DNA from: Candidatus Saccharimonadota bacterium
Lineage (GTDB): Bacteria; Patescibacteriota; Saccharimonadia; Saccharimonadales; JACDBH01
DNA: 64,000 nt
Reading direction: 5' to 3'
Assembly (NCBI GenBank): GCA_013694995.1
Contig: JACDBH010000004.1
Span: 128,995-192,994, forward strand
This document shows positions 1-64,000 of the stretch, in pieces. A program made the translations under genes and the position numbers. Each line of letters opens with the position of its first letter. Positions within the stretch are counted from its first letter, which is position 1. The notes beneath the pieces are model-generated. The model saw only the letters and a list, made by a program, of their open reading frames with translations. It had not been told where the DNA came from and did no database searches.

Positions 1-1250
1 ATATTTTGTCCATCAATTGTAATTTCACCTTTATTTATATCTGAAAATCTTTGTAAAACTCGTACCAATGAAGATTTGCCTGATCCGGAATGGCCAACAA
101 GACCGACTTTTTCACCCGGTTTTATCCTTAGATTCAAGTGCTCAAATATACTGGTATCGGCATCTTTGTGTGCGAAGGTAAGATTATTGAGGTTAATCGC
201 ACCGCGGCCCATACGTAACTTTTCTGGTATTTGAGTATCACTAATTTCAGGTTCCAATGCCATAATCTTCACCATTTCAGCCGCATCGCCAATTGAACGG
301 TTATAATTCCGAAGCCCTTGGTTACTAAACTGAAACAGCTGGACGACAATGTTGGTTGTATAGCTGAGGATTAAGAATACTGTGGCTACGTCGGCGTTAA
401 AGCTAATTACACTAACTATGGCGAGTGCGAATGATGTAATCGAAATAATGCTTGATAAGCCTCCGAAGTACAGCATCTGACGTTGGTGTGCTGACATAAT
501 ATCCATAAGCTTGCTGTGCGTGTACTTTGTCACCTTCTTATAAGCAATATTTTCGAATAGTTCACTCGAGAAACTTTTTACAGCCATAATGTTCGTTAGA
601 GCATCAGCTAAGTAACCAGTTTGCTTGCTCTCTGCTCTGGCGTGTACTGCACCCTTACGTCTTACGGGCTTTGATACAAATACTGAAGTCGAAATATAAA
701 ATATAGAAAACAACACCAGGCTTACCACATAGATAGGAGCCTGCGACCAAAGGATTACACTGGCTAAAATAATGCTCGAAATCAAAGGTATAACATTAAA
801 CCAAGTAGTATCAGCTAATCTAACGTATGAACTTATGGCTTTATTGGTTTGCGAAACTAATGAACCGCTAAAACGGTTGGCATGAAAATCAGCACTTTGG
901 GATATTAGGTGGTTAAAAATAGACCTGGCAATATCTCTTTGTATCTTGCCCTCTAGCCGCCAAACCATCACGTCCACAACACGCCACATCACCAAGCTAG
1001 CAAATAAAATAACCGCAGCATACATAATAATTTCGGACCTAAAACTATCCCATGGTTGGTTTGGTATAAAATCACCGAGGCTCAAACGTCTTAGGGTATT
1101 GGCCAAGATTAACGGCGGTAGGAATTGGTTAAATAAGATTGTAAATGGCAAACAAATCACTAACCCTAACAAGGTGTAGGGGTATTCTTTAGCATATCTC
1201 CAGTAGAAGCGGATGGTAGTTAAAACCGATTTTTGAGATTTTTTTGACAT
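1..1250 (-). CDS. ABC exporter, fused permease + ATPase (MsbA/MdlB-like); C-terminal part runs off the window
   Basis: Reverse-strand reading starts at ATG 1250 (MSKKSQKSV...). Several hydrophobic segments are followed by Walker A GHSGSGKSS near nt 70-110. Absent from the ORF track because it is open at the window edge. Confidence 0.85.
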   Translation of the reverse strand, partial: MSKKSQKSVLTTIRFYWRYAKEYPYTLLGLVICLPFTILFNQFLPPLILANTLRRLSLGDFIPNQPWDSFRSEIIMYAAVILFASLVMWRVVDVMVWRLEGKIQRDIARSIFNHLISQSADFHANRFSGSLVSQTNKAISSYVRLADTTWFNVIPLISSIILASVILWSQAPIYVVSLVLFSIFYISTSVFVSKPVRRKGAVHARAESKQTGYLADALTNIMAVKSFSSELFENIAYKKVTKYTHSKLMDIMSAHQRQMLYFGGLSSIISITSFALAIVSVISFNADVATVFLILSYTTNIVVQLFQFSNQGLRNYNRSIGDAAEMVKIMALEPEISDTQIPEKLRMGRGAINLNNLTFAHKDADTSIFEHLNLRIKPGEKVGLVGHSGSGKSSLVRVLQRFSDINKGEITIDGQN

Positions 1251-1419
1251 GCTTTAGTGCCTTCCTGCATGATAAGTCTTTAAATAGAAATATACTTTTA
1301 CTATTTTAGTTTTTGTAGAACTTTTTTGCCGCCTCTTTAGTAATAAAAATGTGTTGTTAGTATAGCCTTAAACATATGCGCGTGACAACAGTTAAATTAC
1401 ATTTTATACTGGTAGTCTG

Positions 1420-2292
1420 ATGGAAAAGATTGTTCTATATTATAAATTTATACCAATTCCTGATACGGAGACAGTTTTGTATTGGCAGCATTCTTTATGT
1501 GAAAAGCTTGGGCTGAAGGGTCGCATTTTAATTAGCAACAAGGGCTTAAATGGCACTCTTGGTGGCGATATTAAGGCGTTAAAGGCTTACCGTAGGGCAA
1601 TGAACGAACATTCACTGTTCAAAGGCATCGAATATAAATGGTCCGATGGTAAAGCCGATGATTTTCCAAAACTTAGTATTAAAGTCCGTTCTGAAACCGT
1701 AACATTGGGCTGGGAACCTACGGTTAATAAGGATGGTGTTGTTGGCGGCGGCAAGCATTTAAAGCCGGAGCAAGTCCATAAATTAATTGAAGAACGTGGC
1801 GATGAGGTTGTATTTTTTGACGGACGTAATAAATACGAGGCCCAAATCGGAAAATTTAAAAATGCGGTCGTACCTAGCGTAAATACATTCAAAGAATACT
1901 TAACCGAACTGGATAAACCTGAATATGAAAAATTAAAGAAAAAACCAGTCGTTACATATTGTACAGGGGGAATACGTTGCGAAACTCTTAGCGCACTTAT
2001 GAAAGAAAAAGGCTTTGAAGAAGTTTATCAAATTGATGGTGGTATCGTAAAATACGGCAAAAAATATGCCGACGAAGGTTATTGGGAAGGCAAATTGTTT
2101 GTCTTTGATAAACGGATGAAGCTTGGATTTTCTGATCAATCCAAAGATATTGCCGAGTGCGAAATGTGCGAAAATAAAACCAGCAACCAAACCAACAGCA
2201 CAAATATTCGCCGGCGCCTGCACATAGTTTGTGAAGACTGTGCCTTAGCTAAAACTCTTAAGTTAGCTCCAGAAGTTTCTGGCACTAGTTAA
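1420..2292 (+). CDS. trhO: rhodanese-domain tRNA uridine(34) hydroxylase (UPF0176/YceA family)
   Basis: Active-site loop CTGGIRCE followed by GGI.KY and FVFD.RM, as in E. coli YceA. Cys-rich C-terminus. Confidence 0.8.
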   Translation: MEKIVLYYKFIPIPDTETVLYWQHSLCEKLGLKGRILISNKGLNGTLGGDIKALKAYRRAMNEHSLFKGIEYKWSDGKADDFPKLSIKVRSETVTLGWEPTVNKDGVVGGGKHLKPEQVHKLIEERGDEVVFFDGRNKYEAQIGKFKNAVVPSVNTFKEYLTELDKPEYEKLKKKPVVTYCTGGIRCETLSALMKEKGFEEVYQIDGGIVKYGKKYADEGYWEGKLFVFDKRMKLGFSDQSKDIAECEMCENKTSNQTNSTNIRRRLHIVCEDCALAKTLKLAPEVSGTS

Positions 2293-2447
2293 AAAGTTTT
2301 ATATATTTAGGATAGAGTGACTGGCGAACGGTTTTGGTCAGTAGCGTAAGCCACCAATTTACCGTTGCCAGCCACTCTTACCCCACAATATTTACGGCCC
2401 CAAACCTTACTTCGATAAAAACACTTCCTTTCTTAAAACCACTTGAC

Positions 2448-3245
2448 TTAGGTGGAAGAATGATCCATTTCACGGTCTTGATCGTGGTCGGCATCGACAT
2501 ATTCGTTGTCAGTGAATAGTCCTCCATGTTGTGGTGGTGCCGGCGGCGGGAGATCCCGTGTTTCAATCATTTCCGTTTCGGGCTCACCGATCGGCTTGCG
2601 CGAATCGCGTGCCATACTGCCTGATGCTTTTTGAGGCTGATTTGGCTTCGATGGTTGTTTGGACATACCGCTGGCAATCTCGGTACCCATCGTCAACATC
2701 ATCAACATCAACAGCTCTCCAAATAAGGAGATCAGGACCGTCAGCGCAAGCATGCCAACCCAGAACGGGTCAATACGGTCCAGGGGCGGTATAATTGCTC
2801 GAGGATCAAGCATAGACATGTTCAGTTGTGTCATGCCGCCTACGTCGAAGACTACGTCTGCGATGGTCGCAAGTATGGCGACAATGACTACAAGCCTAGC
2901 GTCACGTGTTCCCCTCGGGAGGTTTCCTGTCCTTTCCTTGTTCCAGAACGAAAGCTTAATTGCCGTAGCAGCCAAGCTCAACGTGAATGGTAGAAAAATC
3001 CAGAATCCGCCGCGGTTTGCTTCAGGCTGTCCGGAAAGAAATGACAGACTTAGAAAAATCGTGGACGCAAGCACACACAGCACGCCGATGAAGTACATCG
3101 ACGAGAAGAAGACAACTCCGAATCGTCGCGCCCATTTCTGAGCTCTCGGATTTATGAGCGAGAACTCATGGAACGTCGGATCAGGAACAGGCTCCTTATT
3201 CTTTTTTGCAGGACTCATGTTTTTTGCCTTTCGGCTCGGGCTCAC
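2448..3245 (-). CDS. polytopic membrane protein with Pro-rich acidic C-terminus, unknown function
   Basis: 265-aa ORF with 4-5 hydrophobic helices. I recognise no motif. Confidence 0.5.
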   Translation of the reverse strand: MSPSRKAKNMSPAKKNKEPVPDPTFHEFSLINPRAQKWARRFGVVFFSSMYFIGVLCVLASTIFLSLSFLSGQPEANRGGFWIFLPFTLSLAATAIKLSFWNKERTGNLPRGTRDARLVVIVAILATIADVVFDVGGMTQLNMSMLDPRAIIPPLDRIDPFWVGMLALTVLISLFGELLMLMMLTMGTEIASGMSKQPSKPNQPQKASGSMARDSRKPIGEPETEMIETRDLPPPAPPQHGGLFTDNEYVDADHDQDREMDHSST

Positions 3246-3406
3246 CAGGGTGAGGCATTTGTGGGGTACGTCTCGAACTACCAGTAAAGGTGCTGAGATT
3301 TAAAAATAGTAACAACACACTTATATGCAAGTCAACAGAACAATATTTATGTCAAGCCATTAATCTGTAAATAAAGCATAAGCATATTGACAAATACACA
3401 AAAAGC

Positions 3407-3435
3407 TTGACAAGCATCACGATTAGATGATTAAT
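3407..3435 (+). promoter_or_regulatory. sigma70-like promoter TTGACA-17-ATTAAT for the 3637-11361 operon
   Basis: TTGACA at 3407-3412, 17-nt spacer, ATTAAT at 3430-3435, inside an AT-rich 390-bp intergenic region. Confidence 0.4.
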
Positions 3436-3636
3436 TAAATGTGACGTAACTTTTTAATTTAAGTTACGCCTGTAACCGTAATTTCGAAAGACCTCAATCT
3501 TTCGTCCTGGGGAATATGAATGGACGGGTTGGTGGTGGGCTATACGATTCGCAGGCTAATGGAAATATGTCTATCTTCGAAGACAATTTCACTTAATCTT
3601 ATCCACTTCATGCCTCCTCAAAAAGGAGAATAATGC

Positions 3637-4968
3637 ATGATCTATCAACCTATAGTCGTAACACCTGAAGGCCTAGTGATGGTGCCAGAAAATGTCATGC
3701 GCCGGCCCGAAGATGATTTTATCGAACAAGTAGCAGACAGAATACGACAAGTGGGCTCGACGGCGGGTGAATTTATCAATAATCAAGCAAAACCGCGTTC
3801 GGGATTTCTAGCACGTTTCGGACTGGCAACCGTGTTGACGGTCGGAGCGATAGGTACGGAATCGTTCGATGCAAATCAGACATCAGTATTAGAAAAAAGA
3901 AAAGACAAGACTGAACAGACGATTCGTTTCAAAGGGCCGCGCAGCAAGTTGCCATACGTAGCAGCAGGTGGTGTGGCAGCCGGAGTGTATGCCATCGGCG
4001 GCATATTTAGCAAATGGCCCTTCCCATGGAAAATCAACGTACCTAGCCTTCCTGCCATAAATGAGAAAAGCCCGCCGGAAGTCGTCGTCGGTATAGACCC
4101 GGAATCGTATGAAATTGAAGATGAATTCGAACTGTATTGTAATTCGCGTATTTCCGTAGCGGTCGGAGTCAAGGGACGCCAGCATAATTCGATCCTCGGT
4201 GATGGAACGTTAAATGATAAAAAATTCGGTGATTTCTTATTGTGTGCCGACAATGGAAAGCTGCGGTTTAGAATCACACCGGAATTCGATGAATATGGAA
4301 ATGTTATCAGTGTCAGTGGCGTACTACCGCCATTACTTGTTACTCAACCACGAGTTGATCATGAAGATGTCCGAAATTGCATCGACGCCAAAAGTGACAC
4401 ATCCATGGAAAAGATCCAAGAACTAGTCGCCAAGCGTAAGGCGGAAATAGCTGAGGGCAAACATCCTAAATGTGATAATGGCTTCGATGTAGATGGTTTC
4501 CTGCCTGCTCCAGACGAATCCTCAACAATCATCGACCTTTCTTATACGGCAGCTCAAATTGCAATCGCACTGGATGCCAACCCGAATATTCCTGTCTATC
4601 CTACTGAGAGTACAGTAGATGCTTCTACCGTAGCCGAACGTGAAGGCGGTGAAACGTTAACGATCATTGAGAGAGAATACGCACGGTACGAAAAAAAGGT
4701 GCGGGATGAGCTCATGTTCTATTATCAGCTTCCTGCCAATATGATCCATCTTACCCGGACCGATTTGAAAGAAACGCTTGAAACTCGGACTGCCAAAGTT
4801 TACGAAGAAATCAAATCAGAAGGCTTGTTCACCAAGTTCGAATTGAGCGAAGACGGTTCACAGCTTGTCATGTGGGGGCCGGATGACTCCAAGGTAACTG
4901 TCAATTACACGAATGAGATTGTTGTTGAAGATATCGTCGAACCAAGTGTAGAGCACGTAGGAAATTAG
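3637..4968 (+). CDS. membrane protein (2 TM helices), unknown function; first gene of the envelope operon
   Basis: AGGAG 8 nt upstream of the ATG. TM segments FLARFGLATVLTVGAIG and YVAAGGVAAGVYAIGGIF. No known motif. Confidence 0.6.
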   Translation: MIYQPIVVTPEGLVMVPENVMRRPEDDFIEQVADRIRQVGSTAGEFINNQAKPRSGFLARFGLATVLTVGAIGTESFDANQTSVLEKRKDKTEQTIRFKGPRSKLPYVAAGGVAAGVYAIGGIFSKWPFPWKINVPSLPAINEKSPPEVVVGIDPESYEIEDEFELYCNSRISVAVGVKGRQHNSILGDGTLNDKKFGDFLLCADNGKLRFRITPEFDEYGNVISVSGVLPPLLVTQPRVDHEDVRNCIDAKSDTSMEKIQELVAKRKAEIAEGKHPKCDNGFDVDGFLPAPDESSTIIDLSYTAAQIAIALDANPNIPVYPTESTVDASTVAEREGGETLTIIEREYARYEKKVRDELMFYYQLPANMIHLTRTDLKETLETRTAKVYEEIKSEGLFTKFELSEDGSQLVMWGPDDSKVTVNYTNEIVVEDIVEPSVEHVGN

Positions 4969-4975
4969 GATTTTT

Positions 4976-5593
4976 ATGGACAAAAGAACGGAATATTACG
5001 AACCAAGACCGAAAGCACCGATCAAGGCATGGCATGTCGGCGCGGTAGTCACAGGATTAGTAGCATGGGGCTCCGCGACACATGCCAAGAATTTGTGGAA
5101 TATCGAAAAGAAGGAAGCAGCCAATGGCGTATCGTATTGGGCGCTCTCAGGTCCTTCGGCACCGAACGATGACGTTCGGCAACATGCGGTGATGCCGTCC
5201 GAGCTGCAGTTGTTCTTACGTACTAGCGCGTCAACCGAGCCCATGTGCGCCGATAACGAAGCTGGCAGCATCGAAGTAAAAGATAATGACAACAAAGAAC
5301 AATATAAAGTCTGCATTGACGCAGGTACGATAACCATAGATAAGAGTAATCCTACTCGCATCACCGCCGGCGTGCGCTTAGACCCAGTCCCCGAAGATCA
5401 GGAAGAAGCTCCGGTACTTTTGAAAACCTTTGAAACGTTCGTTGACCAATGCTATTCGGCAAAAGCTGGTATCACTGAAAGCTTTGACCAGGCACTGTCG
5501 GAAGAGTACGGTGAAGCGTTTGCTGGTCAGTTCGACCTAACAATCAGTATCGGCCGTAATGTCCGCCAGGATCCCTGTGGAGAAGAGTCATGA
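4976..5593 (+). CDS. single-pass membrane protein, unknown function
   Basis: 8-nt gap to the upstream gene. TM segment WHVGAVVTGLVAWGSA. Confidence 0.55.
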   Translation: MDKRTEYYEPRPKAPIKAWHVGAVVTGLVAWGSATHAKNLWNIEKKEAANGVSYWALSGPSAPNDDVRQHAVMPSELQLFLRTSASTEPMCADNEAGSIEVKDNDNKEQYKVCIDAGTITIDKSNPTRITAGVRLDPVPEDQEEAPVLLKTFETFVDQCYSAKAGITESFDQALSEEYGEAFAGQFDLTISIGRNVRQDPCGEES

Positions 5594-6474
5594 GTATGCG
5601 TAGCAACACCATAAAGAGCGGCAGACAGGAACGGTTCGACCGCGCCGGCCGTAGAAATATGAAAGGTGCCGACAAGATCGAAATTTTCCCCGGCCCTTTG
5701 GAACAATATGATAGCGAGAAAATAGCGTGGTCATTACCGCGACCTGAAACCTCACTGGAACCAGCGCCACGCGAGGACCGTGACCGTCGGATTAGCGGGA
5801 TAGGTAAGTTAGGTCTTGTACTGAGTGTATCTGCCGCAGTATTTAACATGCTGCCAGAATTCAAAAGCGGCAACGAAGCGGTCAAGCCGATACCAGTTTT
5901 AATACCGGAAGGCGGAACATTGCCAGTATCGGTCGGAGTTGTACCGCAAACCGGAAGTACAGCATCGGAACCCTCACCATCTAACCCGAGTATGCAGGGT
6001 AGCGAGTTCGGGATTTCTGATGTGCAAACGGCCGAAGTTTTTGATTCAACCGCTGCCGGCAGCGAAGGCTGTTTCCTAGTAGCAAAACATCTCGGACGAT
6101 CCACGTTCAAAGCGGAATTCGACATCTGCTTCGTCGACGCGGGTGAAACTGTCCAACAGAATAACTTCTTTGGAAGTGCAAAGCTGGAAAAAGTTTATGT
6201 AAGCTTCGAGAATCCCCAGACCCATAACCCGATTCCGCTACAGCTCCTTGACCACTACCAAACCGCAAGTAATGGAGAACCGCAAACCATCCAGCTCCAA
6301 TACGCATTCGACCAAGCGGTTGAAGCCGGCTACGTTACTGAAGGTAAATCGGCCTTGTACTATCGTGGTGACGACGTACCAAGCCCGATCAGTAGCGGAG
6401 AGATGCCGTACACGATCTTAGAACAGGAGATTATATTGGAAAGTGAAAACACAGGGGACATAACTAATGGTTGA
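5590..6474 (+). CDS. single-pass membrane protein, unknown function
   Basis: ATGA start/stop overlap with the upstream gene. TM segment GKLGLVLSVSAAVFNMLP. Confidence 0.55.
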   Translation: MSMRSNTIKSGRQERFDRAGRRNMKGADKIEIFPGPLEQYDSEKIAWSLPRPETSLEPAPREDRDRRISGIGKLGLVLSVSAAVFNMLPEFKSGNEAVKPIPVLIPEGGTLPVSVGVVPQTGSTASEPSPSNPSMQGSEFGISDVQTAEVFDSTAAGSEGCFLVAKHLGRSTFKAEFDICFVDAGETVQQNNFFGSAKLEKVYVSFENPQTHNPIPLQLLDHYQTASNGEPQTIQLQYAFDQAVEAGYVTEGKSALYYRGDDVPSPISSGEMPYTILEQEIILESENTGDITNG

Positions 6475-6486
6475 GGGAGTTAAAAA

Positions 6487-9400
6487 ATGTCTATAACAAA
6501 TGAACTTATCGGGCTGTACGGAGAAATTCCGCTTCAACATATAGCTGAGCCCCGATCAGATATTGATGATAAAAAAGCCGATTCATTAGTTGAGGAACTC
6601 CGTAAGCTTTATGGTGTGGATCTTCCGATTATTCGAATAGATGAAACATGTATTCCTGCCAATACAAACAGCCATTTGTTAATCAATTCACCGCATAAAT
6701 ATGAACCGTTATTAATAACCGGACAGGCCGAACTGGGTGAAAGAGTACCAGTAAGTCTCTTTTTACCTGGCAGGGCAAAGCAAGCTATTAAATATCTTGG
6801 TATAGCTGCTGGTGTTTCCGCACTTGTAGGTATTAGTGGTGGAGACCGGGCGCATGCCCATGAAGCGCCAGAAGAAGATCTGGATACCCCAAACGGGGTA
6901 GTTATTGGTAAAAACCAAACTTTATATTCCGAGCTCAGGAAATTTTATACTCATGAAGAAGTAGAACATGAACTAAGTAAGCGTAATATTACACTCGAGC
7001 AAGCCAATTCATTAAAGTTAACAGTTGGTTTCGCATGGGAAGTGCACCCGGATACAGTTGCTGAGCGGGATGCACGACTAGGGGGCAATACATCATCGTT
7101 CTTACTGGACAGTGGCGAGGATATAGTTAAGGAATTCCGGGACAGGGGGAATACTAGCATTGATGATGTTAAAAAAACCCTTCAGCATAATGGATGGTCC
7201 AACGATGTAAATAACTTACTAGCCGGTACTAATGTAAATGTACCTGCAGGGGTAATTCTCGGACCAGAACATACCCAACAAGTTCCCGTTGTGCTAGCTA
7301 CCCCGGCAGCAGAAATTCCAGTGGCTCCGGAACCCGCTAGAGCACCTTTAGCAGAAATGCCCGCACCAGAAACAACCGTGCTGCACCTGCAGGGGCCTAA
7401 TATTATCACTGATCTAACTAACTTGGACGTTACTGATCCTTACCAGGCAGGCATGGAAGCAGTATGGATAAGTAAAATAGATCCTACCAAAATGCAAAAA
7501 GGCGACGCCTATACCGTGCTTGCAAAAAGGCTACCGGCACCACCTGCTGGCCCACTTGAGTCAGAAATTAAGCCTGAACCTGAATTTATCACTTTGCCAC
7601 CAGGTGGATCAATTATAAGTGTACTCACATCGCTTGGCATACCTAATCCTGTACTCGTAGCTAACAGGATTAGAGCATTCAACGACAATATGACACTTGA
7701 AGAAGCCAGAAAAATTTTGCCTGGTGAGCCAATTGCTGTGCCACCAGGCATGTTGTTGCACTCCCATGAATCTCCTATTACAGAGCCTGTAAATATCATA
7801 CTTCCAAATGTACCCATAGAAGCACCGACGGATAGCCAATCAGAAGTCAATAGTTTGATTTCTACGCCTGTGCCGGGTATTGCTATAGGGGATTCTTTGA
7901 CTAAAGGTATGGCCAGTTTAGGCGACCTTGATGCAAAAGGTGCTGCAAATGGCTTAGAAATCGACAGCAGTAATGCCGTTAGTGGACGCTCATTGATAGA
8001 GGCGTTAAAAGGTCCAATTGATTTTGATCATCTACTATCTCAAAAATTTGTTGTGTTAGCGTTAGGCACTAATGCTTTAGAAAGTGATGCAGTTTATGCC
8101 GATACTATTCGTAGCTGGAATGGCGCCCTGAAAGCAGAAGCCGCTATTCGCGGGGTAGATATGCCGGCTATTTTCCTAGTTACATTGGTAGAAATTGAGG
8201 ACGGCGAGAACCGAGTTCCGGACGAAACCCGTAATGGTGTCATACATGACCTGAAAGATGAATTAGGACTCCATAGCATCGAGTGGGCAGATTATGTTGC
8301 AGCGCACCCTGAGATTTACGCATCTGGCGGTTTCCACCCAAGCGACTACGGGGCTATGTCAGATTTTGTAGTAAATGAAATAGCCCATCAGCTCGCTCCA
8401 GTAATGCCTGATACTCCAGGGGAAGTCGTGCCTACTGAAGAGAGTCAATCAGAAGTTGCACATCCTGCGGAAGTAGTTGCCCCGGCGGAACCTATTGTAG
8501 AAACGACTGAACTGCCTGAAGCCATTGTTGAGCCAGCGCTAGTCAATATATTAGAAGAATTAAGGGCTCATTACGGGGAAGGGTCGATTGATATAGCTAA
8601 ACTTGGCGCATTTGTAGAAACCCATTTTGCGCATCCGGCTCCAGCTCAAGGCATTAGCGAAGAGGCTGTAGGGCACCTATATCATCTACCAGAACGCCAG
8701 GAAGGCTTTGATTATGTAACCCATCCGCTGACTTGTATTAACGAAACCCTAGCCACAGCGCCACTATTAGCAGTAATAATTGCCATGCAAGATTATGCAC
8801 GACTGCTGACTATGTATGATGACCGTTTTAAGCAATTTTATGGATTTGAGTATGAGATTGGTGATGCGTCTTCCGGACACCATAATTCTCATGACAATGC
8901 GACGGCCGTGGATTTGCGTTCACGCTATGATGGGGTGGGTCCACTAATCAATCCACAAGGTCCATTATTTGCATCAGGCGCACCTAATTTTTACGCGGAA
9001 TTTACAGCCGAAATCATGCAGTTCGGACTGAACCTAACCTATAATGGAGATAAACTTATAGATCGAATCGAAATTACTTCGAAAGATATAGAAAAAGCTC
9101 TAACAGGTAATAACAAAAAAGGTGACGATGTATCTTACCAGCCTGGACATGCGGATCATATACATCTTGAGCTGGAAAAGCGCTATGGTATTAAAGTAAA
9201 CCCAAACTACAAAGCTTTGTCCTGTGCAGATCCATCAACTGGCGGTACAACTGCTACGCTTTACCCTGTGTCTCCACCGGCGCCAGTAGCCATTGAAGAA
9301 GTAATAATTGAGCCTGTAGCGGAGCAAGTCGCAGAAATTGTCGAAGAAATTCTAGAAGTTGTTGAGCCATCGATAGATATTCCACAAGAGGAAGTCAAAG

Positions 9401-9963
9401 AGCCAGAAGTAATTCCCCCTACAATTACAGAAGTAATTGAGCATGCCCGACAACTTACTCCCGAAGAATATATTAATATCTACAACGGCGGAGAATCGTG
9501 GACAGTAACTTACCGTGATGGCTCTACTGCCCAGGCTTCCCCGGAAGCTCAGAAATGGGTTGATTTTGTCTGGCGGGTCAAACACGGTGCATCGCCTGCG
9601 GTAGTTCAGAAAGCACTTACCGTTACGGGTGCCGAGTCAGGGTTTAAAAACAATATTAAGAATAAGAAAACACAAGATTCATGTCTATTTCAAGTTAACC
9701 CAGTAAATAAGAAATTTACAGAGTCTCTCGGGTATGATTACGACACATTACATTTAAATCCTGAAGCCTGCGCTGAAGTAGCTTATGCATTGTACGAACA
9801 ATCCATTGGCAAAGATTATGATGCTGAAACTATTAACTACTGGATAAATAATTACGGGCTCAATCTACCCGAGAATATGTATGATCTTTTAACATCGGGA
9901 AAAGCAATATCAGAAGGTTTCTTCCCATGGTTGATGAGCTCATCAAAAACAGGGCTTATCTAA
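6487..9963 (+). CDS. membrane-anchored multidomain cell-wall hydrolase (SGNH/GDSL + LAS-type Zn peptidase + SLT lytic transglycosylase motifs)
   Basis: TM segment AIKYLGIAAGVSALVGISGG. GDSL block IAIGDSLTKG (~nt 7880-7900). H-x6-D (HDNATAVD, ~8890-8915) plus HADHIHLE (~9148-9171). The SLT-like motifs are GAESGF...CLFQVNP...AYALY (~9630-9800). Confidence 0.7.
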   Translation: MSITNELIGLYGEIPLQHIAEPRSDIDDKKADSLVEELRKLYGVDLPIIRIDETCIPANTNSHLLINSPHKYEPLLITGQAELGERVPVSLFLPGRAKQAIKYLGIAAGVSALVGISGGDRAHAHEAPEEDLDTPNGVVIGKNQTLYSELRKFYTHEEVEHELSKRNITLEQANSLKLTVGFAWEVHPDTVAERDARLGGNTSSFLLDSGEDIVKEFRDRGNTSIDDVKKTLQHNGWSNDVNNLLAGTNVNVPAGVILGPEHTQQVPVVLATPAAEIPVAPEPARAPLAEMPAPETTVLHLQGPNIITDLTNLDVTDPYQAGMEAVWISKIDPTKMQKGDAYTVLAKRLPAPPAGPLESEIKPEPEFITLPPGGSIISVLTSLGIPNPVLVANRIRAFNDNMTLEEARKILPGEPIAVPPGMLLHSHESPITEPVNIILPNVPIEAPTDSQSEVNSLISTPVPGIAIGDSLTKGMASLGDLDAKGAANGLEIDSSNAVSGRSLIEALKGPIDFDHLLSQKFVVLALGTNALESDAVYADTIRSWNGALKAEAAIRGVDMPAIFLVTLVEIEDGENRVPDETRNGVIHDLKDELGLHSIEWADYVAAHPEIYASGGFHPSDYGAMSDFVVNEIAHQLAPVMPDTPGEVVPTEESQSEVAHPAEVVAPAEPIVETTELPEAIVEPALVNILEELRAHYGEGSIDIAKLGAFVETHFAHPAPAQGISEEAVGHLYHLPERQEGFDYVTHPLTCINETLATAPLLAVIIAMQDYARLLTMYDDRFKQFYGFEYEIGDASSGHHNSHDNATAVDLRSRYDGVGPLINPQGPLFASGAPNFYAEFTAEIMQFGLNLTYNGDKLIDRIEITSKDIEKALTGNNKKGDDVSYQPGHADHIHLELEKRYGIKVNPNYKALSCADPSTGGTTATLYPVSPPAPVAIEEVIIEPVAEQVAEIVEEILEVVEPSIDIPQEEVKEPEVIPPTITEVIEHARQLTPEEYINIYNGGESWTVTYRDGSTAQASPEAQKWVDFVWRVKHGASPAVVQKALTVTGAESGFKNNIKNKKTQDSCLFQVNPVNKKFTESLGYDYDTLHLNPEACAEVAYALYEQSIGKDYDAETINYWINNYGLNLPENMYDLLTSGKAISEGFFPWLMSSSKTGLI

Positions 9964-9972
9964 GGAAACAAT

Positions 9973-11361
9973 ATGCAGACTACTTATAGACCAGAAACTG
10001 CACAGATACCAATTACAGAAGCATTAGATGCGGACGAATTAAGGGGCATAGACTTAAGCCAATTCAGACGGTTAAGTCTTAATGAGCATAAAATTCAAAA
10101 AATACTTGACGAGACCGACCGCAGTTTAAAAACAACCGATACTGACTTGTGGGTAAGCTATGGTGAAAACAGTTTACGTCCAGACGAAAAGGTAACAGAT
10201 TATCCGCTTGCCGTTGTCCTAACCCTTGCGGAGTTTGTTGCCGAGCTTCCAGACAAGCCTTTTGATAACATTACCTTCTTAAAAAAGAATAGCCAGGATC
10301 CGTTGTTCAGGGAGCTTCATGACCAATTGGCAAAAGATCAAAGCTTAAAACTTGCCTTAAATGTAGCGCTTGAAGATATATTTGGTGTGGCTAAACAAGA
10401 CCGCATATTCCAAAAGCACCGGGATAGGATATCCCTGGCTCTGATGGAATTATCTTTGATTAGGGAATCTGAGACTCAACAGTCTACACGTATTAGTAGT
10501 AAAAAAAGAAATTTTCGCTTAGGCCGTTCTTTAGGAGTAGGCATTGTGGGTGTTTTGGCAATTGCCGGTACAAGCGAAGTTGCACTGAAAAATGACGAAA
10601 ATAAATCGTCTGTTGCAGAATCTACGACCACTATAGACCACTCAAACATTACTGAGAATATTATAATATCTCAGCCGGCTCCAAGTACTTCGGCAGAACA
10701 ACAACCTGAATTCATATGTCCTAAGCCAGCGGAAGACGGCTCTATAGCAACTATTGTGCAATATGGTGACTCAATGTGGAAAATTGCTGAGGCTTGTAAT
10801 ACATCGGTATCTGCGCTCAAGGAATTGAATGAATATATTGAGGATGTAAATGATATAAAGACTGGGCAAATAGTACTTATTAAACCAACAACAGCATCGA
10901 CTGCTACAACAGAAAACCCAATTATAATTACCAATTATGCGCCAGCATCAACCGTGCCTGAAACTACGACAACGCCGGTGCCGGAAACCACATTAGCTGC
11001 TATTGAGGAACCACTCCCCGAAATAACAGTTGTGCCTGAACTTGTTCAAGAAACGACAATACCAGCAGTTGAAGAGACAGCGCCTCCGCAACCTCAAAGT
11101 GACGGTACGCTTTCAGCTCAGGCCTGTAAAGATAAAGGCGGAACGCATCAACAAGCATTTAACGGTATAGGTGGCTGGGAATTCTTACGAAAATTTTATG
11201 CTGCCCAAGGTTATACTGTTACAAATAATGAGCTTGGATCATATTATAATACAACCCAACCGGACGATTTCCGTATACGGGACATCACGGGATCGACACC
11301 AGAGCATAAAGTTTTCGAATGCGCACCGAGCTTCAGCGATTTCATGAAGTATGCCCGTTAA
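9973..11361 (+). CDS. single-pass membrane protein with LysM domain and Thr/Pro-rich linker
   Basis: TM segment LGRSLGVGIVGVLAIAGTS. LysM-like IVQYGDSMWKIAEACNTSVSALKELNEYIEDVNDIKTGQIVLIKP. Confidence 0.65.
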   Translation: MQTTYRPETAQIPITEALDADELRGIDLSQFRRLSLNEHKIQKILDETDRSLKTTDTDLWVSYGENSLRPDEKVTDYPLAVVLTLAEFVAELPDKPFDNITFLKKNSQDPLFRELHDQLAKDQSLKLALNVALEDIFGVAKQDRIFQKHRDRISLALMELSLIRESETQQSTRISSKKRNFRLGRSLGVGIVGVLAIAGTSEVALKNDENKSSVAESTTTIDHSNITENIIISQPAPSTSAEQQPEFICPKPAEDGSIATIVQYGDSMWKIAEACNTSVSALKELNEYIEDVNDIKTGQIVLIKPTTASTATTENPIIITNYAPASTVPETTTTPVPETTLAAIEEPLPEITVVPELVQETTIPAVEETAPPQPQSDGTLSAQACKDKGGTHQQAFNGIGGWEFLRKFYAAQGYTVTNNELGSYYNTTQPDDFRIRDITGSTPEHKVFECAPSFSDFMKYAR

Positions 11362-11419
11362 TCGATTGTATTTTTGGATACCTAGGCTTTAGCACATGCA
11401 TCAGTAGTTATATACTATT

Positions 11420-12928
11420 TTGGTGACCAACGAAATATTAGTGGAGAAATTATCTAATTTACCTAAAGAGCCCGGCGTTTATTTTCATAAGAATTTAGCC
11501 GGGGAAATTATTTATGTCGGTAAAGCCGCAGTGCTCAAGAACCGGGTGCGCCAATATTTTCAAACTAGCCGCAACCGTGACCCAAAGACCGAAGCATTAG
11601 TTTTAGAAATAGCCGACGTGGATTGGATTGAAGTCGAAAGTGAAATCGAAGCGCTCTTTCTAGAAGCTGAGATGATCAGGCGGTATTTGCCACGCTATAA
11701 TATTTTGCTTCGTGACGATAAGTCCAACCTGTATGTACGGATCGATATGAAGAGCGTGTATCCGAGCGTAAGCTATACTCGGCGGCCGCTGGACGATGGT
11801 GCGCTGTACCTAGGGCCTTATTTGAATGGCTTCAGCGTTAAGCGGGCAATGAAATATTTACGCAAAATTTTTCCATACTCGATGCATCTTATTCTTCCCA
11901 ATCGGCCGTGTCTGCAGTACCATATAGGCCTTTGCCCCGGACCGGAGAGTGGCAGTCTGGACAGCAAAGTTTATAAAGAAATACTCAAGAGACTCATCAT
12001 GTATCTAAAAGGTGAGAGAGTACAGCTGGTTAATGAACTTGAGCGGGAAATGCACTCAGCAGCAAAAAAAAAGGAATTTGAACTTGCCGCGCAGTTACGC
12101 AACCAGTTATTTGCGCTACGCAACCTAAGCAAACAAGTTATCTTTAGCGATCGGGAAAACATGGACTTAAGCCGCGACCACGCGCTTAATGATTTGTCGC
12201 AGCTATTGGGACTTAAGAAGATCCCCCGGCGGATTGAAGGTTACGATATTTCGCATATGTCAGGAGTCGACACTGTAGCTAGCATGGTGGTTTTCACGAA
12301 TGGCGTGGCCGACAAGGGCGCCTACCGCAAGTTCAAAATGCGGATTTTGGGCAATGACGACTTTGCCCATATGAACGAAGTTTTATCACGAAGGCTGAGT
12401 GAAAAACATAACAACTGGCCTTTGCCCGACCTGTTTTTAATAGACGGTGGCAAGGGCCAGCTGGGGGCGGCCCTGATGGTGCTTAGTGAGCGTGATATAA
12501 AACGTCCGGCAATCGGCTTGGCCAAACAGTTCGAGGAAATTATCGTTAAAAAAGGCTGGCCGTTGATTGAAATTGATAGTAAAAAAATACTAGCATTAAA
12601 CGGCGTCGTCATGGAAAGCGACGACTTCTATACTATCAAGCTGCCTTCGAACTCGCATGTTGTCAAACTGCTACAACGTATCCGTGACGAGTCACACCGC
12701 TTTGCCATCAGCTACCACACTGTGCTGAAAACGAAACGCCAAACTAGCAGTTTACTAGATGATATCCCGACTATCGGTCCTGAAACTCGTAAAAAATTAC
12801 TAAGAACATTCGGCAGCTACAAAGGTATCCAACAGGCGAGACAGTGGGAGCTGGAGAAAATAGTAGGAGAAAAACGTGCCATTATATTGCGGCAATATAT
12901 GCGACCCCATCGTAAGGATGAGATATAA
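11420..12928 (+). CDS. uvrC: excinuclease ABC subunit C (short form)
   Basis: GIY-YIG N-terminus (GVYFHKN..GEIIYVGKA..LKNRVRQYF), a UvrC endonuclease core, and a C-terminal helix-hairpin-helix. TTG start. Confidence 0.85.
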   Translation: MVTNEILVEKLSNLPKEPGVYFHKNLAGEIIYVGKAAVLKNRVRQYFQTSRNRDPKTEALVLEIADVDWIEVESEIEALFLEAEMIRRYLPRYNILLRDDKSNLYVRIDMKSVYPSVSYTRRPLDDGALYLGPYLNGFSVKRAMKYLRKIFPYSMHLILPNRPCLQYHIGLCPGPESGSLDSKVYKEILKRLIMYLKGERVQLVNELEREMHSAAKKKEFELAAQLRNQLFALRNLSKQVIFSDRENMDLSRDHALNDLSQLLGLKKIPRRIEGYDISHMSGVDTVASMVVFTNGVADKGAYRKFKMRILGNDDFAHMNEVLSRRLSEKHNNWPLPDLFLIDGGKGQLGAALMVLSERDIKRPAIGLAKQFEEIIVKKGWPLIEIDSKKILALNGVVMESDDFYTIKLPSNSHVVKLLQRIRDESHRFAISYHTVLKTKRQTSSLLDDIPTIGPETRKKLLRTFGSYKGIQQARQWELEKIVGEKRAIILRQYMRPHRKDEI

Positions 12929-12939
12929 TAGCTGCTTAA

Positions 12940-14160
12940 ATGACTGATATTTTTACTAATGGCTTTTTTATTGGTAACAGAAAAGCCTTACGTCAAACTA
13001 CCGACAGCAATTTAATTGTATTATCAGCCAACGGTTTACTCCAGCGCAGTGGTGATACAACATTTCCGTTTCGCCAAGATAGTAATTTCTGGTACCTGAC
13101 TGGCATTGAAGAACCTGATTTTATTTTAGTGATGGCGGAAAATGAGGATTTCTTGATTATGCCAAAGCGTGGAGAGCATCGTGATCTTTGGGACGGTATA
13201 GTTAATAAAAAAACCATTAGACAGTGCTCTGGGATTGATACGATTCTTGAATTCCATGAGGGTTGGCTAAAACTTGATAAGCTGCTTAAAAAATACAACA
13301 AAGTTCATACACTGGCTCCAGCTGACGTATATATGGAGCACTTTGGATTTTATGCTAATCCGGCGCGGGGCGTCTTGTTAGCGGCTTTACAAAAACATCG
13401 GAAGTTAGAAATAGTTGATGCCCGTAAAGATATAGCACGTCAAAGACAAATAAAGCAATCACCAGAAATTACAGTCCTGCAGCGTGCTATTGATATAACA
13501 ACCGAAACGTTAAAAGATGTGCGAAATAACCTGACTAATTATAAGACTGAGTATGAAGTCGGAGCTGATATAGCAGCTGGGTTTTTACGTCGCGGTGCCT
13601 CAGGCCATGGCTATCAGCCGATTATAGCCTGCGGCAAGCACGCAACGACGATTCATTACACCCAAAACAGAGCGGTTTTGGATGAACAGTTACTGCTTTT
13701 GGATGTAGGGGCTGAAGTTGCCAACTATAGTGCCGACATTACTAGAACTTACGCTATTAAAAAGCCTACCCCCAGGCAGCGTCATGTTCACGACAGTGTC
13801 ATTGCCGTTCAGCAGAAAGCTTTCGATATGTTAAAGCCTGGTATCGACATGAAGGAATTTGAGCAAGCAGTAGATTTAGAAATGGCCAGAGAACTTAGAA
13901 AGTTAAAGGTCTTAGGCAACATTAATGATAAAAAGAAGCTGAAAAAGTACTACCCCCACTTAACATCACACTTTCTTGGACTCGATACGCATGATGCCGC
14001 AGACTACACTAGGCCTCTAAAACCCGGCATGGTGTTAACGGTAGAGCCAGGTATTTACCTGCCTGATGAAGAAATCGGTATAAGAATCGAAGACGACGTG
14101 CTGATAACCGAAACGGGCATAAAGGTGCTGAGTGCAAACTTGCCCACAGACTTAGGCTAA
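12940..14160 (+). CDS. Xaa-Pro aminopeptidase (peptidase M24B)
   Basis: M24 metal-ligand blocks DVGAEVANYSADITRT, HFLGLDTHD, EPGIY and IRIEDDVLIT. Confidence 0.85.
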   Translation: MTDIFTNGFFIGNRKALRQTTDSNLIVLSANGLLQRSGDTTFPFRQDSNFWYLTGIEEPDFILVMAENEDFLIMPKRGEHRDLWDGIVNKKTIRQCSGIDTILEFHEGWLKLDKLLKKYNKVHTLAPADVYMEHFGFYANPARGVLLAALQKHRKLEIVDARKDIARQRQIKQSPEITVLQRAIDITTETLKDVRNNLTNYKTEYEVGADIAAGFLRRGASGHGYQPIIACGKHATTIHYTQNRAVLDEQLLLLDVGAEVANYSADITRTYAIKKPTPRQRHVHDSVIAVQQKAFDMLKPGIDMKEFEQAVDLEMARELRKLKVLGNINDKKKLKKYYPHLTSHFLGLDTHDAADYTRPLKPGMVLTVEPGIYLPDEEIGIRIEDDVLITETGIKVLSANLPTDLG

Positions 14161-14176
14161 CATACAATGTAGGGGA

Positions 14177-14539
14177 ATGAAAAAACCCTGGAGTCGGTTC
14201 TTACTTAGGTGGTTTGTTTGCAGCCTTGGGCTGTGGATTGCTGCTGGCTTTTTGGATGGACGCATTGCTTATAACAGTCGCCTAGGTGTAATAGTAGTTT
14301 CAGGTTTGATTCTAGCAATCGTCAACTCCGTAATTAAGCCATTAGTCGTGTTACTGAGCCTGCCGGCAATTCTTTTTAGTCTTGGCCTGTTTATGATTGT
14401 TGTTAACGGGCTAATGGTTTTATTGGCAAGCGTCCTCTATAAACCCCTGCAAGTGACAAGTTTTGGAGCGGCTATGCTTGCAGGAGTCTTCATCGGCTTG
14501 GTAAACTATCTAGTAACAGCAATTGTAGAGGATATATGA
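14177..14539 (+). CDS. small 4-TM membrane protein (holin family IV / YvlD-like)
   Basis: 120 aa with the pattern G..LA.VN..IKP......LP....LGLF..V.N. typical of PF04020-type proteins. Confidence 0.55.
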   Translation: MKKPWSRFLLRWFVCSLGLWIAAGFLDGRIAYNSRLGVIVVSGLILAIVNSVIKPLVVLLSLPAILFSLGLFMIVVNGLMVLLASVLYKPLQVTSFGAAMLAGVFIGLVNYLVTAIVEDI

Positions 14540-14751
14540 CGATAGCAAATTACGTAACGATTATTTCAGCGGTGCTTGTAACTATATTGATAATGATTCA
14601 AACCAGAGGTGCCAGTTTGGGCGCTGGAATGGGTGGTGGCGGCGAAGTAAATACGGTCCGTCGAGGTTCGGAAAAGTCACTTCATAACATAACTATTTTT
14701 ATGGTTCTGGTGTTCTCATTTTCACTGATTGCAAATCTTATTCAAATATAA
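14536..14751 (+). CDS. secG: preprotein translocase subunit SecG
   Basis: 71 aa, two TM helices flanking a Gly-rich loop (QTRGASLGAGMGGGGE). Layout resembles B. subtilis SecG. Confidence 0.7.
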   Translation: MTIANYVTIISAVLVTILIMIQTRGASLGAGMGGGGEVNTVRRGSEKSLHNITIFMVLVFSFSLIANLIQI

Positions 14752-14787
14752 GCCGTTAATCTATACATAAGGGGTGGAAAGTACTTA

Positions 14788-16563
14788 ATGATTGATCGTA
14801 CGACTAAACTCCGATGGCGCCGGCGGGTCAGGCGTCGTCAGCGCCAAGTAGAAGACATTGGTTCACAGACCGAAGAAAATCTCGATCGTCATTTTTTCAG
14901 GCGGTTGGGCAGACTTTATGAGGTGCGCCGCTTTATCCTGGCATGGTTAATGCTACTCGTAGCATTAATTGGTGCGGTAGTCGTACAGACCCGGGCCCTG
15001 GGTGATTATTACCTCAAGATTGTCCCAGTTGCCGGTGGCATCTACAGCGAGGGGATATTAGGAACCTACACTAATGCTAATCCGATTTTTGCTACTGGTG
15101 ATGTCGACACTGCGGTTTCTCGCCTGCTTTTTTCTAGTCTATTCAGTTATGATGCCGACAATATTCTAGTGGGCGACATAGCCGAGGGCTGGTCGGTTGA
15201 TGAAAGTGGAAAAATCTATACAGTAAAACTGAGGCAGGATATATTCTGGCACGACGAAACTCAACTGACTGCCAAAGACGTACTATTTACCTATCAAACA
15301 ATCCAGAATCCTGACGCCCGGTCACCACTTTTCTCGAGCTGGTCAGGGGTAAAAATAGAAGCTTCTGATGAGCACACACTCACATTCACCCTGCCAAATG
15401 TCTTAGCTTCTTTCCCATATTCAATGACCAATGGCATTATTCCTGAACATTTGCTTAAAGAAGTCGCCGTGACAGACTTAAGAGGCTCATTATTTAATAC
15501 AATTGAACCAGTAGGAACAGGACCTTTCAAGTGGGGAGGTGTTGAGGTTGTCGGCGATACTGTCGAAAATCGTGAGCAACGCATTGCATTAAAAGCAAAC
15601 AATAAATATCATAAGGGACCTCCACGAGTTACCGAATTTATACTTCGTGCATATTTAAATGAAAACGCATTGGTCGGTAGTTTTGATAGAGGCGAACTTA
15701 ATGCCGTGGTTGGAGCATTGTCAATGCCCTTATCAGGCAACCTGGCAGAAGAATATAATATTTCGTTGACAGGCTCGGTCATGATATTTTTCCGTAATAC
15801 ACAAGAAGTTTTGCAGGATGCTAAGGTAAGACGCGCCCTTACTTTTGCTACCAACCAAAAAGAGATAATACGTAGCTTAGCCTATTCGAGTAAAGCCGTG
15901 ACAGGACCATTGCTACCTGAGCATATCGGCTATGACGAAACACTTATGCAGTATGGGTTTGATCTTGAGCAAGCCAAAAAACTGCTTGAAGAGGCAGGTT
16001 GGATGTCGGATCTGTCGGGCGATATACGCGTAAAGGACGGTCATAAGTTAAGTATGACTCTGACGACCCTAAGCAGTGCTGAATACGCCGGAGTCGCTAC
16101 TCAGTTGCAGAAACAATGGCGTCTGGCAGGAGTGGACCTTATAGTCAATTCATTTTCTCAGGACGAGTTACAGAGCCTTATAGGTCAGAGGGCATATGAT
16201 GCCCTTATGTATGGCATAGTAATGGGAGTGGACGCTGATCAATTCGCCTACTGGCATAGCACCCAGGCAGACGTGCTGGCGCAGCAGCGGCTTAATTTCT
16301 CAGATTATAAGTCAGCTACAGCCGATGCGGCACTTGAAGCCGGCCGTACTAGGATAAACGCCGAACTTCGTGCAGCTAAATACAAGCCTTTCTTGCAATC
16401 ATGGCGCGACGACGCCCCGGCTATTGCCCTATATCGCCCGCGGTTTATCTATACTACTTACGACAAGGTATATAACTTCCAGGCAAAAGATATTCATTCT
16501 CCAACCGACCGATTCTTGGGTATTGAGCAATGGATGATTCGCACCGACCGTGCAGTAAACTAA
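14788..16563 (+). CDS. ABC transporter substrate-binding protein, family 5 (peptide/nickel, OppA-like), membrane-anchored
   Basis: 591 aa with an Arg-rich N-terminus plus a TM anchor. SBP_bac_5-like blocks (WHDE..LTAKDV.FTY, GTGPFK). Confidence 0.75.
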   Translation: MIDRTTKLRWRRRVRRRQRQVEDIGSQTEENLDRHFFRRLGRLYEVRRFILAWLMLLVALIGAVVVQTRALGDYYLKIVPVAGGIYSEGILGTYTNANPIFATGDVDTAVSRLLFSSLFSYDADNILVGDIAEGWSVDESGKIYTVKLRQDIFWHDETQLTAKDVLFTYQTIQNPDARSPLFSSWSGVKIEASDEHTLTFTLPNVLASFPYSMTNGIIPEHLLKEVAVTDLRGSLFNTIEPVGTGPFKWGGVEVVGDTVENREQRIALKANNKYHKGPPRVTEFILRAYLNENALVGSFDRGELNAVVGALSMPLSGNLAEEYNISLTGSVMIFFRNTQEVLQDAKVRRALTFATNQKEIIRSLAYSSKAVTGPLLPEHIGYDETLMQYGFDLEQAKKLLEEAGWMSDLSGDIRVKDGHKLSMTLTTLSSAEYAGVATQLQKQWRLAGVDLIVNSFSQDELQSLIGQRAYDALMYGIVMGVDADQFAYWHSTQADVLAQQRLNFSDYKSATADAALEAGRTRINAELRAAKYKPFLQSWRDDAPAIALYRPRFIYTTYDKVYNFQAKDIHSPTDRFLGIEQWMIRTDRAVN

Positions 16564-16571
16564 GAGCTACA

Positions 16572-16734
16572 GAACTCATTTCATATCTCCCGTCTGTTAA
16601 GTGAAGCAGTACATGGTGAGTGCCGGATGGTTGTTCTTGGGAGGAGGCGTGCCCATAGGCACGGCGACGAACAAAACTAACAGCTGGTGCCGCCAGGTAC
16701 TGCTGAAGCTGGAGGGGAGATATGAAATGAGTTC
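16572..16734. repeat. 163-bp element closed by a perfect 20-bp inverted repeat (candidate structured RNA or MITE)
   Basis: GAACTCATTTCATATCTCCC (16572-16591) is the exact reverse complement of 16715-16734. Nested inner helices AGCAGTAC/GTACTGCT and CGTGCC/GGCACG. Lies between convergent genes. Confidence 0.5.
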
Positions 16735-16781
16735 AATAGATGATGAAGTATTTAATAAATGGCCGCAACTGGATCGGGCCG

Positions 16782-17336
16782 CTATCGCCTCGCTAAGTAG
16801 AAAAGATATTCTTTATTTTTACCCTTGCTCCCCACAATAGGTGACTCAACTTCCCCTAAAACTTCAAGTCCAATTTCTAGTAACTCGGCTCTTACCTTAT
16901 CTAGCACTTCAGGAATGTATTCATCAAGCAGTTTTCCTCTGTATAACATTGGAGGGTTGGCTTCGTAATGGGGCTTTACAAGGGTTACAAGATGGCCACC
17001 TGGTTTTAAATTTAATAGTGCATTCGGAGTAACTTTTTGTAGCTTAGTCCAGCTCGTATCTACTGTAATAAGATCGACCTTTTCTGGGAGTTTAACGTGC
17101 ATGGCATTTGTCCGCTCCATGACGATAACCCGTTTATTGTTGCGTAGTTTCCAGTCCAGGACTCCATATCCAGTCTCAACTGCATATACTTTTTTTGCGT
17201 CTGCCTGCAGCAGGCAGTCCACAAAGCCGCCAGTACTTGAACCAAAGTCTGCGCAAACCAAGCCCTCTATCTTTATATTCAAGCTTTGTAATGCGTGCTC
17301 GAGTTTCTCTCCCGCACGAGAGGCGTATTTCATCAA
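16782..17336 (-). CDS. TlyA-family rRNA 2'-O-methyltransferase (no S4 domain)
   Basis: SRAGEKLEHAL...DFGSSTGGFVDCLLQ..AKKVYAVETGYG.LDWKLRN..RV.VMERTNA matches the TlyA/FtsJ-like SAM-binding core. Confidence 0.8.
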   Translation of the reverse strand: MMKYASRAGEKLEHALQSLNIKIEGLVCADFGSSTGGFVDCLLQADAKKVYAVETGYGVLDWKLRNNKRVIVMERTNAMHVKLPEKVDLITVDTSWTKLQKVTPNALLNLKPGGHLVTLVKPHYEANPPMLYRGKLLDEYIPEVLDKVRAELLEIGLEVLGEVESPIVGSKGKNKEYLFYLARR

Positions 17337-17377
17337 TATAAAGTATAGACCATTGCTACTTCATATAACTTGGGTAA

Positions 17378-17408
17378 TTTATATGGTGGGCGAAAGAGGA
17401 CTTGAACC
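17378..17408 (-). repeat. 31-bp perfect direct repeat of the tRNA-Leu(CAG) 3' end plus trailer
   Basis: TTTATATGGTGGGCGAAAGAGGACTTGAACC is identical at 17378-17408 and 17534-17564. No matching 5' acceptor strand is present, so this copy is a fragment. Confidence 0.85.
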
Positions 17409-17539
17409 CGAAGAAGCCCAGTGGGCTTCTGAGTTCACGCTAGTTAAGCGTCTGTTTAGCATAGTGTTCAAAAGCTGTATATATACATTCTATTGTTTAG
17501 CGCTAAGGTACAATGTCCTATTTGTTCAGCAAGTTTATA

Positions 17540-17626
17540 TGGTGGGCGAAAGAGGACTTGAACCTCCACAAGATTGCTCTCACTAGCTCCTGAAGCTAGC
17601 GCGTCTACCAATTCCGCCATTCGCCC
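17540..17626 (-). tRNA. tRNA-Leu(CAG), type II, CCA encoded
   Basis: Manual cloverleaf: acceptor GGGCGAA/TTCGCCC, anticodon arm CTAGC-TTCAGGA-GCTAG, long variable arm, T arm GGAGG-TTCAAGT-CCTCT. Confidence 0.85.
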
Positions 17627-17845
17627 GCACTGTTATCAGGAAGTGCAACAGCCATAATTCGATGTCAACAAATCCAGTAAAACAAACCAAAAAGTAATTA
17701 TAGCGATAACAGGGGTAATTGTACCGGCATTCACTACTAATTGCAATTGATTGGAAGCCCTAAACCGCTATTACGTTCGTCACACTGTTTATGCTATGAT
17801 TGCTCTTAAGGAAAATAGAAATAAGTAGAGGGTAATTGTCTATTC

Positions 17846-19483
17846 ATGAGCAAAGTTGCACACTATTTACAGGAGCACCTTGTTGGTGAAGTTATTACCA
17901 GTCCTGATGCCCGCCGTTATTTTTCAACGGACGCTAGTATTTTTAATTTGACTCCTGCGATAGTTGTATATCCACGTAATGAAAATGATGTTCGTAAGAC
18001 TGCCAGGTTCACCTGGCAGCTAGCTGAACGGGGCAGAATAATACCAATTACGGCTCGCGGCCATGGCACTGACCAGTCCGGAGCTGCTATCGGTTCAGGC
18101 ATCATGCTGATTTTTCCAGCCTATATGAATAAGGTTTTAGAGCTCGATCCTAAAAGCGGTAGCGTGGCTGTTCAGCCGGGCTTGAATTACGGTAAACTGC
18201 AGCAAACCCTACATACACATGGCCGCTTTTTGCCACCGTTTCCGGCATCGATGGAGTATTCAACATTAGGTGGCGCCATCGGCAATAATGCCGGCGGAGA
18301 AAAGAGCGTCAAGTACGGCTCGACCAGGGAATATGTTCGTAATTTACGTGTTGTGCTTGCCAATGGCGAGGTGATCGAAACACGCCGTCTCAATAAACGC
18401 GAACTTAGCAAAAAGATGGGACTTAGCAGTTTTGAAGGCGAAGTCTATAGGGCGCTCGACACGCTTATAGAAGAGCAGCGAGACTTGGTCGTGAAATCAA
18501 AACTAGAGGTTAGTAAAAATTCGTCTGGTTACAATCTTGCCGACATTAAGAATAAAGATGGCTCATTCGACCTGACTCCTTTATTCGTTGGTTCTCAGGG
18601 CACCCTAGGTTTGGTTACGGAAGCTATAATGGAAACGGAAACCTTTAACCCTCAGTCCAGTTTAATTTCGGCGTCTTTCAATAGTATCGATGACGCCGCT
18701 AAAGCTGTGGCCGAACTCAGGAAACTGCCGGCTATTCCTAGTGCGATGGAGATGGTAGATGAGCATCTCATCACTTTTATCGAACAACATAATCCTAACC
18801 AGCTAAAAGGCTTGGTAGATAAACCGTATCACAAGTTGATATTACTGGTTGAGTTTGATGACGCCAACCAGCGTGTTCAAAAACGTAACGTCAAAAAAGC
18901 CCTTAAGATTCTAGATCGCTACAATGCCGTATGCAAAGTCGAAACTGAGACCGAACAACAAGAACAATTCTGGAAAATACGCCATGCAGCCGCTTCGGTG
19001 GCGTCATATCATGACGGCAATACCAAAGCGTTGCCAATTATTGAAGACGGAATCGTGCCAGTTGATCGGTTTGGAGAATACATCGAAAAAGTCTATGAAT
19101 TATTTGCCAAGCATCATCTGCAGGTGGCGTTGTGGGGCCATGCTGGCAATGGAAACCTGCACATGCAGCCCATGCTTGACCTTGCCCAGCTCGGCGACCG
19201 CCAGAAGATCTTTCGCCTAATGGACGAATACCACAAACTGGTAATTGAATTGGGAGGTTCATTGAGTGGCGAGCATGGTGACGGACGGCTGAGAGGCCCG
19301 TACCTAGAACAATTGTACGGCCCGCAAATCTATGAATTATTTACAAAAGTAAAAGCAATTTTTGATCCGCATGGTATTTTGAATCCAGGTGTTAAAACCG
19401 GCATTACACTGGATGATATCAAGCCTTTACTGCGGTCAGAATATACCCTGGATCACTTGTATGACCATTTACCGCGTACTTAA
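17846..19483 (+). CDS. FAD-binding oxidase (GlcD / D-lactate dehydrogenase family)
   Basis: FAD_binding_4-type N-terminus (ITARGHGTDQSGAA, GGAIGNNAGGEKS) and C-terminal GGSLSGEHGDGRLR. Confidence 0.8.
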   Translation: MSKVAHYLQEHLVGEVITSPDARRYFSTDASIFNLTPAIVVYPRNENDVRKTARFTWQLAERGRIIPITARGHGTDQSGAAIGSGIMLIFPAYMNKVLELDPKSGSVAVQPGLNYGKLQQTLHTHGRFLPPFPASMEYSTLGGAIGNNAGGEKSVKYGSTREYVRNLRVVLANGEVIETRRLNKRELSKKMGLSSFEGEVYRALDTLIEEQRDLVVKSKLEVSKNSSGYNLADIKNKDGSFDLTPLFVGSQGTLGLVTEAIMETETFNPQSSLISASFNSIDDAAKAVAELRKLPAIPSAMEMVDEHLITFIEQHNPNQLKGLVDKPYHKLILLVEFDDANQRVQKRNVKKALKILDRYNAVCKVETETEQQEQFWKIRHAAASVASYHDGNTKALPIIEDGIVPVDRFGEYIEKVYELFAKHHLQVALWGHAGNGNLHMQPMLDLAQLGDRQKIFRLMDEYHKLVIELGGSLSGEHGDGRLRGPYLEQLYGPQIYELFTKVKAIFDPHGILNPGVKTGITLDDIKPLLRSEYTLDHLYDHLPRT

Positions 19484-19489
19484 GATTTG

Positions 19490-19681
19490 CTAGCGACTAG
19501 AAATTACTGCGAACAGAATCCCTGCAATCGCCAATAACACACTCAAAATACTCAGTAGTAATACGCGTTGCTGCAACCTGTCGTTGTCTCGATCCAGTAA
19601 TTCTATGGTCCGTTCCAAGTGATGGATTGGATTAAGGATTTGGGCATATGAACGATGTTTGTGATGTTTTTTCTTGGCCAT
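19490..19681 (-). CDS. small tail-anchored membrane protein, unknown function
   Basis: 63 aa with a His/Lys-rich N-terminus and a C-terminal TM (LLLSILSVLLAIAGILFAVI). Confidence 0.4.
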   Translation of the reverse strand: MAKKKHHKHRSYAQILNPIHHLERTIELLDRDNDRLQQRVLLLSILSVLLAIAGILFAVISSR

Positions 19682-19783
19682 AAGCTTTAAGAAACTATAG
19701 CAGATAAATATGAGGCAGGCGAGACAGGACCTGTCTATGTTCCTAATTCCAATAAGTTACTACTGGTGCGCGAGAGAGGCTTG

Positions 19784-19870
19784 CTCACGTTCCGCGAGCC
19801 CAGAACTTTCATGCGTTGAACCAGTTCAACCCTGGAAGGTTCTCTTGCAAAATGCCACTGGCATTTCTCA
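19784..19870 (-). ncRNA. 87-nt conserved tRNA-fused element, copy A
   Basis: Shares sequence and compensatory hairpin changes with 22505-22591 (+) and 33747-33832 (-). Begins TGAG and ends GGAACGTGAG. No ORF. Confidence 0.5.
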
Positions 19871-19935
19871 CCTATCGGTTCAAGTTCTCCGGCACCAAAA
19901 CAACAAACCGACCTAAAGAGGCCGGATAGTTGTTT

Positions 19936-20019
19936 TGGTGCGCGAGAGAGGACTTGAACCTCCACGCCTTGCGGCACTTGCCCCTCAGACAAGCGTGTCT
20001 ACCATTCCACCACTCGCGC
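19936..20019 (-). tRNA. tRNA-Leu(GAG), type II, CCA encoded
   Basis: Acceptor GCGCGAG/CTCGCGC, anticodon arm CTTGT-CTGAGGG-GCAAG, T arm GGAGG-TTCAAGT-CCTCT. TATAAT about 22 nt upstream. Confidence 0.85.
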
Positions 20020-20298
20020 GTTTGTAAAGCCATAAAATTATAACATCGCAGGGGTATAATAAAAACATAAGAAGAGAGGGTGATGAGGGACTCGCCTCGC
20101 TGTCAAATCAAAATAGGGACTCGCATGTTGATATATAAATAAAACCTTGCAAGCAAGTATTATTTGCATCCCTGATAAATCAGGGTGCCATAGGAAAACA
20201 TGAACAGCCACTGTCTGTTCATACCCGCCGACCCTAGGCGTCGGCAGTACGAGTCCATACACCAAATTAAAAACCGGCCTTACAGCCGGTGCTTAATT

Positions 20299-20375
20299 TG
20301 GTGGGTGATGAGGGACTCGAACCCCCGACCCTCTCGGTGTAAACGAGATGCTCTAGCCAACTGAGCTAATCACCC
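20299..20375 (-). tRNA. tRNA-Val(TAC), CCA encoded
   Basis: Acceptor GGGTGAT/ATCACCC, anticodon arm TCTCG-TTTACAC-CGAGA, T arm GGGGG-TTCGAGT-CCCTC. Confidence 0.85.
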
Positions 20376-20439
20376 CTAGTTTATATCAATAGGCTCGGGA
20401 GATAGTAGCATACCCAGAGACAATTTTAAAGTGTTATTG

Positions 20440-21423
20440 CTAGTGCAAAGCTTTGTTTGCGCGTTCAGAAATTAGCTTTCCTATTTTCTTTGCTCGTGCT
20501 ATACCGGTTAGCCGATCAGACTCGTAGACTGTTGTTACTCGCGCGAGTCCAGCAGTCTCGCCCGCGATCCATTCCATACATTCATGTATACTGGTTTCTG
20601 TTTTAGCTCGGACAGATAAGAGTTCGCCTATTGTTAAGAATTTATGTCCTTTCGGTGCCTCCAGCCATACAGACACTGGTAATATGCGATCAAATAGTAA
20701 AAGAAGATTGGCCGTACCGGAACTCATCCTCTGTAAGGTAAGGCCTGTTAGATCGTCAAATTTATAATTCCTTTCATCAGTTGAGCCACTTGGAGCAATG
20801 GCAACCATTTTACCGCCTTCTTCAATGTACTGCTGGAGTGCGTTTAGCATGATGGCATTTTCTTCCTGCGCAATGTCATTATCAATACCGGAACGAAAGA
20901 TAGACTTTGAACGGGGTATGCTAAAAAATGTATGTCCCAAATAACTAAGTACTGAACTAGCAGGCAGCCCAAATGCTTCAAGGCGGGTAAGGATCTTGCT
21001 CACCACAATAGCGTTACGTTTTATATATTTTTCGTCACCAAGTGCGCACACAAGTGCTGCCTGCACAATTGGGATATCTTCTAATTTGCCGTGGTTTGTA
21101 ATGAGGGCAATATTTTTGCCTTCCACCAGATCCGTACGTATATTATTGAGTAAATCTGTGCGTGCTTCAAATACCTCCACCATTCTTTCAAATCTATCCG
21201 GGTAGCGGTTGCCAAGAGCCGACGAAGCGTATAAACGGATCGTGTCAAAATTAGTATCGGGTGAGATCGGGTTCATCACATGAGACAAGCGCTGATCGTC
21301 ATGATTAACGGGATCGTAATTCATAAGAACCAAGCCCAGATCACCGCCCTCGTGCTTTTGACCCAAACGCGTTAGTTCGTCATGCAGTGCGACCTCCGAG
21401 TCTAGTGCCCTGTCTCGCTCCAT
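20440..21423 (-). CDS. putative glycerolipid acyltransferase (PlsC-like)
   Basis: H-x4-D block ITNHGKLED and a later IAPSGST resembling the acyltransferase PEGT block. The rest is unrecognised. Confidence 0.4.
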   Translation of the reverse strand: MERDRALDSEVALHDELTRLGQKHEGGDLGLVLMNYDPVNHDDQRLSHVMNPISPDTNFDTIRLYASSALGNRYPDRFERMVEVFEARTDLLNNIRTDLVEGKNIALITNHGKLEDIPIVQAALVCALGDEKYIKRNAIVVSKILTRLEAFGLPASSVLSYLGHTFFSIPRSKSIFRSGIDNDIAQEENAIMLNALQQYIEEGGKMVAIAPSGSTDERNYKFDDLTGLTLQRMSSGTANLLLLFDRILPVSVWLEAPKGHKFLTIGELLSVRAKTETSIHECMEWIAGETAGLARVTTVYESDRLTGIARAKKIGKLISERANKALH

Positions 21424-21544
21424 ATTAGTGATATTAGCACTATAATGAAATAAATTCAGCCGGGTCTCTTGTATTAAATGTAAGCTACTTTACAGGCATG
21501 GAATTGCTGTTTTGGTAAACTCCAATCAGAATAAGGAGCTATCT

Positions 21545-21901
21545 ATGTCTAACATACATGTAAAGACAGCCGCAATTAATCTACGTAGGGCAGTAAATGA
21601 TCTTGAAACTGAGCGCAAACAACTTGAGGCAGATCTCTCTAAGCAGCTAAAAGACATAGATTCTAAGCGCAACAATTTGAGTTATTTAGAAAAACAGCGA
21701 ATTGGAAAAATAAGCCAGACAGATGACCAAGCCGCACAAACACAAAGTTTGGTTATGGCCGAGCGTATGCATAACGAATCCAAAGATCTCGAAAATCAAA
21801 TTGCCCAAATCAAAAATGAGGCAAGCCAACGAACTGCAAGTATAGACAGCCAGATTGCATCGTATAGCGGCCTGGCCAACCAACTAGAGATGCAGGCTTG
21901 A
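21545..21901 (+). CDS. coiled-coil protein, unknown function
   Basis: AAGGAG 7 nt upstream of ATG 21545, preferred over the TTG at 21512. Heptad-rich, Gln/Glu/Lys-rich. Confidence 0.5.
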   Translation: MSNIHVKTAAINLRRAVNDLETERKQLEADLSKQLKDIDSKRNNLSYLEKQRIGKISQTDDQAAQTQSLVMAERMHNESKDLENQIAQIKNEASQRTASIDSQIASYSGLANQLEMQA

Positions 21902-21970
21902 GGTAATAAAGCTTTTCGCGTAATATACAGGGGTCTCGCATCCACTTTTTTAAACCAAGAACTCGTTATG

Positions 21971-22070
21971 TTTGAAAAAGTGAAAGGAGATGACTTGGTG
22001 AAGTTACTAATGATACCGGTCAAACTTGTTTTGCCGGTGACATAGTAACTGCACCATTACACATCGACGC
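21971..22070 (+). promoter_or_regulatory. conserved pre-tRNA leader module, copy 1 (59-nt hairpin 21997-22055)
   Basis: Same architecture as 22388-22479, 40525-40618 and 60010-60101. Helices covary, loop TCAAACTTGTTTTG, and ATTACACATCGACGC abuts the tRNA. Confidence 0.7.
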
Positions 22071-22146
22071 GGCTCTTTAGCTCAGTTGGTAGAGCAGAGG
22101 CCTGAAGAGCCTTGTGTCCCCAGTTCGAGTCTGGGAGGAGCCACCA
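22071..22146 (+). tRNA. tRNA-Phe(GAA), CCA encoded
   Basis: Acceptor GGCTCTT/AGGAGCC, anticodon arm GAGGC-CTGAAGA-GCCTT, T arm CCCAG-TTCGAGT-CTGGG. Confidence 0.85.
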
Positions 22147-22185
22147 AATAAAAACCCCACCCTCCGTGGGGTTTTTATTTGGTGG
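22141..22185 (+). terminator. rho-independent terminator whose 20-bp stem includes the tRNA-Phe CCACCA end
   Basis: CCACCAAATAAAAACCCCAC-CCTCC-GTGGGGTTTTTATTTGGTGG is a perfect inverted repeat with a T-run. Confidence 0.75.
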
Positions 22186-22317
22186 TACTCACAACTAGAA
22201 TATGCCGAAGGCAGTTCGCTAATTGCACGATTAGTGCAATTATATGCAGAACCCTAGAAATCAATCCTTTGAAAAATAGATTTCTAGGAGTGAAGCTATA
22301 TTCTGGGAGGGTATAAC

Positions 22318-22346
22318 TTGTCTGTAATGTCATTTTTAGGTATAAT
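22318..22346 (+). promoter_or_regulatory. sigma70-like promoter TTGTCT-17-TATAAT
   Basis: TTGTCT at 22318-22323, 17-nt spacer, TATAAT at 22341-22346, upstream of leader copy 2. Confidence 0.55.
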
Positions 22347-22387
22347 CCTCCCTGTTCTTATACCAAATTTGCGAGAGAATTCGCGAA

Positions 22388-22479
22388 TTTGAGAGGAGAC
22401 GGCTTGGCGATATTGCCAGGATTGCCGAGCAAACTTGTTTTGGCGGTAATACGGCAAAAACGCCATCACACGTCGACGA
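22388..22479 (+). promoter_or_regulatory. conserved pre-tRNA leader module, copy 2 (59-nt hairpin 22406-22464)
   Basis: TTTGAGAGGAGA..GGCTT, a three-segment hairpin with loop AGCAAACTTGTTTTGG, then ATCACACGTCGACGA abutting tRNA-Gly nt 1. Confidence 0.7.
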
Positions 22480-22504
22480 GCGGGTGTAGCTCAGTTGTTT
22501 AGAG
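22480..22504 (+). pseudogene. 5' fragment (nt 1-25) of tRNA-Gly(GCC), truncated by element copy B
   Basis: GCGGGTGTAGCTCAGTTGTTTAGAG is identical to 22662-22686. A decayed anticodon arm follows at 22592-22613. Confidence 0.7.
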
Positions 22505-22591
22505 TGAGGCCCGCTTGTGGCGGGCCGCAAGGCAAACTTCTGATGAAAACTTGTTTTCAATCATGAAGTTGCGGGGTCGCGGGAACGTGAC
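22505..22591 (+). ncRNA. 87-nt conserved tRNA-fused element, copy B
   Basis: TGAG-GCCCGC/GCGGGC hairpin-CGCAAGG-CTTC...GAAG helix-GTTGCGGGGTCGCGGGAACGTGAC. Homologous to copies A and C. Confidence 0.5.
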
Positions 22592-22661
22592 CTTACTTGC
22601 CAGGCCAAGGAAGCTTTCGTAAGTAACATGATGTACCTTACAATACGAACGAACCAAACAT

Positions 22662-22738
22662 GCGGGTGTAGCTCAGTTGTTTAGAGCGCTTCCTTGCCAA
22701 GGAAGAGGTCGAGAGTTAGAGTCTCTTCACCCGCACCA
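22662..22738 (+). tRNA. tRNA-Gly(GCC), CCA encoded, unusual D loop/T loop
   Basis: Acceptor GCGGGTG/CACCCGC, anticodon arm CTTCC-TTGCCAA-GGAAG, D loop AGTTGTTTA (no GG), T arm GAGAG-TTAGAGT-CTCTT. Confidence 0.85.
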
Positions 22739-24272
22739 AATGGGACTTATCTGTAATGGATAGGTCTTTTTTATTGCCCGCCAATCTGATGAGCTCGCTT
22801 ATTTCGGGGGTGTAAACATTTTTGTTGGCATCCAGCCTAAAACCAGCAGGGAAAACGATTTGTTTAAACCTCAACCTGTTTTCATGTGGTGTCAGGGGGT
22901 CTAGGAACTTTTGGCTCGTGTCACCCACAAAGCCAAAGGCAAACTTTAAGAACCGTTCGTAGTCATCCTCGGCTTTACGAGTGAGCCTGTGCAGTTGGTC
23001 TTCAATGTCTTCAGCTTCCTGTTTTCGTTTAGCTATGTTTGTAAGTATGTCGGACTTAATAGCGGCATTCTCGGGGTCTGTGGCTGCTTCAACCTGTTGG
23101 CTAATACTCTCCTGTAGGCTGGCTAGCTTGTGTCGTAGACGTACAGCCTCTTGCTGGTTCTCGCTCTCACGGCGTTTCCAGACAATATCAAGTGCTTTTG
23201 TGAGGTCAGATACACCAGCATCGGTAATAGGGTTGTTCCTAAGCTGCTTAGTAATTTTATCGTGCATTTCGCCACGGGCTAAGGCGCGCTTACAGGCACG
23301 GCACCTGTACTTTTCGTATATCTTAGGGCTTTTCCCGTTCGTTATGTCCACGCCTACAATGCGGTTGTACTGTTTACCCTCACAAACATCACAGTGAATT
23401 ATGTTGTTGAGGGGGTACTTAGGATTGCCGTTTTTGCGGGGACCAGTTTGGTTTTTCTGCTTCCCTCCAAATATACGCAACAGTTCATGGTGCTGTTCAA
23501 GGGTGATAAGCGGTTCGTGCAGCCCGTTAAGGTTATGGACTTTAACTTGTTTATCAATTGCAACACCGCCAGCGTAATAGATGTCGGTGGCTATCTTACG
23601 AAACTTGTCCATTTTATACAGGGAATGTCCTCTCATGAACTCGCTACTGTTAAGGTTTATCAAGCCCTGGGTTGGCGTGACCCGCTTGGTGACTATATCA
23701 AGCAATACCTTCCTTAGAGCCTGCCCACGCACAGGGTGAGGCTTGTGGATGCCACGTTCATCACCTCGCATGTAGCCTGGCTTAGGGCAAAACGTGTAGC
23801 GACCCTCTTGCAGGGCTTTTGTTTGACCGTTAATTGACTTACGTTGCCGTTCCTCGTTGCTACCTTCAGCAGATAGGTACTTGGTAAACTTGAGTAGCTT
23901 GGCTGCAAGGTCACCTTTGTTTAGCTCAGCGTCTGAGGCGTACCAGACTGTTACCCCTAACTGGCGAAAAGTGACTTCAAAAAACGCAGCTTCATCAATT
24001 GACCGCATAAATCTATCTGGTTCGTCTACAATAATGTACTTAATGCGCTTATCTTTTTTGCAGCGTACTATCATTTGGTTTAGGTCTTTACGGTCTACGT
24101 TCGTACCCCGCTTGCTTGAGACGCTGCCAGACCACCAGCAGTCATCAGGTATCATTACGCCTAATTCATTAGCCGCTTTTAATACAACTTCTCTCTGACG
24201 ATTAAGACTGTTATTCTCCAGTTGCTCGGTACTAGAGACTCTGCACAGTGCTATGGCGAGATGCTTAGGCAT
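22716..24272 (-). CDS. large serine recombinase (integrase type)
   Basis: N-terminal resolvase catalytic block AIALCRVSSTEQ...SL.RQ, a recombinase domain, the Cys cluster CDVC..//..CRAC (zinc ribbon), and a C-terminal coiled coil. 518 aa. Confidence 0.9.
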   Translation of the reverse strand: MPKHLAIALCRVSSTEQLENNSLNRQREVVLKAANELGVMIPDDCWWSGSVSSKRGTNVDRKDLNQMIVRCKKDKRIKYIIVDEPDRFMRSIDEAAFFEVTFRQLGVTVWYASDAELNKGDLAAKLLKFTKYLSAEGSNEERQRKSINGQTKALQEGRYTFCPKPGYMRGDERGIHKPHPVRGQALRKVLLDIVTKRVTPTQGLINLNSSEFMRGHSLYKMDKFRKIATDIYYAGGVAIDKQVKVHNLNGLHEPLITLEQHHELLRIFGGKQKNQTGPRKNGNPKYPLNNIIHCDVCEGKQYNRIVGVDITNGKSPKIYEKYRCRACKRALARGEMHDKITKQLRNNPITDAGVSDLTKALDIVWKRRESENQQEAVRLRHKLASLQESISQQVEAATDPENAAIKSDILTNIAKRKQEAEDIEDQLHRLTRKAEDDYERFLKFAFGFVGDTSQKFLDPLTPHENRLRFKQIVFPAGFRLDANKNVYTPEISELIRLAGNKKDLSITDKSHLVRVKRL

Positions 24273-24355
24273 GATTACCCCTTACTAATACAAGAGGGAG
24301 CTTCTCGGACAAGGTCAATGCACGACCTAAAGAAGCTCCCGCTAGTAATAATAAA

Positions 24356-24517
24356 TTAGTTAGTCTCGGTAGATTGTGCATTGTTTTGTCCATCCTCTAT
24401 TGTACCTTTTTCCCTCTGTTCTTCCTCTTTGTACATATCATAAATCAGCTCTGCTAGTGCCAGAGCGTCCTTCTTTCTTGCCTCTTTGGTGGTAAGTGGT
24501 AGCTTGGAATACGACAT
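24356..24517 (-). CDS. small acidic protein (53 aa), unknown function; possible recombination directionality or regulatory factor
   Basis: ORF below the track cutoff (MSYSKLPLTTKEARKKDALALAELIYDMYKEEEQ...). It sits just upstream of the recombinase and is followed by hairpin GGGAGCTTCT/AGAAGCTCCC. Weak RBS. Confidence 0.3.
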   Translation of the reverse strand: MSYSKLPLTTKEARKKDALALAELIYDMYKEEEQREKGTIEDGQNNAQSTETN

Positions 24518-24866
24518 TGGAGCGTTTCTGCTCCAGGAAAATAAAAAAGCCCTGGAGTCTTACCCACTTCCAGGGACGTGTCAGCTACATTTACTTTGAT
24601 GGGGCTGTTGAAGTTATTATACCACTATTTGCCAGACACAATCTAGGTAGTGATACAGAGGTGATATAATTGCAACAAGTGGTAAATCCACTCAGACCTA
24701 AACCACAGCTTTAGCAGTGGCATGGTTGATAAAACCTACGTAAATGCAATCCCGTCATTGGGTATCTATTTACGTAGGTCATAACTGGAAACGGTTGTGG
24801 CGGCTTCGGTCGCGTCTCAGTGGCGGGTTTTTATTTTGACCGCTGCTTATAACAAGGAGCATCGTA

Positions 24867-25028
24867 ATGGGCAAAGTCATTAAAAAGATAATTGTATGGG
24901 TCGTAATACTGTTAGGCATAACTCAGGTAGTCGCGGGTGAACCGCCTGTAAAGGCAGTGGGTGTGGTGTTGATACTGGCAATGATTTTCTGGGATAATGC
25001 AGGACGCTTGAAGAAGAAAAATGACTAA
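24867..25028 (+). CDS. small 2-TM membrane protein (53 aa)
   Basis: AAGGAG 7 nt upstream of the ATG. Stop overlaps the next start in an ATGA-type arrangement. Hydrophobic IIVWVVILLGI and VGVVLILAMIFW. Confidence 0.5.
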   Translation: MGKVIKKIIVWVVILLGITQVVAGEPPVKAVGVVLILAMIFWDNAGRLKKKND

Positions 25029-25455
25029 CAATAACGGCTGGAATATATCACCTGAACAGAGAGCTGCTGAAGCCAAAGATGTTGCGTCTCAAAAGAAAAT
25101 CAAGATTGCTTACGTGGTTATCCTGGCTGCAATACTCATCCCGCTATTACTTTTCAATAGCCCGTATAGTCCTCTCCATAAAGAGAGTAGTGTTAGCTAT
25201 GGCATGAGCCGCGAACAGGTAGACCGTATGAAGGCACAAGACCTTATTGATAATGACGATGTAGATATCTTTCTTGAATCATGCGAGGAAAACACATCCG
25301 AGAAGACCAGAGAAGCTATGGCAAAGCGGTGCGGGTGCGAGTTCAATGTCCTGGCAAATGTAGCCGAAACGTATAACAAGAAGTTCAGTGATGTAATATC
25401 AGACTCAGATACGGCAGTACTTTTGCTTGTCAAAGAGCGATGCCCTGCAACTTAG
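25021..25455 (+). CDS. single-pass membrane protein, unknown function
   Basis: 144 aa with TM segment IAYVVILAAILIPLLLF. Island cargo. Confidence 0.5.
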   Translation: MTNNNGWNISPEQRAAEAKDVASQKKIKIAYVVILAAILIPLLLFNSPYSPLHKESSVSYGMSREQVDRMKAQDLIDNDDVDIFLESCEENTSEKTREAMAKRCGCEFNVLANVAETYNKKFSDVISDSDTAVLLLVKERCPAT

Positions 25456-25468
25456 GAGAGTAGAGACA

Positions 25469-25729
25469 GTGACCAACAAAAACATTAGGGCTACAGATGA
25501 TTATGAAGATGAGCTTAAACTTGCCAAGGAATTGTTCTTCAAGGCGTGTAAACTTGGCTTTGAAACTAATAAGCTCACGGTAGGGTTAATCCAAAGAAGA
25601 CTACAAATAACTTACATGATGGCTATGTTTTTACTGAATGAAATAGAGAGACGAAATATTGCAGCTCGTGTAGGAGATACATACATATTTAGAATGTGTG
25701 TAAAAAGTATTGAAGACTGTAAGTGGTAA
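25469..25729 (+). CDS. winged-helix DNA-binding protein resembling the FtsK gamma domain
   Basis: LTVGLIQRRLQITYMMAMFLLNEIERRNI resembles the FtsK-gamma pattern S.S.LQRRL.IGY.RAARL...E..G. A GTG start follows AGGAGAG; the track start at 25427 is an alternative. Confidence 0.45.
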   Translation: MTNKNIRATDDYEDELKLAKELFFKACKLGFETNKLTVGLIQRRLQITYMMAMFLLNEIERRNIAARVGDTYIFRMCVKSIEDCKW

Positions 25730-25803
25730 CCACTACTGCGCTTCAGTTGCGATTAAAAGTTAAGTGCACTTATTTAACCATGCTGATGATATATTAAAAG
25801 CAT

Positions 25804-26508
25804 ATGGGACGCTCAGGTATTTTAGCTTCAATATTTCTAAGACCCTTATCAAAGTTAGGTAAGCCCTCGCAGCCTGATATAAAGGTTACTTTTACGTTCC
25901 ATCCCATTGTTTGTAAGGCTGAATACTGGTGCCGCAAAGAATCAATGCTTGGTGACGAGTGGATGATAACTACCTTCGCTTATTATCTGGGTAGGTATCT
26001 CAGTATTTGCGATGACCGACAGCGCGAGATGATGGCAGAGTTACTTTCTGAACTTTTCAATGTTAAAGATGAGAAGGATATGCATATCCTGGCAGAACTC
26101 TGTTACGAAAATCTGCTCCCAACACTTACGGATGATGAAAGAAAAGCGGCTGCTGGACTTTTCGGTATGTTCCCACCCGTACGCCTTTACTATCAGAATA
26201 GGAATATGGAAGTACCTGATGAAAAATTTAGCACTTATATTTATCAGATGGTTATGACATCTAAAGGCATGCAAACCCATTTAGAATTGGGCGTAGCTGA
26301 TATGATATTGTTTCCGCTCTCAGTAGTACATCTTTATACGTTCGTGTCTGGTGAAGCATCTACGAAAAACAGTCGTTTATTATCAGAACTGTCCAATGAG
26401 ATACTCCTTGATTATTACAACAACGACCAGCCGCTAAGCTGGATGCATGCTGGTATCAATAAGATGTTGAAAAAGTATCCTCAAATCGTTGAGAAACTCA
26501 AAAAATAA
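25804..26508 (+). CDS. hypothetical protein (island cargo)
   Basis: 234-aa ORF with no recognisable motif. Confidence 0.45.
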   Translation: MGRSGILASIFLRPLSKLGKPSQPDIKVTFTFHPIVCKAEYWCRKESMLGDEWMITTFAYYLGRYLSICDDRQREMMAELLSELFNVKDEKDMHILAELCYENLLPTLTDDERKAAAGLFGMFPPVRLYYQNRNMEVPDEKFSTYIYQMVMTSKGMQTHLELGVADMILFPLSVVHLYTFVSGEASTKNSRLLSELSNEILLDYYNNDQPLSWMHAGINKMLKKYPQIVEKLKK

Positions 26509-26649
26509 TCCTACTTTTTAAGGGGGTACGTACACGGAAGGGTATATTCCCTCAGCCTATATAGGTGTATGGGTACCCTTATCGTTTCTGGGGGTGGGGG
26601 GTGTCCCTGGCTATATTTGCAGCCCTGGTGTTTCATAATTCAAATAGGC

Positions 26650-27210
26650 TTAGTCAGCTATTTTTTGGGCTTGGCTACCTTGTACTTCGCCAAGTTCGCC
26701 TGGAGTCCCTGGTGTATCTGCTTTGGGGTTTTGCCCTTCGTTGAAATGAGGGTGATTAGTCGTTTCATAAGTCTGATTATACTCTCCAGTGGTGTAATGG
26801 GGTCTGTAAGTTATCACCTCAGGCTCACTACCAACCGTGATAACTACAGTCTGCTGTTGCTGAGTAATATCTACTTGAGTGCGTAGCATACCGTAGTGTT
26901 TCATCATCAGCTCAATAGCTTTTAGCCTTGCCGAAGGACGCATGTCAGTATCCTCTATGAAGGTTTTGAGTGTTGCTAATATCCTCTCGGGTGTAAAGTG
27001 GCGCGCGTTAGTAGCCTCGTACTGTCTTAACCAGCCTGGCTTCGTTCTGGATAGCTCTCGTGCTGTGTGGTGACTAAAGCCACTGGTAATAGCAGATTGA
27101 TAGCAGTTGCCAAAGGACGGGCTTTTGGGATTAAAGTAGCAATCAATAAACCTCTGCTGCCTAGGATTATTTATTACTGACGATACGTTTAGCAATCGGT
27201 TCGTAGCCAT
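26650..27210 (-). CDS. phage terminase small subunit-like DNA-binding protein
   Basis: N-terminus PRQQRFIDCYF.....FGNCYQSAITSGFSHHTARE fits the Terminase_2 HTH pattern (Q..F..EY....NAT.AA..AGYS..TA). Confidence 0.5.
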   Translation of the reverse strand: MATNRLLNVSSVINNPRQQRFIDCYFNPKSPSFGNCYQSAITSGFSHHTARELSRTKPGWLRQYEATNARHFTPERILATLKTFIEDTDMRPSARLKAIELMMKHYGMLRTQVDITQQQQTVVITVGSEPEVITYRPHYTTGEYNQTYETTNHPHFNEGQNPKADTPGTPGELGEVQGSQAQKIAD

Positions 27211-27462
27211 TGCTTCCTCCTATAAGTATTATATTTATCTTTCGGCTTTGTGTATATTGCAGGGTTTCTATAAGGCTGTTTAATGGGTAAGGTGTAGGGC
27301 ATTGTGGCGGGGTTCAAGGTTAGGTGATAGTTGAGGATGTAACTCCCAGCTCTTACCTTGATAACAAGTACTCCTTATAAGGAACTGCCAGGATATCACG
27401 CCAGCGATTGATTTCCACCCCTAGTTCGTGTAACTTTTCGCCCACGTATCGCACCATTGAGG

Positions 27463-27993
27463 TTATACCGAACGGCGACGTCGAGCAGCCAGTAATGCGC
27501 TGCCTATCAGTATTAAAGTGGTCGAAGCTATTAGTTCTCCGTTCACTATTTTTTCCTGTGTACCAGTTTCGGGCAATATCACTTGCTTTGGTTTCACAAC
27601 TGCGCTCACTGTAGGTATGGTTTCCGGCGTAGAAGTAGTCGTAGTCGCTACATCACAGTCTGAAGGAAAGTAGCCGCTAACATAGAAAAAGCCATTTTTT
27701 GCACATAACTGAGTACCTACCGGCACGCCCGTATCGGCTATAGTAGTTGTAGTTTCAGGTTCGTCGTTACAATTGGCAGGAGGTTTCACCGCACCGCCAA
27801 TTGCATATAAATTACCATCGACAGGGCAAAAGACATCTCCCGCCGGTATATAGTAAAAAAAAGTTGTCGATGTTTCGGGTGGTGCGGTTGTAGTGGTAGT
27901 TGGATCAGTATCAACAGGTACAGTTAAAGGCAAGGCCTCAACGGGAGTCATTTGCCAGAGAATGTTATTAGGTAATTGATTAAAATTCTTCAT
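27463..27993 (-). CDS. small Thr-rich surface protein with C-terminal LPXTG sorting signal (LPETG-TM-RRRR), no N-terminal signal peptide
   Basis: The C-terminus is ILPETG followed by a hydrophobic stretch and RRRRSV. Start set at MKNFNQLP (AAGGA upstream), matching paralog 33923-34501. Two Cys-x-Cys loop modules. Confidence 0.65.
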   Translation of the reverse strand: MKNFNQLPNNILWQMTPVEALPLTVPVDTDPTTTTTAPPETSTTFFYYIPAGDVFCPVDGNLYAIGGAVKPPANCNDEPETTTTIADTGVPVGTQLCAKNGFFYVSGYFPSDCDVATTTTSTPETIPTVSAVVKPKQVILPETGTQEKIVNGELIASTTLILIGSALLAARRRRSV

Positions 27994-28167
27994 TAACCAT
28001 CCTTTAATTTCATTTAACCACAGTTTCATATAAAAGTCAATAGCTTACGCTTTAAATTACATAAACACTAACATCACAGATACGTGCGTAGCTTTTACAT
28101 TTTATAATGATTGTGTTTTGTTGGCTACTGTGATATCAATATAACTAATAAGGGCGATGTTCAGCAT

Positions 28168-31100
28168 ATGTTTATGAGAAAAAAATCAAAAAAAGTTCAA
28201 ACGCAATTTAAAGAAGAACAAATCAATCCTGGCCTAATCTTGCCTACACCCATAAATCAAAGAAAGTCCCGGTTTAGACTTTATTCACCCTCAGGAAAGG
28301 GCTGGAAATCCAAAGCTTTAATTTTCATGTTAGCTTTTGGAGTTATTGGCGGCTTCTTCTTATATAGAAGCTTTGCCGAAACCCCTTATGGCGACATACT
28401 AACTGGAGCTGACCAATTGGTGTTACGGTACGAACTGCCCTACCCGCATAATTATATTGAGAACGAATTTGAACAAGTTCCGCCACCTGCCACACTTTTA
28501 TATGGAAATGGTCTAATGCTCTGCCACGAATATGAGAAGTCTCGTGCCGACACCCAAACAAGTCCGCTAATGTTTTTAAAGGAGCGTCAGCTTGCGTCGG
28601 GTGAAATTGCGATACTCGTTGATCAAATACGAGCTCTGGGCTTTGATGATATGTTTACCAGGACGCTACCTGATACTATTCCTCCGGCGGTAGACGAAAC
28701 ACCTAGCATTAGCCTGTTTACCACTAGCGGCGAAAGGGAAGTTGTTCTTTATCCTACTGAAAAGTTAGACAAATTTGATGCAATAGCTGCGCTCCTAAGC
28801 AGTGAGTGCAAAAAGGCAAAGACTGATTTTGATCCTGATGAAGTTATCTTGGAAAGTATCAAACTGCCGGATATGGCTGAAAGTACAGTGGCTACCTTGC
28901 CAAATTTGTCAGTATCAGTTGCTGAAAAGGACAACGATATCCAATCCAAAGTCCTTAGTGGCGATGAAGCTAAAAATATTAAAGGCCTAATAGCTAAAGG
29001 GAATAAAATATATAAAGCACCAGACGGCAAAAAAATTAAAGTAAGGGTAATACCGAAAGTACCCGATTACCAAATTTCGAAACGTTTCAGTAAATCTAGC
29101 GGTGGAAACGTGGCCAGTGCAGCTAATATATACAAAGTCCGTTTCGTATATATATATGCTGCTGATCAAGCTCCTCCAACCTCAGATCAACTTAGTGGCT
29201 TTGTTGAGTTGATGAACTCATTGCCGGGCTATTACAGTAACAATGTGAATAAGCCTTTTACATCCCAGGGGCTAACAGTGATGCAAGCAACCAAAAACGT
29301 GGCAGATTATCATGTATGTCCAGATAACAAATGCGTAGATACAAATACAGGTGAGTACATGGGCTCACTGGCTACATATAAAAACTTAGAACTAGATAGT
29401 AATATAAAAAAAGCTGGTATAAGTACGGTGGTAGCATATAACTGGAACTACGGGAGCGAAGTATGTAGGGGCTGGGGAGGCCCTACTCATCCTGAATCTG
29501 AATTTTTTAATTACGTTGGTGTCGAAAATTATGGTGTAGCAGCCTTTGCTGCCGCAAAGTGTATGGGATCTACTTCTCTATATCCTCCCCCGGGTAACCC
29601 AAGTCCAAATCTGAGACACAAGGTGGGCGCGCATGAAGTCGGCCATACTTTTGGGTTAGGTCATGACACAGAACTAACAATGATGCATAGGGGCGGTGTC
29701 ACTATGACTACTTTTGGTTATGGTATTCCACTGAATCCCGTCCAGGCTACCCTACTTCGTGATTTAAGCCTATTCTTTCGTGAAGAAGCTGGGGCGGTGT
29801 ATGAACCTGGACCAGTTACATCAGGTTCAACCTTTGTCTCCATAAACCCAGCACGCCTACTTGAAACACGTCCAAACCTTTCAACTGTCGATGGGAATTT
29901 TAATGGCATAAACAGCCTAGTAGCCGGCTCAACTACAAAATTACAGGTTGGTGGCCGGGCCGGAATGGCCACCAATGCTAGAGCAGCTGCGCTCAATGTT
30001 ACAGCCATTAACCCAATAGCAGCGGGTTATATGGTAGTTTTTCCATGTGATACTGGGCAACCAAAAACTTCAAACGTTAATTATAATCCTGGCATTACAG
30101 TTTCAAATTTTGTTATTTCAAGGTTAGACGGTAACGGACAGGTCTGCATATATACTAATAATGCCATAGATTTGGTAGTAGATATAAATGGGGTGTTTCC
30201 ATCTGGTTCTACTACATCATATACCAACATAAGCCCTGTCCGCATACTAGAAACGCGGGGAGGCCTATTAACTGAAGATGGGCAGTTTAATGGCATTAAC
30301 CGTTTGCCGGCAGGTTCAGTTACCCAGTTAACGGTTAATGGCCGTGTCGGTATACCCTCTAATGCTTCTGCTGTATCCTTAAATGCTACAGTTATAGATC
30401 CAGCTGCCGATGGGTTTATGGTTATTTACCCTTGCAATACCTCTCCGCCTTCTACTTCAAGTATTAACTATATGAAAAGTAGTAATATATCGAATGCTGT
30501 TATATCAAAAGTAGGCAATGGCAGTGTCTGTATCTATACCAATAACGCAATTGATCTGGTAGTTGATATTAATGGTGCGTTTAATGACTACACGTCATTT
30601 AAAAGTGTTCCGCCTAAGCGCTTACTGGAAACTAGGCCTGGGCTTATTACCTATGATGGTATTTCGCAAGGTATTAACAGGCTTGGAGCTGGCTCAATAA
30701 CCGAATTCCAGGTTGCCGGAAGGGCTGAAGTACCCAATGATGCCCTAGCAACGGCATTGAATGTTACAGTTATTAATGCCCAGTACGACGGTTTCATGAC
30801 AGTATATCCTTGTGGTATCCCTTTACCGAAGACTTCCAATGTCAACTTTAACGCCAATACCACCGTTTCTATAGCTGCATTTTCGAAAATAGGGGTAGGT
30901 AGCAGTGCTGGCAAAGTCTGCCTTTATACAAATGTTGCTACGGACGCTGTAGTTGATGTAAATGGCGCGTTTGTGATTTCAGATGGGTCGCAATCCGCTC
31001 TAACCGCGGTTGATCCTGTCGGGGTTTCTCCCGCCCCACCTACTACCGTAGTAGCCTGCCCGTCAGGCTACATAGGCACTTATCCAAACTGTGTCATACC

Positions 31101-33708
31101 AGTTCCTCCAGACACCATTGCAAGAAAGATGTTTACCTGGGTTAGTAACAGTGCAACTGCTCCAAACATTCCGGATTATCCTTACTGTGCTCGCATGGAT
31201 GCTTCTGCCACGGACCCGCATACTTGGGCTGACAACTGGCTATGCAGCCACTTCGATTATGGCTTAAGGCTTTATTTAGCTACTGCACCACTTAATCATG
31301 CCTCCCTGTATCCAACCAGTTCGATTTTCATGGCTGAGCCGGCGCATAAAGATGCAGGATGGGGCGATTCCTCAATGGGGACTACAAGGACTGCTTACTT
31401 CCTGCAATCCGACAGAAATACCCCAAGCGATTTTGTATCAAAATTTACCTGGAGCTATGTAGGTTCTACTGAGATAGCGGCAGGCTTACCTGACGCGCGC
31501 TCCTGTACTGCATGGAGTGAACCATCCGAACCAGCCAGCTCGATGTGGAGCGATAACTACCTATGTGGGCCTTGGTGGTTCCAAACTATACCCCCAACGC
31601 CACCAGTAGTCTCGATAACGGCGCCAGCTAGTAATTCTACCGTGAGCAACATTGTCACCATCAGTGCCAATGCAACTGATGCTAAAGGGATCTCAGTCGT
31701 CCAGTTCAAGTTGGATGGCAATAACCTCGGCGTCGAAGATGCGACGGCACCTTATTCGATAAACTGGGACAGTAAAACGGTGAACAGTGGCAACCATACC
31801 CTCACGGCGGTAGCGCGTAATGTCAGCGGACTTAGCACAACTTCAGCACCCGTTACAGTGAATGTCCAATTACCCCCACCACCACAAAGCACAGCACAGG
31901 GCACAATAACTAGTGCAGACTGCGCAATCATAAGGGGAACTGCCTACGATGCAGACTGGCCAGCAGGTGGAATACGAATTGATATACGAATCGATTCTTC
32001 TTACGCGTCCAATCCCCGTCCACCAGATGGAACCGTTTACACCGACTCAGCCGGTAATTGGTCTTGGTCAATCCCTAATACATCGGCTTATAAAACCAGT
32101 CGAGCTCGTTCTATATATTTTGACATATTGGGCAAAAACTCCTCAGGTGTTGGTGATGCTTGGGTAGTTGGCATTAACTCAGGTAGTCCAACTTACGGCC
32201 CTTGCCAAGTTGCAATGTGTAGTTCTATTCAAGTCAGCATGGATAATGGGGTTACATACGGAAGTAACATTGGTTATAACGGTAGCGCCAATGTCACTGG
32301 TGGTAAGGCATTCAAAGTGAAAATGGCGATGAATAACCTAGCTCCTGTGGTTGGCGGTTCTACATGGAATACAGGATCTGCCAGTCAACAGGTACATGTC
32401 GGAACAGACGGAACAGATACTAGGAATGACTTTAAGGCAATAACTGGTTTAGATTATAGGACATCCGAAAATTCACCGGCTACCGTATACCCTGGCCAAG
32501 TAGGGTACTTCGTATGGGGAATTACTGCTCCGAATGCCAACACAACGCAGTATAAAAACTACACTATGCGTTTCCAGGCTGTGCAGGAATGGGTTGAATG
32601 GTTTAATACGGCTGGTTCTTCGAATACAGGAAACTGCCAGTTTAATATAAACGTCACAGCTCCGATTATAAGCAAATGCTCGGGCGTAACAATTTATAGT
32701 GACTCAAACTTCATAGGCGGTAGTTCAATTTTAAGTGCAGGATACAGTACAACGCGGATTCCTCTTGGTAGTGATACTATCAGCTCAGCACGCATACCAA
32801 AGGGATGTAAATTACGGCTGTTCCTGAATAATGTATATAGCGGAGCAATGCATGATTTAACAAGTGATTGGCCAGGCAGTGTATCTGACCCATGGAATGA
32901 CAAAGCCTCAGCACTGCAAGTCACAGAATCAGATACGATTACGGCAACAACGCCAATAACATGTCCCTCAAATAGCGTGACGCTATTCAAAGATTCCGGT
33001 TACTTAGGGTCATCGAAAATATTAAGTAATGGTAAGTATGATGTGAGGCAGCTTTCAGGTATTGGGGATAATAGGCTAAGCTCAGTTAAAGTACCTCTTG
33101 GCTGTAAGGTTATCCTATATCAAAATAGCGGTTTTGGCGGTGCAACCAAAGTACTAAACGGCGACTGGACAAGCACTGCTGATGATCCATGGAACGATAT
33201 TACTTCTAGTATTGAAGTCAAAAACCGTGCTACGGCTGTGGCTTCGACTGAGATGTTACAGAACCCTGGGTTTGAGCAGGGCAATGTAGTTTGGACAACA
33301 TCTGTTCCGAGTGGTGTAGTGTTCAACTACAATGTGTTATCTACAGCCGGACAAGCAAAAGAAGGAACTAAGTATATGGAAGCTAACTCTACACCATATG
33401 GAGCATCGCTATATCAGGTCGTCACAGCAAATCAAGAGCCAGGTTCTACATATAGATGGTCGGCTTGGGTAAGGTCGCCATCTTGTACTCCCGTAAATGG
33501 ACATGTTACTCTTTGGAGTGTGTGGGCAACAGTCACTAATTCCTACACCGGCTTCACAGCTGATTGTACTTGGCGCCAAATAACGACCACCTTCACTGCA
33601 ACTAATACCGGGGACACACAGTTCCTGCCATATATAACGTTACTTACGGGAGGCGTAAATCTGGATATTGATTCAGCTAGCTTGGTTAAAATTAATTACG
33701 TAGAGTAA
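28168..33708 (+). CDS. giant membrane-anchored surface protein: metzincin-motif protease region, 3x ~115-aa repeats, Ig-like, beta/gamma-crystallin-like x2, CBM-like C-terminus
   Basis: Start MFMRKKSKK matches the paralog. TM segment ALIFMLAFGVIGGFFLY. HEVGHTFGLGHD at 29632-29667 followed by MMH. Repeats run LETRP...LNVT...YPC...TSN.N...D.VVD.NGAF. C-terminal NPGFEQG..W block. Confidence 0.75.
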   Translation: MFMRKKSKKVQTQFKEEQINPGLILPTPINQRKSRFRLYSPSGKGWKSKALIFMLAFGVIGGFFLYRSFAETPYGDILTGADQLVLRYELPYPHNYIENEFEQVPPPATLLYGNGLMLCHEYEKSRADTQTSPLMFLKERQLASGEIAILVDQIRALGFDDMFTRTLPDTIPPAVDETPSISLFTTSGEREVVLYPTEKLDKFDAIAALLSSECKKAKTDFDPDEVILESIKLPDMAESTVATLPNLSVSVAEKDNDIQSKVLSGDEAKNIKGLIAKGNKIYKAPDGKKIKVRVIPKVPDYQISKRFSKSSGGNVASAANIYKVRFVYIYAADQAPPTSDQLSGFVELMNSLPGYYSNNVNKPFTSQGLTVMQATKNVADYHVCPDNKCVDTNTGEYMGSLATYKNLELDSNIKKAGISTVVAYNWNYGSEVCRGWGGPTHPESEFFNYVGVENYGVAAFAAAKCMGSTSLYPPPGNPSPNLRHKVGAHEVGHTFGLGHDTELTMMHRGGVTMTTFGYGIPLNPVQATLLRDLSLFFREEAGAVYEPGPVTSGSTFVSINPARLLETRPNLSTVDGNFNGINSLVAGSTTKLQVGGRAGMATNARAAALNVTAINPIAAGYMVVFPCDTGQPKTSNVNYNPGITVSNFVISRLDGNGQVCIYTNNAIDLVVDINGVFPSGSTTSYTNISPVRILETRGGLLTEDGQFNGINRLPAGSVTQLTVNGRVGIPSNASAVSLNATVIDPAADGFMVIYPCNTSPPSTSSINYMKSSNISNAVISKVGNGSVCIYTNNAIDLVVDINGAFNDYTSFKSVPPKRLLETRPGLITYDGISQGINRLGAGSITEFQVAGRAEVPNDALATALNVTVINAQYDGFMTVYPCGIPLPKTSNVNFNANTTVSIAAFSKIGVGSSAGKVCLYTNVATDAVVDVNGAFVISDGSQSALTAVDPVGVSPAPPTTVVACPSGYIGTYPNCVIPVPPDTIARKMFTWVSNSATAPNIPDYPYCARMDASATDPHTWADNWLCSHFDYGLRLYLATAPLNHASLYPTSSIFMAEPAHKDAGWGDSSMGTTRTAYFLQSDRNTPSDFVSKFTWSYVGSTEIAAGLPDARSCTAWSEPSEPASSMWSDNYLCGPWWFQTIPPTPPVVSITAPASNSTVSNIVTISANATDAKGISVVQFKLDGNNLGVEDATAPYSINWDSKTVNSGNHTLTAVARNVSGLSTTSAPVTVNVQLPPPPQSTAQGTITSADCAIIRGTAYDADWPAGGIRIDIRIDSSYASNPRPPDGTVYTDSAGNWSWSIPNTSAYKTSRARSIYFDILGKNSSGVGDAWVVGINSGSPTYGPCQVAMCSSIQVSMDNGVTYGSNIGYNGSANVTGGKAFKVKMAMNNLAPVVGGSTWNTGSASQQVHVGTDGTDTRNDFKAITGLDYRTSENSPATVYPGQVGYFVWGITAPNANTTQYKNYTMRFQAVQEWVEWFNTAGSSNTGNCQFNINVTAPIISKCSGVTIYSDSNFIGGSSILSAGYSTTRIPLGSDTISSARIPKGCKLRLFLNNVYSGAMHDLTSDWPGSVSDPWNDKASALQVTESDTITATTPITCPSNSVTLFKDSGYLGSSKILSNGKYDVRQLSGIGDNRLSSVKVPLGCKVILYQNSGFGGATKVLNGDWTSTADDPWNDITSSIEVKNRATAVASTEMLQNPGFEQGNVVWTTSVPSGVVFNYNVLSTAGQAKEGTKYMEANSTPYGASLYQVVTANQEPGSTYRWSAWVRSPSCTPVNGHVTLWSVWATVTNSYTGFTADCTWRQITTTFTATNTGDTQFLPYITLLTGGVNLDIDSASLVKINYVE

Positions 33709-33724
33709 GACAAGTTTTAATATA

Positions 33725-33886
33725 TGGTGCGGGTTGAAGAGACTCTCCCACGTTCCGCGGGCCCGAAACTTCATCTTTACAGGCTAGTTTGTAAGAGAAG
33801 ATTTCCTTGCGAATTGCCACCGGCAATTCTCACTCTCGACCTCGTCCTTGGCAAGGATGCGCTCTAAACAACTGAGCTAAACCCGC
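33725..33886 (-). tRNA. tRNA-Gly(GCC)-like gene interrupted in the T loop by the 86-nt element (intron-like, or a pseudogene)
   Basis: The 54 nt at 33886-33833 match tRNA-Gly through the T-stem 5' strand. The 22 nt at 33746-33725 are AGAGTCTCTTCAACCCGCACCA. TATAAT at 33908-33903. Confidence 0.5.
33747..33832 (-). ncRNA. 86-nt conserved tRNA-fused element, copy C
   Basis: TGAG-AATTGCC/GGCAATT hairpin-CGCAAGG-CTTC...GAAG-GTTTCGGGCCCGCGGAACGTGGG. Homologous to copies A and B. Confidence 0.5.
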
Positions 33887-33922
33887 ATACTAACAGATTG
33901 AGATTATAGCGGAATTTGGGAT

Positions 33923-34501
33923 TTATACCTGACTAGGACGACGAGAACGTAAATGCATTACACCACCTAGAGCAACTAGAGCAGTTGCAAATAGTATTTC
34001 TGTGCCTATGATTTCACCTGTACCTGTAACGGGTAATGAAGTTTCTTTGGGTTTAGAAGCAACCAAGGCTATTGGCGCGATGGTAGTAGCTGGAACAACG
34101 ATTGTAGTTGTTGTGGTATCGGCCGGTGCAGCTTCAGTAGTAGGTGGTACTAGGCAGTTTTCTGGTAACTGAATATTGACATATCTAATACCGTCTGCAC
34201 AGAGAGTAGTATCAGGAGGCACTGGAGGTATACCAGTATCTACAATGACCACAGTCGTGGTAGTTGATTCTACTCCACAATCAGTAGGTAGTGGGTCACC
34301 AATAGGAATTATGGTGCCGTCCATGCAATATGTATCTCCCACAACTACCCCTGTATTCGTAGTAGGGATACTTTCGGGAGTGGTAGAGACTGGATCGGTT
34401 GGAGGAACTACATCAATAGAATGTATCAGTGATTCTAGAGAAATACCGGCACTATGGCTAAAGCTTAATTCGCTACTTGGAAGCTGGTTGAAATTATTCA
34501 T
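33923..34501 (-). CDS. small Thr-rich surface protein with LPXTG sorting signal (LPVTG-TM-RSRR), paralog of 27463-27993
   Basis: N-terminus MNNFNQLP. Two Cys-loop modules (YCMDG...PTDC, LCADG...PENC). The C-terminus is SLPVTG followed by a hydrophobic stretch and RSRRPSQV. Confidence 0.65.
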   Translation of the reverse strand: MNNFNQLPSSELSFSHSAGISLESLIHSIDVVPPTDPVSTTPESIPTTNTGVVVGDTYCMDGTIIPIGDPLPTDCGVESTTTTVVIVDTGIPPVPPDTTLCADGIRYVNIQLPENCLVPPTTEAAPADTTTTTIVVPATTIAPIALVASKPKETSLPVTGTGEIIGTEILFATALVALGGVMHLRSRRPSQV

Positions 34502-34667
34502 GATCTACCTTTTTACAACTTGATTGTAACACACTACTGTAAAATTGTCAATAGCTTATGGTTATCCACAGCTTATCATCTTACAATTTATCAAAATAAG
34601 TATAGAAAAAGGTTGTGTTTTATATCTCAGTGTGTTTAATTGAAGGTAATTAAAAGCGTCTTATTAT

Positions 34668-37600
34668 ATGTTCATGAGGAAAAGATCGAAGAAAACTAAA
34701 ATGCCAGTAGATATGATGCAAACAGACGCACCTATAGAAGCGCCAAAAAGTGGACGCCGCCAGAAACATTTAAGCTTATATCCGGTATCAGGGAAAGGCT
34801 GGAAGCAAAAAGCAATCATATTTATGGTCGCTTTTGGAGTTATTGGCGGCTTCTTTATATATAAGAATTACGCATTAAACCAGTATGGTGATATCCCAAC
34901 TGGTGCAGATGAGCTTGTCTTAAACTATGAGCTGCCCGAAGTTTATGAGGTTTTAGAAAATGACTTTAATCAGGGTTCTGCGCCAGCCATGATGTTATAT
35001 GGCAATGGACTTATGCTTTGCGGCAACGAAACATCGGGAAAAAATCCCCAAATTAGCCCGCTTATGTCTATTAAACAGCGTCAGCTATCGCCTCTGGAAG
35101 TCACGACTTTATTTGAAAAAGTACGAGCATTGGGATTTGATAGTTTGCTTACGCGTACTTTGCCGGATTCGCCAGCGCCGCCTTTTGGTGTTACGCCTAG
35201 TCTTAGCTTGTTTACCAGCGAAGGTGAGCGGCGGTTAGTCCTAGCATTTAATGAAAAACCGGCTCAGTTTACTGCTATTACTAATTATTTGGACGATGAA
35301 TGTAAGAAAGCTAAAGAAGAATTCTATCCAGACGATGTAGTACTTGAGAGCATAAAAATTACCGAATCGGCCGAGGCTGGTTTGGAGGCACTTCCTGACA
35401 TACCTGTGCCAAATAGAGACGGTCTTGGTTCTACCAGGCTGCTGGGTGATGAGGCTATAAGGGTTAAAAGCTTAATTTCTAAAGGAAACAAGTTATATAA
35501 AACGTCAGATGGTAAAAAGATCAAAGTACGTCTATTACCAACAATTCCCGAGTACAAGATACCAAAGCTAGCTACTGCTGCCAACAGTAGCAGTAATGTT
35601 GCACACGCGGATAATTTCCGAAAAGTGCGTTTCCTGTATGTAGTTGCAGCCGATGAAGCTGTACCATCTAATGCCCAAACACAGATTAGCGAATTGGCTT
35701 CATCACTGCCGGGATATTACGAAACACAAGTTGGCAAGACATTTACAGTAGAAGGGGCGAGCGTTGTCAAGGGAAGTAAAACTGCTGCACAATACCGTGC
35801 GTGCCCCTATGCAGGTGTTGATTATGCTAAGTGTTTGGTCGATGGTATATTTGAAGATTCACTTGCCTCATATCTACACTTGCAACAAGAATTTAGAGCA
35901 GACAACTTCAGTACGATTATGATGTTAAGCTGGACAACGAGTAGATGTTTAGGAATGGGTGGCCCAACTGATCCTTTGAAAGTGGATAATGCAAATCTTG
36001 ATACGTATGGCATGGGTAGTTTCTCGGCACCTTCATGTCCTTGGGCAGGAACCAAAGAATTGCTCGGTGCTCACGAAGGTGGCCACAGTTTTGGCCTAGA
36101 ACATACCCAGGACCAAACAATTATGTCGAATGCTTACACTCCACCCAAAGGTTATGTATGGCCGCTTAAATCAAGCCAGGCTGCACTGCTAAGTAACTCC
36201 AGTCCATGGTTTAATGGTCCCACTGCGGCTGCTCCCGCTCCTGCAGCAGTCTCATCAGGCTCCACATTTATCTCCATAACTCCTGCCCGCATCCTAGAAA
36301 CACGTCCAAATCTAAGCACTGCTGATAATCAGTACAATAATACTGGCCGTCTCAAGGGAGGTATAGTTAGAGAATTACCAGTAGCTGGGCGTGTTGGTAT
36401 ACCGATCAACGCTCTAGCGGCAGCATTAAATGTTACCGTAGTTAACCCTTCAGGTGATGGCTTCGTAACGGTCTTTCCGTGTGGCACTGGCACACCAGGG
36501 ACATCAAATGTTAATTTCCGCACAGGAAACGTAATTTCTAATATGGTTATATCAAAACTAGGCGGTGGCCAGGTCTGTTTATATAGCAACGTTGATACCG
36601 ATCTGGTGGTTGACGTCAACGGAGCCTTCCCATCTGTTTCTACCGCATTTTATACTAATGTTACCCCATCACGCCTACTTGAGACGCGGCCAGGTAATTC
36701 TACTACCGATGGGCAGTTTAATAACATAGGACGTAGAGCTGGAGGAACAGTCACTGCTGTGCAGGTTAGCGGTCGTTTCGGTATCCCTTCCAATGCTTCC
36801 GCAGTATCTCTAAACGTTACGGTCATTGAGCCTTCAGCAACCGGCTACATGGTTGTATATCCGTGCGGTATACCACCTCCAACTACTTCAAGTGTTAACT
36901 ATACAGGTGGAGGAATTATCTCAAATGCAGTTATTTCGAAACTAGGCAGTGGCCAAGTCTGTATCTATACCAATAACGACACCGATCTAGTGATTGACGT
37001 TAATGGTGCCTTTAATGACGTAACATCGTTTAAGAGTGTCCCGCCAGTCCGCCTACTTGATACCCGCCCTGGTTATAGTACGGTTGACGGTGTTAGTGCA
37101 GGTATAGGGGCACGCACAGGGGGTTCAACTTATGAGCTCACAGTTGCAGGCAGGGGAGGAGTGCCTGCCGATGCAGTGTCGGTTGCGCTCAACGTTACAG
37201 TGATTAACCCTGTGGGAGATGGTTTCTTGACTGTATTCCCATGTGGCATAGGTTTGCCAAATACTTCAAATGTTAACTATAAAGCAGGCACTATTCTCTC
37301 CAATGCCGTGCTGTCTAAACTAGGCAGTAAAAAAGTCTGCATCTATACCAACAATAGTACCGATATAGTTGTAGACGTTAGTGGCGCTTTCACACTTCTG
37401 GATACGCAGCAAAGTGCAACGGCCGTAACCCCGTCGGTTACCTCGCCAACTTTAATCTCTTCCTGCCCAACCGGCTACACCGGAACCTATCCGAACTGTG
37501 TTCTTTCACGATGCCCAACCGGCTACACCGGCACCTACCCGAACTGTGTGCCTCCACCATGCCCAACCGGCTACACCGGCACCTACCCGAACTGTGTGCC

Positions 37601-39056
37601 TCCGGCCTGCCCAACCGGCTACACCGGAACCTATCCGAACTGTGTGCCTCCGGCTACCTTAGCCCCATCCATATGCAGAGGTTTGACTGTCTACAGTGAT
37701 GCTAATTACTTGGGTGCCTCCCAGTCTCTCACTTATACCCAGTACGACTACCCGTTAGCAATAGGCAACGATGCCATCAGCTCAGCCCGTGTTCCAGCTG
37801 GCTGTAAGCTAACCCTTTACCAGAACGGTGCCTACGGCGGAGCTACCCAGGAGCTAACAAGCAATTGGGCTGGCAGCGCTGGCGACCCATGGAATGACAA
37901 GACTTCCAGTGTCAAAGTCGCCACCAATGGTATAGTGTCTACTACTCCGCTAACCTGTAGTAGTGTCGGTATAAGACTATACACCGAAGCTGGTTATACT
38001 GGTACTTCGCAAGCATTCTTTAAAGGCAATTATGACTACGCTCAGCTTGGTACCGTAGGCAATGACAAAGTAAGCTCAGTATATGTTTCGGCTGGCTGTA
38101 AGGTCATCCTTTACCAGCACGGTGCCTTCAGTGGTGCCACTAAAGAACTAACAAGTGGCTGGTATGGGAGTACTACCGACCCATGGAACGACATCACATC
38201 TGGTATTAAGGTAGTTGACCGTGCCACGACCAATTACGGCTCGAATAATGCCTACCGCATGCTAGGTCTTAGATGGAGTTATACTGGCTACATACCTGGC
38301 GGCTACTGTGTCGAAGTCGTTGAACCAAGCGACCCAGTCTGGATGACTTACCGTGATAACTTCCTCTGTAGGACATCAGGTGATTTAAAATGGAGTTACG
38401 CTGGCCCAATTGCCGGTATGTACTGTACGTTAGTCAATGAACCTGCTGAACCGTTAAATTACTACTGGTACGATAACTATATCTGTACAAATAACTCCCA
38501 AGGCACCAGGTTCAGCTCAGCTGGCCCAATTGCCGGTATGGCTTGCACCCTCATGAACGAACCGGGAGACCCTCATTCCTGGAATGATAACTATATCTGC
38601 GAACCGGCACGGGTAACGGCTTCTAGCGTTTATACCCCATATGGCTATTATGTCGCTGCTAATGCGACTGACGATGGGGGGGTAACTAACGAATGGGCCT
38701 CCTATGGCCAAGGAGCTGGCGCATGGGTGCAGATTGGCTGGCCGGGCGTAGTTAACGTCAGTAAAGTAAGCATCAGAGATCGGGTCAACCCACTCGATAA
38801 CATCCAGAGCTTTACACTTACCTTTAGCGACGGTTCAGCCGTGGCTTACGGCATACCGCTACCGAACGACGGGGCTCCACTAGAAATTCAATTCCCAGGC
38901 AAAAACATTATCTGGATGCGTATGACTGTAAACACTTCAATTGGTCCGAATATTGGTGTCGCTGACATTAAGACTTTCCCTTATATTGGATATACAGAGA
39001 CTACAACAAGTACAACAACTACAACAACTACGACACCGCCGCCTACTGCAAATTAA
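34668..39056 (+). CDS. giant membrane-anchored surface protein, paralog of 28168-33708, with discoidin-like C-terminal domain and poly-Thr tail
   Basis: MFMRKRSKK start. TM segment AIIFMVAFGVIGGFFIY. HEGGHSFGLEH at 36072-36104. 3x LETRP...NGAF repeats, 4x CPTGYTGTYPNCV, 2x crystallin-like domains, 3x W/C modules. Confidence 0.75.
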   Translation: MFMRKRSKKTKMPVDMMQTDAPIEAPKSGRRQKHLSLYPVSGKGWKQKAIIFMVAFGVIGGFFIYKNYALNQYGDIPTGADELVLNYELPEVYEVLENDFNQGSAPAMMLYGNGLMLCGNETSGKNPQISPLMSIKQRQLSPLEVTTLFEKVRALGFDSLLTRTLPDSPAPPFGVTPSLSLFTSEGERRLVLAFNEKPAQFTAITNYLDDECKKAKEEFYPDDVVLESIKITESAEAGLEALPDIPVPNRDGLGSTRLLGDEAIRVKSLISKGNKLYKTSDGKKIKVRLLPTIPEYKIPKLATAANSSSNVAHADNFRKVRFLYVVAADEAVPSNAQTQISELASSLPGYYETQVGKTFTVEGASVVKGSKTAAQYRACPYAGVDYAKCLVDGIFEDSLASYLHLQQEFRADNFSTIMMLSWTTSRCLGMGGPTDPLKVDNANLDTYGMGSFSAPSCPWAGTKELLGAHEGGHSFGLEHTQDQTIMSNAYTPPKGYVWPLKSSQAALLSNSSPWFNGPTAAAPAPAAVSSGSTFISITPARILETRPNLSTADNQYNNTGRLKGGIVRELPVAGRVGIPINALAAALNVTVVNPSGDGFVTVFPCGTGTPGTSNVNFRTGNVISNMVISKLGGGQVCLYSNVDTDLVVDVNGAFPSVSTAFYTNVTPSRLLETRPGNSTTDGQFNNIGRRAGGTVTAVQVSGRFGIPSNASAVSLNVTVIEPSATGYMVVYPCGIPPPTTSSVNYTGGGIISNAVISKLGSGQVCIYTNNDTDLVIDVNGAFNDVTSFKSVPPVRLLDTRPGYSTVDGVSAGIGARTGGSTYELTVAGRGGVPADAVSVALNVTVINPVGDGFLTVFPCGIGLPNTSNVNYKAGTILSNAVLSKLGSKKVCIYTNNSTDIVVDVSGAFTLLDTQQSATAVTPSVTSPTLISSCPTGYTGTYPNCVLSRCPTGYTGTYPNCVPPPCPTGYTGTYPNCVPPACPTGYTGTYPNCVPPATLAPSICRGLTVYSDANYLGASQSLTYTQYDYPLAIGNDAISSARVPAGCKLTLYQNGAYGGATQELTSNWAGSAGDPWNDKTSSVKVATNGIVSTTPLTCSSVGIRLYTEAGYTGTSQAFFKGNYDYAQLGTVGNDKVSSVYVSAGCKVILYQHGAFSGATKELTSGWYGSTTDPWNDITSGIKVVDRATTNYGSNNAYRMLGLRWSYTGYIPGGYCVEVVEPSDPVWMTYRDNFLCRTSGDLKWSYAGPIAGMYCTLVNEPAEPLNYYWYDNYICTNNSQGTRFSSAGPIAGMACTLMNEPGDPHSWNDNYICEPARVTASSVYTPYGYYVAANATDDGGVTNEWASYGQGAGAWVQIGWPGVVNVSKVSIRDRVNPLDNIQSFTLTFSDGSAVAYGIPLPNDGAPLEIQFPGKNIIWMRMTVNTSIGPNIGVADIKTFPYIGYTETTTSTTTTTTTTPPPTAN
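37464..37655 (+). repeat. 4 x 48-bp in-frame tandem repeat encoding CPTGYTGTYPNCV(L/P)(S/P)(R/P/A)
   Basis: TGCCCAACCGGCTACACCGG(A/C)ACCTA(T/C)CCGAACTGTGT... repeated head-to-tail four times. Units 1 and 4 share synonymous variants, as do units 2 and 3. Confidence 0.9.
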
Positions 39057-39182
39057 ATATGTAATGTAAAACAAGCCCAAGTGATAGATTAAGTATGGTT
39101 TTTACTTACGTAAATGAATCATGTAATTATTGAGACCTATATTACAGAATATTTATATTATTACTGATAAAGTATTTAAATT

Positions 39183-39524
39183 ATGAGCATTGAGCTAAGT
39201 ATTGATCAAGCAGATGAAATAAAACTGGGAGTTGTTCAGCCCCGTGAAAATATTGCCGAGATCTGGCATACAACTCAAGAAGGGGATGAGGTCAGGATTG
39301 GTGCTATCATGCAGGATCCTAATGATCCGGACAGCCAACTGGCAACGCTCTATAGACATAACCGTATAACAGGTGAGACCACCAACGACCATGGACGCAT
39401 ACGCGGAAACATCCGCGAGGCTGCGCACTATGTATGGGAACATAAAACAGGCGCATCGGCAGTTGCCTCTTTGGCGATTACCGTAACACTTGGCACGCTT
39501 TGGGCAAGGCACAAAAAATCATAA
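39183..39524 (+). CDS. small tail-anchored protein, unknown function
   Basis: 113 aa with C-terminal TM AVASLAITVTLGTLWA followed by RHKKS. Confidence 0.45.
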   Translation: MSIELSIDQADEIKLGVVQPRENIAEIWHTTQEGDEVRIGAIMQDPNDPDSQLATLYRHNRITGETTNDHGRIRGNIREAAHYVWEHKTGASAVASLAITVTLGTLWARHKKS

Positions 39525-39531
39525 AAAAGTA

Positions 39532-39611
39532 AAAGAAGTCCGGGGGCCCGAGTGGGGGAAATGAGCGCGCATGAGCGGGCAGATTTCAACCCCAAACGGG
39601 ACCGGACTTCA
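39532..39611. other. GC-rich nested hairpin between convergent genes (possible bidirectional terminator or small RNA)
   Basis: GAAGTCCGG (39532-39540) pairs with CCGGACTTC (39603-39611). Inner pairs are CCCG/CGGG and GGGG/CCCC. Confidence 0.35.
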
Positions 39612-39622
39612 GCTGCTGATGA

Positions 39623-40351
39623 TCAAATAACGACCACCTTTGTTCCTATTGAGGCGAATTGCCATAGCCAGTCAGAGAATTCCGACCCGAGACGGATACA
39701 GCCACTGGAAGCAGCTTTATTCGTGCCGAGGATGGACTCGTCATGGAACCGTTTGCCAGTAGCCAGTGTTACGGGAATTTTGTGGAATCCAACATTACCA
39801 AAAAACTGCTGATAGTTTTCGAGCAACAATTTCCCTTCATGGGCGATATGCGGCTTGTTTTTCCACCCAATGACATACGTTCCTTTCGGAAGTTCCGCAG
39901 GGTTGTCGATCATGCCGCCGGTTCTTAGTAAACTACCTTTTGGACTGTATGCCCGCACTTGGTTGGAGTTTTGGTCGACAACAACGCACTTACGTTTGGG
40001 GCAATCCTTCGGGATGCTGTTGAGTTCAGATGAAACAGCAACTCCTAAGGCTGCGAGGGTTTTAGGACCCAAGCGGCCAAAGTTGCCTTTGGCATCTATG
40101 AGTGGGGGCTCATTTGATTGTTGGAATGCAATGAGTGCGCTGCAGCTTTTCGGTCCGATAAAACCATCGGCGTAGACTTTTAGGGCAGTTTGCACAGCCT
40201 GGATCACCACTACAGTATATTGGTCTGTGCCATAACATATCGGCGGTTGGGCAGCGTGAGCTTTGGGGGCACAGCTGACGACTAAGAATACCAAACCTGA
40301 AGTCAGGATGGCAAAAAAGCGGATCAACGGGTTGACTTTCATGAAATTCAC
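39623..40351 (-). CDS. L,D-transpeptidase (YkuD domain) with PG-binding domain, probable lipoprotein/secreted
   Basis: Signal sequence with VVSC. The PG_binding_1-like segment is VQTALKVYADGFIGPKSCSAL. Catalytic block HDES..GT..ASSGCIRL. Confidence 0.8.
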   Translation of the reverse strand: MNFMKVNPLIRFFAILTSGLVFLVVSCAPKAHAAQPPICYGTDQYTVVVIQAVQTALKVYADGFIGPKSCSALIAFQQSNEPPLIDAKGNFGRLGPKTLAALGVAVSSELNSIPKDCPKRKCVVVDQNSNQVRAYSPKGSLLRTGGMIDNPAELPKGTYVIGWKNKPHIAHEGKLLLENYQQFFGNVGFHKIPVTLATGKRFHDESILGTNKAASSGCIRLGSEFSDWLWQFASIGTKVVVI

Positions 40352-40440
40352 CTCTGTTTTGAAGGTACACTCGGATGAGCGGCTAAGGAAGTGACCCTAA
40401 CCTTATCATTATAGCACAAAATTAAATAAAAGTCAATACA

Positions 40441-40469
40441 TTGGAGCCTTCCAACAGAGGTGTTACAAT
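40441..40469 (+). promoter_or_regulatory. sigma70-like promoter TTGGAG-17-TACAAT
   Basis: TTGGAG at 40441-40446, 17-nt spacer, TACAAT at 40464-40469, upstream of leader copy 3. Confidence 0.45.
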
Positions 40470-40524
40470 AACTGGGTCCTCGGCTAATTATGCAAACCAG
40501 GCAACTTGTTTGCTGTTTAGCGTA

Positions 40525-40618
40525 TTTAAGAAGAGAGGGCTTGGTGAGGTTGCAAATAATGCCACACAAACTTGTTTTGATGGCAGTATGGCAACATCAC
40601 CATTACACCTTAACGACA
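40525..40618 (+). promoter_or_regulatory. conserved pre-tRNA leader module, copy 3 (59-nt hairpin 40543-40601)
   Basis: TTTAAGAAGAGAGGGCTT, hairpin GGTG..TTGC..TGCCA-loop CACAAACTTGTTTTGA-TGGCA..GCAA..CACC, then ATTACACCTTAACGACA. Confidence 0.7.
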
Positions 40619-40685
40619 GGGCGCCTTGGCCGAGAAGTTAGGCAGCGGTCTGCAAAACCGCGTAGACGGGAGCGTTACCCGTAGG
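40619..40685 (+). pseudogene. orphan 5' two-thirds of a type II tRNA with anticodon loop CTGCAAA (GCA); no T arm or 3' acceptor strand
   Basis: GGGCGCC-TT-GGCCGAGAAGTTAGGC-A-GCGGT-CTGCAAA-ACCGC plus a long variable arm ACGGG/CCCGT. Downstream sequence cannot form a T arm or pair with GGGCGCC. Confidence 0.55.
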
Positions 40686-40788
40686 TGCCTCCAGCTTGAA
40701 TTTGTACCTCGTTTTTATGTAAAGTGCTTTATAGCACTTTACTTTCAAACTCGGACAATTTCTACGTTTTCCATTACACGTCGACGAA

Positions 40789-40875
40789 GGGCGAGTGGCG
40801 GAATTGGTATACGCGACGGACTTAAAATCCGTTGGTCTAAAAACCTTGTGGGTTCAAGTCCCACCTTGCCCACCA
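40789..40875 (+). tRNA. tRNA-Leu(TAA), type II, CCA encoded
   Basis: Acceptor GGGCGAG/CTTGCCC, anticodon arm ACGGA-CTTAAAA-TCCGT, T arm GTGGG-TTCAAGT-CCCAC. Preceded by ATTACACGTCGACGAA. Confidence 0.85.
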
Positions 40876-40878
40876 TAT

Positions 40879-40908
40879 AAAAAAGCCTGAAGTTTACAGG
40901 CTTTTTTA
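40879..40908 (+). terminator. rho-independent terminator after tRNA-Leu(TAA)
   Basis: AAAAAAGCCTG-AAGTTTA-CAGGCTTTTTT. Confidence 0.75.
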
Positions 40909-40949
40909 TACTTTAATTGACATTATAAAAAAAAGAGTATAATAAATTT

Positions 40950-42161
40950 ATGAATGAAAAGCTACAAAGAGTCGCCTTCGCCGGTGCGGTACTGTTCACA
41001 GGTTGTAGCTCAAATGAAAACCTTCAGCCCAGTCAAAGTACTGCAGTTGAATCCACTACAACTTTGTTTCCTGTGAATACTTTATTAGAGACGGCAACTG
41101 TACTTGAAACCTCTACTACTGCGTCCATGCCTGGCGTTGTTAATCCGGAATGTGTGGTAGAAATTTTACCTGGGAATTCATTGTTTTCGGTTTTTAACAA
41201 AACTGGTATAAGTATTGTTTCCCTTCAAACCGAAAATCGGATTCAAGACCCCGATAAAATTCAGCCCGGATACTTAGATATATGTATTGACGAGATGGAT
41301 GATATATCTGGTGGTCAACGATTGCCTGCTACAACCACTACTTCAACAACTACGGCACTTACTACTACCACGACTGTTCATACAACAACTATTCCAGAAA
41401 CAACTATTACCCCAGCGCCAGAGACAACAACCACGGTAACATTACCACCGGAAACAGCAGTGCCTGTAACGGAAGCTCCTAAGTCGCTGCCGACGGGCGT
41501 TAAGGCACAACAGGAGAAAGCAAACACGTTATTTGCAGGCTACGGCATGCCAGAGCTAAGTGTAGATGGAATCGCTGGACCAAAGACCGACCAAAAAATT
41601 TGTGCTTCACGGCTTCTGCTCAATATGCCAGCCACAAGAGCCGACATGGTGCCTGGAAGTGAAGAAGAGCGACTATTTATGTCGTCAGAAAGTTTATTAA
41701 TACCATCAACCGCTGCTACAAAAGCGGCAAAGTGGATGTTAATTGATCAGACATGCCAGGTTACAGTCTTAGGCGAGAGCGATACAAAAGTTGCATTTAT
41801 TTTCCCCTCTTCATCCGGCACGGTAGAGTTTCCATCTCGAAATGGCGAATGGGCTGCCTTCCGCTATGACCCAGCGTTGGCAAATGGTGGCTGGCATAAT
41901 AGCAGTGACTATCCCGCCGATGTAGATTCGCTACTTAATGGCAATATGAAATGGCCTGTTTATCATCATAAAGGGCAGGCAACGCACGGTGCACTGAATG
42001 TTCCGACGTATCCCGCAAGCCATGGCTGTAACCGGTTGTCAGAAGCAAATCAGGAGATTCTGATTAATTGGTTAGGGCTAGTTGGCATTCAGGAAGAAAT
42101 ATGGAGTATTAGTCGTATCGGGCTTACCGTTACAGTCCAAGGTGCTTACGAGGGGGAGTAA
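40950..42161 (+). CDS. lipoprotein L,D-transpeptidase (LysM-like + PG-binding + YkuD domains)
   Basis: Lipobox LFTGC. Thr-rich linker. The PG_binding_1-like segment is LSVDGIAGPKTDQKI. Catalytic block HG....P.YPASHGCNRL. Confidence 0.8.
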   Translation: MNEKLQRVAFAGAVLFTGCSSNENLQPSQSTAVESTTTLFPVNTLLETATVLETSTTASMPGVVNPECVVEILPGNSLFSVFNKTGISIVSLQTENRIQDPDKIQPGYLDICIDEMDDISGGQRLPATTTTSTTTALTTTTTVHTTTIPETTITPAPETTTTVTLPPETAVPVTEAPKSLPTGVKAQQEKANTLFAGYGMPELSVDGIAGPKTDQKICASRLLLNMPATRADMVPGSEEERLFMSSESLLIPSTAATKAAKWMLIDQTCQVTVLGESDTKVAFIFPSSSGTVEFPSRNGEWAAFRYDPALANGGWHNSSDYPADVDSLLNGNMKWPVYHHKGQATHGALNVPTYPASHGCNRLSEANQEILINWLGLVGIQEEIWSISRIGLTVTVQGAYEGE

Positions 42162-42240
42162 TACTGCACCGTAGCATTATTTCCTACGGTAAAAAATGCT
42201 ATAATGTAAGTATAAATAAAACAGGGAGAAGTAGACAATC

Positions 42241-42807
42241 ATGACGTTGCTATTAATCATCGGCGGCGCGGTAATATTGCTAGTAATTATCTTTGCGGCA
42301 ATGTACAACGGCCTATTGAAGCTTAATATCCGTGCAGACGAAGCCTGGAGTGATATATCAGTGCAATTAAAACGCCGGCTTGATCTGATTCCAAACCTTA
42401 TAAACACCGTCAAGGGTTACGCTGCGCACGAAAAAGAAGTTTTTGAACGTGTTACAGAAGCTCGCGCTTCTATGTTGAAAGCCCAAGGCCCTGCTGAAAC
42501 CGGTAAAGCAGAAAACATGATGGAAAGTGCACTCAAGAGCATTTTTGCTGTTGCAGAGGCTTATCCGGACCTCAAAGCCAACGAGAACTTCAAAGAATTA
42601 CAAGCAGAGCTTGTCGACACCGAAGACAAGATCCAGGCGTCTCGCCGTTTTTATAACGGTGTAGTCCGAGATTTTAACACCAAGCGTAAAGTCTTCCCGA
42701 CTAACATGTTTGCCGGTATGCTTGGGTTTAATGCTGACCGCGAATTCTTTGAAGTTGACGAAGCTGAGAGTGAAGCTATACAGAAACCGGTTGAAGTTAA
42801 GTTCTAA
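42241..42807 (+). CDS. lemA: LemA family protein
   Basis: N-terminal TM then YNGLLKLNIRADEAWSDISVQLKRRLDLIPNLINTVKGYAAHE, typical of LemA. Confidence 0.85.
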   Translation: MTLLLIIGGAVILLVIIFAAMYNGLLKLNIRADEAWSDISVQLKRRLDLIPNLINTVKGYAAHEKEVFERVTEARASMLKAQGPAETGKAENMMESALKSIFAVAEAYPDLKANENFKELQAELVDTEDKIQASRRFYNGVVRDFNTKRKVFPTNMFAGMLGFNADREFFEVDEAESEAIQKPVEVKF

Positions 42808-42841
42808 TTAGTCGAGCTCTTAAGTTTATCGAGGTTATTTA

Positions 42842-43729
42842 ATGTATAACGCTATTGAAGATAATAAACGCAAAACCGTCATTATTATGGTGTTGTTTCT
42901 GGCACTTATTGGCGGCTTGGGTTGGTTGTTCAGCACACTTTATGGAAACGGGGAACCGAGCATCACGGTAGGTGTGCTTATAGGCGGGCTGATCTATGTG
43001 CTAATAAGTTATTTTATATCTTCAAAACTTATGCTAGCTATGAACGGCGCTAAACCGATCGAGAAACGCGATAACCCAAGACTGTATCGAATTGTCGAAA
43101 ATTTGTCTATAACTAATGGAATGCCAATGCCTAAAATATACCTGACCGAGGACCGGGCAGCGAACGCTTTTGCAACCGGACGCAATCCCGAAAATGCGGT
43201 CGTAGGGGCAACTACCGGATTACTTGATATTCTTGATGACAGTGAGCTTGAGGGCGTTATGGCGCACGAGATGGGGCATGTTAAGAACTATGATATCCGC
43301 GTCAGTCTTGTTGCCTTTGCCATGGTCGCGGTTATCGGACTACTCGCTGATATTATGCTACGAATGAGCTGGTTTGGTGGTGGTGATGACGATGATGGAG
43401 GTAGTAACCAAATATTATTTATTTTAAGTATCGCCGCTGCAATACTCGCCCCGTTGGTTGCTACATTAATTCAACTGGCTATTTCACGGCAACGGGAATA
43501 TTTGGCTGACGCAACTGGAGCTCTGACCACGCGTTATCCAGAGGCCCTTGCTAGCGCATTAGAAAAAATTAGCCAAAATGGATCTGCCCTAAAACGGCAA
43601 AACCGCTCAACAGCCCATTTATTTTTTGCTAATCCTTTGAAACGTAGTACTTTTAGTGCCTTGTTCAGTACTCATCCCCCAATTGAAGAGCGCGTTAGCC
43701 GTCTGCGCAGTATAGCCACAAAGGCATAA
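42842..43729 (+). CDS. htpX: zinc metalloprotease HtpX (peptidase M48)
   Basis: HEMGHVKNYD motif, 4 TM segments, and C-terminal STHPPIEERV. Confidence 0.85.
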   Translation: MYNAIEDNKRKTVIIMVLFLALIGGLGWLFSTLYGNGEPSITVGVLIGGLIYVLISYFISSKLMLAMNGAKPIEKRDNPRLYRIVENLSITNGMPMPKIYLTEDRAANAFATGRNPENAVVGATTGLLDILDDSELEGVMAHEMGHVKNYDIRVSLVAFAMVAVIGLLADIMLRMSWFGGGDDDDGGSNQILFILSIAAAILAPLVATLIQLAISRQREYLADATGALTTRYPEALASALEKISQNGSALKRQNRSTAHLFFANPLKRSTFSALFSTHPPIEERVSRLRSIATKA

Positions 43730-43733
43730 AAAT

Positions 43734-44687
43734 ATGCCGGCTAAAAAAAATAAAACAGCTGCAAAAAAAAGCCTACAAGTTAAAGCTGATCAGCCCAGAC
43801 GTCGAAAACTTACCAGGAAAAACAAAAAAAAGTTTACCAAACAAAATACCCAGGTATCTAGTAGCTTCCGCTTGCTAATAAACGCAGGGCGGCATTTATG
43901 GCAGCATAAGGGACTATTTGCTGGCATCTTGGCTGTTTATTCCATACTTTATTTTATACTCGTCAAAGGACTTGCCACTGACTTTCAACTGACTGAGGCT
44001 AAGAGTTTGATTGAAGAAACTGTTGGAGATCAACTTGGTAATTTTGAAACAGCGGCAACGCTATTTGGGGTACTTATAGGTTCGGCGGGCAGCGCTAATA
44101 ATGATGCGGCCAGTATATATCAGGCAATACTGGTTATGTTTGTTTCGCTCGCTGTTATTTGGGCGCTTAGACAAACTTATGAACAGCATCAGGACCGTAC
44201 TATTAAAAGCAGTTTCTATAAGGGAATGTACCCGGCTGTACCTTATATACTAGTGTGGTTTGTCATCATCCTACAGATGATACCGGCGCTCATAGGCCTT
44301 TCGATTTATGGTCTAGTACAGAGTAACGGTTTAGCTGTAAGCGGATTTGAGCAGATATTGTGGCTGTTTGTACTTCTACTAGGTCTCAGCATATCTATTT
44401 ACCTAACAAGTTCATCAATATTTGCAAGCTACATTGTGACGCTGCCTGATATGACACCGATGCGTGCGTTGCGTTCAGCACGAAAGCTGGTTAAATTTAG
44501 GCGATTCACGATACTACGTAAAGTTATCTTTTTGCCTGCCGTACTTAGTCTGCTGGCAGGTATAATATTTTTTCCGCTAGTTTTATTCGCGCCGGTTGCA
44601 GCCGAGGTTTTATTTTTGCTGTTCAGTTTGGCAGTTATAATTATTGGCCATAGTTATTTGTATCAGTTGTACAGGGAACTTCTATGA
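43734..44687 (+). CDS. polytopic membrane protein with Lys-rich N-terminus, unknown function
   Basis: 317 aa with about 6 TM helices. No recognisable motif. Confidence 0.5.
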   Translation: MPAKKNKTAAKKSLQVKADQPRRRKLTRKNKKKFTKQNTQVSSSFRLLINAGRHLWQHKGLFAGILAVYSILYFILVKGLATDFQLTEAKSLIEETVGDQLGNFETAATLFGVLIGSAGSANNDAASIYQAILVMFVSLAVIWALRQTYEQHQDRTIKSSFYKGMYPAVPYILVWFVIILQMIPALIGLSIYGLVQSNGLAVSGFEQILWLFVLLLGLSISIYLTSSSIFASYIVTLPDMTPMRALRSARKLVKFRRFTILRKVIFLPAVLSLLAGIIFFPLVLFAPVAAEVLFLLFSLAVIIIGHSYLYQLYRELL

Positions 44688-46702
44688 CATATACCGAAGC
44701 TAAAAACCGCATAGAAAAGCTCAAAAAACTAATCAACGATTACCGCTATCATTACCATGTGCTTGACGAGTCTATTATGAGCGAAGCTGCGGCTGACAGT
44801 CTGAAACATGAGCTTACGAAGCTGGAAGAAACCTACCCGGATCTACTAACTAACGACTCACCGACGCAGCGGGTGGCTGGTACGGCATTGGATAAGTTTG
44901 TTAAAGTTGAACACAAATACCCAATGATTAGCCTGAATGACGTGTTTGACCGTGAGGAAGTGGAGGCTTGGATCAAACGTACAGATAAGTTGGCACCAGG
45001 GCGTACGCATCAGTATTTCTGCGATATTAAAATGGATGGCCTGGCCTGTGCGTTGATTTATGAAAACGGCACGTTAAAGCAGGCGGTTACACGTGGTGAT
45101 AGCATGGTCGGTGAAGACGTTACCCAAAACATACGGACTATAATCAACGTGCTGGTATCAATGCGTAAAAATAAATCTAATCAGCTATTTCTTAAAGGAC
45201 GAACTGAAGTCCGTGGGGAAATAGTAATGTATAAAAAGGATTTTGCAGAACTAAATAAGAAGCGCGAAGCAGCAGGAAAGCCGATTTTTGCAAATCCGCG
45301 CAATCTTGCTGCTGGCACTATCCGACAGCTTGATGCGCGGCTGGTGGCTGAGCGCCCACTGCATTTCCGGGCATATGATCTTCTGCGTGATAACCCGGCT
45401 GAAGTACCAAGCAATGATTTGGCATATAAAGTCTTGATTTCTTTAGGCATTACTACCAACAATCAGGCTGAAGTATTTTCTGATGTTGATTTGGTTATGA
45501 AGTTTGCTGACGAATGGCAGCAGAAACGTCACGAATTACCGTTTAACACCGATGGTTTGGTTATTAAATTAAACGACCGGAAGCTGTTTGCCGACCTTGG
45601 TACGGTCGGCAAGACGCCCAGAGGAGCAGTTGCGTATAAATATGCAGCCGAGGAAGCGACTACGATAGTTAAAGACATTGTGATCAGCATTGGTAGAACT
45701 GGGGCAGCCACTCCGGTGGCCGTATTTGACCCGGTGGTTGTGGCCGGTACGACCGTACAGCATGCCAGCTTACATAACGCCGATGAGATAAAGCGCAGGG
45801 ATATCCGTGTGGGTGACACGGTTGTTATCTATAAGGCCGGTGATATCATACCGCAAGTTGAAAAAGTTCTACTGGAGCTCAGGCCGAAAGTTGCTAAAAC
45901 ATTCAACATGTTTACGGAACTCAGCCGACAATATCCTGAGTTGGAGTTTGTACGTCCGGAAGGGGAGGCTGTATACCGGGTCAAGGGCGCAACGGGACCA
46001 TTGCTCCTAAAACGCGCCCTCGAACACTTTGCGAGCAAAAGCGCACTCGATATCGATACCTTGGGTGAAAAGAATGTTGAAGCCCTTGTGGATGCAAATT
46101 TGGTGCATGATCTCGCAGACCTTTACACTGTCACTAAAGAGCAGCTGTTGAATCTTGAACGTTTCGCCGAGGTGTCGGCCGAAAATCTCGTTAATGCGAT
46201 AGGCGCAAAAAAGCATCCTTCTTTGTCCCGTTTTGTGTATGGGCTTGGCATCCGGCATGTTGGTACGCAGACGGCAGTAGATCTGGCAAATTATTTCAAG
46301 AAACTTGATAACCTCGGCACTGCTACCTACGAAAATCTACGTGCCGTCAATGGCATAGGTGAAGTTGTCGCTGATTCGATCCTTGGATGGTTCGTCGACG
46401 ATGATAACCAGGCTCTACTGTCAAAATTCCGGGTTTTAGGCGTATGGCCTAGGGACGTGACAATAGCTGGAGGCAAATTAAGCGGCAAAAGTTTCGTAGT
46501 TACTGGTACGCTTGAGACAATGGGCAGGGAAGCCGTTGCAGAAAAAGTCCGTAATTTAGGTGGCACCTTCCAATCGTCAGTTGCATCAGGAACGACATAT
46601 TTGGTAATGGGTAAGAACGCGGGGCAAAGTAAAGCTGATAAAGCCAAAAAACTTGGCACACAAATCATTAATGAAACAGAGCTGCTGAAACTTATCGGCT
46701 AA
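44684..46702 (+). CDS. ligA: NAD-dependent DNA ligase
   Basis: Adenylation motif CDIKMDGLA, an OB fold, a HhH region and a C-terminal BRCT (GKSFVVTG.L). 672 aa. Confidence 0.95.
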   Translation: MTYTEAKNRIEKLKKLINDYRYHYHVLDESIMSEAAADSLKHELTKLEETYPDLLTNDSPTQRVAGTALDKFVKVEHKYPMISLNDVFDREEVEAWIKRTDKLAPGRTHQYFCDIKMDGLACALIYENGTLKQAVTRGDSMVGEDVTQNIRTIINVLVSMRKNKSNQLFLKGRTEVRGEIVMYKKDFAELNKKREAAGKPIFANPRNLAAGTIRQLDARLVAERPLHFRAYDLLRDNPAEVPSNDLAYKVLISLGITTNNQAEVFSDVDLVMKFADEWQQKRHELPFNTDGLVIKLNDRKLFADLGTVGKTPRGAVAYKYAAEEATTIVKDIVISIGRTGAATPVAVFDPVVVAGTTVQHASLHNADEIKRRDIRVGDTVVIYKAGDIIPQVEKVLLELRPKVAKTFNMFTELSRQYPELEFVRPEGEAVYRVKGATGPLLLKRALEHFASKSALDIDTLGEKNVEALVDANLVHDLADLYTVTKEQLLNLERFAEVSAENLVNAIGAKKHPSLSRFVYGLGIRHVGTQTAVDLANYFKKLDNLGTATYENLRAVNGIGEVVADSILGWFVDDDNQALLSKFRVLGVWPRDVTIAGGKLSGKSFVVTGTLETMGREAVAEKVRNLGGTFQSSVASGTTYLVMGKNAGQSKADKAKKLGTQIINETELLKLIG

Positions 46703-46761
46703 GATGACTACTGTATGTCAGGACACATTTTTAATGTACAATAAACCCTAAAGAGAGATGT

Positions 46762-47340
46762 ATGATAGACCTGATAAATCCGGTTGCTAAAGAAGCCCTG
46801 AGTCAAAGCCTTGAAAAGTATTTTGCCAAATGGGACGAATACGTTGCACGCATGGGCATTTATGCAATTGCCGAAAAAATGCAGCCGGTCGCAGTCGGAT
46901 GGAAAGTCGGTAACCGTGATGAATACCGGCGAACCATGAGTGTACTTGATAATTATGCCCTCCAGATACATACCTTAACGGTCAGTAAGCGAAAGATAGC
47001 TACAGTTGTGTTAGAGGAGCCGCTGGCTCGTGGTATAACGACAATAAAAGTAATTGAGCGCCGTGCAGGTGCAAATGATCCTGTTGGTCTTGATCATGTT
47101 GATTTTTATCTTCCAATGATAGATGGCATTGCAGAAATGCTTGAACGTGGAGAGGCTAACTGGCGTAGGCAGGGCAGCGAAAAGTATCAGCGCATCAGTG
47201 TCCGCTTTGGTCCAGAATCGTTGTATGAAGCCAAGATAATTGACCATACAGTTTTAGATATCGCTGCTGATGAGCTTGTACACGCCAGCAAGAAGCTGTT
47301 GAAACCAACTCCACGCAGTAAAAAAGCCACCATGAATTAA
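46762..47340 (+). CDS. hypothetical protein (possibly VOC/glyoxalase-fold)
   Basis: 192 aa. Only a weak GLDHVDFYLP-type resemblance. Confidence 0.3.
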   Translation: MIDLINPVAKEALSQSLEKYFAKWDEYVARMGIYAIAEKMQPVAVGWKVGNRDEYRRTMSVLDNYALQIHTLTVSKRKIATVVLEEPLARGITTIKVIERRAGANDPVGLDHVDFYLPMIDGIAEMLERGEANWRRQGSEKYQRISVRFGPESLYEAKIIDHTVLDIAADELVHASKKLLKPTPRSKKATMN

Positions 47341-47371
47341 AAAGCGATCAACAGTACCTGATCGCTTTTTG
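47339..47371 (+). terminator. rho-independent terminator
   Basis: AAAAGCGATCA-ACAGTACC-TGATCGCTTTTT. Confidence 0.7.
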
Positions 47372-47412
47372 GCCGTACAACAGCTACAGACTCTAGCTAG
47401 TAGATATAAAAA

Positions 47413-47489
47413 TGGTGGAGCATAAGGGATTCGAACCCTTGACCTCTTCCATGCCATGGAAGCGCGCTAGCCAACTGCGCTAATGCCCC
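47413..47489 (-). tRNA. tRNA-Ala(GGC), CCA encoded
   Basis: Acceptor GGGGCAT/ATGCTCC with G3:U70, anticodon arm CTTCC-ATGGCAT-GGAAG, T arm AAGGG-TTCGAAT-CCCTT. Confidence 0.85.
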
Positions 47490-47587
47490 TTAATTACAAG
47501 GGGTGATTGTAGCAGAATAAGCAGCTAAGATAAAGAGTTGTTACTCTGAATAAGATACGGCTTCCTGATGATATACTGGACTGAAGC

Positions 47588-48865
47588 ATGAAACAAATAT
47601 TAAAGAATACGGTTGCTTCAATATTGGGCTGGCAAGTACGTCGTCTGCGGAAGAAGACAAGCTTTATAACTATTGGTGTTGTTGGCAGTATTGGTAAAAC
47701 CAACACCAAGCTGGCAATAGCTGAAGTATTAGAAAAAAAGTTCAAGGTACAGTACCAGAGTGGCAATTACAACGATATAGTTAGTGTACCGCTAATATAT
47801 TTTGGTCATTCGCTGCCTAGCCTGTTTAGTCCTGTGGCTTGGCTGAAAATATTTATAAGTAACGAAAAAATTTTGGGCAAAGCTTATCCATATGATATTG
47901 TCGTGCTCGAGCTTGGAACAGATGGACCAGGACAAATTAATGCATTTAGTAAGTACGTAAGCCTAGACTATGCGGTCATTACAGCAATAACGCCCGAGCA
48001 TATGGAATATTTCGAAACGATGGAGGCGGTAGTTCAAGAGGAGTTGTCAATTAAAAACTTTGCTAAAAAGTTGATCTATAACACTGATTATATAGATGCA
48101 GCTTATTACAATCAGATTGCAGAAGGCAGCGTAAGCTATGCCATTAAAAACGTCGATGCAGACTTCCATCTCGCTAATATTTATCATTCAGCCCAGGGCC
48201 TAGAGGCGGATGTAAAATATGAAAAAGAAATACTACTACATTTTGCACATGAAGTCGTTTCAAGCATTCAACTTTATTCTGTTCTGGCGGCTATAATAGT
48301 AGCCCGAGAACTAGAAATGAAGACGACGGAGATTATAGCGTCAATTGCAAATATAAGACCTGTCAGCGGACGTTTACGTAGGCTAAGGGGGATAAATAAC
48401 AGTACCATAATTGATGATACTTATAACTCAAGCCCAGCGGCGGTAGAGGCAGGACTTGAAATGCTGTACAAGCTACAGGCTTCACAAAAGATAGCGATTT
48501 TAGGCAGTATGAATGAACTGGGCTCGATGTCGGCTGATGCCCATACCGAGATAGGTAAGCTTTGTGATCCTAAGCATTTAGACTTATTGGTCACTATTGG
48601 TGCAGAAGCAAACAAATATACAGCATCTGCAGCCGAAGCTAGCGGCTGCACAGTCAAAAAATTTGATGATCCATATGCAGCCGGAGAATATCTTCAGAGT
48701 CAAATCAAAGGAGAGGCAATAATATTTGCGAAAGGGTCGCAAAATGGTGTTTTTGCTGAAGAAGTTATAAAGCTATTATTAGCAGATCCAGAAGATGCCA
48801 ATAAGTTGGTTCGGCAGTCTCCATATTGGATGCAAAGGAAAAAGAAAGGCTTTAATAAAGGATAA
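47588..48865 (+). CDS. murF: UDP-N-acetylmuramoyl-tripeptide--D-alanyl-D-alanine ligase (Mur ligase family)
   Basis: P-loop GVVGSIGKTNTK and IDDTYNSSPAAVEAGLEML, typical of MurF. Neighbours ddl. Confidence 0.7.
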   Translation: MKQILKNTVASILGWQVRRLRKKTSFITIGVVGSIGKTNTKLAIAEVLEKKFKVQYQSGNYNDIVSVPLIYFGHSLPSLFSPVAWLKIFISNEKILGKAYPYDIVVLELGTDGPGQINAFSKYVSLDYAVITAITPEHMEYFETMEAVVQEELSIKNFAKKLIYNTDYIDAAYYNQIAEGSVSYAIKNVDADFHLANIYHSAQGLEADVKYEKEILLHFAHEVVSSIQLYSVLAAIIVARELEMKTTEIIASIANIRPVSGRLRRLRGINNSTIIDDTYNSSPAAVEAGLEMLYKLQASQKIAILGSMNELGSMSADAHTEIGKLCDPKHLDLLVTIGAEANKYTASAAEASGCTVKKFDDPYAAGEYLQSQIKGEAIIFAKGSQNGVFAEEVIKLLLADPEDANKLVRQSPYWMQRKKKGFNKG

Positions 48866-48869
48866 CTAC

Positions 48870-49790
48870 ATGGCACGAGTATACGAAAAAGTATTTTATG
48901 GCGATAAATTAGTGCCGCTAAGCGAGGCTAGCCTAAGTGTTGCAAGTTCAGCTGTATTATATGGCCTAAGTGTCTATACAGTTTTCCCGGTGTCACTAAA
49001 TAACAAGGGCCAACTTGTCGCTTTTAGGCTGCAAGACCACTTCAGGCGCCTTACGTCATCGGCTAAAATTATCGGCATAGATACATTTGAAAAAAAATGG
49101 AATTACGAACGATTTGTGGATGCGGTTAACCAGGTTGTTACGGATCAAAAACCTACGGAGGACGTATTTGTAAGGGCGACAATTCATGTGGATGCACTAG
49201 TCGCTGGAACGCGCTCTAGGGGACTTAGCACAGTACTCAGTATGTTTCTATACGAAGCGCTGCCCATTATCCCGCAAGACGGGGCACGGCTGAAAACCAG
49301 TGTTTGGCGTAGGATTCCAGATTACGCCATTCCATCGCGTGCTAAAGTGAACGGTGCATATGTAAATTCTGTTCTTGCCAAACAAGACGCAATTGATAGT
49401 GGCTATGATGACTGTATTTTTCTTGATTCCCAGGGTCATGTTTGCGAACTCAGCGCTGCTAATATCTTTATAATCCGCGACGGAGCATTGATAACACCCG
49501 ACACTACACATGATCTACTTGAAGGCATTAATCGCAGAACGGTTATTCAGCTTGCATACGATCTAGATATACCGGTAGTAGAACGCGCAGTTGATCTAAC
49601 GGAACTTTACATTGCCGATGAGGCATTTGCCTGCGGCACCTCAGCGTTCGTAGCGCCAATAAAAGAAGTTGATGCCAGGCAAATAGGCAACGGTCACACG
49701 CCGATTACTGAAAAACTGCGGCCTCTCCATAGCGCTGTGATTCATGGCAACCACCCCGGCTATGAAAAATGGCTGACAGTTATTTCGTAG
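48870..49790 (+). CDS. class IV aminotransferase (D-amino-acid / branched-chain)
   Basis: Fold-type IV blocks (AKVNGAYVNSVLAKQDA, E.SAANIFI, EGINRRTVI). Start set at MARVYEK rather than the 25-codon upstream extension. Confidence 0.7.
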   Translation: MARVYEKVFYGDKLVPLSEASLSVASSAVLYGLSVYTVFPVSLNNKGQLVAFRLQDHFRRLTSSAKIIGIDTFEKKWNYERFVDAVNQVVTDQKPTEDVFVRATIHVDALVAGTRSRGLSTVLSMFLYEALPIIPQDGARLKTSVWRRIPDYAIPSRAKVNGAYVNSVLAKQDAIDSGYDDCIFLDSQGHVCELSAANIFIIRDGALITPDTTHDLLEGINRRTVIQLAYDLDIPVVERAVDLTELYIADEAFACGTSAFVAPIKEVDARQIGNGHTPITEKLRPLHSAVIHGNHPGYEKWLTVIS

Positions 49791-50679
49791 TTGCAAGAAT
49801 TAATAATCTGTCTACAAATTGTGGCATGGAGTAACCAGCTTCCCGCACCATTTTGGGAAGCAGGCTTTGATCGGTTAACCCAGGGATTGTGTTGGTTTCC
49901 AGTACGTGCAGAATATTATTTGAGTCAATCATAATGTCTGTCCGTGACATATGCCGGCAACCCGTAAGTTCGTGTATTTTCAGCGCTATATTTTGTGCCT
50001 GTTTTTGCAGCTCGATGCTTACATTTACTGGGGGGCACAGTTCCTGAGTTGCTCCATTGTATTTATTTTCATAATCAAAGTCACCATTCTCAGGCGGAAT
50101 AATTTCAATAATCGGTAACGCTTCATTATCGAAAATCCCGACAGTAATCTCACTACCTTCAGTCAATGGCTCGAGTAGCATTTGAGGATATTTTTGTAAT
50201 AACTCCGCAGCTTGGCTAACACTTTGGTCATCAATAGTTCTTATAATTAACGTATCAAGGCTGCTGCCGCCATCGAAGGGTTTAAGCACAAATGGTTTTT
50301 GGAATTCAGGAATTCCCATATCATTTCTTGAAATCAATCTACCCTTAGAAGCCGGCAGACTATTTTTTGAAAGAAACTGTTTATACCGCCACTTATCAAA
50401 ACAAAGCGCAGATGCTTCGCTGCCACTACCGACAAATGGAATTCCTAAGTCCTCGAGCTCTCTTTGAAGTACGCCGTCTTCTCCTCCAGCACCATGAAGG
50501 ACTGGGAAAACGACCTTAATGCCGTTAACTAAATTTCTTATATCAAAATCTGGTTCTGCCGGGTCAGCAATTTTACATTGGTGGCCGGCAGCGATTAAAG
50601 CTTCTTTTACTGAATTGCCAGAACGCAACGAGACTTCGCGCTCATTAGATTTTCCTCCTGATAAAAGCAGCACATTCAT
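49780..50679 (-). CDS. ddl: D-alanine--D-alanine ligase
   Basis: MNVLLLSGGKSNEREVSLRSG, HG..GEDG.LQ..LE..GIPFVGS, and ATP-grasp C-terminal TNTIPGLT. Confidence 0.9.
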   Translation of the reverse strand: MNVLLLSGGKSNEREVSLRSGNSVKEALIAAGHQCKIADPAEPDFDIRNLVNGIKVVFPVLHGAGGEDGVLQRELEDLGIPFVGSGSEASALCFDKWRYKQFLSKNSLPASKGRLISRNDMGIPEFQKPFVLKPFDGGSSLDTLIIRTIDDQSVSQAAELLQKYPQMLLEPLTEGSEITVGIFDNEALPIIEIIPPENGDFDYENKYNGATQELCPPVNVSIELQKQAQNIALKIHELTGCRHMSRTDIMIDSNNILHVLETNTIPGLTDQSLLPKMVREAGYSMPQFVDRLLILATTK

Positions 50680-50830
50680 GAGGCACAGTATACGCTAATA
50701 GAATTTAAGTAATTCAAACTATTGGTAATTATTACGGTCTAAGAGATTATAATTTGGTACCTCTTTGATATTAGCAAGATTGAGTCCCTCTAGAGTATAT
50801 CTGTTAAATAGAGTAAAATGTTACAAAGAT

Positions 50831-53257
50831 ATGCAGCGCTACAACCCTAAAGAAATCGAACCCAAATGGCAAAAGATCTGGGAAGATTCTAAGATTTACG
50901 AGGCAGATAATTCGTCTGATAAGCCCAAGAAGTACATTTTAGAATATTTCCCGTATCCTAGTGGTGCCGCCATGCACGTTGGGCACGTGCGCAATTACAC
51001 TATTGGCGATGCCATGGCACGTTTCTACCGTATGCAGGGCTTCAATGTACTGCACCCTATGGGGTGGGACGCATTTGGCTTGCCGGCGGAAAATTATGCT
51101 ATTAAGAATAACATCAGCCCCCAAACTGCCATAAAAGAGAATACCGGGAAGTTTAAACAGCAATTGATGCAAATGGGGTTTAGTTACGATTGGTCACGCG
51201 AAATAAACTCGTCCGATCCATCTTATTACAAATGGACGCAATGGTTTTTCCAATTGTTGTTCGAACGCGGGCTTGCATATCAAAAAGAATCTTTGCAGTG
51301 GTGGTGCGAACACGATAAAACGGTACTGGCCAACGAGCAAGTTGAAGCTGGCAAGTGCTGGCGTTGTGGCAACTCGGTAAGTAAGAAGTCACTTAATCAG
51401 TGGTTCTTTAAGATTACCGATTACGCTGAACGCCTGGCCGATGATTTGGAAAAATTAGACTGGCCCGATGGTGTTAAAGCTATGCAGCGCAACTGGATTG
51501 GTAAGAGCAAGGGTGCAGAAGTTGATTTTAGAGTTGAAGATGCTAATGGTGTAATCCGTGTGTTCACTACCCGGCCTGATACCTTATTTGGCGCAACTTT
51601 CATAGTATTAGCGCCCGAGCATCCCCTAATCGATACGCTAGTAACTGACAGTGAGAAAATCAAGGTAGAGGAGTATATAAAAACTTCTGTGCAAAAATCC
51701 GAGATTGAACGTCAGGAGACGGATCGTGATAAAACAGGAGTTTTTACTGGTTCTTATGCGATTAATCCGGTCAACAATGCCAAAGTCCCTATTTGGGTAG
51801 CGGACTACGTACTGCCAGGTTATGGCACCGGCGCTATTATGGCAGTGCCGGCACATGACGAGCGTGATTATGATTTTGCCAAGAAGTTTGACCTACAAAT
51901 TATTGAAGTAGTACAAAAGCCCGAAGGATTTGAAGGTTGCTACAGCGGCGAAGGGTTGATGGTGAGCTCAAACCATTACAATGGTCTCAGCTCAAGCGAC
52001 GCTAGGGAAAAAATTGTTTCAGATTTGTCCAGCCAAGGTGCTGCCGAAGAAAAAATAAATTATAAAATTCGCGACTGGCTAATAAGCCGCCAGCGTTATT
52101 GGGGCGCACCAATCCCTATTATTCACTGCCAAAAAGACGGTGCGGTGGCGGTGCCAAAAGACCAATTACCTGTTGTGCTGCCGGAAGTTGAAAGTTTTCA
52201 GCCAACCGGTGATGGCAGGAGCGTATTAGCTAGCATACCAGAGTGGGTCTATACTACTTGTCCAAAGTGCGGCGGTCCTGCCCAGCGCGAAACCGACACC
52301 ATGGACGGCTTTGCCTGTAGCAGCTGGTATTTCTTAAGATTTGCCGATCCGCACAGTGACAATGAACCGTTCAGTAAAGACAAGGTTAAATACTGGTTGC
52401 CGGTTGATGATTACATCGGTGGGGCCGAGCATGCTGTTATGCACCTGCTTTATGCTCGGATGTGGACTAAAGTAATGTTTGACTCTAACTTGATCGAATT
52501 TGATGAGCCATTTTTAAAATTACGGAACCAGGGAATGATATTGGCGCCTGATGGTCGTAAAATGAGCAAGAGCTGGGGCAATGTCATTGCACCTGACGAT
52601 ATTATTGCTCAGGGGTATGGAGCTGATAGCGTGCGTCTTATGGAATTGTTTATTGGACCATGGGATCAATCAGCTGCCTGGAGCATTGAAGGGATGGGTG
52701 GCGTATTTAGGTTCTTGCAGCGCGTATGGACATTAGTACAAGAATATTTAGCATCAGAAAAAGGCCATATAGATACACGAGCCTTGCATCAATCCATACA
52801 TCGCACAATTCAAAAAGTAACAGTCGACATTTCTGAAATGAGCTTTAATACAGCCATAGCAGCCTTGATGGAATGTGTAAACGAGCTTTATAAAATTAAA
52901 TCGGTTGATAAATATTCTTCTGAGGGATGGCAAAATTCGCTTGAAACATTAGTACAGCTAACTGCGCCGTTTGCTCCTCATATAGCCGAGGAAATGTGGG
53001 CACAACTTGAGTGTGAGGGCTCTGTTCACGCAAGTGACTGGCCAATTTGGAGTGATGATTACTTGGTGGTAGAAACAATGAAGATAGCAGTACAAGTTAA
53101 TGGTAAATTGAGAGCCCAGCTTGTATTGCCTTCAGAATCAGATGAGGAAGAGGTAATTGCAGCGGCTAGGTCAGATGAAAAAATTAAAAAATACCTCACT
53201 ACAGAACCAGAAAAGGTGATTTACGTAGCCGGCAGACTCATAAATTTTGTTGTTTAA
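50831..53257 (+). CDS. leuS: leucine--tRNA ligase
   Basis: YPSGAAMHVGHVRNY (HIGH motif) and KMSKSWGN (KMSKS motif), with a CP1 editing domain. Start at MQRYNPKEIE. Confidence 0.95.
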   Translation: MQRYNPKEIEPKWQKIWEDSKIYEADNSSDKPKKYILEYFPYPSGAAMHVGHVRNYTIGDAMARFYRMQGFNVLHPMGWDAFGLPAENYAIKNNISPQTAIKENTGKFKQQLMQMGFSYDWSREINSSDPSYYKWTQWFFQLLFERGLAYQKESLQWWCEHDKTVLANEQVEAGKCWRCGNSVSKKSLNQWFFKITDYAERLADDLEKLDWPDGVKAMQRNWIGKSKGAEVDFRVEDANGVIRVFTTRPDTLFGATFIVLAPEHPLIDTLVTDSEKIKVEEYIKTSVQKSEIERQETDRDKTGVFTGSYAINPVNNAKVPIWVADYVLPGYGTGAIMAVPAHDERDYDFAKKFDLQIIEVVQKPEGFEGCYSGEGLMVSSNHYNGLSSSDAREKIVSDLSSQGAAEEKINYKIRDWLISRQRYWGAPIPIIHCQKDGAVAVPKDQLPVVLPEVESFQPTGDGRSVLASIPEWVYTTCPKCGGPAQRETDTMDGFACSSWYFLRFADPHSDNEPFSKDKVKYWLPVDDYIGGAEHAVMHLLYARMWTKVMFDSNLIEFDEPFLKLRNQGMILAPDGRKMSKSWGNVIAPDDIIAQGYGADSVRLMELFIGPWDQSAAWSIEGMGGVFRFLQRVWTLVQEYLASEKGHIDTRALHQSIHRTIQKVTVDISEMSFNTAIAALMECVNELYKIKSVDKYSSEGWQNSLETLVQLTAPFAPHIAEEMWAQLECEGSVHASDWPIWSDDYLVVETMKIAVQVNGKLRAQLVLPSESDEEEVIAAARSDEKIKKYLTTEPEKVIYVAGRLINFVV

Positions 53258-53356
53258 CTAGCCTACTGGTCTCTACCCCTTGAGATTTTTACAGATTAGC
53301 GCTATAATACAGCGTAATTTACTACTTAAATGTAACAAAGGAGAGTATGTACTTCT

Positions 53357-53521
53357 ATGGGTAAGCCCAAGAAACGAACATCGCATCGTAAGACGGGTAC
53401 TCGCCGAAGCCATCATGTGGTCAAGCTGGCACGTGCTACCAATGCGACATCACCGGTAAAAGCTTTTACCACCATCCGTGAATCAGCTAAGGCAAAAGTC
53501 ACAAGCGAAGAAGTAAAGTAG
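53357..53521 (+). CDS. rpmF: 50S ribosomal protein L32
   Basis: 54-aa ORF below the track cutoff: [20 protein letters not shown]... matches the L32 N-terminal signature. AAAGGAGAG and TATAAT lie upstream. Confidence 0.7.
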
Positions 53522-53567
53522 GGTATACTGGTACTCAACGTACCATAAGCGGAAAGTTAACAATTCT

Positions 53568-54029
53568 ATGGCATCCAATCGGCATTTAGGTCGCATCGTT
53601 GCACTACAGACGCTCTATGAGCAGGATTTTCGCCGTGAAGCCGGTGACGAATCATTTGACCTCACCGATGTCCTAGCCCGGAATATCAGCCGCTACCGTG
53701 AGACTATCGACGATACTGATTTTATTGACCAACTAGTCCAAGGGGTCATAAAGCACGAAGACGATCTAGATAAAATATTGCAGCCATTAGCCCAGGAGTG
53801 GCCGATAAATCAAATTGCACGTATGGATCGGGTCGTCTTACACATAGGAACCTATGAGCTAATGCACGACAAAGATATACCGCCTAAAGTAGTGATCAAT
53901 GAAGCGGTAGAATTAGCCAAAGCTTTCGGTGGAGAAAATAGCTCCAAATTCATTAACGGTGTACTTGGTTCGTTGTTACGGCAAATAGAAGAAAAGGAAT
54001 CCCCTAAGCCTAAAAAGGCCGACGCCTAG
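53568..54029 (+). CDS. nusB: transcription antitermination factor NusB
   Basis: [13 protein letters not shown] at the N-terminus and [22 protein letters not shown]. Confidence 0.85.
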
Positions 54030-54030
54030 A

Positions 54031-54597
54031 ATGGGCGACGTTCAAGACCCTACCCCAACTCCTGATTCCCGGGGCCGCAGGTATATAAAAAATATTATGA
54101 AGCGACCGAAACCAATCAAAGGATTTAAGACATTCATTAATCGCCGCCGTCCGGCAATTAATGAAGTTGTTCGTGAGCCAACTGCTGGCGGCATAGTTTT
54201 CCGCCATGCTAAAAATGGCACAGATGTGGAATTCTTACTCATCCAGGACGCCAAAAACCGTTGGACCATACCAAAAGGTCATATAGAAGAAGGTGAAGAC
54301 TCAAAGCAAACTGCTGAACGCGAGATACAGGAAGAAACTGGGCTCCAAGAGATGGAACTCCTGCAATGGCTGGGGAAGATTAACTTCCGATACCGTCGGC
54401 AAACCAGTCTGGTACTAATGACAACAGAAATCTTTTTGGTTCGGGCTAAAGGCGATAGCGACAAGCTCCAAGCTGAAGATTGGATGAACGACTGTAAATG
54501 GCTTCATTCTAGGGACGCACTTGATAAAATAGAGTACGATGACATTGGAAAATTGATGCTTGTCGCACTGTCCAAAATACGTAAAGGCAAGCTGTAA
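54031..54597 (+). CDS. Nudix hydrolase
   Basis: The Nudix box is GHIEEGEDSKQTAEREIQEETG. Confidence 0.8.
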   Translation: MGDVQDPTPTPDSRGRRYIKNIMKRPKPIKGFKTFINRRRPAINEVVREPTAGGIVFRHAKNGTDVEFLLIQDAKNRWTIPKGHIEEGEDSKQTAEREIQEETGLQEMELLQWLGKINFRYRRQTSLVLMTTEIFLVRAKGDSDKLQAEDWMNDCKWLHSRDALDKIEYDDIGKLMLVALSKIRKGKL

Positions 54598-54599
54598 AT

Positions 54600-55301
54600 A
54601 TGCAGGACATTACCAGTTACCAGGCATTTGCTTTAGAAAAACTGAATGTAGAATTCAGCGACATAGGCTTACTAATCACCTCATTAACCCATCGTTCTTA
54701 TGTCAACGAGCACCGATCAACCGTAAAAGATCACAATGAGCGGCTAGAGTTTCTGGGGGATGCAGTACTAGAGCTAGTTGTTACGGAATATTTATACACT
54801 AACTACAAGGAGCCTGAAGGCATACTTACCAACTGGCGCAGTGCTTTAGTGCGAACCGAGAGTATTAGTGCAGCCGCCAGCGCCTTAGGTTTTGAACCAT
54901 TCTTGCGACTTTCTAGGGGAGAAAAACGAGGCACCGAACGTGCCCGAGCCCAAATTTTAGCTAACAGCTTTGAAGCTGTTATAGGCGCAATTTATATAGA
55001 TAAAGGTTACGATGCAGCAAAGGAACTTATTGATAATACAATTCTAAGTACTTTTGCAAAAATTCTAGAAACTGGCTCATGGTTGGATGCTAAATCACGA
55101 GTACAGGAACTAGCCCAGAGCGTTCTTAGTTTTACGCCGTCCTACAAAGTTTTAGCAGAGGATGGTCCGGACCACGACAAGATGTTTACTGTAGGTGTCT
55201 ACATTGACACAAAACTGTATGGCAAAGGAAATGGCCCCAGCAAGCAAGCCGCTCAGCAGGCAGCAGCAGAAAAAGCCCTTAAAAAACTAGAAAAAAGTTA
55301 G
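54600..55301 (+). CDS. rnc: ribonuclease III
   Basis: The catalytic signature is NERLEFLGDAVLELVV, followed by a C-terminal dsRBD (GPDHDKMF...G.G.SKQAAQQAAA). Confidence 0.9.
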   Translation: MQDITSYQAFALEKLNVEFSDIGLLITSLTHRSYVNEHRSTVKDHNERLEFLGDAVLELVVTEYLYTNYKEPEGILTNWRSALVRTESISAAASALGFEPFLRLSRGEKRGTERARAQILANSFEAVIGAIYIDKGYDAAKELIDNTILSTFAKILETGSWLDAKSRVQELAQSVLSFTPSYKVLAEDGPDHDKMFTVGVYIDTKLYGKGNGPSKQAAQQAAAEKALKKLEKS

Positions 55302-55338
55302 TTTTATAATTAATTGATTTTGTTTCATTTCATATCTG

Positions 55339-55367
55339 TTGACAGATAAGATTTATATCTGTAGAAT
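55339..55367 (+). promoter_or_regulatory. sigma70-like promoter TTGACA-17-TAGAAT upstream of rpsP
   Basis: TTGACA at 55339-55344, TAGAAT at 55362-55367. Palindrome ATCTGTTGACAGAT overlaps the -35. Confidence 0.55.
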
Positions 55368-55439
55368 AGGTAAGACTTTTAGGTGATAATATAACATCCC
55401 GCTCCAACAGGCGGTTAGAAAGATAAATTTAAAGCTCAA

Positions 55440-55928
55440 ATGCTCGCTATCCGCATGCAACGAACCGGCCGCAAAGGCCATGCCCAGTTCCGCTTAATAG
55501 TCCAGGAATCTCGCCGCTCTCCTAAGAGCGGTAACATTGTATTTGCTCTAGGCAGCTACGATCCACACAGTAAACAGATTCAAGTTGATAAAGAAAAAGC
55601 AAGCTTCTATTTAGAGCATGGCGCTCAGCCTTCTCCTCGTGTTGCGATTTTGTTGCAAAAAGAAGGCGTTAAAATGCCGAAATGGGTTGAGATAGAACAG
55701 ACTAAAAAGCGTACAATAAAGAACTCAACTAAACTACGTCGTAACCGTCCAGCGGATGAAAAGCCGGCGGATGAATCGGTCACAGAGCTGGCCAATGCGG
55801 TTACTACCGACGAGAAAAAACCTGCCGAATCTGATACGGAAGCTCAGGCACCTGAAGAGACTGCCGCTGAAACCACAGTTGAAGTACCTAAAGAAACAAC
55901 CAAAGAAGCATCTGAGGAAACTGCCTAA
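55440..55928 (+). CDS. rpsP: 30S ribosomal protein S16 with Glu/Thr/Ala-rich C-terminal extension
   Basis: MLAIRMQRTGRKGHAQFRLIVQESRRSPKSG matches the S16 N-terminus. Confidence 0.9.
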   Translation: MLAIRMQRTGRKGHAQFRLIVQESRRSPKSGNIVFALGSYDPHSKQIQVDKEKASFYLEHGAQPSPRVAILLQKEGVKMPKWVEIEQTKKRTIKNSTKLRRNRPADEKPADESVTELANAVTTDEKKPAESDTEAQAPEETAAETTVEVPKETTKEASEETA

Positions 55929-56008
55929 CCTGCAAAATAAGCACGAGCATTTTTCTAAGTTGTTTTGTATAATTAGGTTATACCACTAACCTAAAGGAGT
56001 GACCGTAC

Positions 56009-56479
56009 ATGAATAATAGTATTGACCAGCAATTTATTGAATATATAGTCAAATCTCTTGTTGGCAACCCAGATAAAGTGTCCTTAGAACGACGCATTGA
56101 TGAAAAGGGTGTGTTACTAGAGCTAACAGTTGATCCGGAAGATCTCGGCCGGGTAATAGGCAAACGTGGTGCGACTGCCCAGAGTTTACGCACACTGCTG
56201 CGGGCACTTGGTACTAAGAATGATGCTCGTTATAACTTAAAGATTGTTGATAATGGTGAACCACGACCGCCTCGCGACACTAACTCGCAAGCCTCAGGTG
56301 ATGACGGAAATTGGGGCACATCCGATGATACACCCACAGATAACCCGGCTGCAGTTGCGCCCGTGTTGACCAGCGACGAACTTGATCTTGATGATGATAA
56401 AGCTGAACCTGAAGAAAATGGCGATAAAATGTCCAAAGCCCGTAAGGAACTAGAAGATTTAGACGACCTTGATATCTAA
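56009..56479 (+). CDS. KH-domain RNA-binding protein (YlqC/UPF0109-like) with acidic tail
   Basis: LELTVDPEDLGRVIGKRGATAQSLRTLL contains the KH GxxG loop. Conserved position between rpsP and trmD. Confidence 0.75.
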   Translation: MNNSIDQQFIEYIVKSLVGNPDKVSLERRIDEKGVLLELTVDPEDLGRVIGKRGATAQSLRTLLRALGTKNDARYNLKIVDNGEPRPPRDTNSQASGDDGNWGTSDDTPTDNPAAVAPVLTSDELDLDDDKAEPEENGDKMSKARKELEDLDDLDI

Positions 56480-56492
56480 CTAATAAATAAAC

Positions 56493-57134
56493 ATGAAAAT
56501 ACAGATAATTACCTTGTTTCCTCCGATGTTTGAGGGGGTACTAGGTAACAGTATGCTGTGGAAGGCGCAAGACCGTGGTATTGTGGAATATTCAATTATA
56601 GATTTGCGTCAGTTTGGATTGGGCAGTCGAAGGACAGTAGATGATACGCCATATGGGGGTGGTGACGGCATGCTACTAAAGCCCGAGCCGATCGTGGCCG
56701 CAATCGAACAAGCAAAGAAGCATGATCCGGATGCGCACGTTTTACTGCCTACTCCGCGCGGAAAGCTATATAAACAATCAGAGGCAAAACGACTAGCCGC
56801 TGATACAAACGGCCTCATAATCGTATGTCCGCGATACGAAGGCTATGATGAGCGCATAACCAAATGGGTAGACGAACAGCTCTGCATTGGCAATTATGTG
56901 CTGACAGGCGGGGAAATCCCAGCCATGATAATTATAGATAGTGTAGTCAGGTTATTGCCCGGTGTATTAGGCGGCGAGACCTCGGTCGAGGTTGAATCAT
57001 TTCAAGATGATGATAAAAGTGTTGAATTCCCTCAATACACCCGCCCGGAAATGTTCGAGGGAATTAAAGTGCCGGACGTACTTTTAAACGGCAACCACGG
57101 CGAAATTGCCAAATGGCGCAAAGCACAACAATGA
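56493..57134 (+). CDS. trmD: tRNA (guanine37-N1)-methyltransferase
   Basis: IITLFPPMFEG, VDDTPYGGGDGMLLKPEP and C-terminal LLNGNHGEIAKWR. Confidence 0.9.
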   Translation: MKIQIITLFPPMFEGVLGNSMLWKAQDRGIVEYSIIDLRQFGLGSRRTVDDTPYGGGDGMLLKPEPIVAAIEQAKKHDPDAHVLLPTPRGKLYKQSEAKRLAADTNGLIIVCPRYEGYDERITKWVDEQLCIGNYVLTGGEIPAMIIIDSVVRLLPGVLGGETSVEVESFQDDDKSVEFPQYTRPEMFEGIKVPDVLLNGNHGEIAKWRKAQQ

Positions 57135-57141
57135 TCTTAAC

Positions 57142-58251
57142 CTAGACAGTAGACTTTATGCGCAGCATCAAATCTTCCACGAGATTCCGCATGCCGTGGC
57201 GTGATCTTGCCGATCGGGGATGGGACTCTATTACTTTATGATAAGCTTCAACGTATTGCTGGGACATATTTTTATAATTAAACAATTGGCGTGCCCTGTT
57301 GGCTATATATGTCCTGTCCATCTTAAAACACTCTTCGATGTTGTTACGTCCTTCAATAAAATCCTCAACCAACATTCCTGTCCTTGAAGGTTCTATCAGT
57401 TCTGGCATAGAACCACGGGCAGTTGCCAGTGTAGGCGTTCCGCAGTAAGCAGCTTCCAGTACTGTCAGGCCGAATGGTTCGCGGAAGTTGGTTGGGTGCA
57501 GGTTGCAGCGGGCTTTACTAACAAGTTCTACTTTTGCATCAAAATCTAACTCACCTAAATACTCAACTAGAGGATGGCTTAAGTACTTTTCAATTTCTTC
57601 AATAAAATAGCCTTCGCCCTTAAAGTCAATTTTACCCGCAAGCTTGATTTTTATACCCATGCTAAGAGCTAGCTGTATAGCTAAATGCGGGTTTTTATCC
57701 CGATCAAATCTTCCCAAAAAGCATACGTAATCCTCTGGCTCAGTAATTATAGGAAATTCGGCAGGATTTTCGCCGTTATAAACGACGCCGACATAATTTA
57801 ACTCGGGAAATGCCGCCTGCTGATTCTTTGAAATCGAGGCAAAATTTAAATTCTTACGCTTAGTATAATAATCTACATGTTCGAACTCAATCATATTATG
57901 GAGGGTTGTAATGTTGGGGAAGTTTTTAAAAGCGGTAAGGTCATAACCGTGAGAATGAATAATATCGATTGTTGGCAACAATTCTCGCAGTTTCTTAGCT
58001 GTTATACGGAAGGCTTTTTGCTCAAGAAGCTTATGCGCCTTTAAGCCAGCCTTTGTTTTTGGGAAAAACAGGGCTTTTTCGACTATCGGGACAATTTCAC
58101 AATCTACTTTCGAGTCACCAGGTCCTAAAAGGATCGGGACATGACCAGCTTCTTTTAATCCATTGATTAAGTAGTATATAACTTGCTCTGTTCCGCCATA
58201 CTTAACAGGCGGCACCGGTACATACGGGCCCGCTACAATTGCAACACGCAT
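57142..58251 (-). CDS. glycosyltransferase family 4
   Basis: MRVAIVAGPYVPVPPVKYGGTEQV N-terminus and the GT-B C-terminal E.FGLTVLEA...G.P motif. ATG at 58251 with AAGGA upstream. Confidence 0.75.
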   Translation of the reverse strand: MRVAIVAGPYVPVPPVKYGGTEQVIYYLINGLKEAGHVPILLGPGDSKVDCEIVPIVEKALFFPKTKAGLKAHKLLEQKAFRITAKKLRELLPTIDIIHSHGYDLTAFKNFPNITTLHNMIEFEHVDYYTKRKNLNFASISKNQQAAFPELNYVGVVYNGENPAEFPIITEPEDYVCFLGRFDRDKNPHLAIQLALSMGIKIKLAGKIDFKGEGYFIEEIEKYLSHPLVEYLGELDFDAKVELVSKARCNLHPTNFREPFGLTVLEAAYCGTPTLATARGSMPELIEPSRTGMLVEDFIEGRNNIEECFKMDRTYIANRARQLFNYKNMSQQYVEAYHKVIESHPRSARSRHGMRNLVEDLMLRIKSTV

Positions 58252-58334
58252 GAACAAAATTCCTTAACTTCAAGTCTTAGCACACATATCATTATACTCT
58301 ATAAAACATGTTTCAGGGCTGTAAGAATTTTAAC

Positions 58335-59867
58335 TCATTTGCTTTTGGTCAGCCTATATCCGTATGTCGGATAGCGAGCCCAAAGTGCTATAGGGTTAAG
58401 GTAGAGGCCAACTTTAGGCAGTTTTGCGAGAACTTTTTTTTCGAATGACTTCTGCCAGGCTGACTGTTTTGCTTGTTCGTTTATAATAACCCTGTCTTTT
58501 AGCTGATAGTTCATGATTGCAATGATTGCCGAAACAGTCCAGGCTTGGATACGTTCCGGATTGTTGGTACTATCCACTAACATCAGCTCACCGTGCGTAT
58601 GCGAACTTGGCGAGCTTGCAAGCACGCGCCCGAGCAGATCAACATAAAGGAATTCTGGATATTCCCTGGTCTTTAAGTACACGTTAAGCAAACGGTTTTC
58701 TAGTTGGTATGCAAGCTTTGTTAATCCTTGCCGGCGCAAGCCTTTGGCTATATCATAGGTTTCTTTTGGCCAGGATACGTATGAGCCGTGGTAATCCCAG
58801 AATTCTATCAAATGAGCCGCGCTTAAAGCTCGGCTGCGGATACCGGCATCCGTTACAAAATCGCTGCTCATGATATATTCCACTAATGCCTCAATAAAAT
58901 TATGGCGTTTTTCGGCTGGCAATTCATTAAAAAATTCCGTATCCAATAGGGCCGCGGGGTTAGCAGTACGTGTCTTAATAATTCGTAGCTTGCCTTCAGG
59001 ACTAAAGTCCGTGCCAAGCGCAAAATAGTTGCGGTCTTTTAGCCATAATAGTTCGATCGTACGATCACGTAAGTTCTTTGCCGCCGCAATATATTTAGGG
59101 GCTGATTCCGGGAAAAATATAGCCGCCGCCATTAACCCATCATAAGTAATACCCTGTACTTCAATTGAGCCTATAGGCGCCGAATGATTAGCTAGCTGTT
59201 TGTCTTCATGGACATAAAACTCATCCGAATCTTTCCATACCTGGTTTAGTATCCCATGCGGATTGGCTCTTTTATACTCGAGTAAGCCGGTTTGGGAACT
59301 GTCAAGCTTGTCCATGATCCACTGAACTGCCTGAGCTGCGACATCGTGCATAGTAGTTATTTTGCCGTTTCTCAACGAAATTTTACTTTCTAATATTTTT
59401 GGTCCCTTCATTTCGCAGTACCGGCCTAATGTACGTAAAAAATGCGGTGTCGGATCGATAGCACCGTAGTATGCCATTTCTTTTTCATTGCCGCCCCACT
59501 TTTCTGAAAGACTCTTAAAAATACTCATGGATGTATCATCTATCGACTTGCCGTCAACGATTACATTCCTGTACTCATGGATTATTTTACCTGGCTCTTC
59601 TTCGTTTATTTTATTGTGTGTTTGGCCTTGTAGGCTTGCAAGCGTAGTAAGGATATTAACGACAAGGCGTGGCTTTATCATCATAAGATCCTCTGCGACT
59701 TCTAACGAATCGCGGCCGAATATAGCACCCTTGAATAAAGTGTCAGAACTTGCATATACTCCAGAGCCAGATTTAGATGTCACGCTACGTAGTGCTAGGG
59801 AAGGTATAACTAATGCATTTTGCATCTTCGGCAGAATATTTTTTAACAACTTTACGTTTTGTGCCAT
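58335..59867 (-). CDS. amylo-alpha-1,6-glucosidase / glycogen-debranching-like (alpha/alpha)6-barrel protein
   Basis: GAIFGRDSLEVAEDL block typical of archaeal-type GDE_C proteins. 510 aa. Confidence 0.5.
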   Translation of the reverse strand: MAQNVKLLKNILPKMQNALVIPSLALRSVTSKSGSGVYASSDTLFKGAIFGRDSLEVAEDLMMIKPRLVVNILTTLASLQGQTHNKINEEEPGKIIHEYRNVIVDGKSIDDTSMSIFKSLSEKWGGNEKEMAYYGAIDPTPHFLRTLGRYCEMKGPKILESKISLRNGKITTMHDVAAQAVQWIMDKLDSSQTGLLEYKRANPHGILNQVWKDSDEFYVHEDKQLANHSAPIGSIEVQGITYDGLMAAAIFFPESAPKYIAAAKNLRDRTIELLWLKDRNYFALGTDFSPEGKLRIIKTRTANPAALLDTEFFNELPAEKRHNFIEALVEYIMSSDFVTDAGIRSRALSAAHLIEFWDYHGSYVSWPKETYDIAKGLRRQGLTKLAYQLENRLLNVYLKTREYPEFLYVDLLGRVLASSPSSHTHGELMLVDSTNNPERIQAWTVSAIIAIMNYQLKDRVIINEQAKQSAWQKSFEKKVLAKLPKVGLYLNPIALWARYPTYGYRLTKSK

Positions 59868-60009
59868 ATACTCATTCTAACTGCTATAGTTATCATAAAA
59901 AAACGAAATACCTAACATTCGTACATTAATAAACCTGTTAAAATATGCCCCCATCTGTTAAAATTGTCCCGAAAGTCATTATTTACAAATTCGCGAGAGG
60001 AATCGCAAA

Positions 60010-60101
60010 TTTGAGTGGGGAAGGCTTGCTGAGGTTGCTACTTTTGCCGAGTAAATTTATTTTGTCGGCAAATATGTAACCGCAGCATCACACTTCGACG
60101 A
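60010..60101 (+). promoter_or_regulatory. conserved pre-tRNA leader module, copy 4 (59-nt hairpin 60028-60086)
   Basis: TTTGAGTGGGGAAGGCTT, hairpin GCTG..GTTGC..TTGCCGA-loop GTAAATTTATTTTG-TCGGCAA..GTAAC..CAGC, then ATCACACTTCGACGA. Confidence 0.7.
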
Positions 60102-60175
60102 TGGGGATTGGCCAAGTGGTAAGGCAGTGGATTCTGGTTCCACGATCGGGGGTTCGAATCCCTCATCCCCAGCCA
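60102..60175 (+). tRNA. tRNA-Gln(CTG), CCA encoded
   Basis: U1:A72 acceptor TGGGGAT/ATCCCCA, anticodon arm GTGGA-TTCTGGT-TCCAC, T arm GGGGG-TTCGAAT-CCCTC, discriminator G. Confidence 0.85.
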
Positions 60176-60184
60176 AATAAAAAT

Positions 60185-60207
60185 GACCTCAGTCGAGGTT
60201 TTTTTAT
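60185..60207 (+). terminator. rho-independent terminator after tRNA-Gln
   Basis: GACCTC-AGTC-GAGGTT followed by TTTTTTT. Confidence 0.7.
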
Positions 60208-60390
60208 TTGTTCGTGACAGAGTTTGTGCGTACGAGAATGTCCAGTGGGACATTCCCCGACCCGTAGCCCTAAACCAATTGGATTTGAGGTGGCTTTCGA
60301 ACTTAATTTTAATTTGCTTGTCAGGCTAATCTTTCTATAAAATAGAATACACAAAATGACATCTAATAAGCTGAAACTTTTTACTATAGG

Positions 60391-61077
60391 TTAGTAAACA
60401 GTAGTATCTCTTTGGTGTGCTATGTAGGCGTTAGTAGGAAGTGAAGTTGGTTCAGTTAAGGGTATGGGTACGCGCGATCTTAATAGCGTGTTCTGGGCAA
60501 ATTGAGCAGTCGGATCAGCTCCACGGTGAATTTCGCCTTCGAAAGATATCGCGAGGTTCTCAATTCGTATTCTGCTGCCGTATATGAAGTACCATGGCGT
60601 AGGCACAGTCGCCTCGTACCCAGAAGGCTGTATGAATTCACTTAGAATAGGCACTGCATTTGAGCCGCCACCTATGCGTCGATAGGCAAAGCTCTCAATT
60701 GGGTTTTGCCCTTCTTTCCACCCATCTTCCGGTGGTCTACCGTCAAATACGTAAGCAACAGCTCTTGCGGGTGGCCCATCTATAAGTAAGGCGTGTTTAC
60801 TCGTGCAGCGAGCAAGATCGTTTACGAATTGGCAATCACGGGTTATCGTTGCAGTATCTATATTACCTAGATAATTTTTAATCTCAACATAGCGACCAAC
60901 GGCAGATAAGAAAAAATCAGGATTATACTTTCTACCGTCCGGAAACTCTACTGTAACTGGTTCATAACTGTATCTTATCTTGACTTGGCTCATCAACCGA
61001 GCCCATAAAGCTTCAGCTTGAGATCTGTAAGTCTGGTTGTTGTAAGTATACGGAATTGCTAACTCATAGTCTGTCAT
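60391..61077 (-). CDS. hypothetical protein with PD-(D/E)xK-like nuclease motif
   Basis: E..(~25 aa)..YNPDFFL..(8 aa)..YVEIK resembles the TnsA/Vsr-type restriction-endonuclease fold. Confidence 0.4.
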   Translation of the reverse strand: MTDYELAIPYTYNNQTYRSQAEALWARLMSQVKIRYSYEPVTVEFPDGRKYNPDFFLSAVGRYVEIKNYLGNIDTATITRDCQFVNDLARCTSKHALLIDGPPARAVAYVFDGRPPEDGWKEGQNPIESFAYRRIGGGSNAVPILSEFIQPSGYEATVPTPWYFIYGSRIRIENLAISFEGEIHRGADPTAQFAQNTLLRSRVPIPLTEPTSLPTNAYIAHQRDTTVY

Positions 61078-61225
61078 AAACGACTATTATATAACTAAAT
61101 AATAATCACGACAATATTAATACTAAACTCAACAGTCAGAGGACTTTACTATAGAATATTCATAATAGACTGTAATCACAGAGTTGCGAAGTATGTCCAC
61201 TAGCCCCAGCCAAATTACCTAAATA

Positions 61226-62014
61226 TCAGTAAATGTAGGTAAAGTAATTTGCCGGCAAAGTACGTTCTGTCTTTGTATACAAACTTTGATAATTCATCTC
61301 ACTAATAGTGACTGTATTATCGCTATTAACACGTTCAACATAGACAACATGCATGTTGCGTTGGCCAACAGCACCGGCTCTAGGCACAGAACCTGTGGCG
61401 ATTCCCTGTGAAGCCGCTCGGCTTACCCACGTGTCTGCATTACCTAAATTATTAGGTAAATCAGGTCGTCTGTTTTTTACATACCACGTACAGTAACCGG
61501 GCGTGTAAAGGTTACCTGCAGAAGAACCTGTTGATGTACTTACAGGCCTTGTGGTAACTGCTGATTTTGCAACAGAATTTACTGCAGATGTGGCTGGCTT
61601 AGTTACCTCAGGTTTTGCTGTTTGTGCAAGAGTAGGCGTTTGCACTGGGAGCGTGCGTTCTGTTAGCGCTTCATCATGAGTGGGAATAATTAATTCTTGC
61701 CCAACCGTAATGATGTCGGGGTGCTTAACAGTTTCATTCTTATCAAATATTCGCTTCCATGTAGTTTCGTATTTTTTGGCTACAGTACTAAGTGAATCAT
61801 TTTTAAGTACGGCGTATTTGACTTCAGTAGTTTCTGCTTTCGGCTCTGGGGTTTTAATAGTGCTACTGTCGAGCGTAGCTATAACCAGCGGCTGGGATAC
61901 AGATAGTTTTTTATCATTTGATTGAGAAATTTCTAATGCTTTTACACTTGTGGTCGAGCTAATTACGGCAATAAAAGTAAATATGGACAAACCTGCTAAT
62001 GCGGATTTATGCAT
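61226..62014 (-). CDS. secreted LysM + CHAP peptidoglycan hydrolase
   Basis: Signal peptide. LysM segment YAVLKNDSLSTVAKKYETTWKRIFDKNE...GQELIIP. CHAP segment GYCTWYV...(H)VVYVE. Confidence 0.75.
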   Translation of the reverse strand: MHKSALAGLSIFTFIAVISSTTSVKALEISQSNDKKLSVSQPLVIATLDSSTIKTPEPKAETTEVKYAVLKNDSLSTVAKKYETTWKRIFDKNETVKHPDIITVGQELIIPTHDEALTERTLPVQTPTLAQTAKPEVTKPATSAVNSVAKSAVTTRPVSTSTGSSAGNLYTPGYCTWYVKNRRPDLPNNLGNADTWVSRAASQGIATGSVPRAGAVGQRNMHVVYVERVNSDNTVTISEMNYQSLYTKTERTLPANYFTYIY

Positions 62015-62586
62015 TAATAATAACCCTCCTCAGGATTTAAAACTCAAACAACTACAAACGTAGGTCACTTAGATTTATAGAAATGTAGCTTTTTGCTGTA
62101 ACCATACATTAAGTCATATCTAGTTGAGCTGTTTCCTGGCTGTATGAATATACAGTAAGTTCCATCGCCAATAGAAAGATAACTTTGTATGTAATTTACG
62201 TTTTTGTCGTTTGAATTAAACGGGTTGGATTAAAGCCAATGACCCGCTTTTGTATCTCTCCACTTCACACGAACAGATACAAGTTAATATGCTACAGGCA
62301 TAAAATAAAAAGTCAAGCTTTACAGATAGTCAAAATGCTTATGCCTTAATACAAAAAATCGTATTAGCTTTTATTGTCGCAGTTGAAGTACATCTACTGG
62401 ACACCATATTTATCAATGCATTAGCAAAAGTGAAATAACGCCAAGTTATCGCTGCGCAAGTCGTGAATAGGTGTTATGAAGCCAAGTGCTGGTAGATTAT
62501 GGTGTAAGTTTTTTAAGAAAGCGTAACTCTCAGATGTAATGCTGTATTAAGTCGAACTATTGCTAAAAGCTTGAACTAGGAATTAA

Positions 62587-63795
62587 ATGGAGCTATTAGA
62601 TAAAAGAACTTTTATGTGTGAAATTGAAAACACCCCAAGCGCATCCAATTTTATAGTAGCCCCATTGACCGATCCCTTTGCTTTATACCGACAGGAAGAA
62701 CAGGACGGGCGAACAATCTATAGTGCCGGATTCCCAAGCTATCCCGCTAATTTTTCACGGGATACGTTTCTAGCGGGTATTATCGCTGGCCGGTCAGATA
62801 TCTTAAGCTCGCAGCTTGAATACAGCGCGGCGTACCAGGGTAAGGTTAAAGATCCGGTTACGGGAGAATCTCCTGGTAGGATTCACCACGAACAACCTGG
62901 AGCTCAACTTGTAGGCCGGGAAGGTTTATACACTACATATAACGCGTGTGATACCACTAGCCTTTTTTTAATCGCATGCGAGCATCTAGCTGATCTTGAC
63001 AGATTTGCATCTGATAAGTTTATGGCTAGCAAAAGAAACAGTATTGAAAGCGCTGTCGAGCATATTCAGGAGCAACTCGACGAAGACAAGTTTTATCGAG
63101 AGTGCCCACCTGTCGGCAGCGATATGTACTCATTAAGAGTCACTTACTGGAAAGATTCAATCTTGCCAAATAAAAATAGCAAACTGGAACCTATTTATCC
63201 GGTAACTTATCCTCTGGCACATTTCATTGCGGCGCGTGGTCTTTTAAGTGCCAGTCGTATGCTCAATAAACGAAGCATTGCAACAATTGCTAGCGAAATG
63301 TTTGCTAATGGAATACGAAATTTCATCAGGCCAGGTGGTTATATGGTCTATGAAGACGCCGAAGAGAGAGTTTGGCAGGAGTCATCGGATGAACTGCATT
63401 CTTTAGCTTACATACCTGTCCGATACAATAAGTTACTGCCCAAAACAGACATACTGAGGCGATCCGAAATATTAAAAACTGCCATAGGCTATATGTGTAC
63501 CCCTTCTGAAGTAGCTATTCATCTTAGTGATGGTTATCATGGGGATGTTGTATGGGTGTTTGAACAAGCCCTGATATATTATGGTGCAACTAAATTCGAC
63601 ATGGGCCGGATAGCTACTGTTGCCGCACAGGTAGCACCATATATAGGAGAAGGTCAGGAACTCTTTAAGGTAATCGAAACAGAAGTTGGCAATATCGAGA
63701 TTATACCAAAAGGTAATAATTGTCAGCTTTGGTCTGTAGCCGCCGCCACATACTTCGCGGGACGTTCTGCTTTAGCTAAAAGGTCGCTGCTATAA
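62587..63795 (+). CDS. hypothetical protein, possibly (alpha/alpha)6-barrel glycosidase-like
   Basis: ANFSRDTFLAGII is analogous to the FGRD block of 58335-59867. Weak call. Confidence 0.35.
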   Translation: MELLDKRTFMCEIENTPSASNFIVAPLTDPFALYRQEEQDGRTIYSAGFPSYPANFSRDTFLAGIIAGRSDILSSQLEYSAAYQGKVKDPVTGESPGRIHHEQPGAQLVGREGLYTTYNACDTTSLFLIACEHLADLDRFASDKFMASKRNSIESAVEHIQEQLDEDKFYRECPPVGSDMYSLRVTYWKDSILPNKNSKLEPIYPVTYPLAHFIAARGLLSASRMLNKRSIATIASEMFANGIRNFIRPGGYMVYEDAEERVWQESSDELHSLAYIPVRYNKLLPKTDILRRSEILKTAIGYMCTPSEVAIHLSDGYHGDVVWVFEQALIYYGATKFDMGRIATVAAQVAPYIGEGQELFKVIETEVGNIEIIPKGNNCQLWSVAAATYFAGRSALAKRSLL

Positions 63796-64000
63796 GCGTA
63801 GAGTTTACATCATTAAAGCGATTAGAATATATTATTATTCCTAACCTATATTTATTTTGACGAGCGGCGTCTAAATAAGTTGTTATAGGAACTGAAATAA
63901 TTATTATACCGACGCACCAGACTACAGCCAACCAACCAGAATTATCAAGAGGGGTACCAACTAACCAGGAGCGCATTGAGTCAATGACATGTGCTATAAA
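63776..64000 (-). CDS. membrane protein C-terminus (N-terminal part beyond the window)
   Basis: The reading frame stays open to the window edge. TM segment WLAVVWCVGIIIISVPI. Confidence 0.35.
   Translation of the reverse strand, partial: FIAHVIDSMRSWLVGTPLDNSGWLAVVWCVGIIIISVPITTYLDAARQNKYRLGIIIYSNRFNDVNSTLIAATF

Follow-up and report, generated by a model that had tools for sequence, protein, structure and literature searches.

What is the 87-nt segment that separates a tRNA-Leu(GAG) gene from a second copy of its own 3' end in a Saccharibacteria genome, and why is it surrounded by pieces of tRNA? We examined a 64,000-nt stretch of this genome (the window). An initial annotation, made without database searches, had reported three copies of the segment in it: at 19784-19870 on the minus strand, at 22505-22591 on the plus strand, and at 33747-33832 on the minus strand. 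We will call the segment E. All three copies are present in the sequence, and a covariance model that we built from them gives each copy 88-102 bits and no more than 14.8 bits elsewhere in the window. The copies had been said to have no ORF. They are not literally ORF-free, but only spurious short ORFs overlap them.

We distinguish downstream-type modules, which duplicate the 3' end of a tRNA, from upstream-type modules, which duplicate its 5' part. Copy 1 (19784..19870, minus strand; 88.4 and 82.1 bits) lies in a downstream-type module of tRNA-Leu(GAG), and the order of its parts is as first described. The intact tRNA, which is the functional neighbor (19936..20019, minus strand; found by ARAGORN and by Rfam's tRNA family at 52.6 bits), runs into a terminator-like hairpin, GCACCAAAACAAC...GTTGTTTTGGTGC (19892..19941, read 19941->19892). 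The stem takes in the last 6 nt of the tRNA (GCACCA...TGGTGC), and there is a terminator-like site at 19925-19908. Then come an imperfect antisense copy of the tRNA's T arm and 3' end (19877..19896), the short degenerate sense flank GATAGG (19871..19876), E itself, and a displaced 3' fragment of the tRNA, CAAGCCTCTCTCGCGCACCA (19764..19783), all on the minus strand. From its sequence, we read the antisense copy as a "fold-back" that probably marks a duplication junction, and GATAGG, which ends in the G that precedes every copy of E (see below), is a putative remnant of the 5' strand of the T-stem. By blastn, the displaced fragment (19783->19764) matches positions 56-76 of the tRNA with one T deleted; T54 and T55 are missing at the junction. 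Copy 1 has orthologues in L110 and L115, and these show compensatory changes.

Copy 2 (22505..22591, plus strand; 101.5 and 97 bits) lies in an upstream-type module. It is preceded by a 25-nt 5' fragment of tRNA-Gly(GCC) (22480..22504, plus strand; 25/25 identical to the intact gene by blastn) whose last base is the D-stem G, and our junction analysis indicates that E takes the place of C25-G26 in this tRNA copy. On its other side is a tRNA-Gly pseudo-anticodon arm whose loop carries a 5-nt insertion (22592..22613, plus strand). This arm is kept in six orthologous modules, with an identity across the six genomes of 0.90, versus 0.60 for the remaining spacer. The functional neighbor, an intact tRNA-Gly(GCC) (22662..22738, plus strand; ARAGORN and Rfam), begins 70 nt 3' of copy 2, and a scan of the spacer located a TACAAT box at 22639-22644. 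A large serine recombinase, a phage-type integrase (phrog_95), is encoded at 22716-24272. It belongs to a separate element that adjoins the tRNA-Gly gene.

Copy 3 (33747..33832, minus strand; 102.5 and 94.7 bits) has simply been inserted in the T loop of a tRNA-Gly(GCC) paralogue (33886->33725), which is full-length and carries its own TATAAT box (33903-33908). E replaces T54-T55. The 5' part of this diverged second gene, up to G53, is at 33833..33886 (94.5% identity over 55 nt by blastn), and the 3' part, positions 56-76 including the CCA, is at 33725..33746, both on the minus strand. ARAGORN misses the paralogue and calls a tRNA-Gly across the junction only after TT is substituted for E.

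The window also contains traces of two other modules, both on the minus strand. The downstream-type module of tRNA-Val (20078..20223; blastn, and weak scores of 14.8 and 11.8 bits) has decayed. It consists of a degenerate E (20223-20095), in which P1 is recognizable and the remainder is AT-rich, and a displaced 3' fragment of tRNA-Val (20094-20078), with an antisense copy of the T arm upstream (about 20240-20256). An intact counterpart is found at L094:2541. Downstream of tRNA-Leu(CAG), what remains of a module (17384..17430) is a P1-like hairpin (17430-17412), along with the tRNA's 3' end as a 25-nt direct repeat (17408-17384; 25/25 identical by blastn).

E is not confined to this genome. Searching with the covariance model yielded over 270 copies across Saccharibacteria genomes and metagenomes (109 and 26 hits in genome loci, and 138 in metagenome loci). 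The metagenome set was gathered with the 5' half of E only, and its 3' half is nevertheless intact. E is about 86 nt long (86-87 nt in the window) and has three hairpins (P1, P2, and P3) and an invariant unpaired core, in agreement with the hairpin, further helices, and conserved blocks of the original description. Its ends, TGAG... and ...GTGAC, are not inverted repeats. Pairing is kept in 96.3% and 97.1% of cells in two sets of copies, compared to 26-46% if the partners are slid, and two-sided changes occur at 30/32 and 28/32 of the pairs. A G.U pair is retained in 104/107 and 105/116 copies, which identifies the strand of E as the tRNA-sense strand, and we take the active form of E to be a folded single strand of that sense. 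The periphery varies (there are variable helices and longer peripheral variants around conserved junction nucleotides). A scan for loop-loop or pseudoknot covariation inside E found none and merely lengthened P2 to its apex.

The initial annotation had recognized no RNA family in E, and neither does Rfam 15. We searched the window and 12 loci at gathering and at permissive thresholds. The matches were to tRNAs, LOOT, lysM-TM7, RNase P, and tmRNA; no family matched any copy of E at the gathering score or at E<=10 / E<=1, and that includes the self-cleaving ribozymes (hammerhead, HDV-like, twister, pistol, hatchet, and hairpin). A full-text literature search did not find a description of E. Viral contigs gave two chance matches, and GenBank phages and plasmids gave none, so E does not appear to be carried by phages or plasmids in the collections that we searched.

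Where does E insert? The three original copies had been noted to follow AGAG or TAGG, and this generalizes to a simpler rule: the base before E is G at all 125 evaluable junctions (71/71 and 54/54), and exactly two nucleotides of the target are missing at 121 of the 125 (71/71 and 50/54). A simple insertion, in which E replaces exactly two nucleotides after a G, is the elementary event. The junctions read G|UG on the left and AC|C (or GG|U) on the right, and they have no dinucleotide in common. When tabulated by tRNA position, insertions that follow this one rule occupy at least nine positions in about 25 tRNA species. Most are in the T loop, and others are in the D loop, at the junction of the D stem and the anticodon stem, or in the anticodon loop. 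The target sites resemble GG|KU|YSR, whose main natural match is the part of tRNA genes that encodes the T loop. To our knowledge, replacement of two nucleotides after a G, without repeats or an ORF, is not a signature of any bacterial transposon, intron, or guide RNA.

Other features of the sites bear on how they are recognized. One E is inserted in an antisense tRNA copy (L055:3588), which implies that E does not find its targets just by recognizing folded tRNA transcripts. An internal guide should covary with the flanks. The scan for such covariation gave only a weak association, in which the T-loop register goes with the outer pair of P3, and near-identical copies of E are found with both T-loop registers. 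Four insertions (L031, L102, L015, and L085) are outside of tRNAs. We considered tmRNA as the host of these four and rejected it, as ARAGORN -m and Rfam were both negative.

The tRNA pieces beside E are truncated, locally derived duplicates that adjoin an intact tRNA gene, often together with an inverted "empty-site" copy. Such fragments account for about 99% of the host copies. The long flank has a median identity of 0.95-0.96 to the neighboring tRNA, while the short flanks diverge; short flanks and fold-backs both decay. Fold-backs are found in 46/71 modules but in only 3/71 shuffled controls, and they are absent from nested insertions of E. For 25 of 48 modules, the best match of the antisense piece is the module's own tRNA. 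A displaced 3' fragment follows a compensated change in the acceptor stem of its tRNA. Downstream-type modules sit 3' of strong terminators and are bounded by a direct repeat of the tRNA's end, with a gene-free interval of about 170 nt. If we compare the window to L110, a close relative, the modules of tRNA-Val, tRNA-Leu(CAG), and tRNA-Phe are decayed or absent. We read the tRNA duplicates that contain E as the survivors of otherwise lethal insertions.

The pseudo-copies retain TATAAT boxes, and E lies in the sense orientation downstream of tRNA promoters. In the spacers of upstream-type modules, the real signal is a -10 box that is 8-17 nt 5' of the tRNA. We had considered TTGAAC in these spacers as a -35 box, but it is the antisense of the T loop. 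Hairpins of the form "CAAACTTGTTTTG" precede tRNA-Phe and the Gly fragment. We had taken them for what is left of E's P2 and withdrew this, since they are part of a distinct, conserved motif in tRNA leaders.

Is E mobile? At no fewer than seven loci, a full E is nested within another E, at the same T-loop-like site (GGG|GU|CG), and the outer E gives a full-length match to the profile once GT is put back. Two pseudo-copies (L009 and L044) each contain two copies of E. Furthermore, the E of L088 is identical to that of L099 (86/86), even though they lie in unrelated tRNA genes from different assemblies. Other such pairs, again in unrelated tRNA genes from different assemblies, differ at one position (L130/L141), two positions (L035/L126), or three positions (L017/L027 and L141/L191). 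Decayed copies are present as well. We had thought that all copies were old, with no young bursts, and we revised this view when identical copies turned up in unrelated contexts. The nesting and the identical copies in different tRNA genes and assemblies imply that E moves although it lacks an ORF. Together with the junction rule at about 125 junctions, this sequence evidence indicates that E is a mobile element, as one of the initial proposals, a miniature element that targets tRNA genes, had held.

On the other hand, orthologous copies from 3-6 species have kept the fold and the core while neutral spacer is saturated, and the pairwise identity of copies within one genome is at the background level. 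Thus, many copies are old yet intact. This is unexpected for a purely selfish, decaying element, and it may reflect a constraint or a function at the level of the host.

What moves E? When we scanned the window's 56 main ORFs against Pfam, we found no TnpB or IscB, as the initial annotation had noted, and no OrfB_IS605, RuvC-like, or HNH proteins. Apart from the phage-type serine integrase, there were no candidates for a reverse transcriptase, transposase, or nuclease in the window. Nor does any protein gene recur beside E: of the 609 ORFs at about 90 loci, none belongs to a family that is present at more than six loci. An IS110-type gene is absent from the window and does not recur beside E.

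Our best joint explanation, which we put at about an even chance, is that E is a small, ORF-less, non-autonomous mobile element, specific to Saccharibacteria, that integrates by target priming via an RNA intermediate and survives in redundant sequence. E would be co-transcribed from tRNA promoters and move as RNA, with the help of an enzyme encoded elsewhere in the genome. Integration would resemble target-primed reverse transcription, with strand cuts 2 nt apart, and such cuts would yield the constant 2-nt deletion of the target, as in R2/R1-type elements. These steps are proposed by analogy only, and E lacks a poly-A tail or other hallmark of a retroelement, which counts against them. Another point against them is that group II introns are reported to be absent from Patescibacteria (PMC13011429). 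There is precedent for the deletion: in target-primed elements, a top-strand cut that lies upstream of the bottom-strand nick makes for precise deletions, and the cuts of R2Bm are 2 bp apart, while the deletion left by R1 is 9 bp (PMC2718515). Because an insertion would destroy the tRNA, we infer that E persists only in redundant sequence. A paralogue would do (copy 3), as would another E or, beside an intact tRNA, a partial duplicate that is truncated (copies 1 and 2). The inverted empty-site copies would mark the duplication junctions; they look as if the template had been switched at the hairpins of the tRNA itself.

A bolder reading, which we hold only tentatively, is that E is the first of a new class of bacterial mobile RNA, either a "minimal" retro-element of about 86 nt or a self-inserting ribozyme. 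Co-transcribed with a tRNA, E would recognize T-loop-like GG|KU|Y sites by its own fold and write itself into DNA, excising two nucleotides. The catalyst would be a reverse transcriptase or nuclease encoded elsewhere in Saccharibacteria, or E itself. E would then represent a new class of ribozyme, or the bacterial counterpart of R2-type SINEs.

The age of many copies fits an alternative that we consider unlikely, namely that E is an RNA module that serves the host, fused to a partial mimic of the neighboring tRNA and expressed from tRNA promoters. The constant domain would bind a protein or a ligand by its fold, or be a ribozyme that processes itself, and the module would influence that tRNA's expression, processing, or surveillance, in cis or in trans. 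The insertion-like junctions would be left over from an ancient origin. Orthologues do preserve the fold and the unpaired core nucleotides through compensatory change, the pseudo-anticodon hairpin of tRNA-Gly is better conserved (0.90) than its spacer (0.60), and a displaced 3' fragment follows a compensated change in the acceptor stem of its tRNA. Also, conserved junction nucleotides with variable helices and longer peripheral variants are reminiscent of aptamers or ribozymes, and E modules are kept despite very small genomes. But E has moved recently, as nesting and the sharing of identical copies by unrelated genes from different assemblies show, and modules such as that of tRNA-Val have been lost or have decayed among close relatives. 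The strong terminators that precede downstream-type modules also argue against a host module, gene conversion can account for the identity of the long flanks (the short ones diverge), and no regulated gene or expression platform is evident. It is quite improbable, we think, that E acts at the level of DNA, as a transposon end or miniature element whose transposase or recombinase (such as an HUH/Y1, serine, or IS110-like enzyme) is encoded elsewhere, with hairpins that a protein recognizes in single-stranded DNA, whether the mobile form is single- or double-stranded. The strand-specific structure might seem to exclude this, yet DNA hairpins also tolerate G.T pairs; the insertion in an antisense tRNA copy fits DNA targeting; and there is a large serine recombinase in the window. 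Furthermore, attC sites, REPs, and the ends of IS200/IS605 conserve structure while their sequences vary, and E's 2-nt replacement recalls the 2-bp stagger of serine recombinases. However, E has neither terminal inverted repeats nor a target-site duplication, and loses 2 nt instead. Recombination of the serine or IS110 type keeps a core dinucleotide at both junctions, while E's ends (UG...AC) are unrepeated, and IS200/IS605-type transposition requires a fixed target of 4-5 nt, while only the G is fixed for E. No transposase recurs near E, and the window's recombinase (phrog_95) was not observed at the other tRNA-Gly modules.

The two remaining readings were also raised at the outset, and both seem far less credible. 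One is that E is the scaffold of a guide RNA, like an omega-RNA, reRNA, or bridge RNA, whose tRNA-derived flanks program a nuclease or recombinase encoded elsewhere. A constant structured scaffold with variable, locus-specific flanks is the expected layout, and the sense and antisense target-derived segments around a 2-nt "core" bear a superficial likeness to a bridge RNA's target-binding loop. We think this very improbable, as neither the window nor the vicinity of E across about 90 loci offers a recurrent TnpB, IscB, or IS110-type gene, only the G is constant, and copies nested in another E are not flanked by tRNA sequence. Where there are such flanks, they are in the sense orientation, and tRNA sequence is found on both sides of E because E sits inside tRNA copies. 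Besides, short flanks and fold-backs decay, and the intact target, the neighboring tRNA gene, coexists stably with its supposed guide. The other reading, which we think just as improbable, is that E is a new kind of tRNA intron whose removal yields functional tRNAs. Patescibacteria are rich in tRNA introns (PMC13011429), E is the sole interruption in the complete, promoter-driven tRNA-Gly of copy 3, and the need to splice would explain why the fold is conserved. But with two tRNA nucleotides gone at 121/125 junctions (usually T54-Psi55), precise excision could not give a canonical tRNA, and nearly all of the host copies (~99%) are truncated fragments beside an intact gene. E is also far below the size of a group I or group II core, Rfam shows no group I signal, and its three helices do not place a bulge-helix-bulge at the junctions. 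The evidence does not support E as a functional intron.

E accounts for the tRNA fragments that are strewn over the tRNA loci of Saccharibacteria, where tRNA genes can be both missed and over-called by annotation. The covariance model of E is ready for use on this large RNA family, which has been unannotated. If E is mobile, then its 86 nt undercut every non-autonomous bacterial mobile element that we know of, and its signature points to an undescribed mechanism, whether enzymatic or ribozyme-based. E also poses a testable question: how can selfish insertions into essential, single-copy RNA genes survive in minimal genomes? The answer appears to be partial duplications that are generated locally. 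Finally, a compact, site-specific insertion RNA that looks programmable would be of interest for genome engineering, once a partner enzyme is found. Natural transformation is known in Saccharibacteria (PMC10633639).

How does E compare to known systems? Like E, MITEs, REP/BIME, and Rickettsia palindromic elements are small, ORF-less, multi-copy, and structured, and some of them enter RNA genes. Unlike E, MITEs have terminal inverted repeats and target-site duplications, and REPs are simple palindromes that RAYT transposases move. E folds into three different helices with an invariant core of unpaired bases, and its simple insertions (nested copies and copy 3) show a 2-nt deletion and no target-site duplication. 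Omega-RNAs and reRNAs (of TnpB and IscB) and the bridge RNAs of IS110 also place a structured non-coding scaffold beside target-derived sequence, but they are encoded in or next to the gene for the nuclease or recombinase, and they require either a constant motif next to the element or a core dinucleotide that is conserved. The motif of omega-RNAs and reRNAs lies 5' of the element and is 4-5 nt long, and the target keeps all of its bases; adjoining E, nothing is constant besides the G at -1, and two target nucleotides are gone at 121/125 junctions.

Integrative elements that target tRNAs (with attL and attR) leave a direct repeat of the tRNA's 3' end downstream of the intact tRNA, as downstream-type E modules do, and the gene is likewise rebuilt with its own terminator. 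However, the "island" of an E module is about 170 nt without an integrase, and upstream-type modules repeat the 5' part instead. Also, E lies exactly at the junction, with 2 nt lost, and nested copies enter without any repeat. The non-canonical tRNA introns of archaea (Thermoproteales) resemble E in that related inserts are found in numerous tRNAs and at numerous positions, the D and T loops among them. These introns are short and bounded by bulge-helix-bulge motifs, and they spread between positions and tRNAs. They are cut out by the splicing endonuclease, which leaves the exons intact; E shows neither bulge-helix-bulge bounds nor intact exons.

The group I introns in tRNAs of Patescibacteria share E's lineage and its host genes, and they too are ORF-less structured insertions that standard tRNA finders miss (PMC13011429). 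But these introns are at least 200 nt, lie in the anticodon loop, and splice themselves out precisely to restore a functional tRNA, while E is 86 nt, deletes 2 nt, and is mostly in truncated gene copies. With three simple hairpins and no RF00028 signal in the Rfam search, E has no conserved P3-P8 core of the group I kind. It does not follow the group I splice rule (a 5' U and a terminal G), as the base before E is G and E's last base is C (or G). When we deleted E in silico, ARAGORN saw no tRNA across the junction; only with TT restored did it see one, in a few cases.

Non-LTR retrotransposons of the R2/R1 type and their SIDE derivatives, like E, insert at a precise site in a conserved gene for a structural RNA, which puts that copy out of action. 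They are transcribed together with their host gene, and the structured ends of their RNAs are functional (a 5' ribozyme and a 3' protein-binding fold). Their staggered strand cleavage gives precise, small deletions of the target site and rearrangements at the insertion site (PMC2718515, PMC3414825, PMC3774820). Unlike E, they are eukaryotic, are kilobases or at least several hundred nucleotides in size, and rely on a reverse transcriptase/endonuclease that the element encodes. E is bacterial, has 86 nt and no poly-A, and its target-primed step is a proposal. It shares with target-primed elements a constant deletion (2 nt), site specificity, and sense orientation downstream of the promoters of its hosts, the tRNAs.

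The element is 86–87 nt long, contains no ORF, and has three helices (P1, P2, and P3, from 5' to 3'). Its copies in the window lie at 19784-19870 (-), 22505-22591 (+), and 33747-33832 (-). The initial annotation had proposed that these are one recurring element with compensatory changes in stem P1, and this is correct. Column identity is 71% across the alignment, and a covariance model built from the three copies gives 88-102 bits on each and at most 14.8 bits elsewhere in the 64 kb. The copies have a common three-hairpin fold in which 14 of the 32 base pairs changed on both sides. As the annotation had also indicated, no Rfam family matches the element in a search of the window, even at E<=10.

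Copy 1 has the layout that was originally described. From 5' to 3' (20019->19764, minus strand), an intact tRNA-Leu(GAG) is followed by a terminator-like hairpin, an imperfect antisense copy of the T arm, GATAGG, the element (87 nt), and the final 20 nt of the same tRNA. The last six bases of the tRNA gene belong to the stem of the hairpin. Copy 2 is preceded by a 25-nt 5' fragment of tRNA-Gly, with an intact tRNA-Gly 70 nt downstream. The copies had been described as followed by ~20 nt of tRNA-derived sequence; the tRNA-Gly context of copy 2 and the complete host of copy 3 had been overlooked. The host of copy 3 is a full-length tRNA-Gly(GCC) paralogue (33886->33725) with a TATAAT box of its own, and ARAGORN calls this gene only once TT is substituted for the element. 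Also overlooked were two decayed modules in the window (a module is the element with its flanking tRNA-derived pieces), downstream of tRNA-Val and of tRNA-Leu(CAG).

To find more copies, we searched a single genome of each species with the 3' block AGTTNNGGGNNCGCGG(N)AACGTG, and this gave at least 120 loci with at least 135 copies by covariance models. Almost all of the matches among these loci were from Candidatus Saccharibacteria/Saccharimonadales assemblies. Since this set was selected on the 3' block, we searched metagenomes with a pattern drawn exclusively from the 5' half, and covariance models found 138 copies in 100 of the metagenome loci, nearly all full length. In the genome and metagenome sets, respectively, 96.3% and 97.1% of the cells are in standard pairs (26-46% across both sets if the partners are slid, as a control), and 30/32 and 28/32 pairs changed on both sides. 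P3 is 97.9% paired in the metagenome set, where it had no role in selection. P3 also contains a conserved G.U pair (104/107 and 105/116); it is therefore the tRNA-sense strand that folds, since the opposite strand would have an A.C mismatch here. Unpaired positions that are invariant comprise G2, A3, a GNRA-like turn following P1 (GCAA, GAAA or GAGA), the GGG that precedes P3, and the P3 triloop, GAA. We have almost no doubt that this is a real structured family. Full-text literature searches yielded no description of it; the only reports returned concern group I introns that interrupt tRNA genes of Patescibacteria (PMC13011429), and these are distinct. This structured element is real, is widespread among Saccharibacteria, and had not been described before.

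Longer variants carry additional peripheral helices. Those of 95-106 nt (L033:140-234, L052:5704-5806, L009:1374-1479, and the outer element of L146; L-numbers are loci with the element) have a branched CCGGAAGCCGG-containing domain in place of P2 and an additional hairpin on P3, and they retain the core (P1, GCAAGG, GGGG, and the base of P3). High-scoring copies are also found on short contigs from a Rhodoglobus MAG (L007), a Burkholderiaceae MAG (L037), and a Parcubacteria MAG (L022). Binning contamination by Saccharibacteria, which live as epibionts of Actinobacteria, is the likeliest explanation. (L037 has a 531-nt match to RNase P RNA, which is long relative to the 367-position model.) Searches of IMG/VR contigs gave two chance matches only, and GenBank phages and plasmids gave none.

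Where an intact tRNA of the same kind is nearby, both flanks of the element can be mapped onto that tRNA. At all 71 such junctions in the genome set, G precedes the element and exactly two tRNA nucleotides are absent (TT 48, GT 9, CG 8, GC 3, and GA, CA, and CT 1 each). In the metagenome set, G precedes at 54/54 junctions and exactly two nucleotides are lost at 50/54; the four exceptions include pseudo-copies (partial tRNA gene copies that host the element) bearing two elements. Thus, of the AGAG or TAGG that had been noted before each copy, the final G is obligatory, and the two lost nucleotides had been missed. The rule is kept even in an antisense tRNA copy (L055:3588). About 25 tRNA species are hit. 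The commonest sites are in the T loop, in two registers (TT lost between G53 and C56, or GT between G52 and T55). Other sites are in the D loop after G18 (Gln, Glu, Phe), at the D-stem/anticodon-stem junction between positions 24 and 27 or 22 and 25 (Gly, Lys, Leu, Pro), and in the anticodon loop and stem at positions 36-39 (Pro, Leu).

Some hosts are not tRNAs. At L031:5986, L102:4323, L015:1404, and L085:4449, the element lies between GGAGGG and RAGCCCCTCC in a T-arm-like hairpin, with '...GCCGAGCTTTAGGGGGA' and a long hairpin upstream. This host is a conserved RNA or region, and is neither tRNA nor tmRNA by ARAGORN or Rfam. Further non-tRNA hosts are at L056, L098, L042:2415, L138, and L198.

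The element nearly always adjoins an intact tRNA gene, and its surroundings take either of two stereotyped layouts. In the downstream type (40 evaluable), the intact tRNA and its terminator are followed by an antisense T arm and 3' end, 6-12 nt of sense flank, the element, and a complete tRNA 3' fragment, often with a second terminator copy; the element starts 71-116 nt (median 82) past the tRNA. In the upstream type (31 evaluable), a promoter is followed by the tRNA 5' part up to the insertion site, the element, 6-16 nt more of the tRNA, a fold-back (an inverted tRNA copy), an AT-rich spacer with a -10 box, and the intact tRNA; the gap from element to tRNA is 37-175 nt (median 49). At some tRNAs, the two layouts occur together or the modules form arrays (L009). 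The terminator hairpins that follow tRNA genes (22146-22195, 19936-19892, 20299-20262, and at many loci) are long, bidirectional, and reach into the tRNA, whose NCCA pairs with the following TGGN.

The long flank is a copy of the neighbouring tRNA (median identity 0.95-0.96), and the short flank is brief and more diverged. On the short-flank side, 46/71 modules contain 10 nt or more that match the target region in antisense, versus 3/71 shuffled controls. In 33 modules, this match covers the uninterrupted site, including the two "missing" nucleotides, and the module's own tRNA is the best match to the antisense piece in 25/48. Therefore, all but the element is locally derived. The fold-back belongs to the duplication junction rather than to insertion of the element; elements nested within elements lack it, as do second insertions in a pseudo-copy that already hosts the element (L009, L044). 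We lean towards survivorship as the explanation for the truncated duplicates: insertion into an essential single-copy tRNA gene would be lethal, and the genomes observed would be only those that also hold an intact copy. Partial duplications, direct plus inverted, may supply the spare copies; they would form at hairpins of the tRNA itself (T arm, terminator), in the manner of template switching during replication.

At least seven metagenome loci contain one complete element nested within another. The inner copy always comes after the last G of the invariant GGG, with the outer element continuing at CGCGGAACGTGAC. With GT added back, the outer element matches the full-length profile (1-86) and its score rises by ~10 bits. 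The nested site (GGG-GU-CG) resembles the T loop (GGG-GT-TCG). As nested insertions show neither duplication nor fold-back, the elementary event is a plain two-nucleotide replacement. Identical or near-identical elements also occur in unrelated contexts in different assemblies: the T loops of tRNA-Leu(UAG) in L088 and tRNA-Pro(CGG) in L099 (0/86 differences), the T loops of a tRNA in L130 and tRNA-Val in L141 (1 difference), tRNA-Gln in L035 and tRNA-Leu in L126 (2), a D-arm site in L017 and a T-loop site in L027 (3), and the same tRNA-Val T loop in L141 and a tRNA-Leu D-arm site in L191 (3). Because the stems tolerate many compensatory variants, near-identity implies recent common descent. 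Module complement varies between close relatives: L110 has a module at tRNA-Phe, and the window's tRNA-Phe has none. Given the nested copies, the near-identical copies in unrelated contexts, the decayed copies, and the relatives that differ in modules, we are confident that the element is or was mobile. One and the same composite of an element in another is found at L134:1781-1937 and L210:2482-2637, on otherwise unrelated metagenome contigs with different tRNA contexts; the inner elements are identical (86/86) and the common stretch of 158 nt has 93.7% identity.

A mobile element that targets tRNA genes was one of three readings in the initial annotation. The other two, an intron-like insertion and an omega/reRNA, are not supported. 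A functional intron is rejected because two nucleotides, usually T54 and Psi55, are always lost, and most hosts are fragments. Against an omega-RNA, Pfam finds no TnpB or IscB, as had been stated, and no reverse transcriptase or transposase among the 56 main ORFs of the window; among the 609 ORFs taken from about 90 loci, none belongs to a family that is found near the element in more than 6 loci. The element is not a MITE, as it has neither terminal inverted repeats nor target-site duplications, and no core dinucleotide is repeated across the two junctions, as serine-recombinase or IS110-type insertion would require. The insertion signature fits no known class. Pfam identifies housekeeping genes in the window (LeuRS, LigA, UvrC, RNase III, TrmD and others), and the sole mobile-element gene is a phage-type large serine recombinase (22716-24272).

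This recombinase (518 aa, minus strand; Pfam Resolvase, phrog_95 integrase) overlaps, at its 3' end, the last 23 nt of tRNA-Gly(GCC). Small ORFs follow it, to about 28100, among them ones for an FtsK-gamma domain protein and a terminase-small-subunit-like protein. The region probably represents a small element or satellite that integrated at the 3' end of tRNA-Gly, and it contains a LOOT RNA (RF03000; 24695-24813, +; 75.4 bits, above the gathering score). The tRNA-Gly(GCC) genes (22662-22738, 33886-33725, and in L019, L026, and L008) lack the G18-G19 pair in the D loop (AGTTGTTTA) and C56 in the T loop (TTAGAGT or TTTGAGT), features reminiscent of the non-proteinogenic cell-wall tRNA-Gly of staphylococci. 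The 5' leaders of tRNA-Phe, the tRNA-Gly fragment, tRNA-Cys, tRNA-Leu(UAA), and tRNA-Gln (21960-22070, 22380-22479, 40560-40619, 40730-40788, and 60042-60101, all +) consist of a second conserved motif of ~60-100 nt. This motif has a hairpin, GCCGAG-CAAACTTGTTTTG-GCGG, and then CCATYACACNTCGACGA directly before tRNA position 1, and it matches no Rfam family; similar leaders ending in CGACGA at the tRNA are found in other Saccharibacteria loci (L006, L045, L063, L191, L194). Copy 3 is flanked by two giant proteins (28111-33708, +, 1865 aa; 34668-39056, +, 1462 aa) with M12-peptidase-like, Big_7, beta/gamma-crystallin, and DUF7402 domains, and just upstream of it is a 192-aa ORF (33923-34501, -) with a terminal LPVTG sorting signal.

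The main rival to mobility as an account of these modules is that the element may have a host-level role, for example in processing or neutralising pseudo-fragments, or in regulation. Orthologous modules keep the fold and core by compensatory change while neutral spacer is saturated. For instance, a tRNA-Leu(GAG) module is common to the window, L110, and L115, and in a tRNA-Gly module found in six genomes, identity is 0.80 for the element, 0.90 for the pseudo-anticodon hairpin, and 0.60 for the rest of the spacer. The displaced 3' fragment tracks a compensated change in its tRNA, and the mean identity of copies within a genome equals background. Part of the conservation may be due to gene conversion and to incoming variants replacing resident ones. 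Saccharibacteria are naturally competent (PMC10633639), which could help the element spread between species.

As to how it moves, the element lies in sense orientation downstream of tRNA promoters, and TATAAT boxes are retained at copy 3 and in pseudo-copies of the upstream type. The element may be transcribed together with the tRNA fragment, and its folded RNA would be the mobile form. The constant small target deletion would then be the outcome of target-primed reverse transcription with the top-strand cut upstream of the bottom-strand nick. We put forward RNA-mediated, target-primed movement, by analogy, as a tentative and rather doubtful proposal; a DNA-level route, with an enzyme encoded elsewhere in the genome, is a serious rival. 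Group II introns are reported to be absent from Patescibacteria (PMC13011429). The analogy is to R1 and R2. With R2Bm, the two endonuclease cuts are separated by 2 bp, and with R1, precisely 9 bp are deleted and "insertion-site rearrangements" also occur (PMC2718515); the two-nucleotide loss described here is likewise a precise small target deletion. R2 is co-transcribed with the RNA gene that it targets, as is proposed here for the element. The structured ends of R2 carry its function, and short non-autonomous derivatives of it exist (PMC3774820, PMC3414825).

Follow-up and report, generated by a model that had tools for sequence, protein, structure and literature searches.

Four copies of a structured element precede tRNA or tRNA-like genes in the window, by which we mean the whole 64,000-nt stretch of DNA that was analysed. 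All four were recovered at the places where an earlier, sequence-only reading had put them, and a repeat finder groups them as one family. The covariance model that had been suggested as a check was built from the four copies (R1); it recovers them at 106–111 bits each, with the rest of the window at ≤26 bits. The loop word AAAYTTRTTTT occurs five times in the window against 0.57 expected, and CAYYACACNTCGACG five times against 0.70 expected. The copies are 65–72% identical to one another, with loops in common and stems that differ. On re-examination, the original description of 59-nt hairpins with three covarying segments and a conserved apex holds; the module length of ~90 nt given with it was too short, as an outer helix (P1) and an upstream covarying hairpin (P0) must be added. 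P1 is formed by ACACnTCGACGA and GAGAnGG, in which the two variable positions (n) complement each other: U-A, C-G, G-C and A-U in the four copies.

Copy 1 (21943..22070, + strand) comprises variant B of P0 (21943–21982), a rod of helices P1–P5 (21986–22068) and a 2-nt linker, and abuts position +1 of tRNA-Phe; it scores 109 bits with R1 over 21971–22070 and has a folding z of −5.2. The tRNA-Phe(GAA) gene (22071..22146, +), identified by ARAGORN and Rfam, is followed by a terminator-like hairpin at 22159–22172 in the terminator scan. Upstream of copy 2 lies a promoter-like TTGTCT-17-TATAAT (22318..22346, +; 10/12 consensus, a pattern match only), then CCTCCCTGTT. Copy 2 itself (22364..22479, +; 111 bits with R1) has variant A of P0 (22364–22391, loop GAGAAT), the rod at 22395–22477 and the linker GA. 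This copy had been taken to abut a tRNA-Gly gene, but what it abuts is a 25-nt 5′ fragment of tRNA-Gly(GCC) (22480..22504, +), identical by sequence comparison to nt 1–25 of the intact gene. The latter, identified by ARAGORN and Rfam, is found 182 nt downstream (22662..22738, +) and is followed by a terminator-like hairpin at 22742–22768. The terminator scan found no terminator-like site on the + strand between 22380 and 22661, and read-through from the promoter-like site of copy 2 probably reaches the intact tRNA-Gly(GCC) too.

A second, unlisted structured element of ~89 nt, termed GUGAG, is inserted inside tRNA genes and is present in three copies in the window. One of these (22504..22593, +; 97 bits with covariance model R2, together with covariation) breaks the upstream tRNA-Gly copy and is followed, up to 22661, by an anticodon-arm remnant and a TACAAT box. 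Among the tRNA genes interrupted in this way is one at 33725–33886. An IMG/VR scan for the GUGAG insert was negative.

Copy 3 (40486..40619, +; 106 bits with R1) has P0 variant B at ~40486–40527, the rod at 40532–40614 and a 5-nt linker, GACAG; its P1 (CCTTAAC) is the most divergent among the four. What follows it had been described as a GCA-loop fragment, but is a complete tRNA-Cys(GCA) (40620..40693, +) according to both ARAGORN and Rfam, the first gene in a Cys-Leu(TAA) unit that ends at a terminator-like hairpin (40876–40910). The second gene, tRNA-Leu(TAA) at 40789, was thought to retain only the last 16 nt of the module, and such a remnant is indeed present, at about 18 nt: CCATTACACGTCGACGAA (40771..40788, +) consists of the 3′ strands of P2 and P1 plus the linker, and abuts the tRNA. 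A different genome (L065) has the element in full in its tRNA-Cys–tRNA-Leu(TAA) spacer. Copy 4 (59986..60101, +; 108.5 bits with R1) has P0 variant A (59986–60013), the rod at 60017–60099, the linker GA and the UUUA variant of the apex; it is followed by tRNA-Gln(CTG) (60102..60175, +; ARAGORN and Rfam) and a terminator-like hairpin at 60185–60200. A strict consensus promoter scan gave clear support at copy 2 only, and weak support at copy 4. Inspected by eye, the terminator hairpins pair with the tRNA's own CCA end.

Structure and covariation of the leader element

The element consists of the covarying hairpin P0 and then an irregular rod of ~83 nt, P1–P5. P0 is an 11-bp hairpin, joined to P1 by an AGA linker; its two variants are distinguished by a GAGGAU loop in one and a CUUG-type inner hairpin in the other. 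P1 has four to five Watson–Crick pairs and an inferred tandem G.A/A.G (GGAG opposite CGAC); the asymmetric internal loop after it, GCU opposite UYACA, is invariant. Helices P2 to P4 are variable in sequence and covary, while P5 is invariant (AAA/UUU) and is capped by C-UU-G or U-UU-A. Across the copies, the loop and internal-loop nucleotides are near-invariant while the stems drift, and the fold is a rod with one conserved internal loop, in which no multi-helix junction and no pseudoknot were detected. P1 closes 2 nt (mostly GA) before the tRNA +1, so that leader positions −3 to −9 are paired.

The existence and structure of the element are established from two independently ascertained sets of copies, the metagenome set having been gathered without any constraint on the apex. 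In the genome-derived set, 94.3% of cells are paired and compensatory changes are seen at 20 of 25 pairs, with a covariation score of 0.443 (0.146 when shuffled and ≤0.094 when slid); the corresponding values for the metagenome set are 95.0%, 18 of 25 and 0.476. In both sets, covariation greatly exceeds that of the controls made by shuffling and sliding. P0 is paired in 96% of cells over 40 distinct hairpins, with up to 4–5 standard pair types per position, and the apex closing pair also covaries (C-G in 67 copies, U-A in 29). The strand is likewise settled: G-U outnumbers A-C by 89 to 23, pointing to an RNA on the tRNA-sense strand. Together with the 110 further copies described below, covariation above the controls in two sets lends strong support to the original proposal that an RNA structure in tRNA 5′ leaders is under selection.

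Distribution and genomic contexts

Beyond the four in the window, 110 further copies were found in public Saccharibacteria (TM7) genomes and metagenomes, and the element is spread across the phylum. The sequence-only reading had allowed that the module might be confined to its four loci and reflect recent duplication, an objection that fails in the face of these copies. The two search patterns used are too narrow to rule out divergent relatives. IMG/VR scans returned no phage copy of the leader element.

An intact tRNA lies ≤8 nt away from 79 of the 104 distinct units, and 65 of these abut it exactly, with P1 at a fixed distance of 2 nt; the fixed join to +1 is directly observed. The tRNA-linked units span 29 anticodon species, and tmRNA and a tRNA-Met containing a group I intron each have one unit before them; a further 14 of the 104 abut a broken tRNA copy. 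The element is always upstream of an RNase P substrate, never downstream, and its orientation relative to the tRNA is constant. It is seen in three transcript contexts. A −10 box resembling that of the promoter-like site at copy 2, and a CTGT motif, lie 31–100 nt upstream of 41 of 102 related copies (a pattern match only), seven units sit 28–53 nt after another tRNA, and the element also occurs in the 16S–23S spacer, before tRNA-Ala. Over these promoter-proximal, inter-tRNA and rRNA-spacer sites, nothing is constant except the presence of an RNase P substrate downstream.

About half of the tRNAs of Saccharibacteria, as well as the tmRNA gene, are directly preceded by the element. The other half or so in the same genomes have a −10 box 8–20 nt upstream of +1 and no element, so RNase P cleavage in itself does not require the element. 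The set of tRNAs that bear it varies between genomes, and any role must therefore be modulatory; the same tRNA species, for example Lys, initiator Met and Gln, carry it over many genomes. Scores below 70 bits were obtained for five of the 14 units beside broken tRNAs compared with seven of the 87 others (one-sided Mann–Whitney p = 0.047), which is a weak signal at p about 0.05. The single orphan copy (L023:234) is degenerate.

At gathering thresholds, the Rfam 15 models (4227) detected only tRNAs and LOOT in the window, and a permissive scan of 21900–22800 at E ≤ 10 gave the element only chance-level matches (≤20 bits, against thresholds of 45–80). Full-text literature searches, which did not cover the supplement of a 224-motif survey, yielded no description of the leader element or of the GUGAG insert. 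The earlier statement that no bacterial motif of this kind has been described stands on both counts: the leader element matches no described RNA family or published motif that we could find. The module is best explained as a structured RNA of ~125 nt, specific to Saccharibacteria, in the 5′ flank of RNase P substrates, its transcription being inferred.

A proposed cis-acting module on RNase P substrates and its rivals

Our leading interpretation, to which we assign a probability of only about 0.45, is that the element works in cis on RNase P substrates, either as a processing signal or as a site for protein binding; its function is untested and the binding of any factor is inferred. RNase P is the expected enzyme at +1 because RnpA is annotated in the phylum: a canonical RnpA is present in a Saccharibacteria genome, in the usual rpmH-rnpA-yidC cluster (PMC12642639). 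The same annotation led us to drop the idea that the leader replaces an absent RNase P. Cleavage at +1 itself remains an inference, as does any effect of the element on processing. As we envisage it, the element would act in cis on the tRNA precursor, its conserved internal loop and apex forming the surface by which a protein or the RNase P holoenzyme recognises it. Through timing, protection or recruitment, the P1 helix would control the manner and the moment of RNase P cleavage at +1, the element may insulate the nascent tRNA from upstream sequence, and the cut would release it as a discrete hairpin RNA. The common loops and different stems of intragenomic copies resemble, by analogy, what is seen in multi-copy cis elements, and may be counted in favour. 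Dependence on the tRNA is supported by the weaker scores beside broken tRNAs, the degenerate orphan and the +1-proximal 18-nt remnant at tRNA-Leu(TAA). Other observations count against the cis-acting reading. The 14 units by truncated tRNAs are still recognisable, which is explicable only if the truncations are recent, and, from bacterial RNase P structures, a leader paired from −3 to −9 is expected to hinder rather than help contact between RnpA and the leader.

A more far-reaching proposal, which we consider rather unlikely on present evidence, is that a dedicated RNA signal on about half of the RNase P substrates gates 5′ maturation, via a lineage-specific factor or RNase P docking, and then persists as abundant leader-derived hairpin RNAs with a function in trans. 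If true, gating and trans RNAs would make this the first functional leader, conserved and structured, to be found on a bacterial pre-tRNA, and would subject the tRNA pool of minimal-genome organisms to a new level of regulation.

The main rival to the cis-acting reading, which we regard as unlikely, is that RNase P frees the leader as a small RNA. Here the downstream tRNA or tmRNA would be only a 3′-end processing signal for a multi-copy small RNA; once cut free, this RNA would use its invariant loops to act in trans, perhaps to bind or titrate a protein. Near-invariant loops and internal loop on drifting stems would suit such an RNA, as would the outlay of ~125 nt on each copy in a genome of ~1 Mb; the mechanism demands that the element precede an RNase P substrate and never follow one, as is always the case, the element is recognisable and at times high-scoring beside truncated tRNAs, and the P0 hairpin could protect the 5′ end. 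However, the placement of P1 2 nt from +1 in 65 of 79 units is tighter than 3′-end formation alone requires, and trans-acting RNAs are usually single-copy with conserved stems, whereas intragenomic copies here differ at 30–35% of positions. The tendency of modules by broken tRNAs toward degeneracy, and the survival at tRNA-Leu(TAA) of precisely the +1-proximal part, also argue against it.

A transcription attenuator was one of three functions offered in the sequence-only reading. A riboswitch or attenuator under the control of a ligand or factor, such as alarmone or NTP levels, could tune a subset of tRNAs, and a conserved, structured, multi-copy leader ahead of stable-RNA genes, with a promoter-like site and then a C-rich stretch (CCCCTGTT-like) upstream of many copies, is compatible with this. 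We nevertheless judge it improbable: none of 105 leaders has a T-run of five or more in the 35 nt before the tRNA, no terminator-like site separates element and tRNA in the window and there is no downstream ORF, and copies also occur in operons and the rRNA spacer, far from promoters. The rod shape, with its single conserved internal loop and no junction or detected pseudoknot, and the absence of any match to an Rfam riboswitch family point the same way.

Lower still stands a self-cleaving ribozyme that makes the tRNA 5′ end without RNase P. The element does abut the mature 5′ end at a fixed distance, with its conserved internal loop seven stacked pairs from the junction with the tRNA, but it matches no known ribozyme family even at E ≤ 10 and its rod-like fold lacks the junctions and pseudoknots of known small ribozymes; moreover, RnpA is present in the phylum, and the half of the tRNAs without the element still have short leaders that need trimming.

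Slightly more doubtful again is selection on the DNA itself, with a palindrome bound by a protein, the relic of an integration site or a mobile repeat happening to lie by tRNA genes, or merely recent duplication. Insertions and partial duplications are concentrated at tRNA genes here, a gene for a large serine recombinase adjoins tRNA-Gly, and the element-bearing tRNA varies between genomes. Against this, the orientation relative to the tRNA is constant, the excess of G-U over A-C (89 vs 23) is at odds with selection on DNA, and compensatory changes at 18–20 of 25 pairs occur around a fixed loop sequence in copies that, in the window, are only 65–72% identical. Terminal repeats and target duplications were not seen, no copy was found in IMG/VR, and the same tRNA species (Lys, initiator Met, Gln) bear the element in many genomes.

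Finally, a short conserved leader peptide, which had been named as a refuting alternative to selection on structure, is hardly credible: an RBS-like GAGAGGAG stands 5–6 nt before a TTG that is present in 91 of 98 copies, and the four window copies can be read manually as sharing P-x-K-[LF]-[VI]-L, but 52 of the 98 distinct copies run into a stop within 6 codons, the ORFs are anything from 1 to >60 codons long, P1 and P2 engage the GGAG and the TG of TTG, respectively, in base pairs, and the 'coding' changes are compensatory for base pairing.

Comparison with known systems

Bacterial pre-tRNA leaders are usually seen as short, unconserved and simply removed by RNase P. In this phylum, whose genomes are ~1 Mb, each of the many copies per genome takes up ~125 nt for a conserved fold joined to the RNase P site of tRNAs and tmRNA. 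If the element does control processing, it would represent an unknown regulatory step in the tRNA supply of candidate phyla radiation (CPR) bacteria and a natural tool for the study of RNase P substrate recognition; if instead the released leader is functional, it would constitute a new abundant class of small RNA in a lineage with almost no known regulatory RNAs. Given a covariance model and a structure worked out pair by pair, the question can now be put to a direct test, and natural competence and genetic manipulation are reported in Saccharibacteria (PMC10187176).

The leader, or 5′ external transcribed spacer, of rRNA operons is likewise conserved, structured, transcribed ahead of a stable RNA and removed in maturation (transcription of the new element being inferred), and one context of the element is itself inside an rRNA operon, in the 16S–23S spacer. 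The rRNA leader, however, is organized as boxB-boxA-boxC with a leader–trailer helix, whereas the new element has no consistent boxA and, by eye, no obvious trailer pairing, abuts an RNase P site and not an RNase III stem, and is repeated many times per genome. Stems between leader and trailer, of the kind used in rRNA processing, were considered and set aside, as none was obvious when the flanking sequences were inspected by eye alone. T-box leaders are similar in being multi-copy, rod-like cis leaders with an invariant core, copy-specific covarying stems and a connection to tRNA. They differ in lying before aminoacyl-tRNA synthetase or amino-acid genes, in their specifier loop and terminator/antiterminator, and in binding tRNA in trans; the new element precedes the tRNA or tmRNA itself, has no terminator or T-run and has no Rfam T-box match.

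RNase P cutting of a downstream tRNA or tRNA-like structure generates the 3′ end of the upstream RNA in MALAT1-mascRNA, gammaherpesvirus tRNA-miRNA units and plant tRNA-snoRNA units. The geometry is alike, in that a single cut (inferred for the new element) separates the upstream RNA from the tRNA, leaving the 3′ terminus of the former and the 5′ terminus of the latter, but those cases are eukaryotic or viral and involve a single locus or family, in contrast to ~30 bacterial tRNA species plus tmRNA here. In bacteria, sRNAs and sponges do arise from tRNA precursors, for example the 3′ETS of leuZ in E. coli. These too are by-products of tRNA-operon processing that may have their own function; however, they are single, locus-specific spacer fragments that act by base pairing, and not a structured family before many tRNAs throughout a phylum.

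Several known motifs were also compared with individual parts of the element. A K-turn at the tandem G.A was rejected as the geometry is unsuitable, with a 3-nt bulge four pairs from the G.A pairs. Dual GGA sites of the CsrA type (P0 loop GAGGAU and linker GAGAGGAG, 18 nt apart) would suit P0 variant A, but the loop of variant B has no GGA. The 5′ strand of P2 (UGGUG) as a T-box-like partner of the tRNA 3′ NCCA was discarded, as its positions covary freely. A boxA (TGCTCTTTAACAA-like) was matched within three mismatches in eight of 105 leaders, at positions scattered from −55 to +40, and several of the boxA-like matches fall in the paired 3′ strand of P0 variant B.

Architecture of the leader element and support for its structure

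The four leader copies recognized by the sequence-only reading are real: they constitute one repeat family that is alignable across ~150 nt, and folding confirmed that each forms the common long hairpin, with z scores relative to shuffled sequences of −3.7 to −5.2 in three of the four copies, far better than controls, and −2.4 for the copy preceding the tRNA-Gly fragment. The window contains nine tRNAs and one LOOT RNA (ARAGORN, Rfam). The covariance model R1, made from the four copies and used to search the 64 kb with filters off, matched exactly these copies (106–111 bits), and the next-best plus-strand match scored 13 bits. Two of the adjoining genes require reassignment. The second copy (22380–22479), claimed to lie at the tRNA-Gly gene, adjoins a 25-nt duplicate of the 5′ end of that gene (22480–22504), which is interrupted by an insert of ~89 nt, the intact gene being at 22662–22738; the supposed “GCA-loop fragment” is a complete tRNA-Cys (ARAGORN, Rfam). 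At tRNA-Leu(TAA), the 18 nt of the element proximal to +1 (the first nucleotide of the mature tRNA) remain and nothing else.

The 59-nt hairpin originally described corresponds to helices P2, P3, P4 and P5, and an outer helix, P1, that had been overlooked was identified using RNAalifold. In the window copies, the variable base of ACACnTCGACGA pairs with the variable base of GAGAnGG, as U-A, C-G, G-C and A-U across the four copies, thereby closing P1. Farther outward GGAG lies opposite CGAC, which we infer to form tandem G.A/A.G pairs between G-C pairs; P1 would thus end 2 nt (GA) 5′ of tRNA +1. Inward of P1 there is an asymmetric internal loop, GCU opposite UYACA, before P2, and P5 (AAA/UUU) is topped by a four-base apex. 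A further hairpin, P0, is found 5′ of P1, separated from it by an AGA linker, in two forms: variant A is capped by the loop GAGGAU, and variant B contains an inner hairpin of the CUUG type. From P0 to −1 the window copies extend over about 116–134 nt, and the best-conserved positions are GGAG/GAC of P1, the internal loop, the apex and the final five bases.

Two differently ascertained sets were used to evaluate the structure. The first came from a genome collection, where a search combining the apex with CAYYACAC hit 76 loci, among which R1 verified 63 elements; the second came from metagenomes, searched with another pattern that joined GAGAGGAG..GGCTTG to CAYYACAC and left the apex and P1 unconstrained, which gave 48 loci with 47 elements. 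In the genome-derived set, 94.3% of cells are paired and both partners have changed at 20 of 25 pairs; the covariation score is 0.443, compared with 0.146 after shuffling and no more than 0.094 with slid partners. The corresponding values for the metagenome set are 95.0%, 18/25 and 0.476. Both alignments were fitted to the model, which biases them toward pairing; the structure of the element is nevertheless secure, owing to the effect size, the variety of pair types seen at single positions and the concordance of the two sets. Even in the metagenome set, where it was unconstrained in the scan, the apex still reads AAA-[C/U]-U[U/A/C]-[G/A]-UUUU. Over all copies scored for it, 67 close the apex with C-G and 29 with U-A. 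For variant A of P0, 40 distinct hairpins give 96% paired cells, and five positions each show several pair types. G-U outnumbers A-C in the stems (89 vs 23), the bias that an RNA with the sense of the tRNA strand would show. This G-U excess, together with the fixed orientation, the compensatory changes and the 65–72% identity shared by the window copies, contradicts a DNA repeat and recent duplication, the latter having been named as one outcome that would refute a selected structure.

Distribution and transcript setting

The genome-collection records are mostly titled Candidatus Saccharibacteria, Saccharimonadales or Saccharimonas, with few titled otherwise. At least one of the latter (L008) is almost identical to a Saccharimonas locus (L016), and so some of these records are probably mis-binned. 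No element copy was found in IMG/VR using a loosened version of the metagenome pattern.

Downstream neighbors were tallied for 104 distinct element-junction sequences. A tRNA starts at most 8 nt downstream in 79 of them (exact abutment in 65; 29 anticodon species), 14 adjoin either a 5′ piece of a tRNA or an interrupted one, the same tRNA recurring in intact form 40–270 nt beyond, and seven reach the contig end; of the other four, three precede a tmRNA, a tRNA-Met with a group I intron and a Lys-type fragment by a contig end, respectively, and one is a degenerate orphan. In the tRNA-Met locus (L055:4120–4743, minus strand) the intron lies in the anticodon loop (Rfam, 63 bits), and it is of a kind catalogued recently in Patescibacteria (PMC13011429).

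In seven cases a preceding tRNA ends 28–53 nt upstream of the element, in locus L114 the element lies within a 16S–23S spacer directly 5′ of tRNA-Ala, and the distance from a −10-like box, where seen, is 31–100 nt. The element is not bound to transcript starts; the sole constant is an RNase P substrate immediately downstream. In another rRNA locus (L119:1–5955), 16S and 23S are on the minus strand and two tRNAs, with the element between them, are on the opposite strand, the tRNA after the element being tRNA-Ile. Given this opposite orientation, 16S and 23S there probably do not form a single operon; in L114, by comparison, these tRNAs run in the direction of the rRNAs.

Within the element-bearing loci, 53 of 102 tRNAs lack the element. 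Most are preceded either by another tRNA or by a −10-like box at only some 8–20 nt from +1; the latter distance implies leaders just a few nucleotides long. Gly(TCC), Thr(GGT), Ala(GGC) and Arg(GCG) occur both with and without the element, and the carrier species differs among genomes. The −10-like box of element-free tRNAs is often followed by CCCCTGTT-like bases (window 47490–47515 and 20020–20045, both minus strand, and many related loci), and this C-rich stretch also comes after the −10 box found 5′ of many leader elements. At 22147–22190 and 60176–60215, and in related loci, the post-tRNA terminator hairpins extend to pair with the 3′ end of the tRNA (CCAAAUAAAA...UUUUAUUUGG), such that the CCA end of the primary transcript would be base-paired.

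Possible functions of the leader RNA

The reading we favor, with a probability of roughly 0.45, is a module that acts in cis, in processing or by binding a protein. Its dependence on the adjacent tRNA is suggested by the fixed spacing of P1 (constant at 2 nt from +1), by the tRNA-Leu(TAA) remnant and by the somewhat lower scores beside broken tRNAs, where 5 of 14 elements fall below 70 bits, as against 7 of 87 (one-sided p = 0.047). The same set of 14 can be read differently, as nine of them retain at least 72 bits, which fits a function exerted after release; the nearly invariant loop bases also fit an RNA that works once released. Action of the released leader RNA in trans is, in our estimate, less probable but the main alternative, and it and the cis-acting module are not mutually exclusive. 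Attenuation is unlikely, as a T5 run occurs in the last 35 nt of none of 105 leaders, and no terminator-like sites were found between element and tRNA in the window. A leader peptide is rejected because 52/98 copies meet a stop in the TTG frame by the sixth codon, and boxA because matches are merely weak and scattered (8/105 leaders); loss of RNase P is set aside, a Saccharibacteria genome having an annotated RnpA.

Among known systems, the element works most like the leaders and spacers of stable-RNA operons, and its geometry is similar to that of RNAs whose 3′ end derives from RNase P cleavage at a downstream tRNA. It belongs to none of the known families that could be tested, has no match among Rfam 15 families at E ≤ 10, and is described neither in Rfam 15 nor in the full-text literature searched. 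A targeted term check of a paper on Patescibacteria tRNA genes (PMC13011429) returned no use of the word “leader”, and the passages it retrieved concern group I and II introns. We rate the element a categorically new RNA class, with its function inferred.

The GUGAG insert and other features of the window

The ~89-nt insert in the broken tRNA-Gly copy is itself a structured element: it begins with G|UGAG, without exception, and has three hairpins. Searching 681 kb of Saccharibacteria DNA with its covariance model (R2) recovered 31 copies, three in the window (22504–22593, plus strand; 33745–33833 and 19782–19871, minus strand) and 28 in related loci (e.g., L022:4474–4562; L019:2295–2383; L086:2249–2337 and 2540–2629), with 93% of cells paired, 30 of 33 pairs compensatory and a covariation score of 0.62 (shuffles, 0.19). 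Most copies, including all three in the window, have recognizable parts of one tRNA on either side; insertion is in the D-arm, anticodon-loop or T-loop, and usually the corresponding tRNA is also present intact, about 40–90 nt away. The element is absent from Rfam 15, and a pattern search of IMG/VR gave no match. Either an intron or a miniature mobile element duplicating its target would be compatible with these features.

At 33725–33886 (minus strand) there is a second, apparently complete tRNA-Gly(GCC), not called by ARAGORN because the GUGAG element occupies its T loop. It has its own −10-like TATAAT box, and its acceptor stem differs from that of the copy at 22662 by a compensatory change (G7-C66 to U7-A66). 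At 19764–19915 (minus strand), directly downstream of tRNA-Leu(GAG) and its terminator, three pieces follow consecutively: an inverted T-arm copy, GUGAG, and a tRNA-Leu piece running from the 3′ half of the T loop through CCA; in other genomes, Lys, Arg, Gln, Val and Met tRNAs are followed by this arrangement too. In L070, L002, L021 and L124, the tRNA-Lys downstream of the leader element is broken differently: its 5′ 16 nt are followed by an insert with an inverted copy of its own D arm, then by an intact tRNA-Lys. A 38-nt duplicate of a tRNA-Leu 3′ end (17376–17413), ~125 nt downstream of tRNA-Leu(CAG) and without GUGAG, resembles a relic of an attachment site.

The gene at 22716–24272 (minus strand) encodes 518 aa, with an N-terminal domain of the resolvase (serine recombinase) type, and ends within the tRNA-Gly 3′ end. 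The ~11 kb past this gene, to about 34000, has the inverted, interrupted tRNA-Gly copy at its edge, contains the LOOT RNA and a weak small-terminase match (26650–27210), and may be an integrated or invertible element. LOOT (Rfam RF03000), an orphan structured RNA of unknown function, is at 24695–24813 (plus strand, 75 bits), ~400 nt from the recombinase gene. A pair of very large paralogous ORFs (28111–33708, 1865 aa, and 34668–39056, 1462 aa, plus strand) have internal repeats in common; a bacterial Ig domain is present, along with M12-peptidase-like and beta/gamma-crystallin matches that are weak and mostly below threshold, and the products are probably surface proteins.

Follow-up and report, generated by a model that had tools for sequence, protein, structure and literature searches.

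The window analysed here, a stretch of 64,000 nucleotides of contig JACDBH010000004.1 from a Candidatus Saccharimonadota bacterium, contains a tRNA-Gly(GCC) transcription unit on the plus strand. The unit starts with a sigma-70-like promoter, TTGTCT-17-TATAAT (22318-22346), which gives 10 of 12 consensus matches in a promoter scan. The promoter is followed by a leader module (22362-22479), in which a hairpin at 22364-22391 precedes a conserved structured leader of about 95 nt ending with CGACGA. Next comes a displaced 5' fragment of tRNA-Gly (22480-22504), which consists of nucleotides 1-25, namely the 5' strand of the acceptor stem and the D arm, and is identical to 22662-22686 at 25 of 25 bases. 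This stump is joined to copy B of an element that we term E (22505-22592), which is 88 nt long, folds into three hairpins and is matched by a covariance model at 22504-22592 with a score of 93.3 bits and an E-value of 2.8e-19. An altered copy of nucleotides 26-43 of tRNA-Gly, covering the anticodon arm (22593-22613), and an AT-rich spacer of 48 nt (22614-22661) with a -10-like TACAAT at 22639-22644 lead to the intact tRNA-Gly(GCC) at 22662-22738, recognised by ARAGORN and by the Rfam tRNA model with 70 bits. A terminator scan places the intrinsic terminator of the unit at 22742-22775; the scan found no terminator between the stump and the intact tRNA-Gly, the sole terminator-like sites being 22159-22172 and 22742-22768. 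A gene for a serine recombinase of 518 amino acids with a resolvase domain (PF00239) lies on the minus strand at 22716-24272 and overlaps the 3' end of tRNA-Gly, so that the recombinase and the stump are on opposite sides of the tRNA gene.

The tRNA-Gly copy nearest the promoter is truncated to nucleotides 1-43, has the element after nucleotide 25 and lacks nucleotides 44-76. The insert at tRNA-Gly is 182 nt long and non-coding, and no integrase gene is present within it. The first-pass annotation had described the promoter, the conserved leader, the 25-nt stump and the spacer of about 48 nt followed by the tRNA, and all of them are found where it had put them. Its end of copy B, 22591, has to be moved one base further because C22592 pairs in the last hairpin. 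The leader is common to four upstream regions in the window, those of tRNA-Phe, the Gly stump, tRNA-Cys and tRNA-Gln. A resemblance between the apex of the element and the leader loop had also been proposed, and indeed the window has four occurrences of the motif AAACTTGTTTT, where 0.14 would be expected; three are in leaders and one is in copy B.

E is a folded element of about 88 nt composed of the hairpins P1, P2, which is long, and P3; an invariant G.U pair in P3 identifies the sense strand. Its ends are precise, the sequence starting with TGAG and finishing with GTGACC. In an alignment of 49 sequences, standard pairs occupy 97.5% of the cells compared with 77.2% in shuffles, compensatory cells number 303 compared with 78, slid controls reach 24-40%, and double changes are seen in 22 of the 31 pairs. 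E is thus a real family of structured elements, and a structured RNA or single-stranded DNA motif is well supported. An Rfam 15 scan of 22300-22800 with E-values up to 10 returned no family for the element; the tRNA alone exceeds the threshold, and the best non-tRNA match has 17 bits against a threshold of 35 bits. A literature search found no description of E, which is a previously undescribed, widespread family in Candidatus Saccharibacteria. In comparison with MITEs, the ends of E are not inverted repeats and are not flanked by a short target duplication. In comparison with the similar subterminal hairpins of IS200/IS605 elements, P1 and P3 differ in both sequence and loop. The 5' flank of E shows solely a purine-rich ..RRG preference, with no fixed tetra- or pentanucleotide, and a mutual-information scan of E against its flanks detected no Watson-Crick covariation and hence no guide-type pairing. 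The strong structural conservation of E fits a functional RNA equally well.

Two further copies of E lie on the minus strand of the window. Copy C (33746-33833; covariance model, 90.3 bits) splits the T loop of a second tRNA-Gly(GCC) (33733-33886), and so the earlier statement that 22662-22738 is the only intact tRNA-Gly holds for the window, but a second, interrupted gene exists. ARAGORN calls a tRNA-Gly when copy C is removed. This tRNA-Gly has an A.C mismatch in its anticodon stem and no adjacent intact copy, and it is probably a pseudogene. A 3'-type module downstream of tRNA-Leu(GAG) (19764-19935) is ordered as a terminator, the inverted piece CTTGAACC of a T arm, copy A of the element (19783-19871; covariance model, 84.3 bits) and a displaced copy of the 3' end of the tRNA (19764-19782). 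The pairwise identity of the three copies is 66-71%, giving no sign of recent activity in this genome.

A search of the contigs of species-representative genomes with a 19-base pattern gave matches in at least 120 stretches, nearly all of them from Candidatus Saccharibacteria or Saccharimonadales among the matches listed, and the covariance model gave 121 matches in 100 loci. In 86 of 87 cases E shares the strand of the nearest tRNA, and in one case it lies on the opposite strand. The usual state is an E within a truncated tRNA copy adjoining an intact tRNA. Two layouts recur: an intact tRNA, a spacer, E and an exact repeat of the 3' end of that tRNA (at least 43 copies), and nucleotides 1 to N of a tRNA, E, a spacer and the intact tRNA (at least 30 copies), where N is about 17, 25, 37 or 54. 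A regenerated intact tRNA and a displaced fragment form a direct repeat in 73 of the 114 family copies, and the arrangement of partial copy, element and intact tRNA recurs in at least 12 isotypes of tRNA, at four different positions. All insertion points of E are tRNA loops, and E, which sits in a loop within the partial copy, does not border a simple block of identity. The insert is typically 150-250 bp, with mostly less than 260 bp between the repeats, and 3'-type modules are located downstream of strong terminators. In an unbiased sample of 80 syntenic loci, the canonical E was present at 14 of 145 tRNAs, about one in ten. An Rfam scan of 18 element loci without a neighbouring tRNA found none embedded in tmRNA, RNase P RNA or rRNA.

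An inverted copy of the T arm with at most one mismatch accompanies 21 of 46 modules of the 3' type, compared with 2 of 46 controls, and 7 of 11 modules of the 5' type, compared with 1 of 11 controls. Site-specific recombination, fold-back or template-switch synthesis, and transformation-mediated spread are candidate origins of this piece. Many of the direct repeats stop at CCA, and several run 14-42 nt further or continue with mismatches. An RNA origin was considered on the ground of repeats that end exactly at mature tRNA ends; this feature is not diagnostic, since several repeats extend past CCA. The repeats that reach past the tRNA end could reflect local duplication, not imported sequence.

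E is 100% identical at a tRNA-Pro (L085) and a tRNA-Leu (L076) in different genomes with unrelated flanks, and so E appears, from such sequence comparisons, to be mobile. Copies at different sites of one genome are 94-98% identical. Serial and nested copies occur at L009, with a perfect displaced fragment on the proximal side and a decayed one on the distal side. L024 and L009 have genes between E and the regenerated tRNA, and large inserts between the repeat copies are found at L024, L037 and L009 among the matches listed. The ORFs within the larger inserts encode an orphan protein and a LOG-family protein. A 256-aa ORF in the L024 insert was considered as a mobilisation enzyme and rejected: it has no Pfam domain and five homologues only, and it is therefore regarded as cargo. 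The neighbouring serine recombinase was likewise rejected as the enzyme of E, as tblastn with the window recombinase found no homologue at the other element loci from the pattern search; across loci, no integrase gene is linked to the module. Two pattern scans of the 2.9 million viral contigs of IMG/VR gave zero matches, and a phage origin of E was rejected on this basis.

Comparison of syntenic loci gives the history of the tRNA-Gly gene. In the empty sites of L167, L178 and L196, the promoter is followed directly by a single tRNA-Gly, and L157 carries a complete module at the syntenic locus, so that the module is a presence/absence polymorphism at a conserved locus. TATAAT together with CCTCCCTGTTCTTAT in the window is homologous to the promoter abutting tRNA-Gly in the empty-site relatives L178 and L196, and on this homology the 22318-22346 promoter is the ancestral tRNA-Gly promoter. 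The upstream context likewise reads TATAATCCTCCCTGTTCTTAT before the stump in the window and TATAATCCTTCTCTGTTAT immediately before the tRNA in L178. The ancestral promoter context is retained by the stump and not by the intact copy, indicating that the first 25 nt of the intact gene and the spacer are new DNA. The leader module is missing from L167, L178 and L196, is also seen in L048 and L138, stands directly before an intact tRNA-Gly with no element module in L165, and lies between the element module and the tRNA in L006. It seems to have been inserted independently, as a second event, between the promoter and position +1 of the tRNA.

The anticodon arm next to copy B had been called decayed. 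An altered arm is indeed present, CTTACTTGCCAGGCCAAGGAAG at 22592-22613 differing from the anticodon arm of tRNA-Gly by five extra nucleotides in the loop, which extend the helix, and by one stem substitution, but it is not randomly degenerate, as the same sequence recurs in other species: CTTGCCAGGCCAAGG is kept in the window, L006, L008, L016, L022, L096 and L157, that is, in at least seven species. The CCC isoacceptor version in L041 has the compensatory UUC/GAA instead of UUG/CAA in the altered arm.

These observations lead us to the interpretation that 22480-22661 is, fairly probably, part of an insertion module that recurs in the tRNA genes of Candidatus Saccharibacteria and not the remains of a decayed gene pair. 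About 182 nt would have been inserted after nucleotide 25 of a single-copy tRNA-Gly(GCC) gene, bringing in E, the altered copy of nucleotides 26-43, the 48-nt spacer and a replacement for nucleotides 1-25. The old 5' end would have stayed with the ancestral promoter as the stump, now joined to E, and the gene would have been regenerated from the new 5' part and the old 3' part. E itself would be the mobile or cis-acting part, presumably recognised when folded as a single strand, of RNA or of non-template DNA, by an enzyme that may be encoded elsewhere and act on the folded E. The survivors would be configurations that keep one intact tRNA, and simple insertions would be tolerated in redundant genes only, copy C in the window being a possible example. 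It is tempting, at a tentative level, to go further and to regard E as an integrase-less micro-island, a new non-coding mobile class whose targets are single-stranded loops in tRNA genes or in their transcripts and which is recognised in its folded form as one strand, couples its insertion to a partial duplication that regenerates the target with its own promoter or terminator, and possibly involves an undescribed RNA or single-stranded DNA chemistry.

Several known systems share features with E modules. In co-oriented genes, the sense strand serves as the template of the lagging strand, and IS200/IS605-derived elements use this template. As in IS200/IS605-derived palindrome-associated elements and REP/RAYT systems, E is small and non-coding, has strand-specific hairpins, lacks terminal inverted repeats and short target duplications at its own ends, and is inserted 3' of a short sequence preference. 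It differs from them in that its end hairpins P1 and P3 are dissimilar, its 5' preference is just ..RRG, its targets are tRNA loops and its insertion is accompanied by a partial target duplication. Sublocation rules for islands in tRNA and tmRNA genes were reportedly described by Williams in 2002; the T loop and the anticodon loop are insertion points that these islands and E modules have in common. Islands in tRNA genes restore their target, and a displaced fragment marks the island end (PMC4383910). Such Islander-type islands in tRNA and tmRNA genes resemble E modules in that the tRNA gene is split and the insert supplies a replacement for the displaced part, that the regenerated gene and the displaced fragment lie at the two ends, and that insertions may be stacked (here L009) and occasionally carry cargo (here L024 and L009) (PMC4383910). 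Unlike these islands, E modules are 150-250 bp long, have no integrase linked across loci, use the D loop and position 25/26 as extra insertion points, and displace 5' fragments as often as would be expected only for inserts near the 5' end; in the tRNA-Gly module of the window, too, the displaced piece is the 5' one. Moreover, the displaced copy carries in its loop a conserved structured element of 88 nt, a feature absent from classical att sites, an inverted T-arm piece adjoins, and there are no viral-contig matches.

Disrupted tRNA genes are also known from archaea, in which mobile tRNA introns have transposed in Thermoproteales and split and permuted tRNAs occur (PMC4033280, PMC4390854). 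There, as with E, short related inserts are found at the D arm, anticodon loop and T loop of many tRNA genes within one lineage. The archaeal inserts are true introns with a bulge-helix-bulge motif cut by a splicing endonuclease, whereas the host of E is bacterial and its carrier is usually a truncated tRNA copy, and so excision would not give a tRNA. Group I introns interrupt tRNA genes of Patescibacteria and are missed by standard annotation (PMC13011429); they share with E the phylum and the overlooked interruption of tRNA genes. These introns are at least about 200 nt long, reside in the anticodon loop, self-splice and match Rfam, whereas E has 88 nt and no Rfam match.

The alternative that fares best is that E together with its flanks acts in cis as an RNA domain of tRNA precursors that benefits the host, for example in folding, processing or stability, and is kept by selection, not a selfish element. 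The strong covariation of E with its invariant G.U pair, its nearly constant sense orientation, the possible co-transcription from the upstream promoter with no terminator in between, the AAACTTGTTTT apex common to E and the leader module, the conservation of the altered anticodon arm with its compensatory change, and the inverted T-arm pieces, which might base-pair with the T arm of the tRNA next to them, are all in agreement with this. We consider it unlikely all the same, since E accompanies 14 of 145 tRNAs only, empty sites exist at the same tRNA-Gly locus, 3'-type modules lie beyond strong terminators, distal copies decay while modules stack serially, and identical E sequences are found at unrelated tRNAs in different genomes.

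More doubtful is the view that the partial tRNA repeats are att remnants of integrase islands or prophages, such as an island encoding the large serine recombinase beside tRNA-Gly, and that E would be only a conserved island end. A regenerated tRNA with a displaced fragment is the hallmark of tRNA-gene islands (PMC4383910), the 518-aa recombinase overlaps the 3' end of tRNA-Gly, and two modules contain cargo genes. However, the recombinase lies on the far side of the tRNA from the stump and has no homologue near other element loci by tblastn, most modules have less than 260 bp between their repeats, and E is absent from the 2.9 million viral contigs. Furthermore, E interrupts the loop that would be the crossover region, and double-stranded protein-binding arms should lack the hairpin covariation seen in E.

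The history proposed in the first-pass annotation, a tandem tRNA-Gly pair whose promoter-proximal copy was interrupted by the element between its D arm and anticodon stem and afterwards underwent random decay, does explain why nucleotides 1-25 and an anticodon-arm-like segment stand in the right order upstream of the intact copy. It now looks quite improbable. No tandem pair of intact tRNA-Gly genes was found in the syntenic relatives, where the annotation had suggested looking for the uninterrupted state, and the empty sites have a single gene; a tRNA-Gly stump without the element, the independent duplication that it had set against its own reading, was found in none of the relatives either. 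The same truncation, including CTTGCCAGGCCAAGG with its 5-nt loop insertion, in at least seven species and the compensatory change in the CCC type are not the outcome of random decay, and the ancestral promoter stays with the stump, while the same layout recurs with regular spacing at many tRNAs.

That E could be spliced out of tRNA transcripts as an intron, whether by itself or by proteins, is very improbable: copy C lies inside an otherwise complete tRNA-Gly whose cloverleaf is restored by its removal, all insertion points are tRNA loops and tRNA group I introns abound in Patescibacteria (PMC13011429), but excision of E in silico with 28 boundary variants per copy, followed by ARAGORN, gave a junction-spanning tRNA in 4 of 114 copies only and not in the other 110, the carrier of copy B is a fragment without nucleotides 44-76, the anticodon stem around copy C is mismatched, E shows no guide pairing with its flanks, and its 88 nt have no match to Rfam group I or group II introns or ribozymes (E-values up to 10, 22300-22800).

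Since there is no terminator between the truncated and the intact copies of tRNA-Gly, read-through from the 22318-22346 promoter with release of the tRNA by RNase P is plausible. TTGCCA of the altered arm is placed exactly 17 nt upstream of TACAAT in L006 and L008, and TACAAT, TAGAAT or TACATA stands 17-18 nt downstream of it in L006, L008, L016 and L096; in the window the distance is 36 nt. To judge from these spacings, TTGCCA in the altered arm may act as a -35 box. No consensus promoter passed a promoter scan of the 22614-22661 spacer, and the spacers of other species have comparable -10-like boxes. A separate transcription start just upstream of 22662, which the first-pass annotation had named as evidence against its own reading, may therefore exist. 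The tRNA could be expressed by read-through with an RNase P cut at 22662, by a weak internal promoter, or by both.

Saccharibacteria are naturally competent, recombination-dependent epibionts with tiny genomes and single-copy tRNA genes. Standard tRNA finders are blind to displaced fragments and to interrupted genes such as that carrying copy C, which affects tRNA inventories and pseudogene calls in this phylum; a covariance model of E would annotate hundreds of loci. The restoration of a split target, the principle of tRNA islands, can work at 150-250 bp with no linked integrase, and in E modules it does so at four positions of the tRNA, on the 5' as well as the 3' side of the gene. The modules also raise the question of rewired tRNA promoters, terminators and even isoacceptor identity. 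At L077, a displaced 5' part of tRNA-Leu(UAA) lies beside an intact tRNA-Leu(UAG).

The 88-nt element is found in three copies in the window with a covariance model (copy A, 19783-19871, minus strand; copy B, 22504-22592, plus strand; copy C, 33746-33833, minus strand; 84-93 bits), and each copy has a fold of three hairpins (P1, a long P2 and P3). The copies are mutually only 66-71% alike, and a weak variant lies at 20119-20224 on the minus strand. In an alignment of 49 non-redundant copies, standard pairs occupy 97.5% of pair cells compared with 77.2% in column shuffles, double changes are seen in 303 cells compared with 78, 22 of the 31 pairs show compensatory changes, and pairing falls to 24-40% when the partners are slid by 1-3 columns. 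P3 contains one invariant G.U pair, indicating that the folded strand is the tRNA-sense strand. No Rfam family matches the element, even at E values up to 10, and literature searches found no published description of it.

The feature order that the first-pass annotation gave for the tRNA-Gly locus agrees with our reading of 22100-23000: the promoter TTGTCT-17-TATAAT (22318-22346, plus strand; 10 of 12 positions match in a promoter scan), a leader (22362-22479, plus strand) that belongs to a set of four related tRNA leaders in the window, a stump (22480-22504) identical to the first 25 nt of tRNA-Gly(GCC), copy B, an altered anticodon arm with a 5-nt loop insertion, a spacer, and the intact tRNA-Gly(GCC) (22662-22738, plus strand; ARAGORN and Rfam). 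The likeness it noted between the element apex and the leader loop likewise holds: the 11-mer AAACTTGTTTT, with four occurrences in the window against 0.14 expected, is found both in the leader loop and at the long hairpin's apex. The sole terminator-like sites found by a terminator scan of the region follow tRNA-Phe (22159-22172) and tRNA-Gly (22742-22768). In the intact tRNA-Gly, the D loop lacks the usual GG (AGTTGTTTA) and the T loop is TTAGAGT in place of TTCRANY, both features being common to relatives; these loops recall the non-proteinogenic tRNA-Gly species with which staphylococci build their cell wall.

The stump had been explained as the remnant of a tandem tRNA-Gly pair whose promoter-proximal copy decayed, but neither part of this history is borne out: two intact tRNA-Gly genes occur in no relative, and the same layout and altered arm are kept in other species. 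When metagenomes were scanned with the adjacent FAD-linked oxidase (17846-19483), 80 syntenic loci were recovered, with oxidase protein identities of 62-77% and genes in the conserved order Leu(CAG), oxidase, Leu(GAG), Val, Phe, Gly. In three of these relatives (L167, L178 and L196) the promoter is followed directly by one intact tRNA-Gly, the junction in L178 being TATAATCCTTCTCTGTTAT/GCGAGTG; in L165 a leader precedes the intact gene, and in L157 tRNA-Phe is followed by 9 nt, stump, element, altered arm, 47 nt and intact tRNA-Gly. Upstream of leader and stump, the window sequence that follows the -10 box (CCTCCCTGTTCTTAT) shows homology to the promoters of the empty sites. From this comparison of tRNA-Gly sites, we infer that the original 5' end of tRNA-Gly was displaced and is now the stump, that the inserted DNA would consist of the element, altered nt 26-43, the spacer and nt 1-25 in a new copy, and that the leader would be a separate insertion.

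The order promoter, stump of 24-25 nt, element, altered arm, spacer and intact tRNA-Gly is present in L006, L008, L016, L022, L096 and L157, and also with the CCC isoacceptor in L041. All GCC cases have CTTGCCAGGCCAAGG as the altered arm; with CCC the arm loop is TTCCTGGGCGAA, where UUC/GAA replaces the helix-extending UUG/CAA. Compared with the arm, the stump is under weaker constraint, its first 12 nt having diverged in L008 and two acceptor positions differing from the intact gene in L096. By sequence reading, TTGCCA of the arm lies exactly 17 nt 5' of TACAAT in L006 and L008, with similar spacing in L016 (18 nt, TAGAAT) and L096 (17 nt, TACATA). In the window, the best -35 box at 17 nt from TACAAT (22639-22644) is TTCGTA, and the arm TTGCCA is 36 nt away. 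Judged by these spacings, an internal promoter in the module is plausible in some species and doubtful in the window.

The leader is a conserved, structured sequence of about 95-120 nt (GAGAGGAG...CAAACTTGTTTTG...CACNTCGACGA), lying directly 5' of tRNA-Phe, the Gly stump, tRNA-Cys and tRNA-Gln; the other plus-strand copies are at about 21971-22070, 40517-40619 and 60002-60101. It is missing in the empty-site relatives, precedes tRNA-Gly in L165, tRNA-Gln in L048 and tRNA-Leu in L138, and stands between module and tRNA in L006. This patchy presence makes it look like a second, independent, polymorphic insertion-type module.

Across the family, 86 of 113 copies share their strand with the nearest tRNA within 200 nt and 1 lies on the strand opposite to it, and two architectures dominate. 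In the 3' type (at least 43 copies, including copy A), the order is intact tRNA, its terminator, the T-stem 5' strand repeated directly, the element and a tRNA copy from C56 onward; between the terminator and the direct repeat there is often an inverted repeat of this T-stem strand together with the T loop. The piece from C56 onward matches 21/21 bases through the CCA end in many copies. In the 5' type (at least 30 copies, including copy B), the element follows tRNA nt 1..N, and after it come a short tRNA continuation, a 36-80-nt spacer containing -10-like boxes, and the intact tRNA. Position N is one of four: D loop (about 17), just past the D stem (24/25), anticodon loop (37/38) or T loop (53-55). 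Every insertion point is an unpaired cloverleaf region, and the base 5' of the element is nearly always G. An inverted T-arm octamer with at most one mismatch adjoins 21/46 3'-type modules compared with 2/46 control regions, and 7/11 5'-type modules compared with 1/11 controls, and tracks the T-loop sequence of the adjoining tRNA. On the reverse strand of L077 (JAPUFB010000005.1), the displaced 5' fragment comes from tRNA-Leu(UAA) and the regenerated gene is tRNA-Leu(UAG), so this module may have changed the isoacceptor identity of the locus.

Copies beside tRNA-Pro (L085) and tRNA-Leu (L076) in different assemblies are 100% identical with unrelated flanks, and copies at different tRNAs or positions within the JAPUFB and JBAQIV assemblies are 94-98% identical, which suggests that the element is mobile. 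In L009 (1150-3100), up to five modules surround one intact tRNA-Leu(UAG), a partial copy with two elements before it and three successive modules after it; the proximal displaced 3' fragment is perfect, the next decayed, and a LOG-family gene (PF03641) lies between two modules. A 256-aa orphan ORF lies between regenerated tRNA-Gly and element in L024 (2800-4020), where the repeat runs about 20 nt beyond CCA. The syntenic loci contain only 20 elements in 798 kb by the covariance model, with an element within 250 nt of 14/145 tRNAs, and 3' of tRNA-Val the relatives carry empty sites, canonical elements, a second structured-element family or stacked modules. A host-beneficial RNA role for the element is less probable, with its sporadic occurrence, its positions 3' of terminators, the stacking of modules and the decay of copies counting against it. 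Partial tRNA repeats without a canonical element mostly accompany variants of the kind found 3' of tRNA-Val. In the window, a longer variant element 3' of tRNA-Val is followed by a tRNA 3'-end copy without ACCA (20077-20260, minus strand), and downstream of tRNA-Leu(CAG) lies a 38-nt copy of its 3' part (17376-17413, minus strand), with only a P1-like hairpin (GAAGCCCACTGGGCTTC) in the approximately 125 nt before it.

The pattern AAGTTNNGGGNNCGCGG(N)AACGTG matches at least 120 stretches in a species-representative genome collection. Among the matches listed, nearly all carry the label Candidatus Saccharibacteria, Saccharimonadales or Patescibacteria, a few are chance matches without confirmation by the covariance model, and the model finds 121 copies in 100 loci, up to five per locus. 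Neither end pattern is present in 2.9 million viral contigs scanned with both. Canonical elements on contigs binned as Rhodoglobus (L007), Burkholderiaceae (L032) and Parcubacteria (L018) may be due either to epibiont DNA contaminating these bins or to genuine transfer.

Element removal restores a junction-spanning tRNA in only 4 of 114 copies, copy C among them, so that, as a rule, the element is not an intron. The IS200/IS605 and REP types of strand-specific hairpin element are near analogues with end structures and targets unlike those of the element, and mobile archaeal tRNA introns are true introns, unlike the element. The latter (PMC4033280, PMC4390854) are also near analogues, as are the group I introns of Patescibacteria tRNAs, which are larger than the element and match Rfam models (PMC13011429). 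Where an island has split a tRNA gene, the target is restored by the insert itself, whose end is recognisable from the displaced fragment (PMC4383910). The element modules fit this principle, but they are at a 150-250 bp scale, have no linked integrase and occur on either gene side at four positions. The 88-nt element would then be a conserved cis-acting or mobile part, presumably recognised as a folded single strand, and only configurations keeping one intact tRNA would persist.

Copy C, a simple T-loop insertion, may be tolerated owing to the presence of another tRNA-Gly(GCC) in the window. The gene that it interrupts (33733-33886, minus strand), a second tRNA-Gly(GCC) missed by ARAGORN and Rfam, shares the acceptor stem GCGGGTT/AACCCGC with the L008 and L022 allele; its anticodon stem contains an A.C mismatch, and the gene is probably a pseudogene. 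A large serine recombinase of 518 aa (PF00239; 22716-24272, minus strand) ends within the 3' end of the intact tRNA-Gly, and a LOOT RNA (RF03000; 24695-24813, plus strand; 75 bits) lies 400 nt beyond it; together they may be a separate integrated element adjoining the same tRNA-Gly. One of two very large paralogous ORFs lies on each side of the interrupted gene (28111-33708, 1865 aa, and 34668-39056, 1462 aa; plus strand), and they have several repeat families in common, including 48-nt tandem repeats at 37464-37651.
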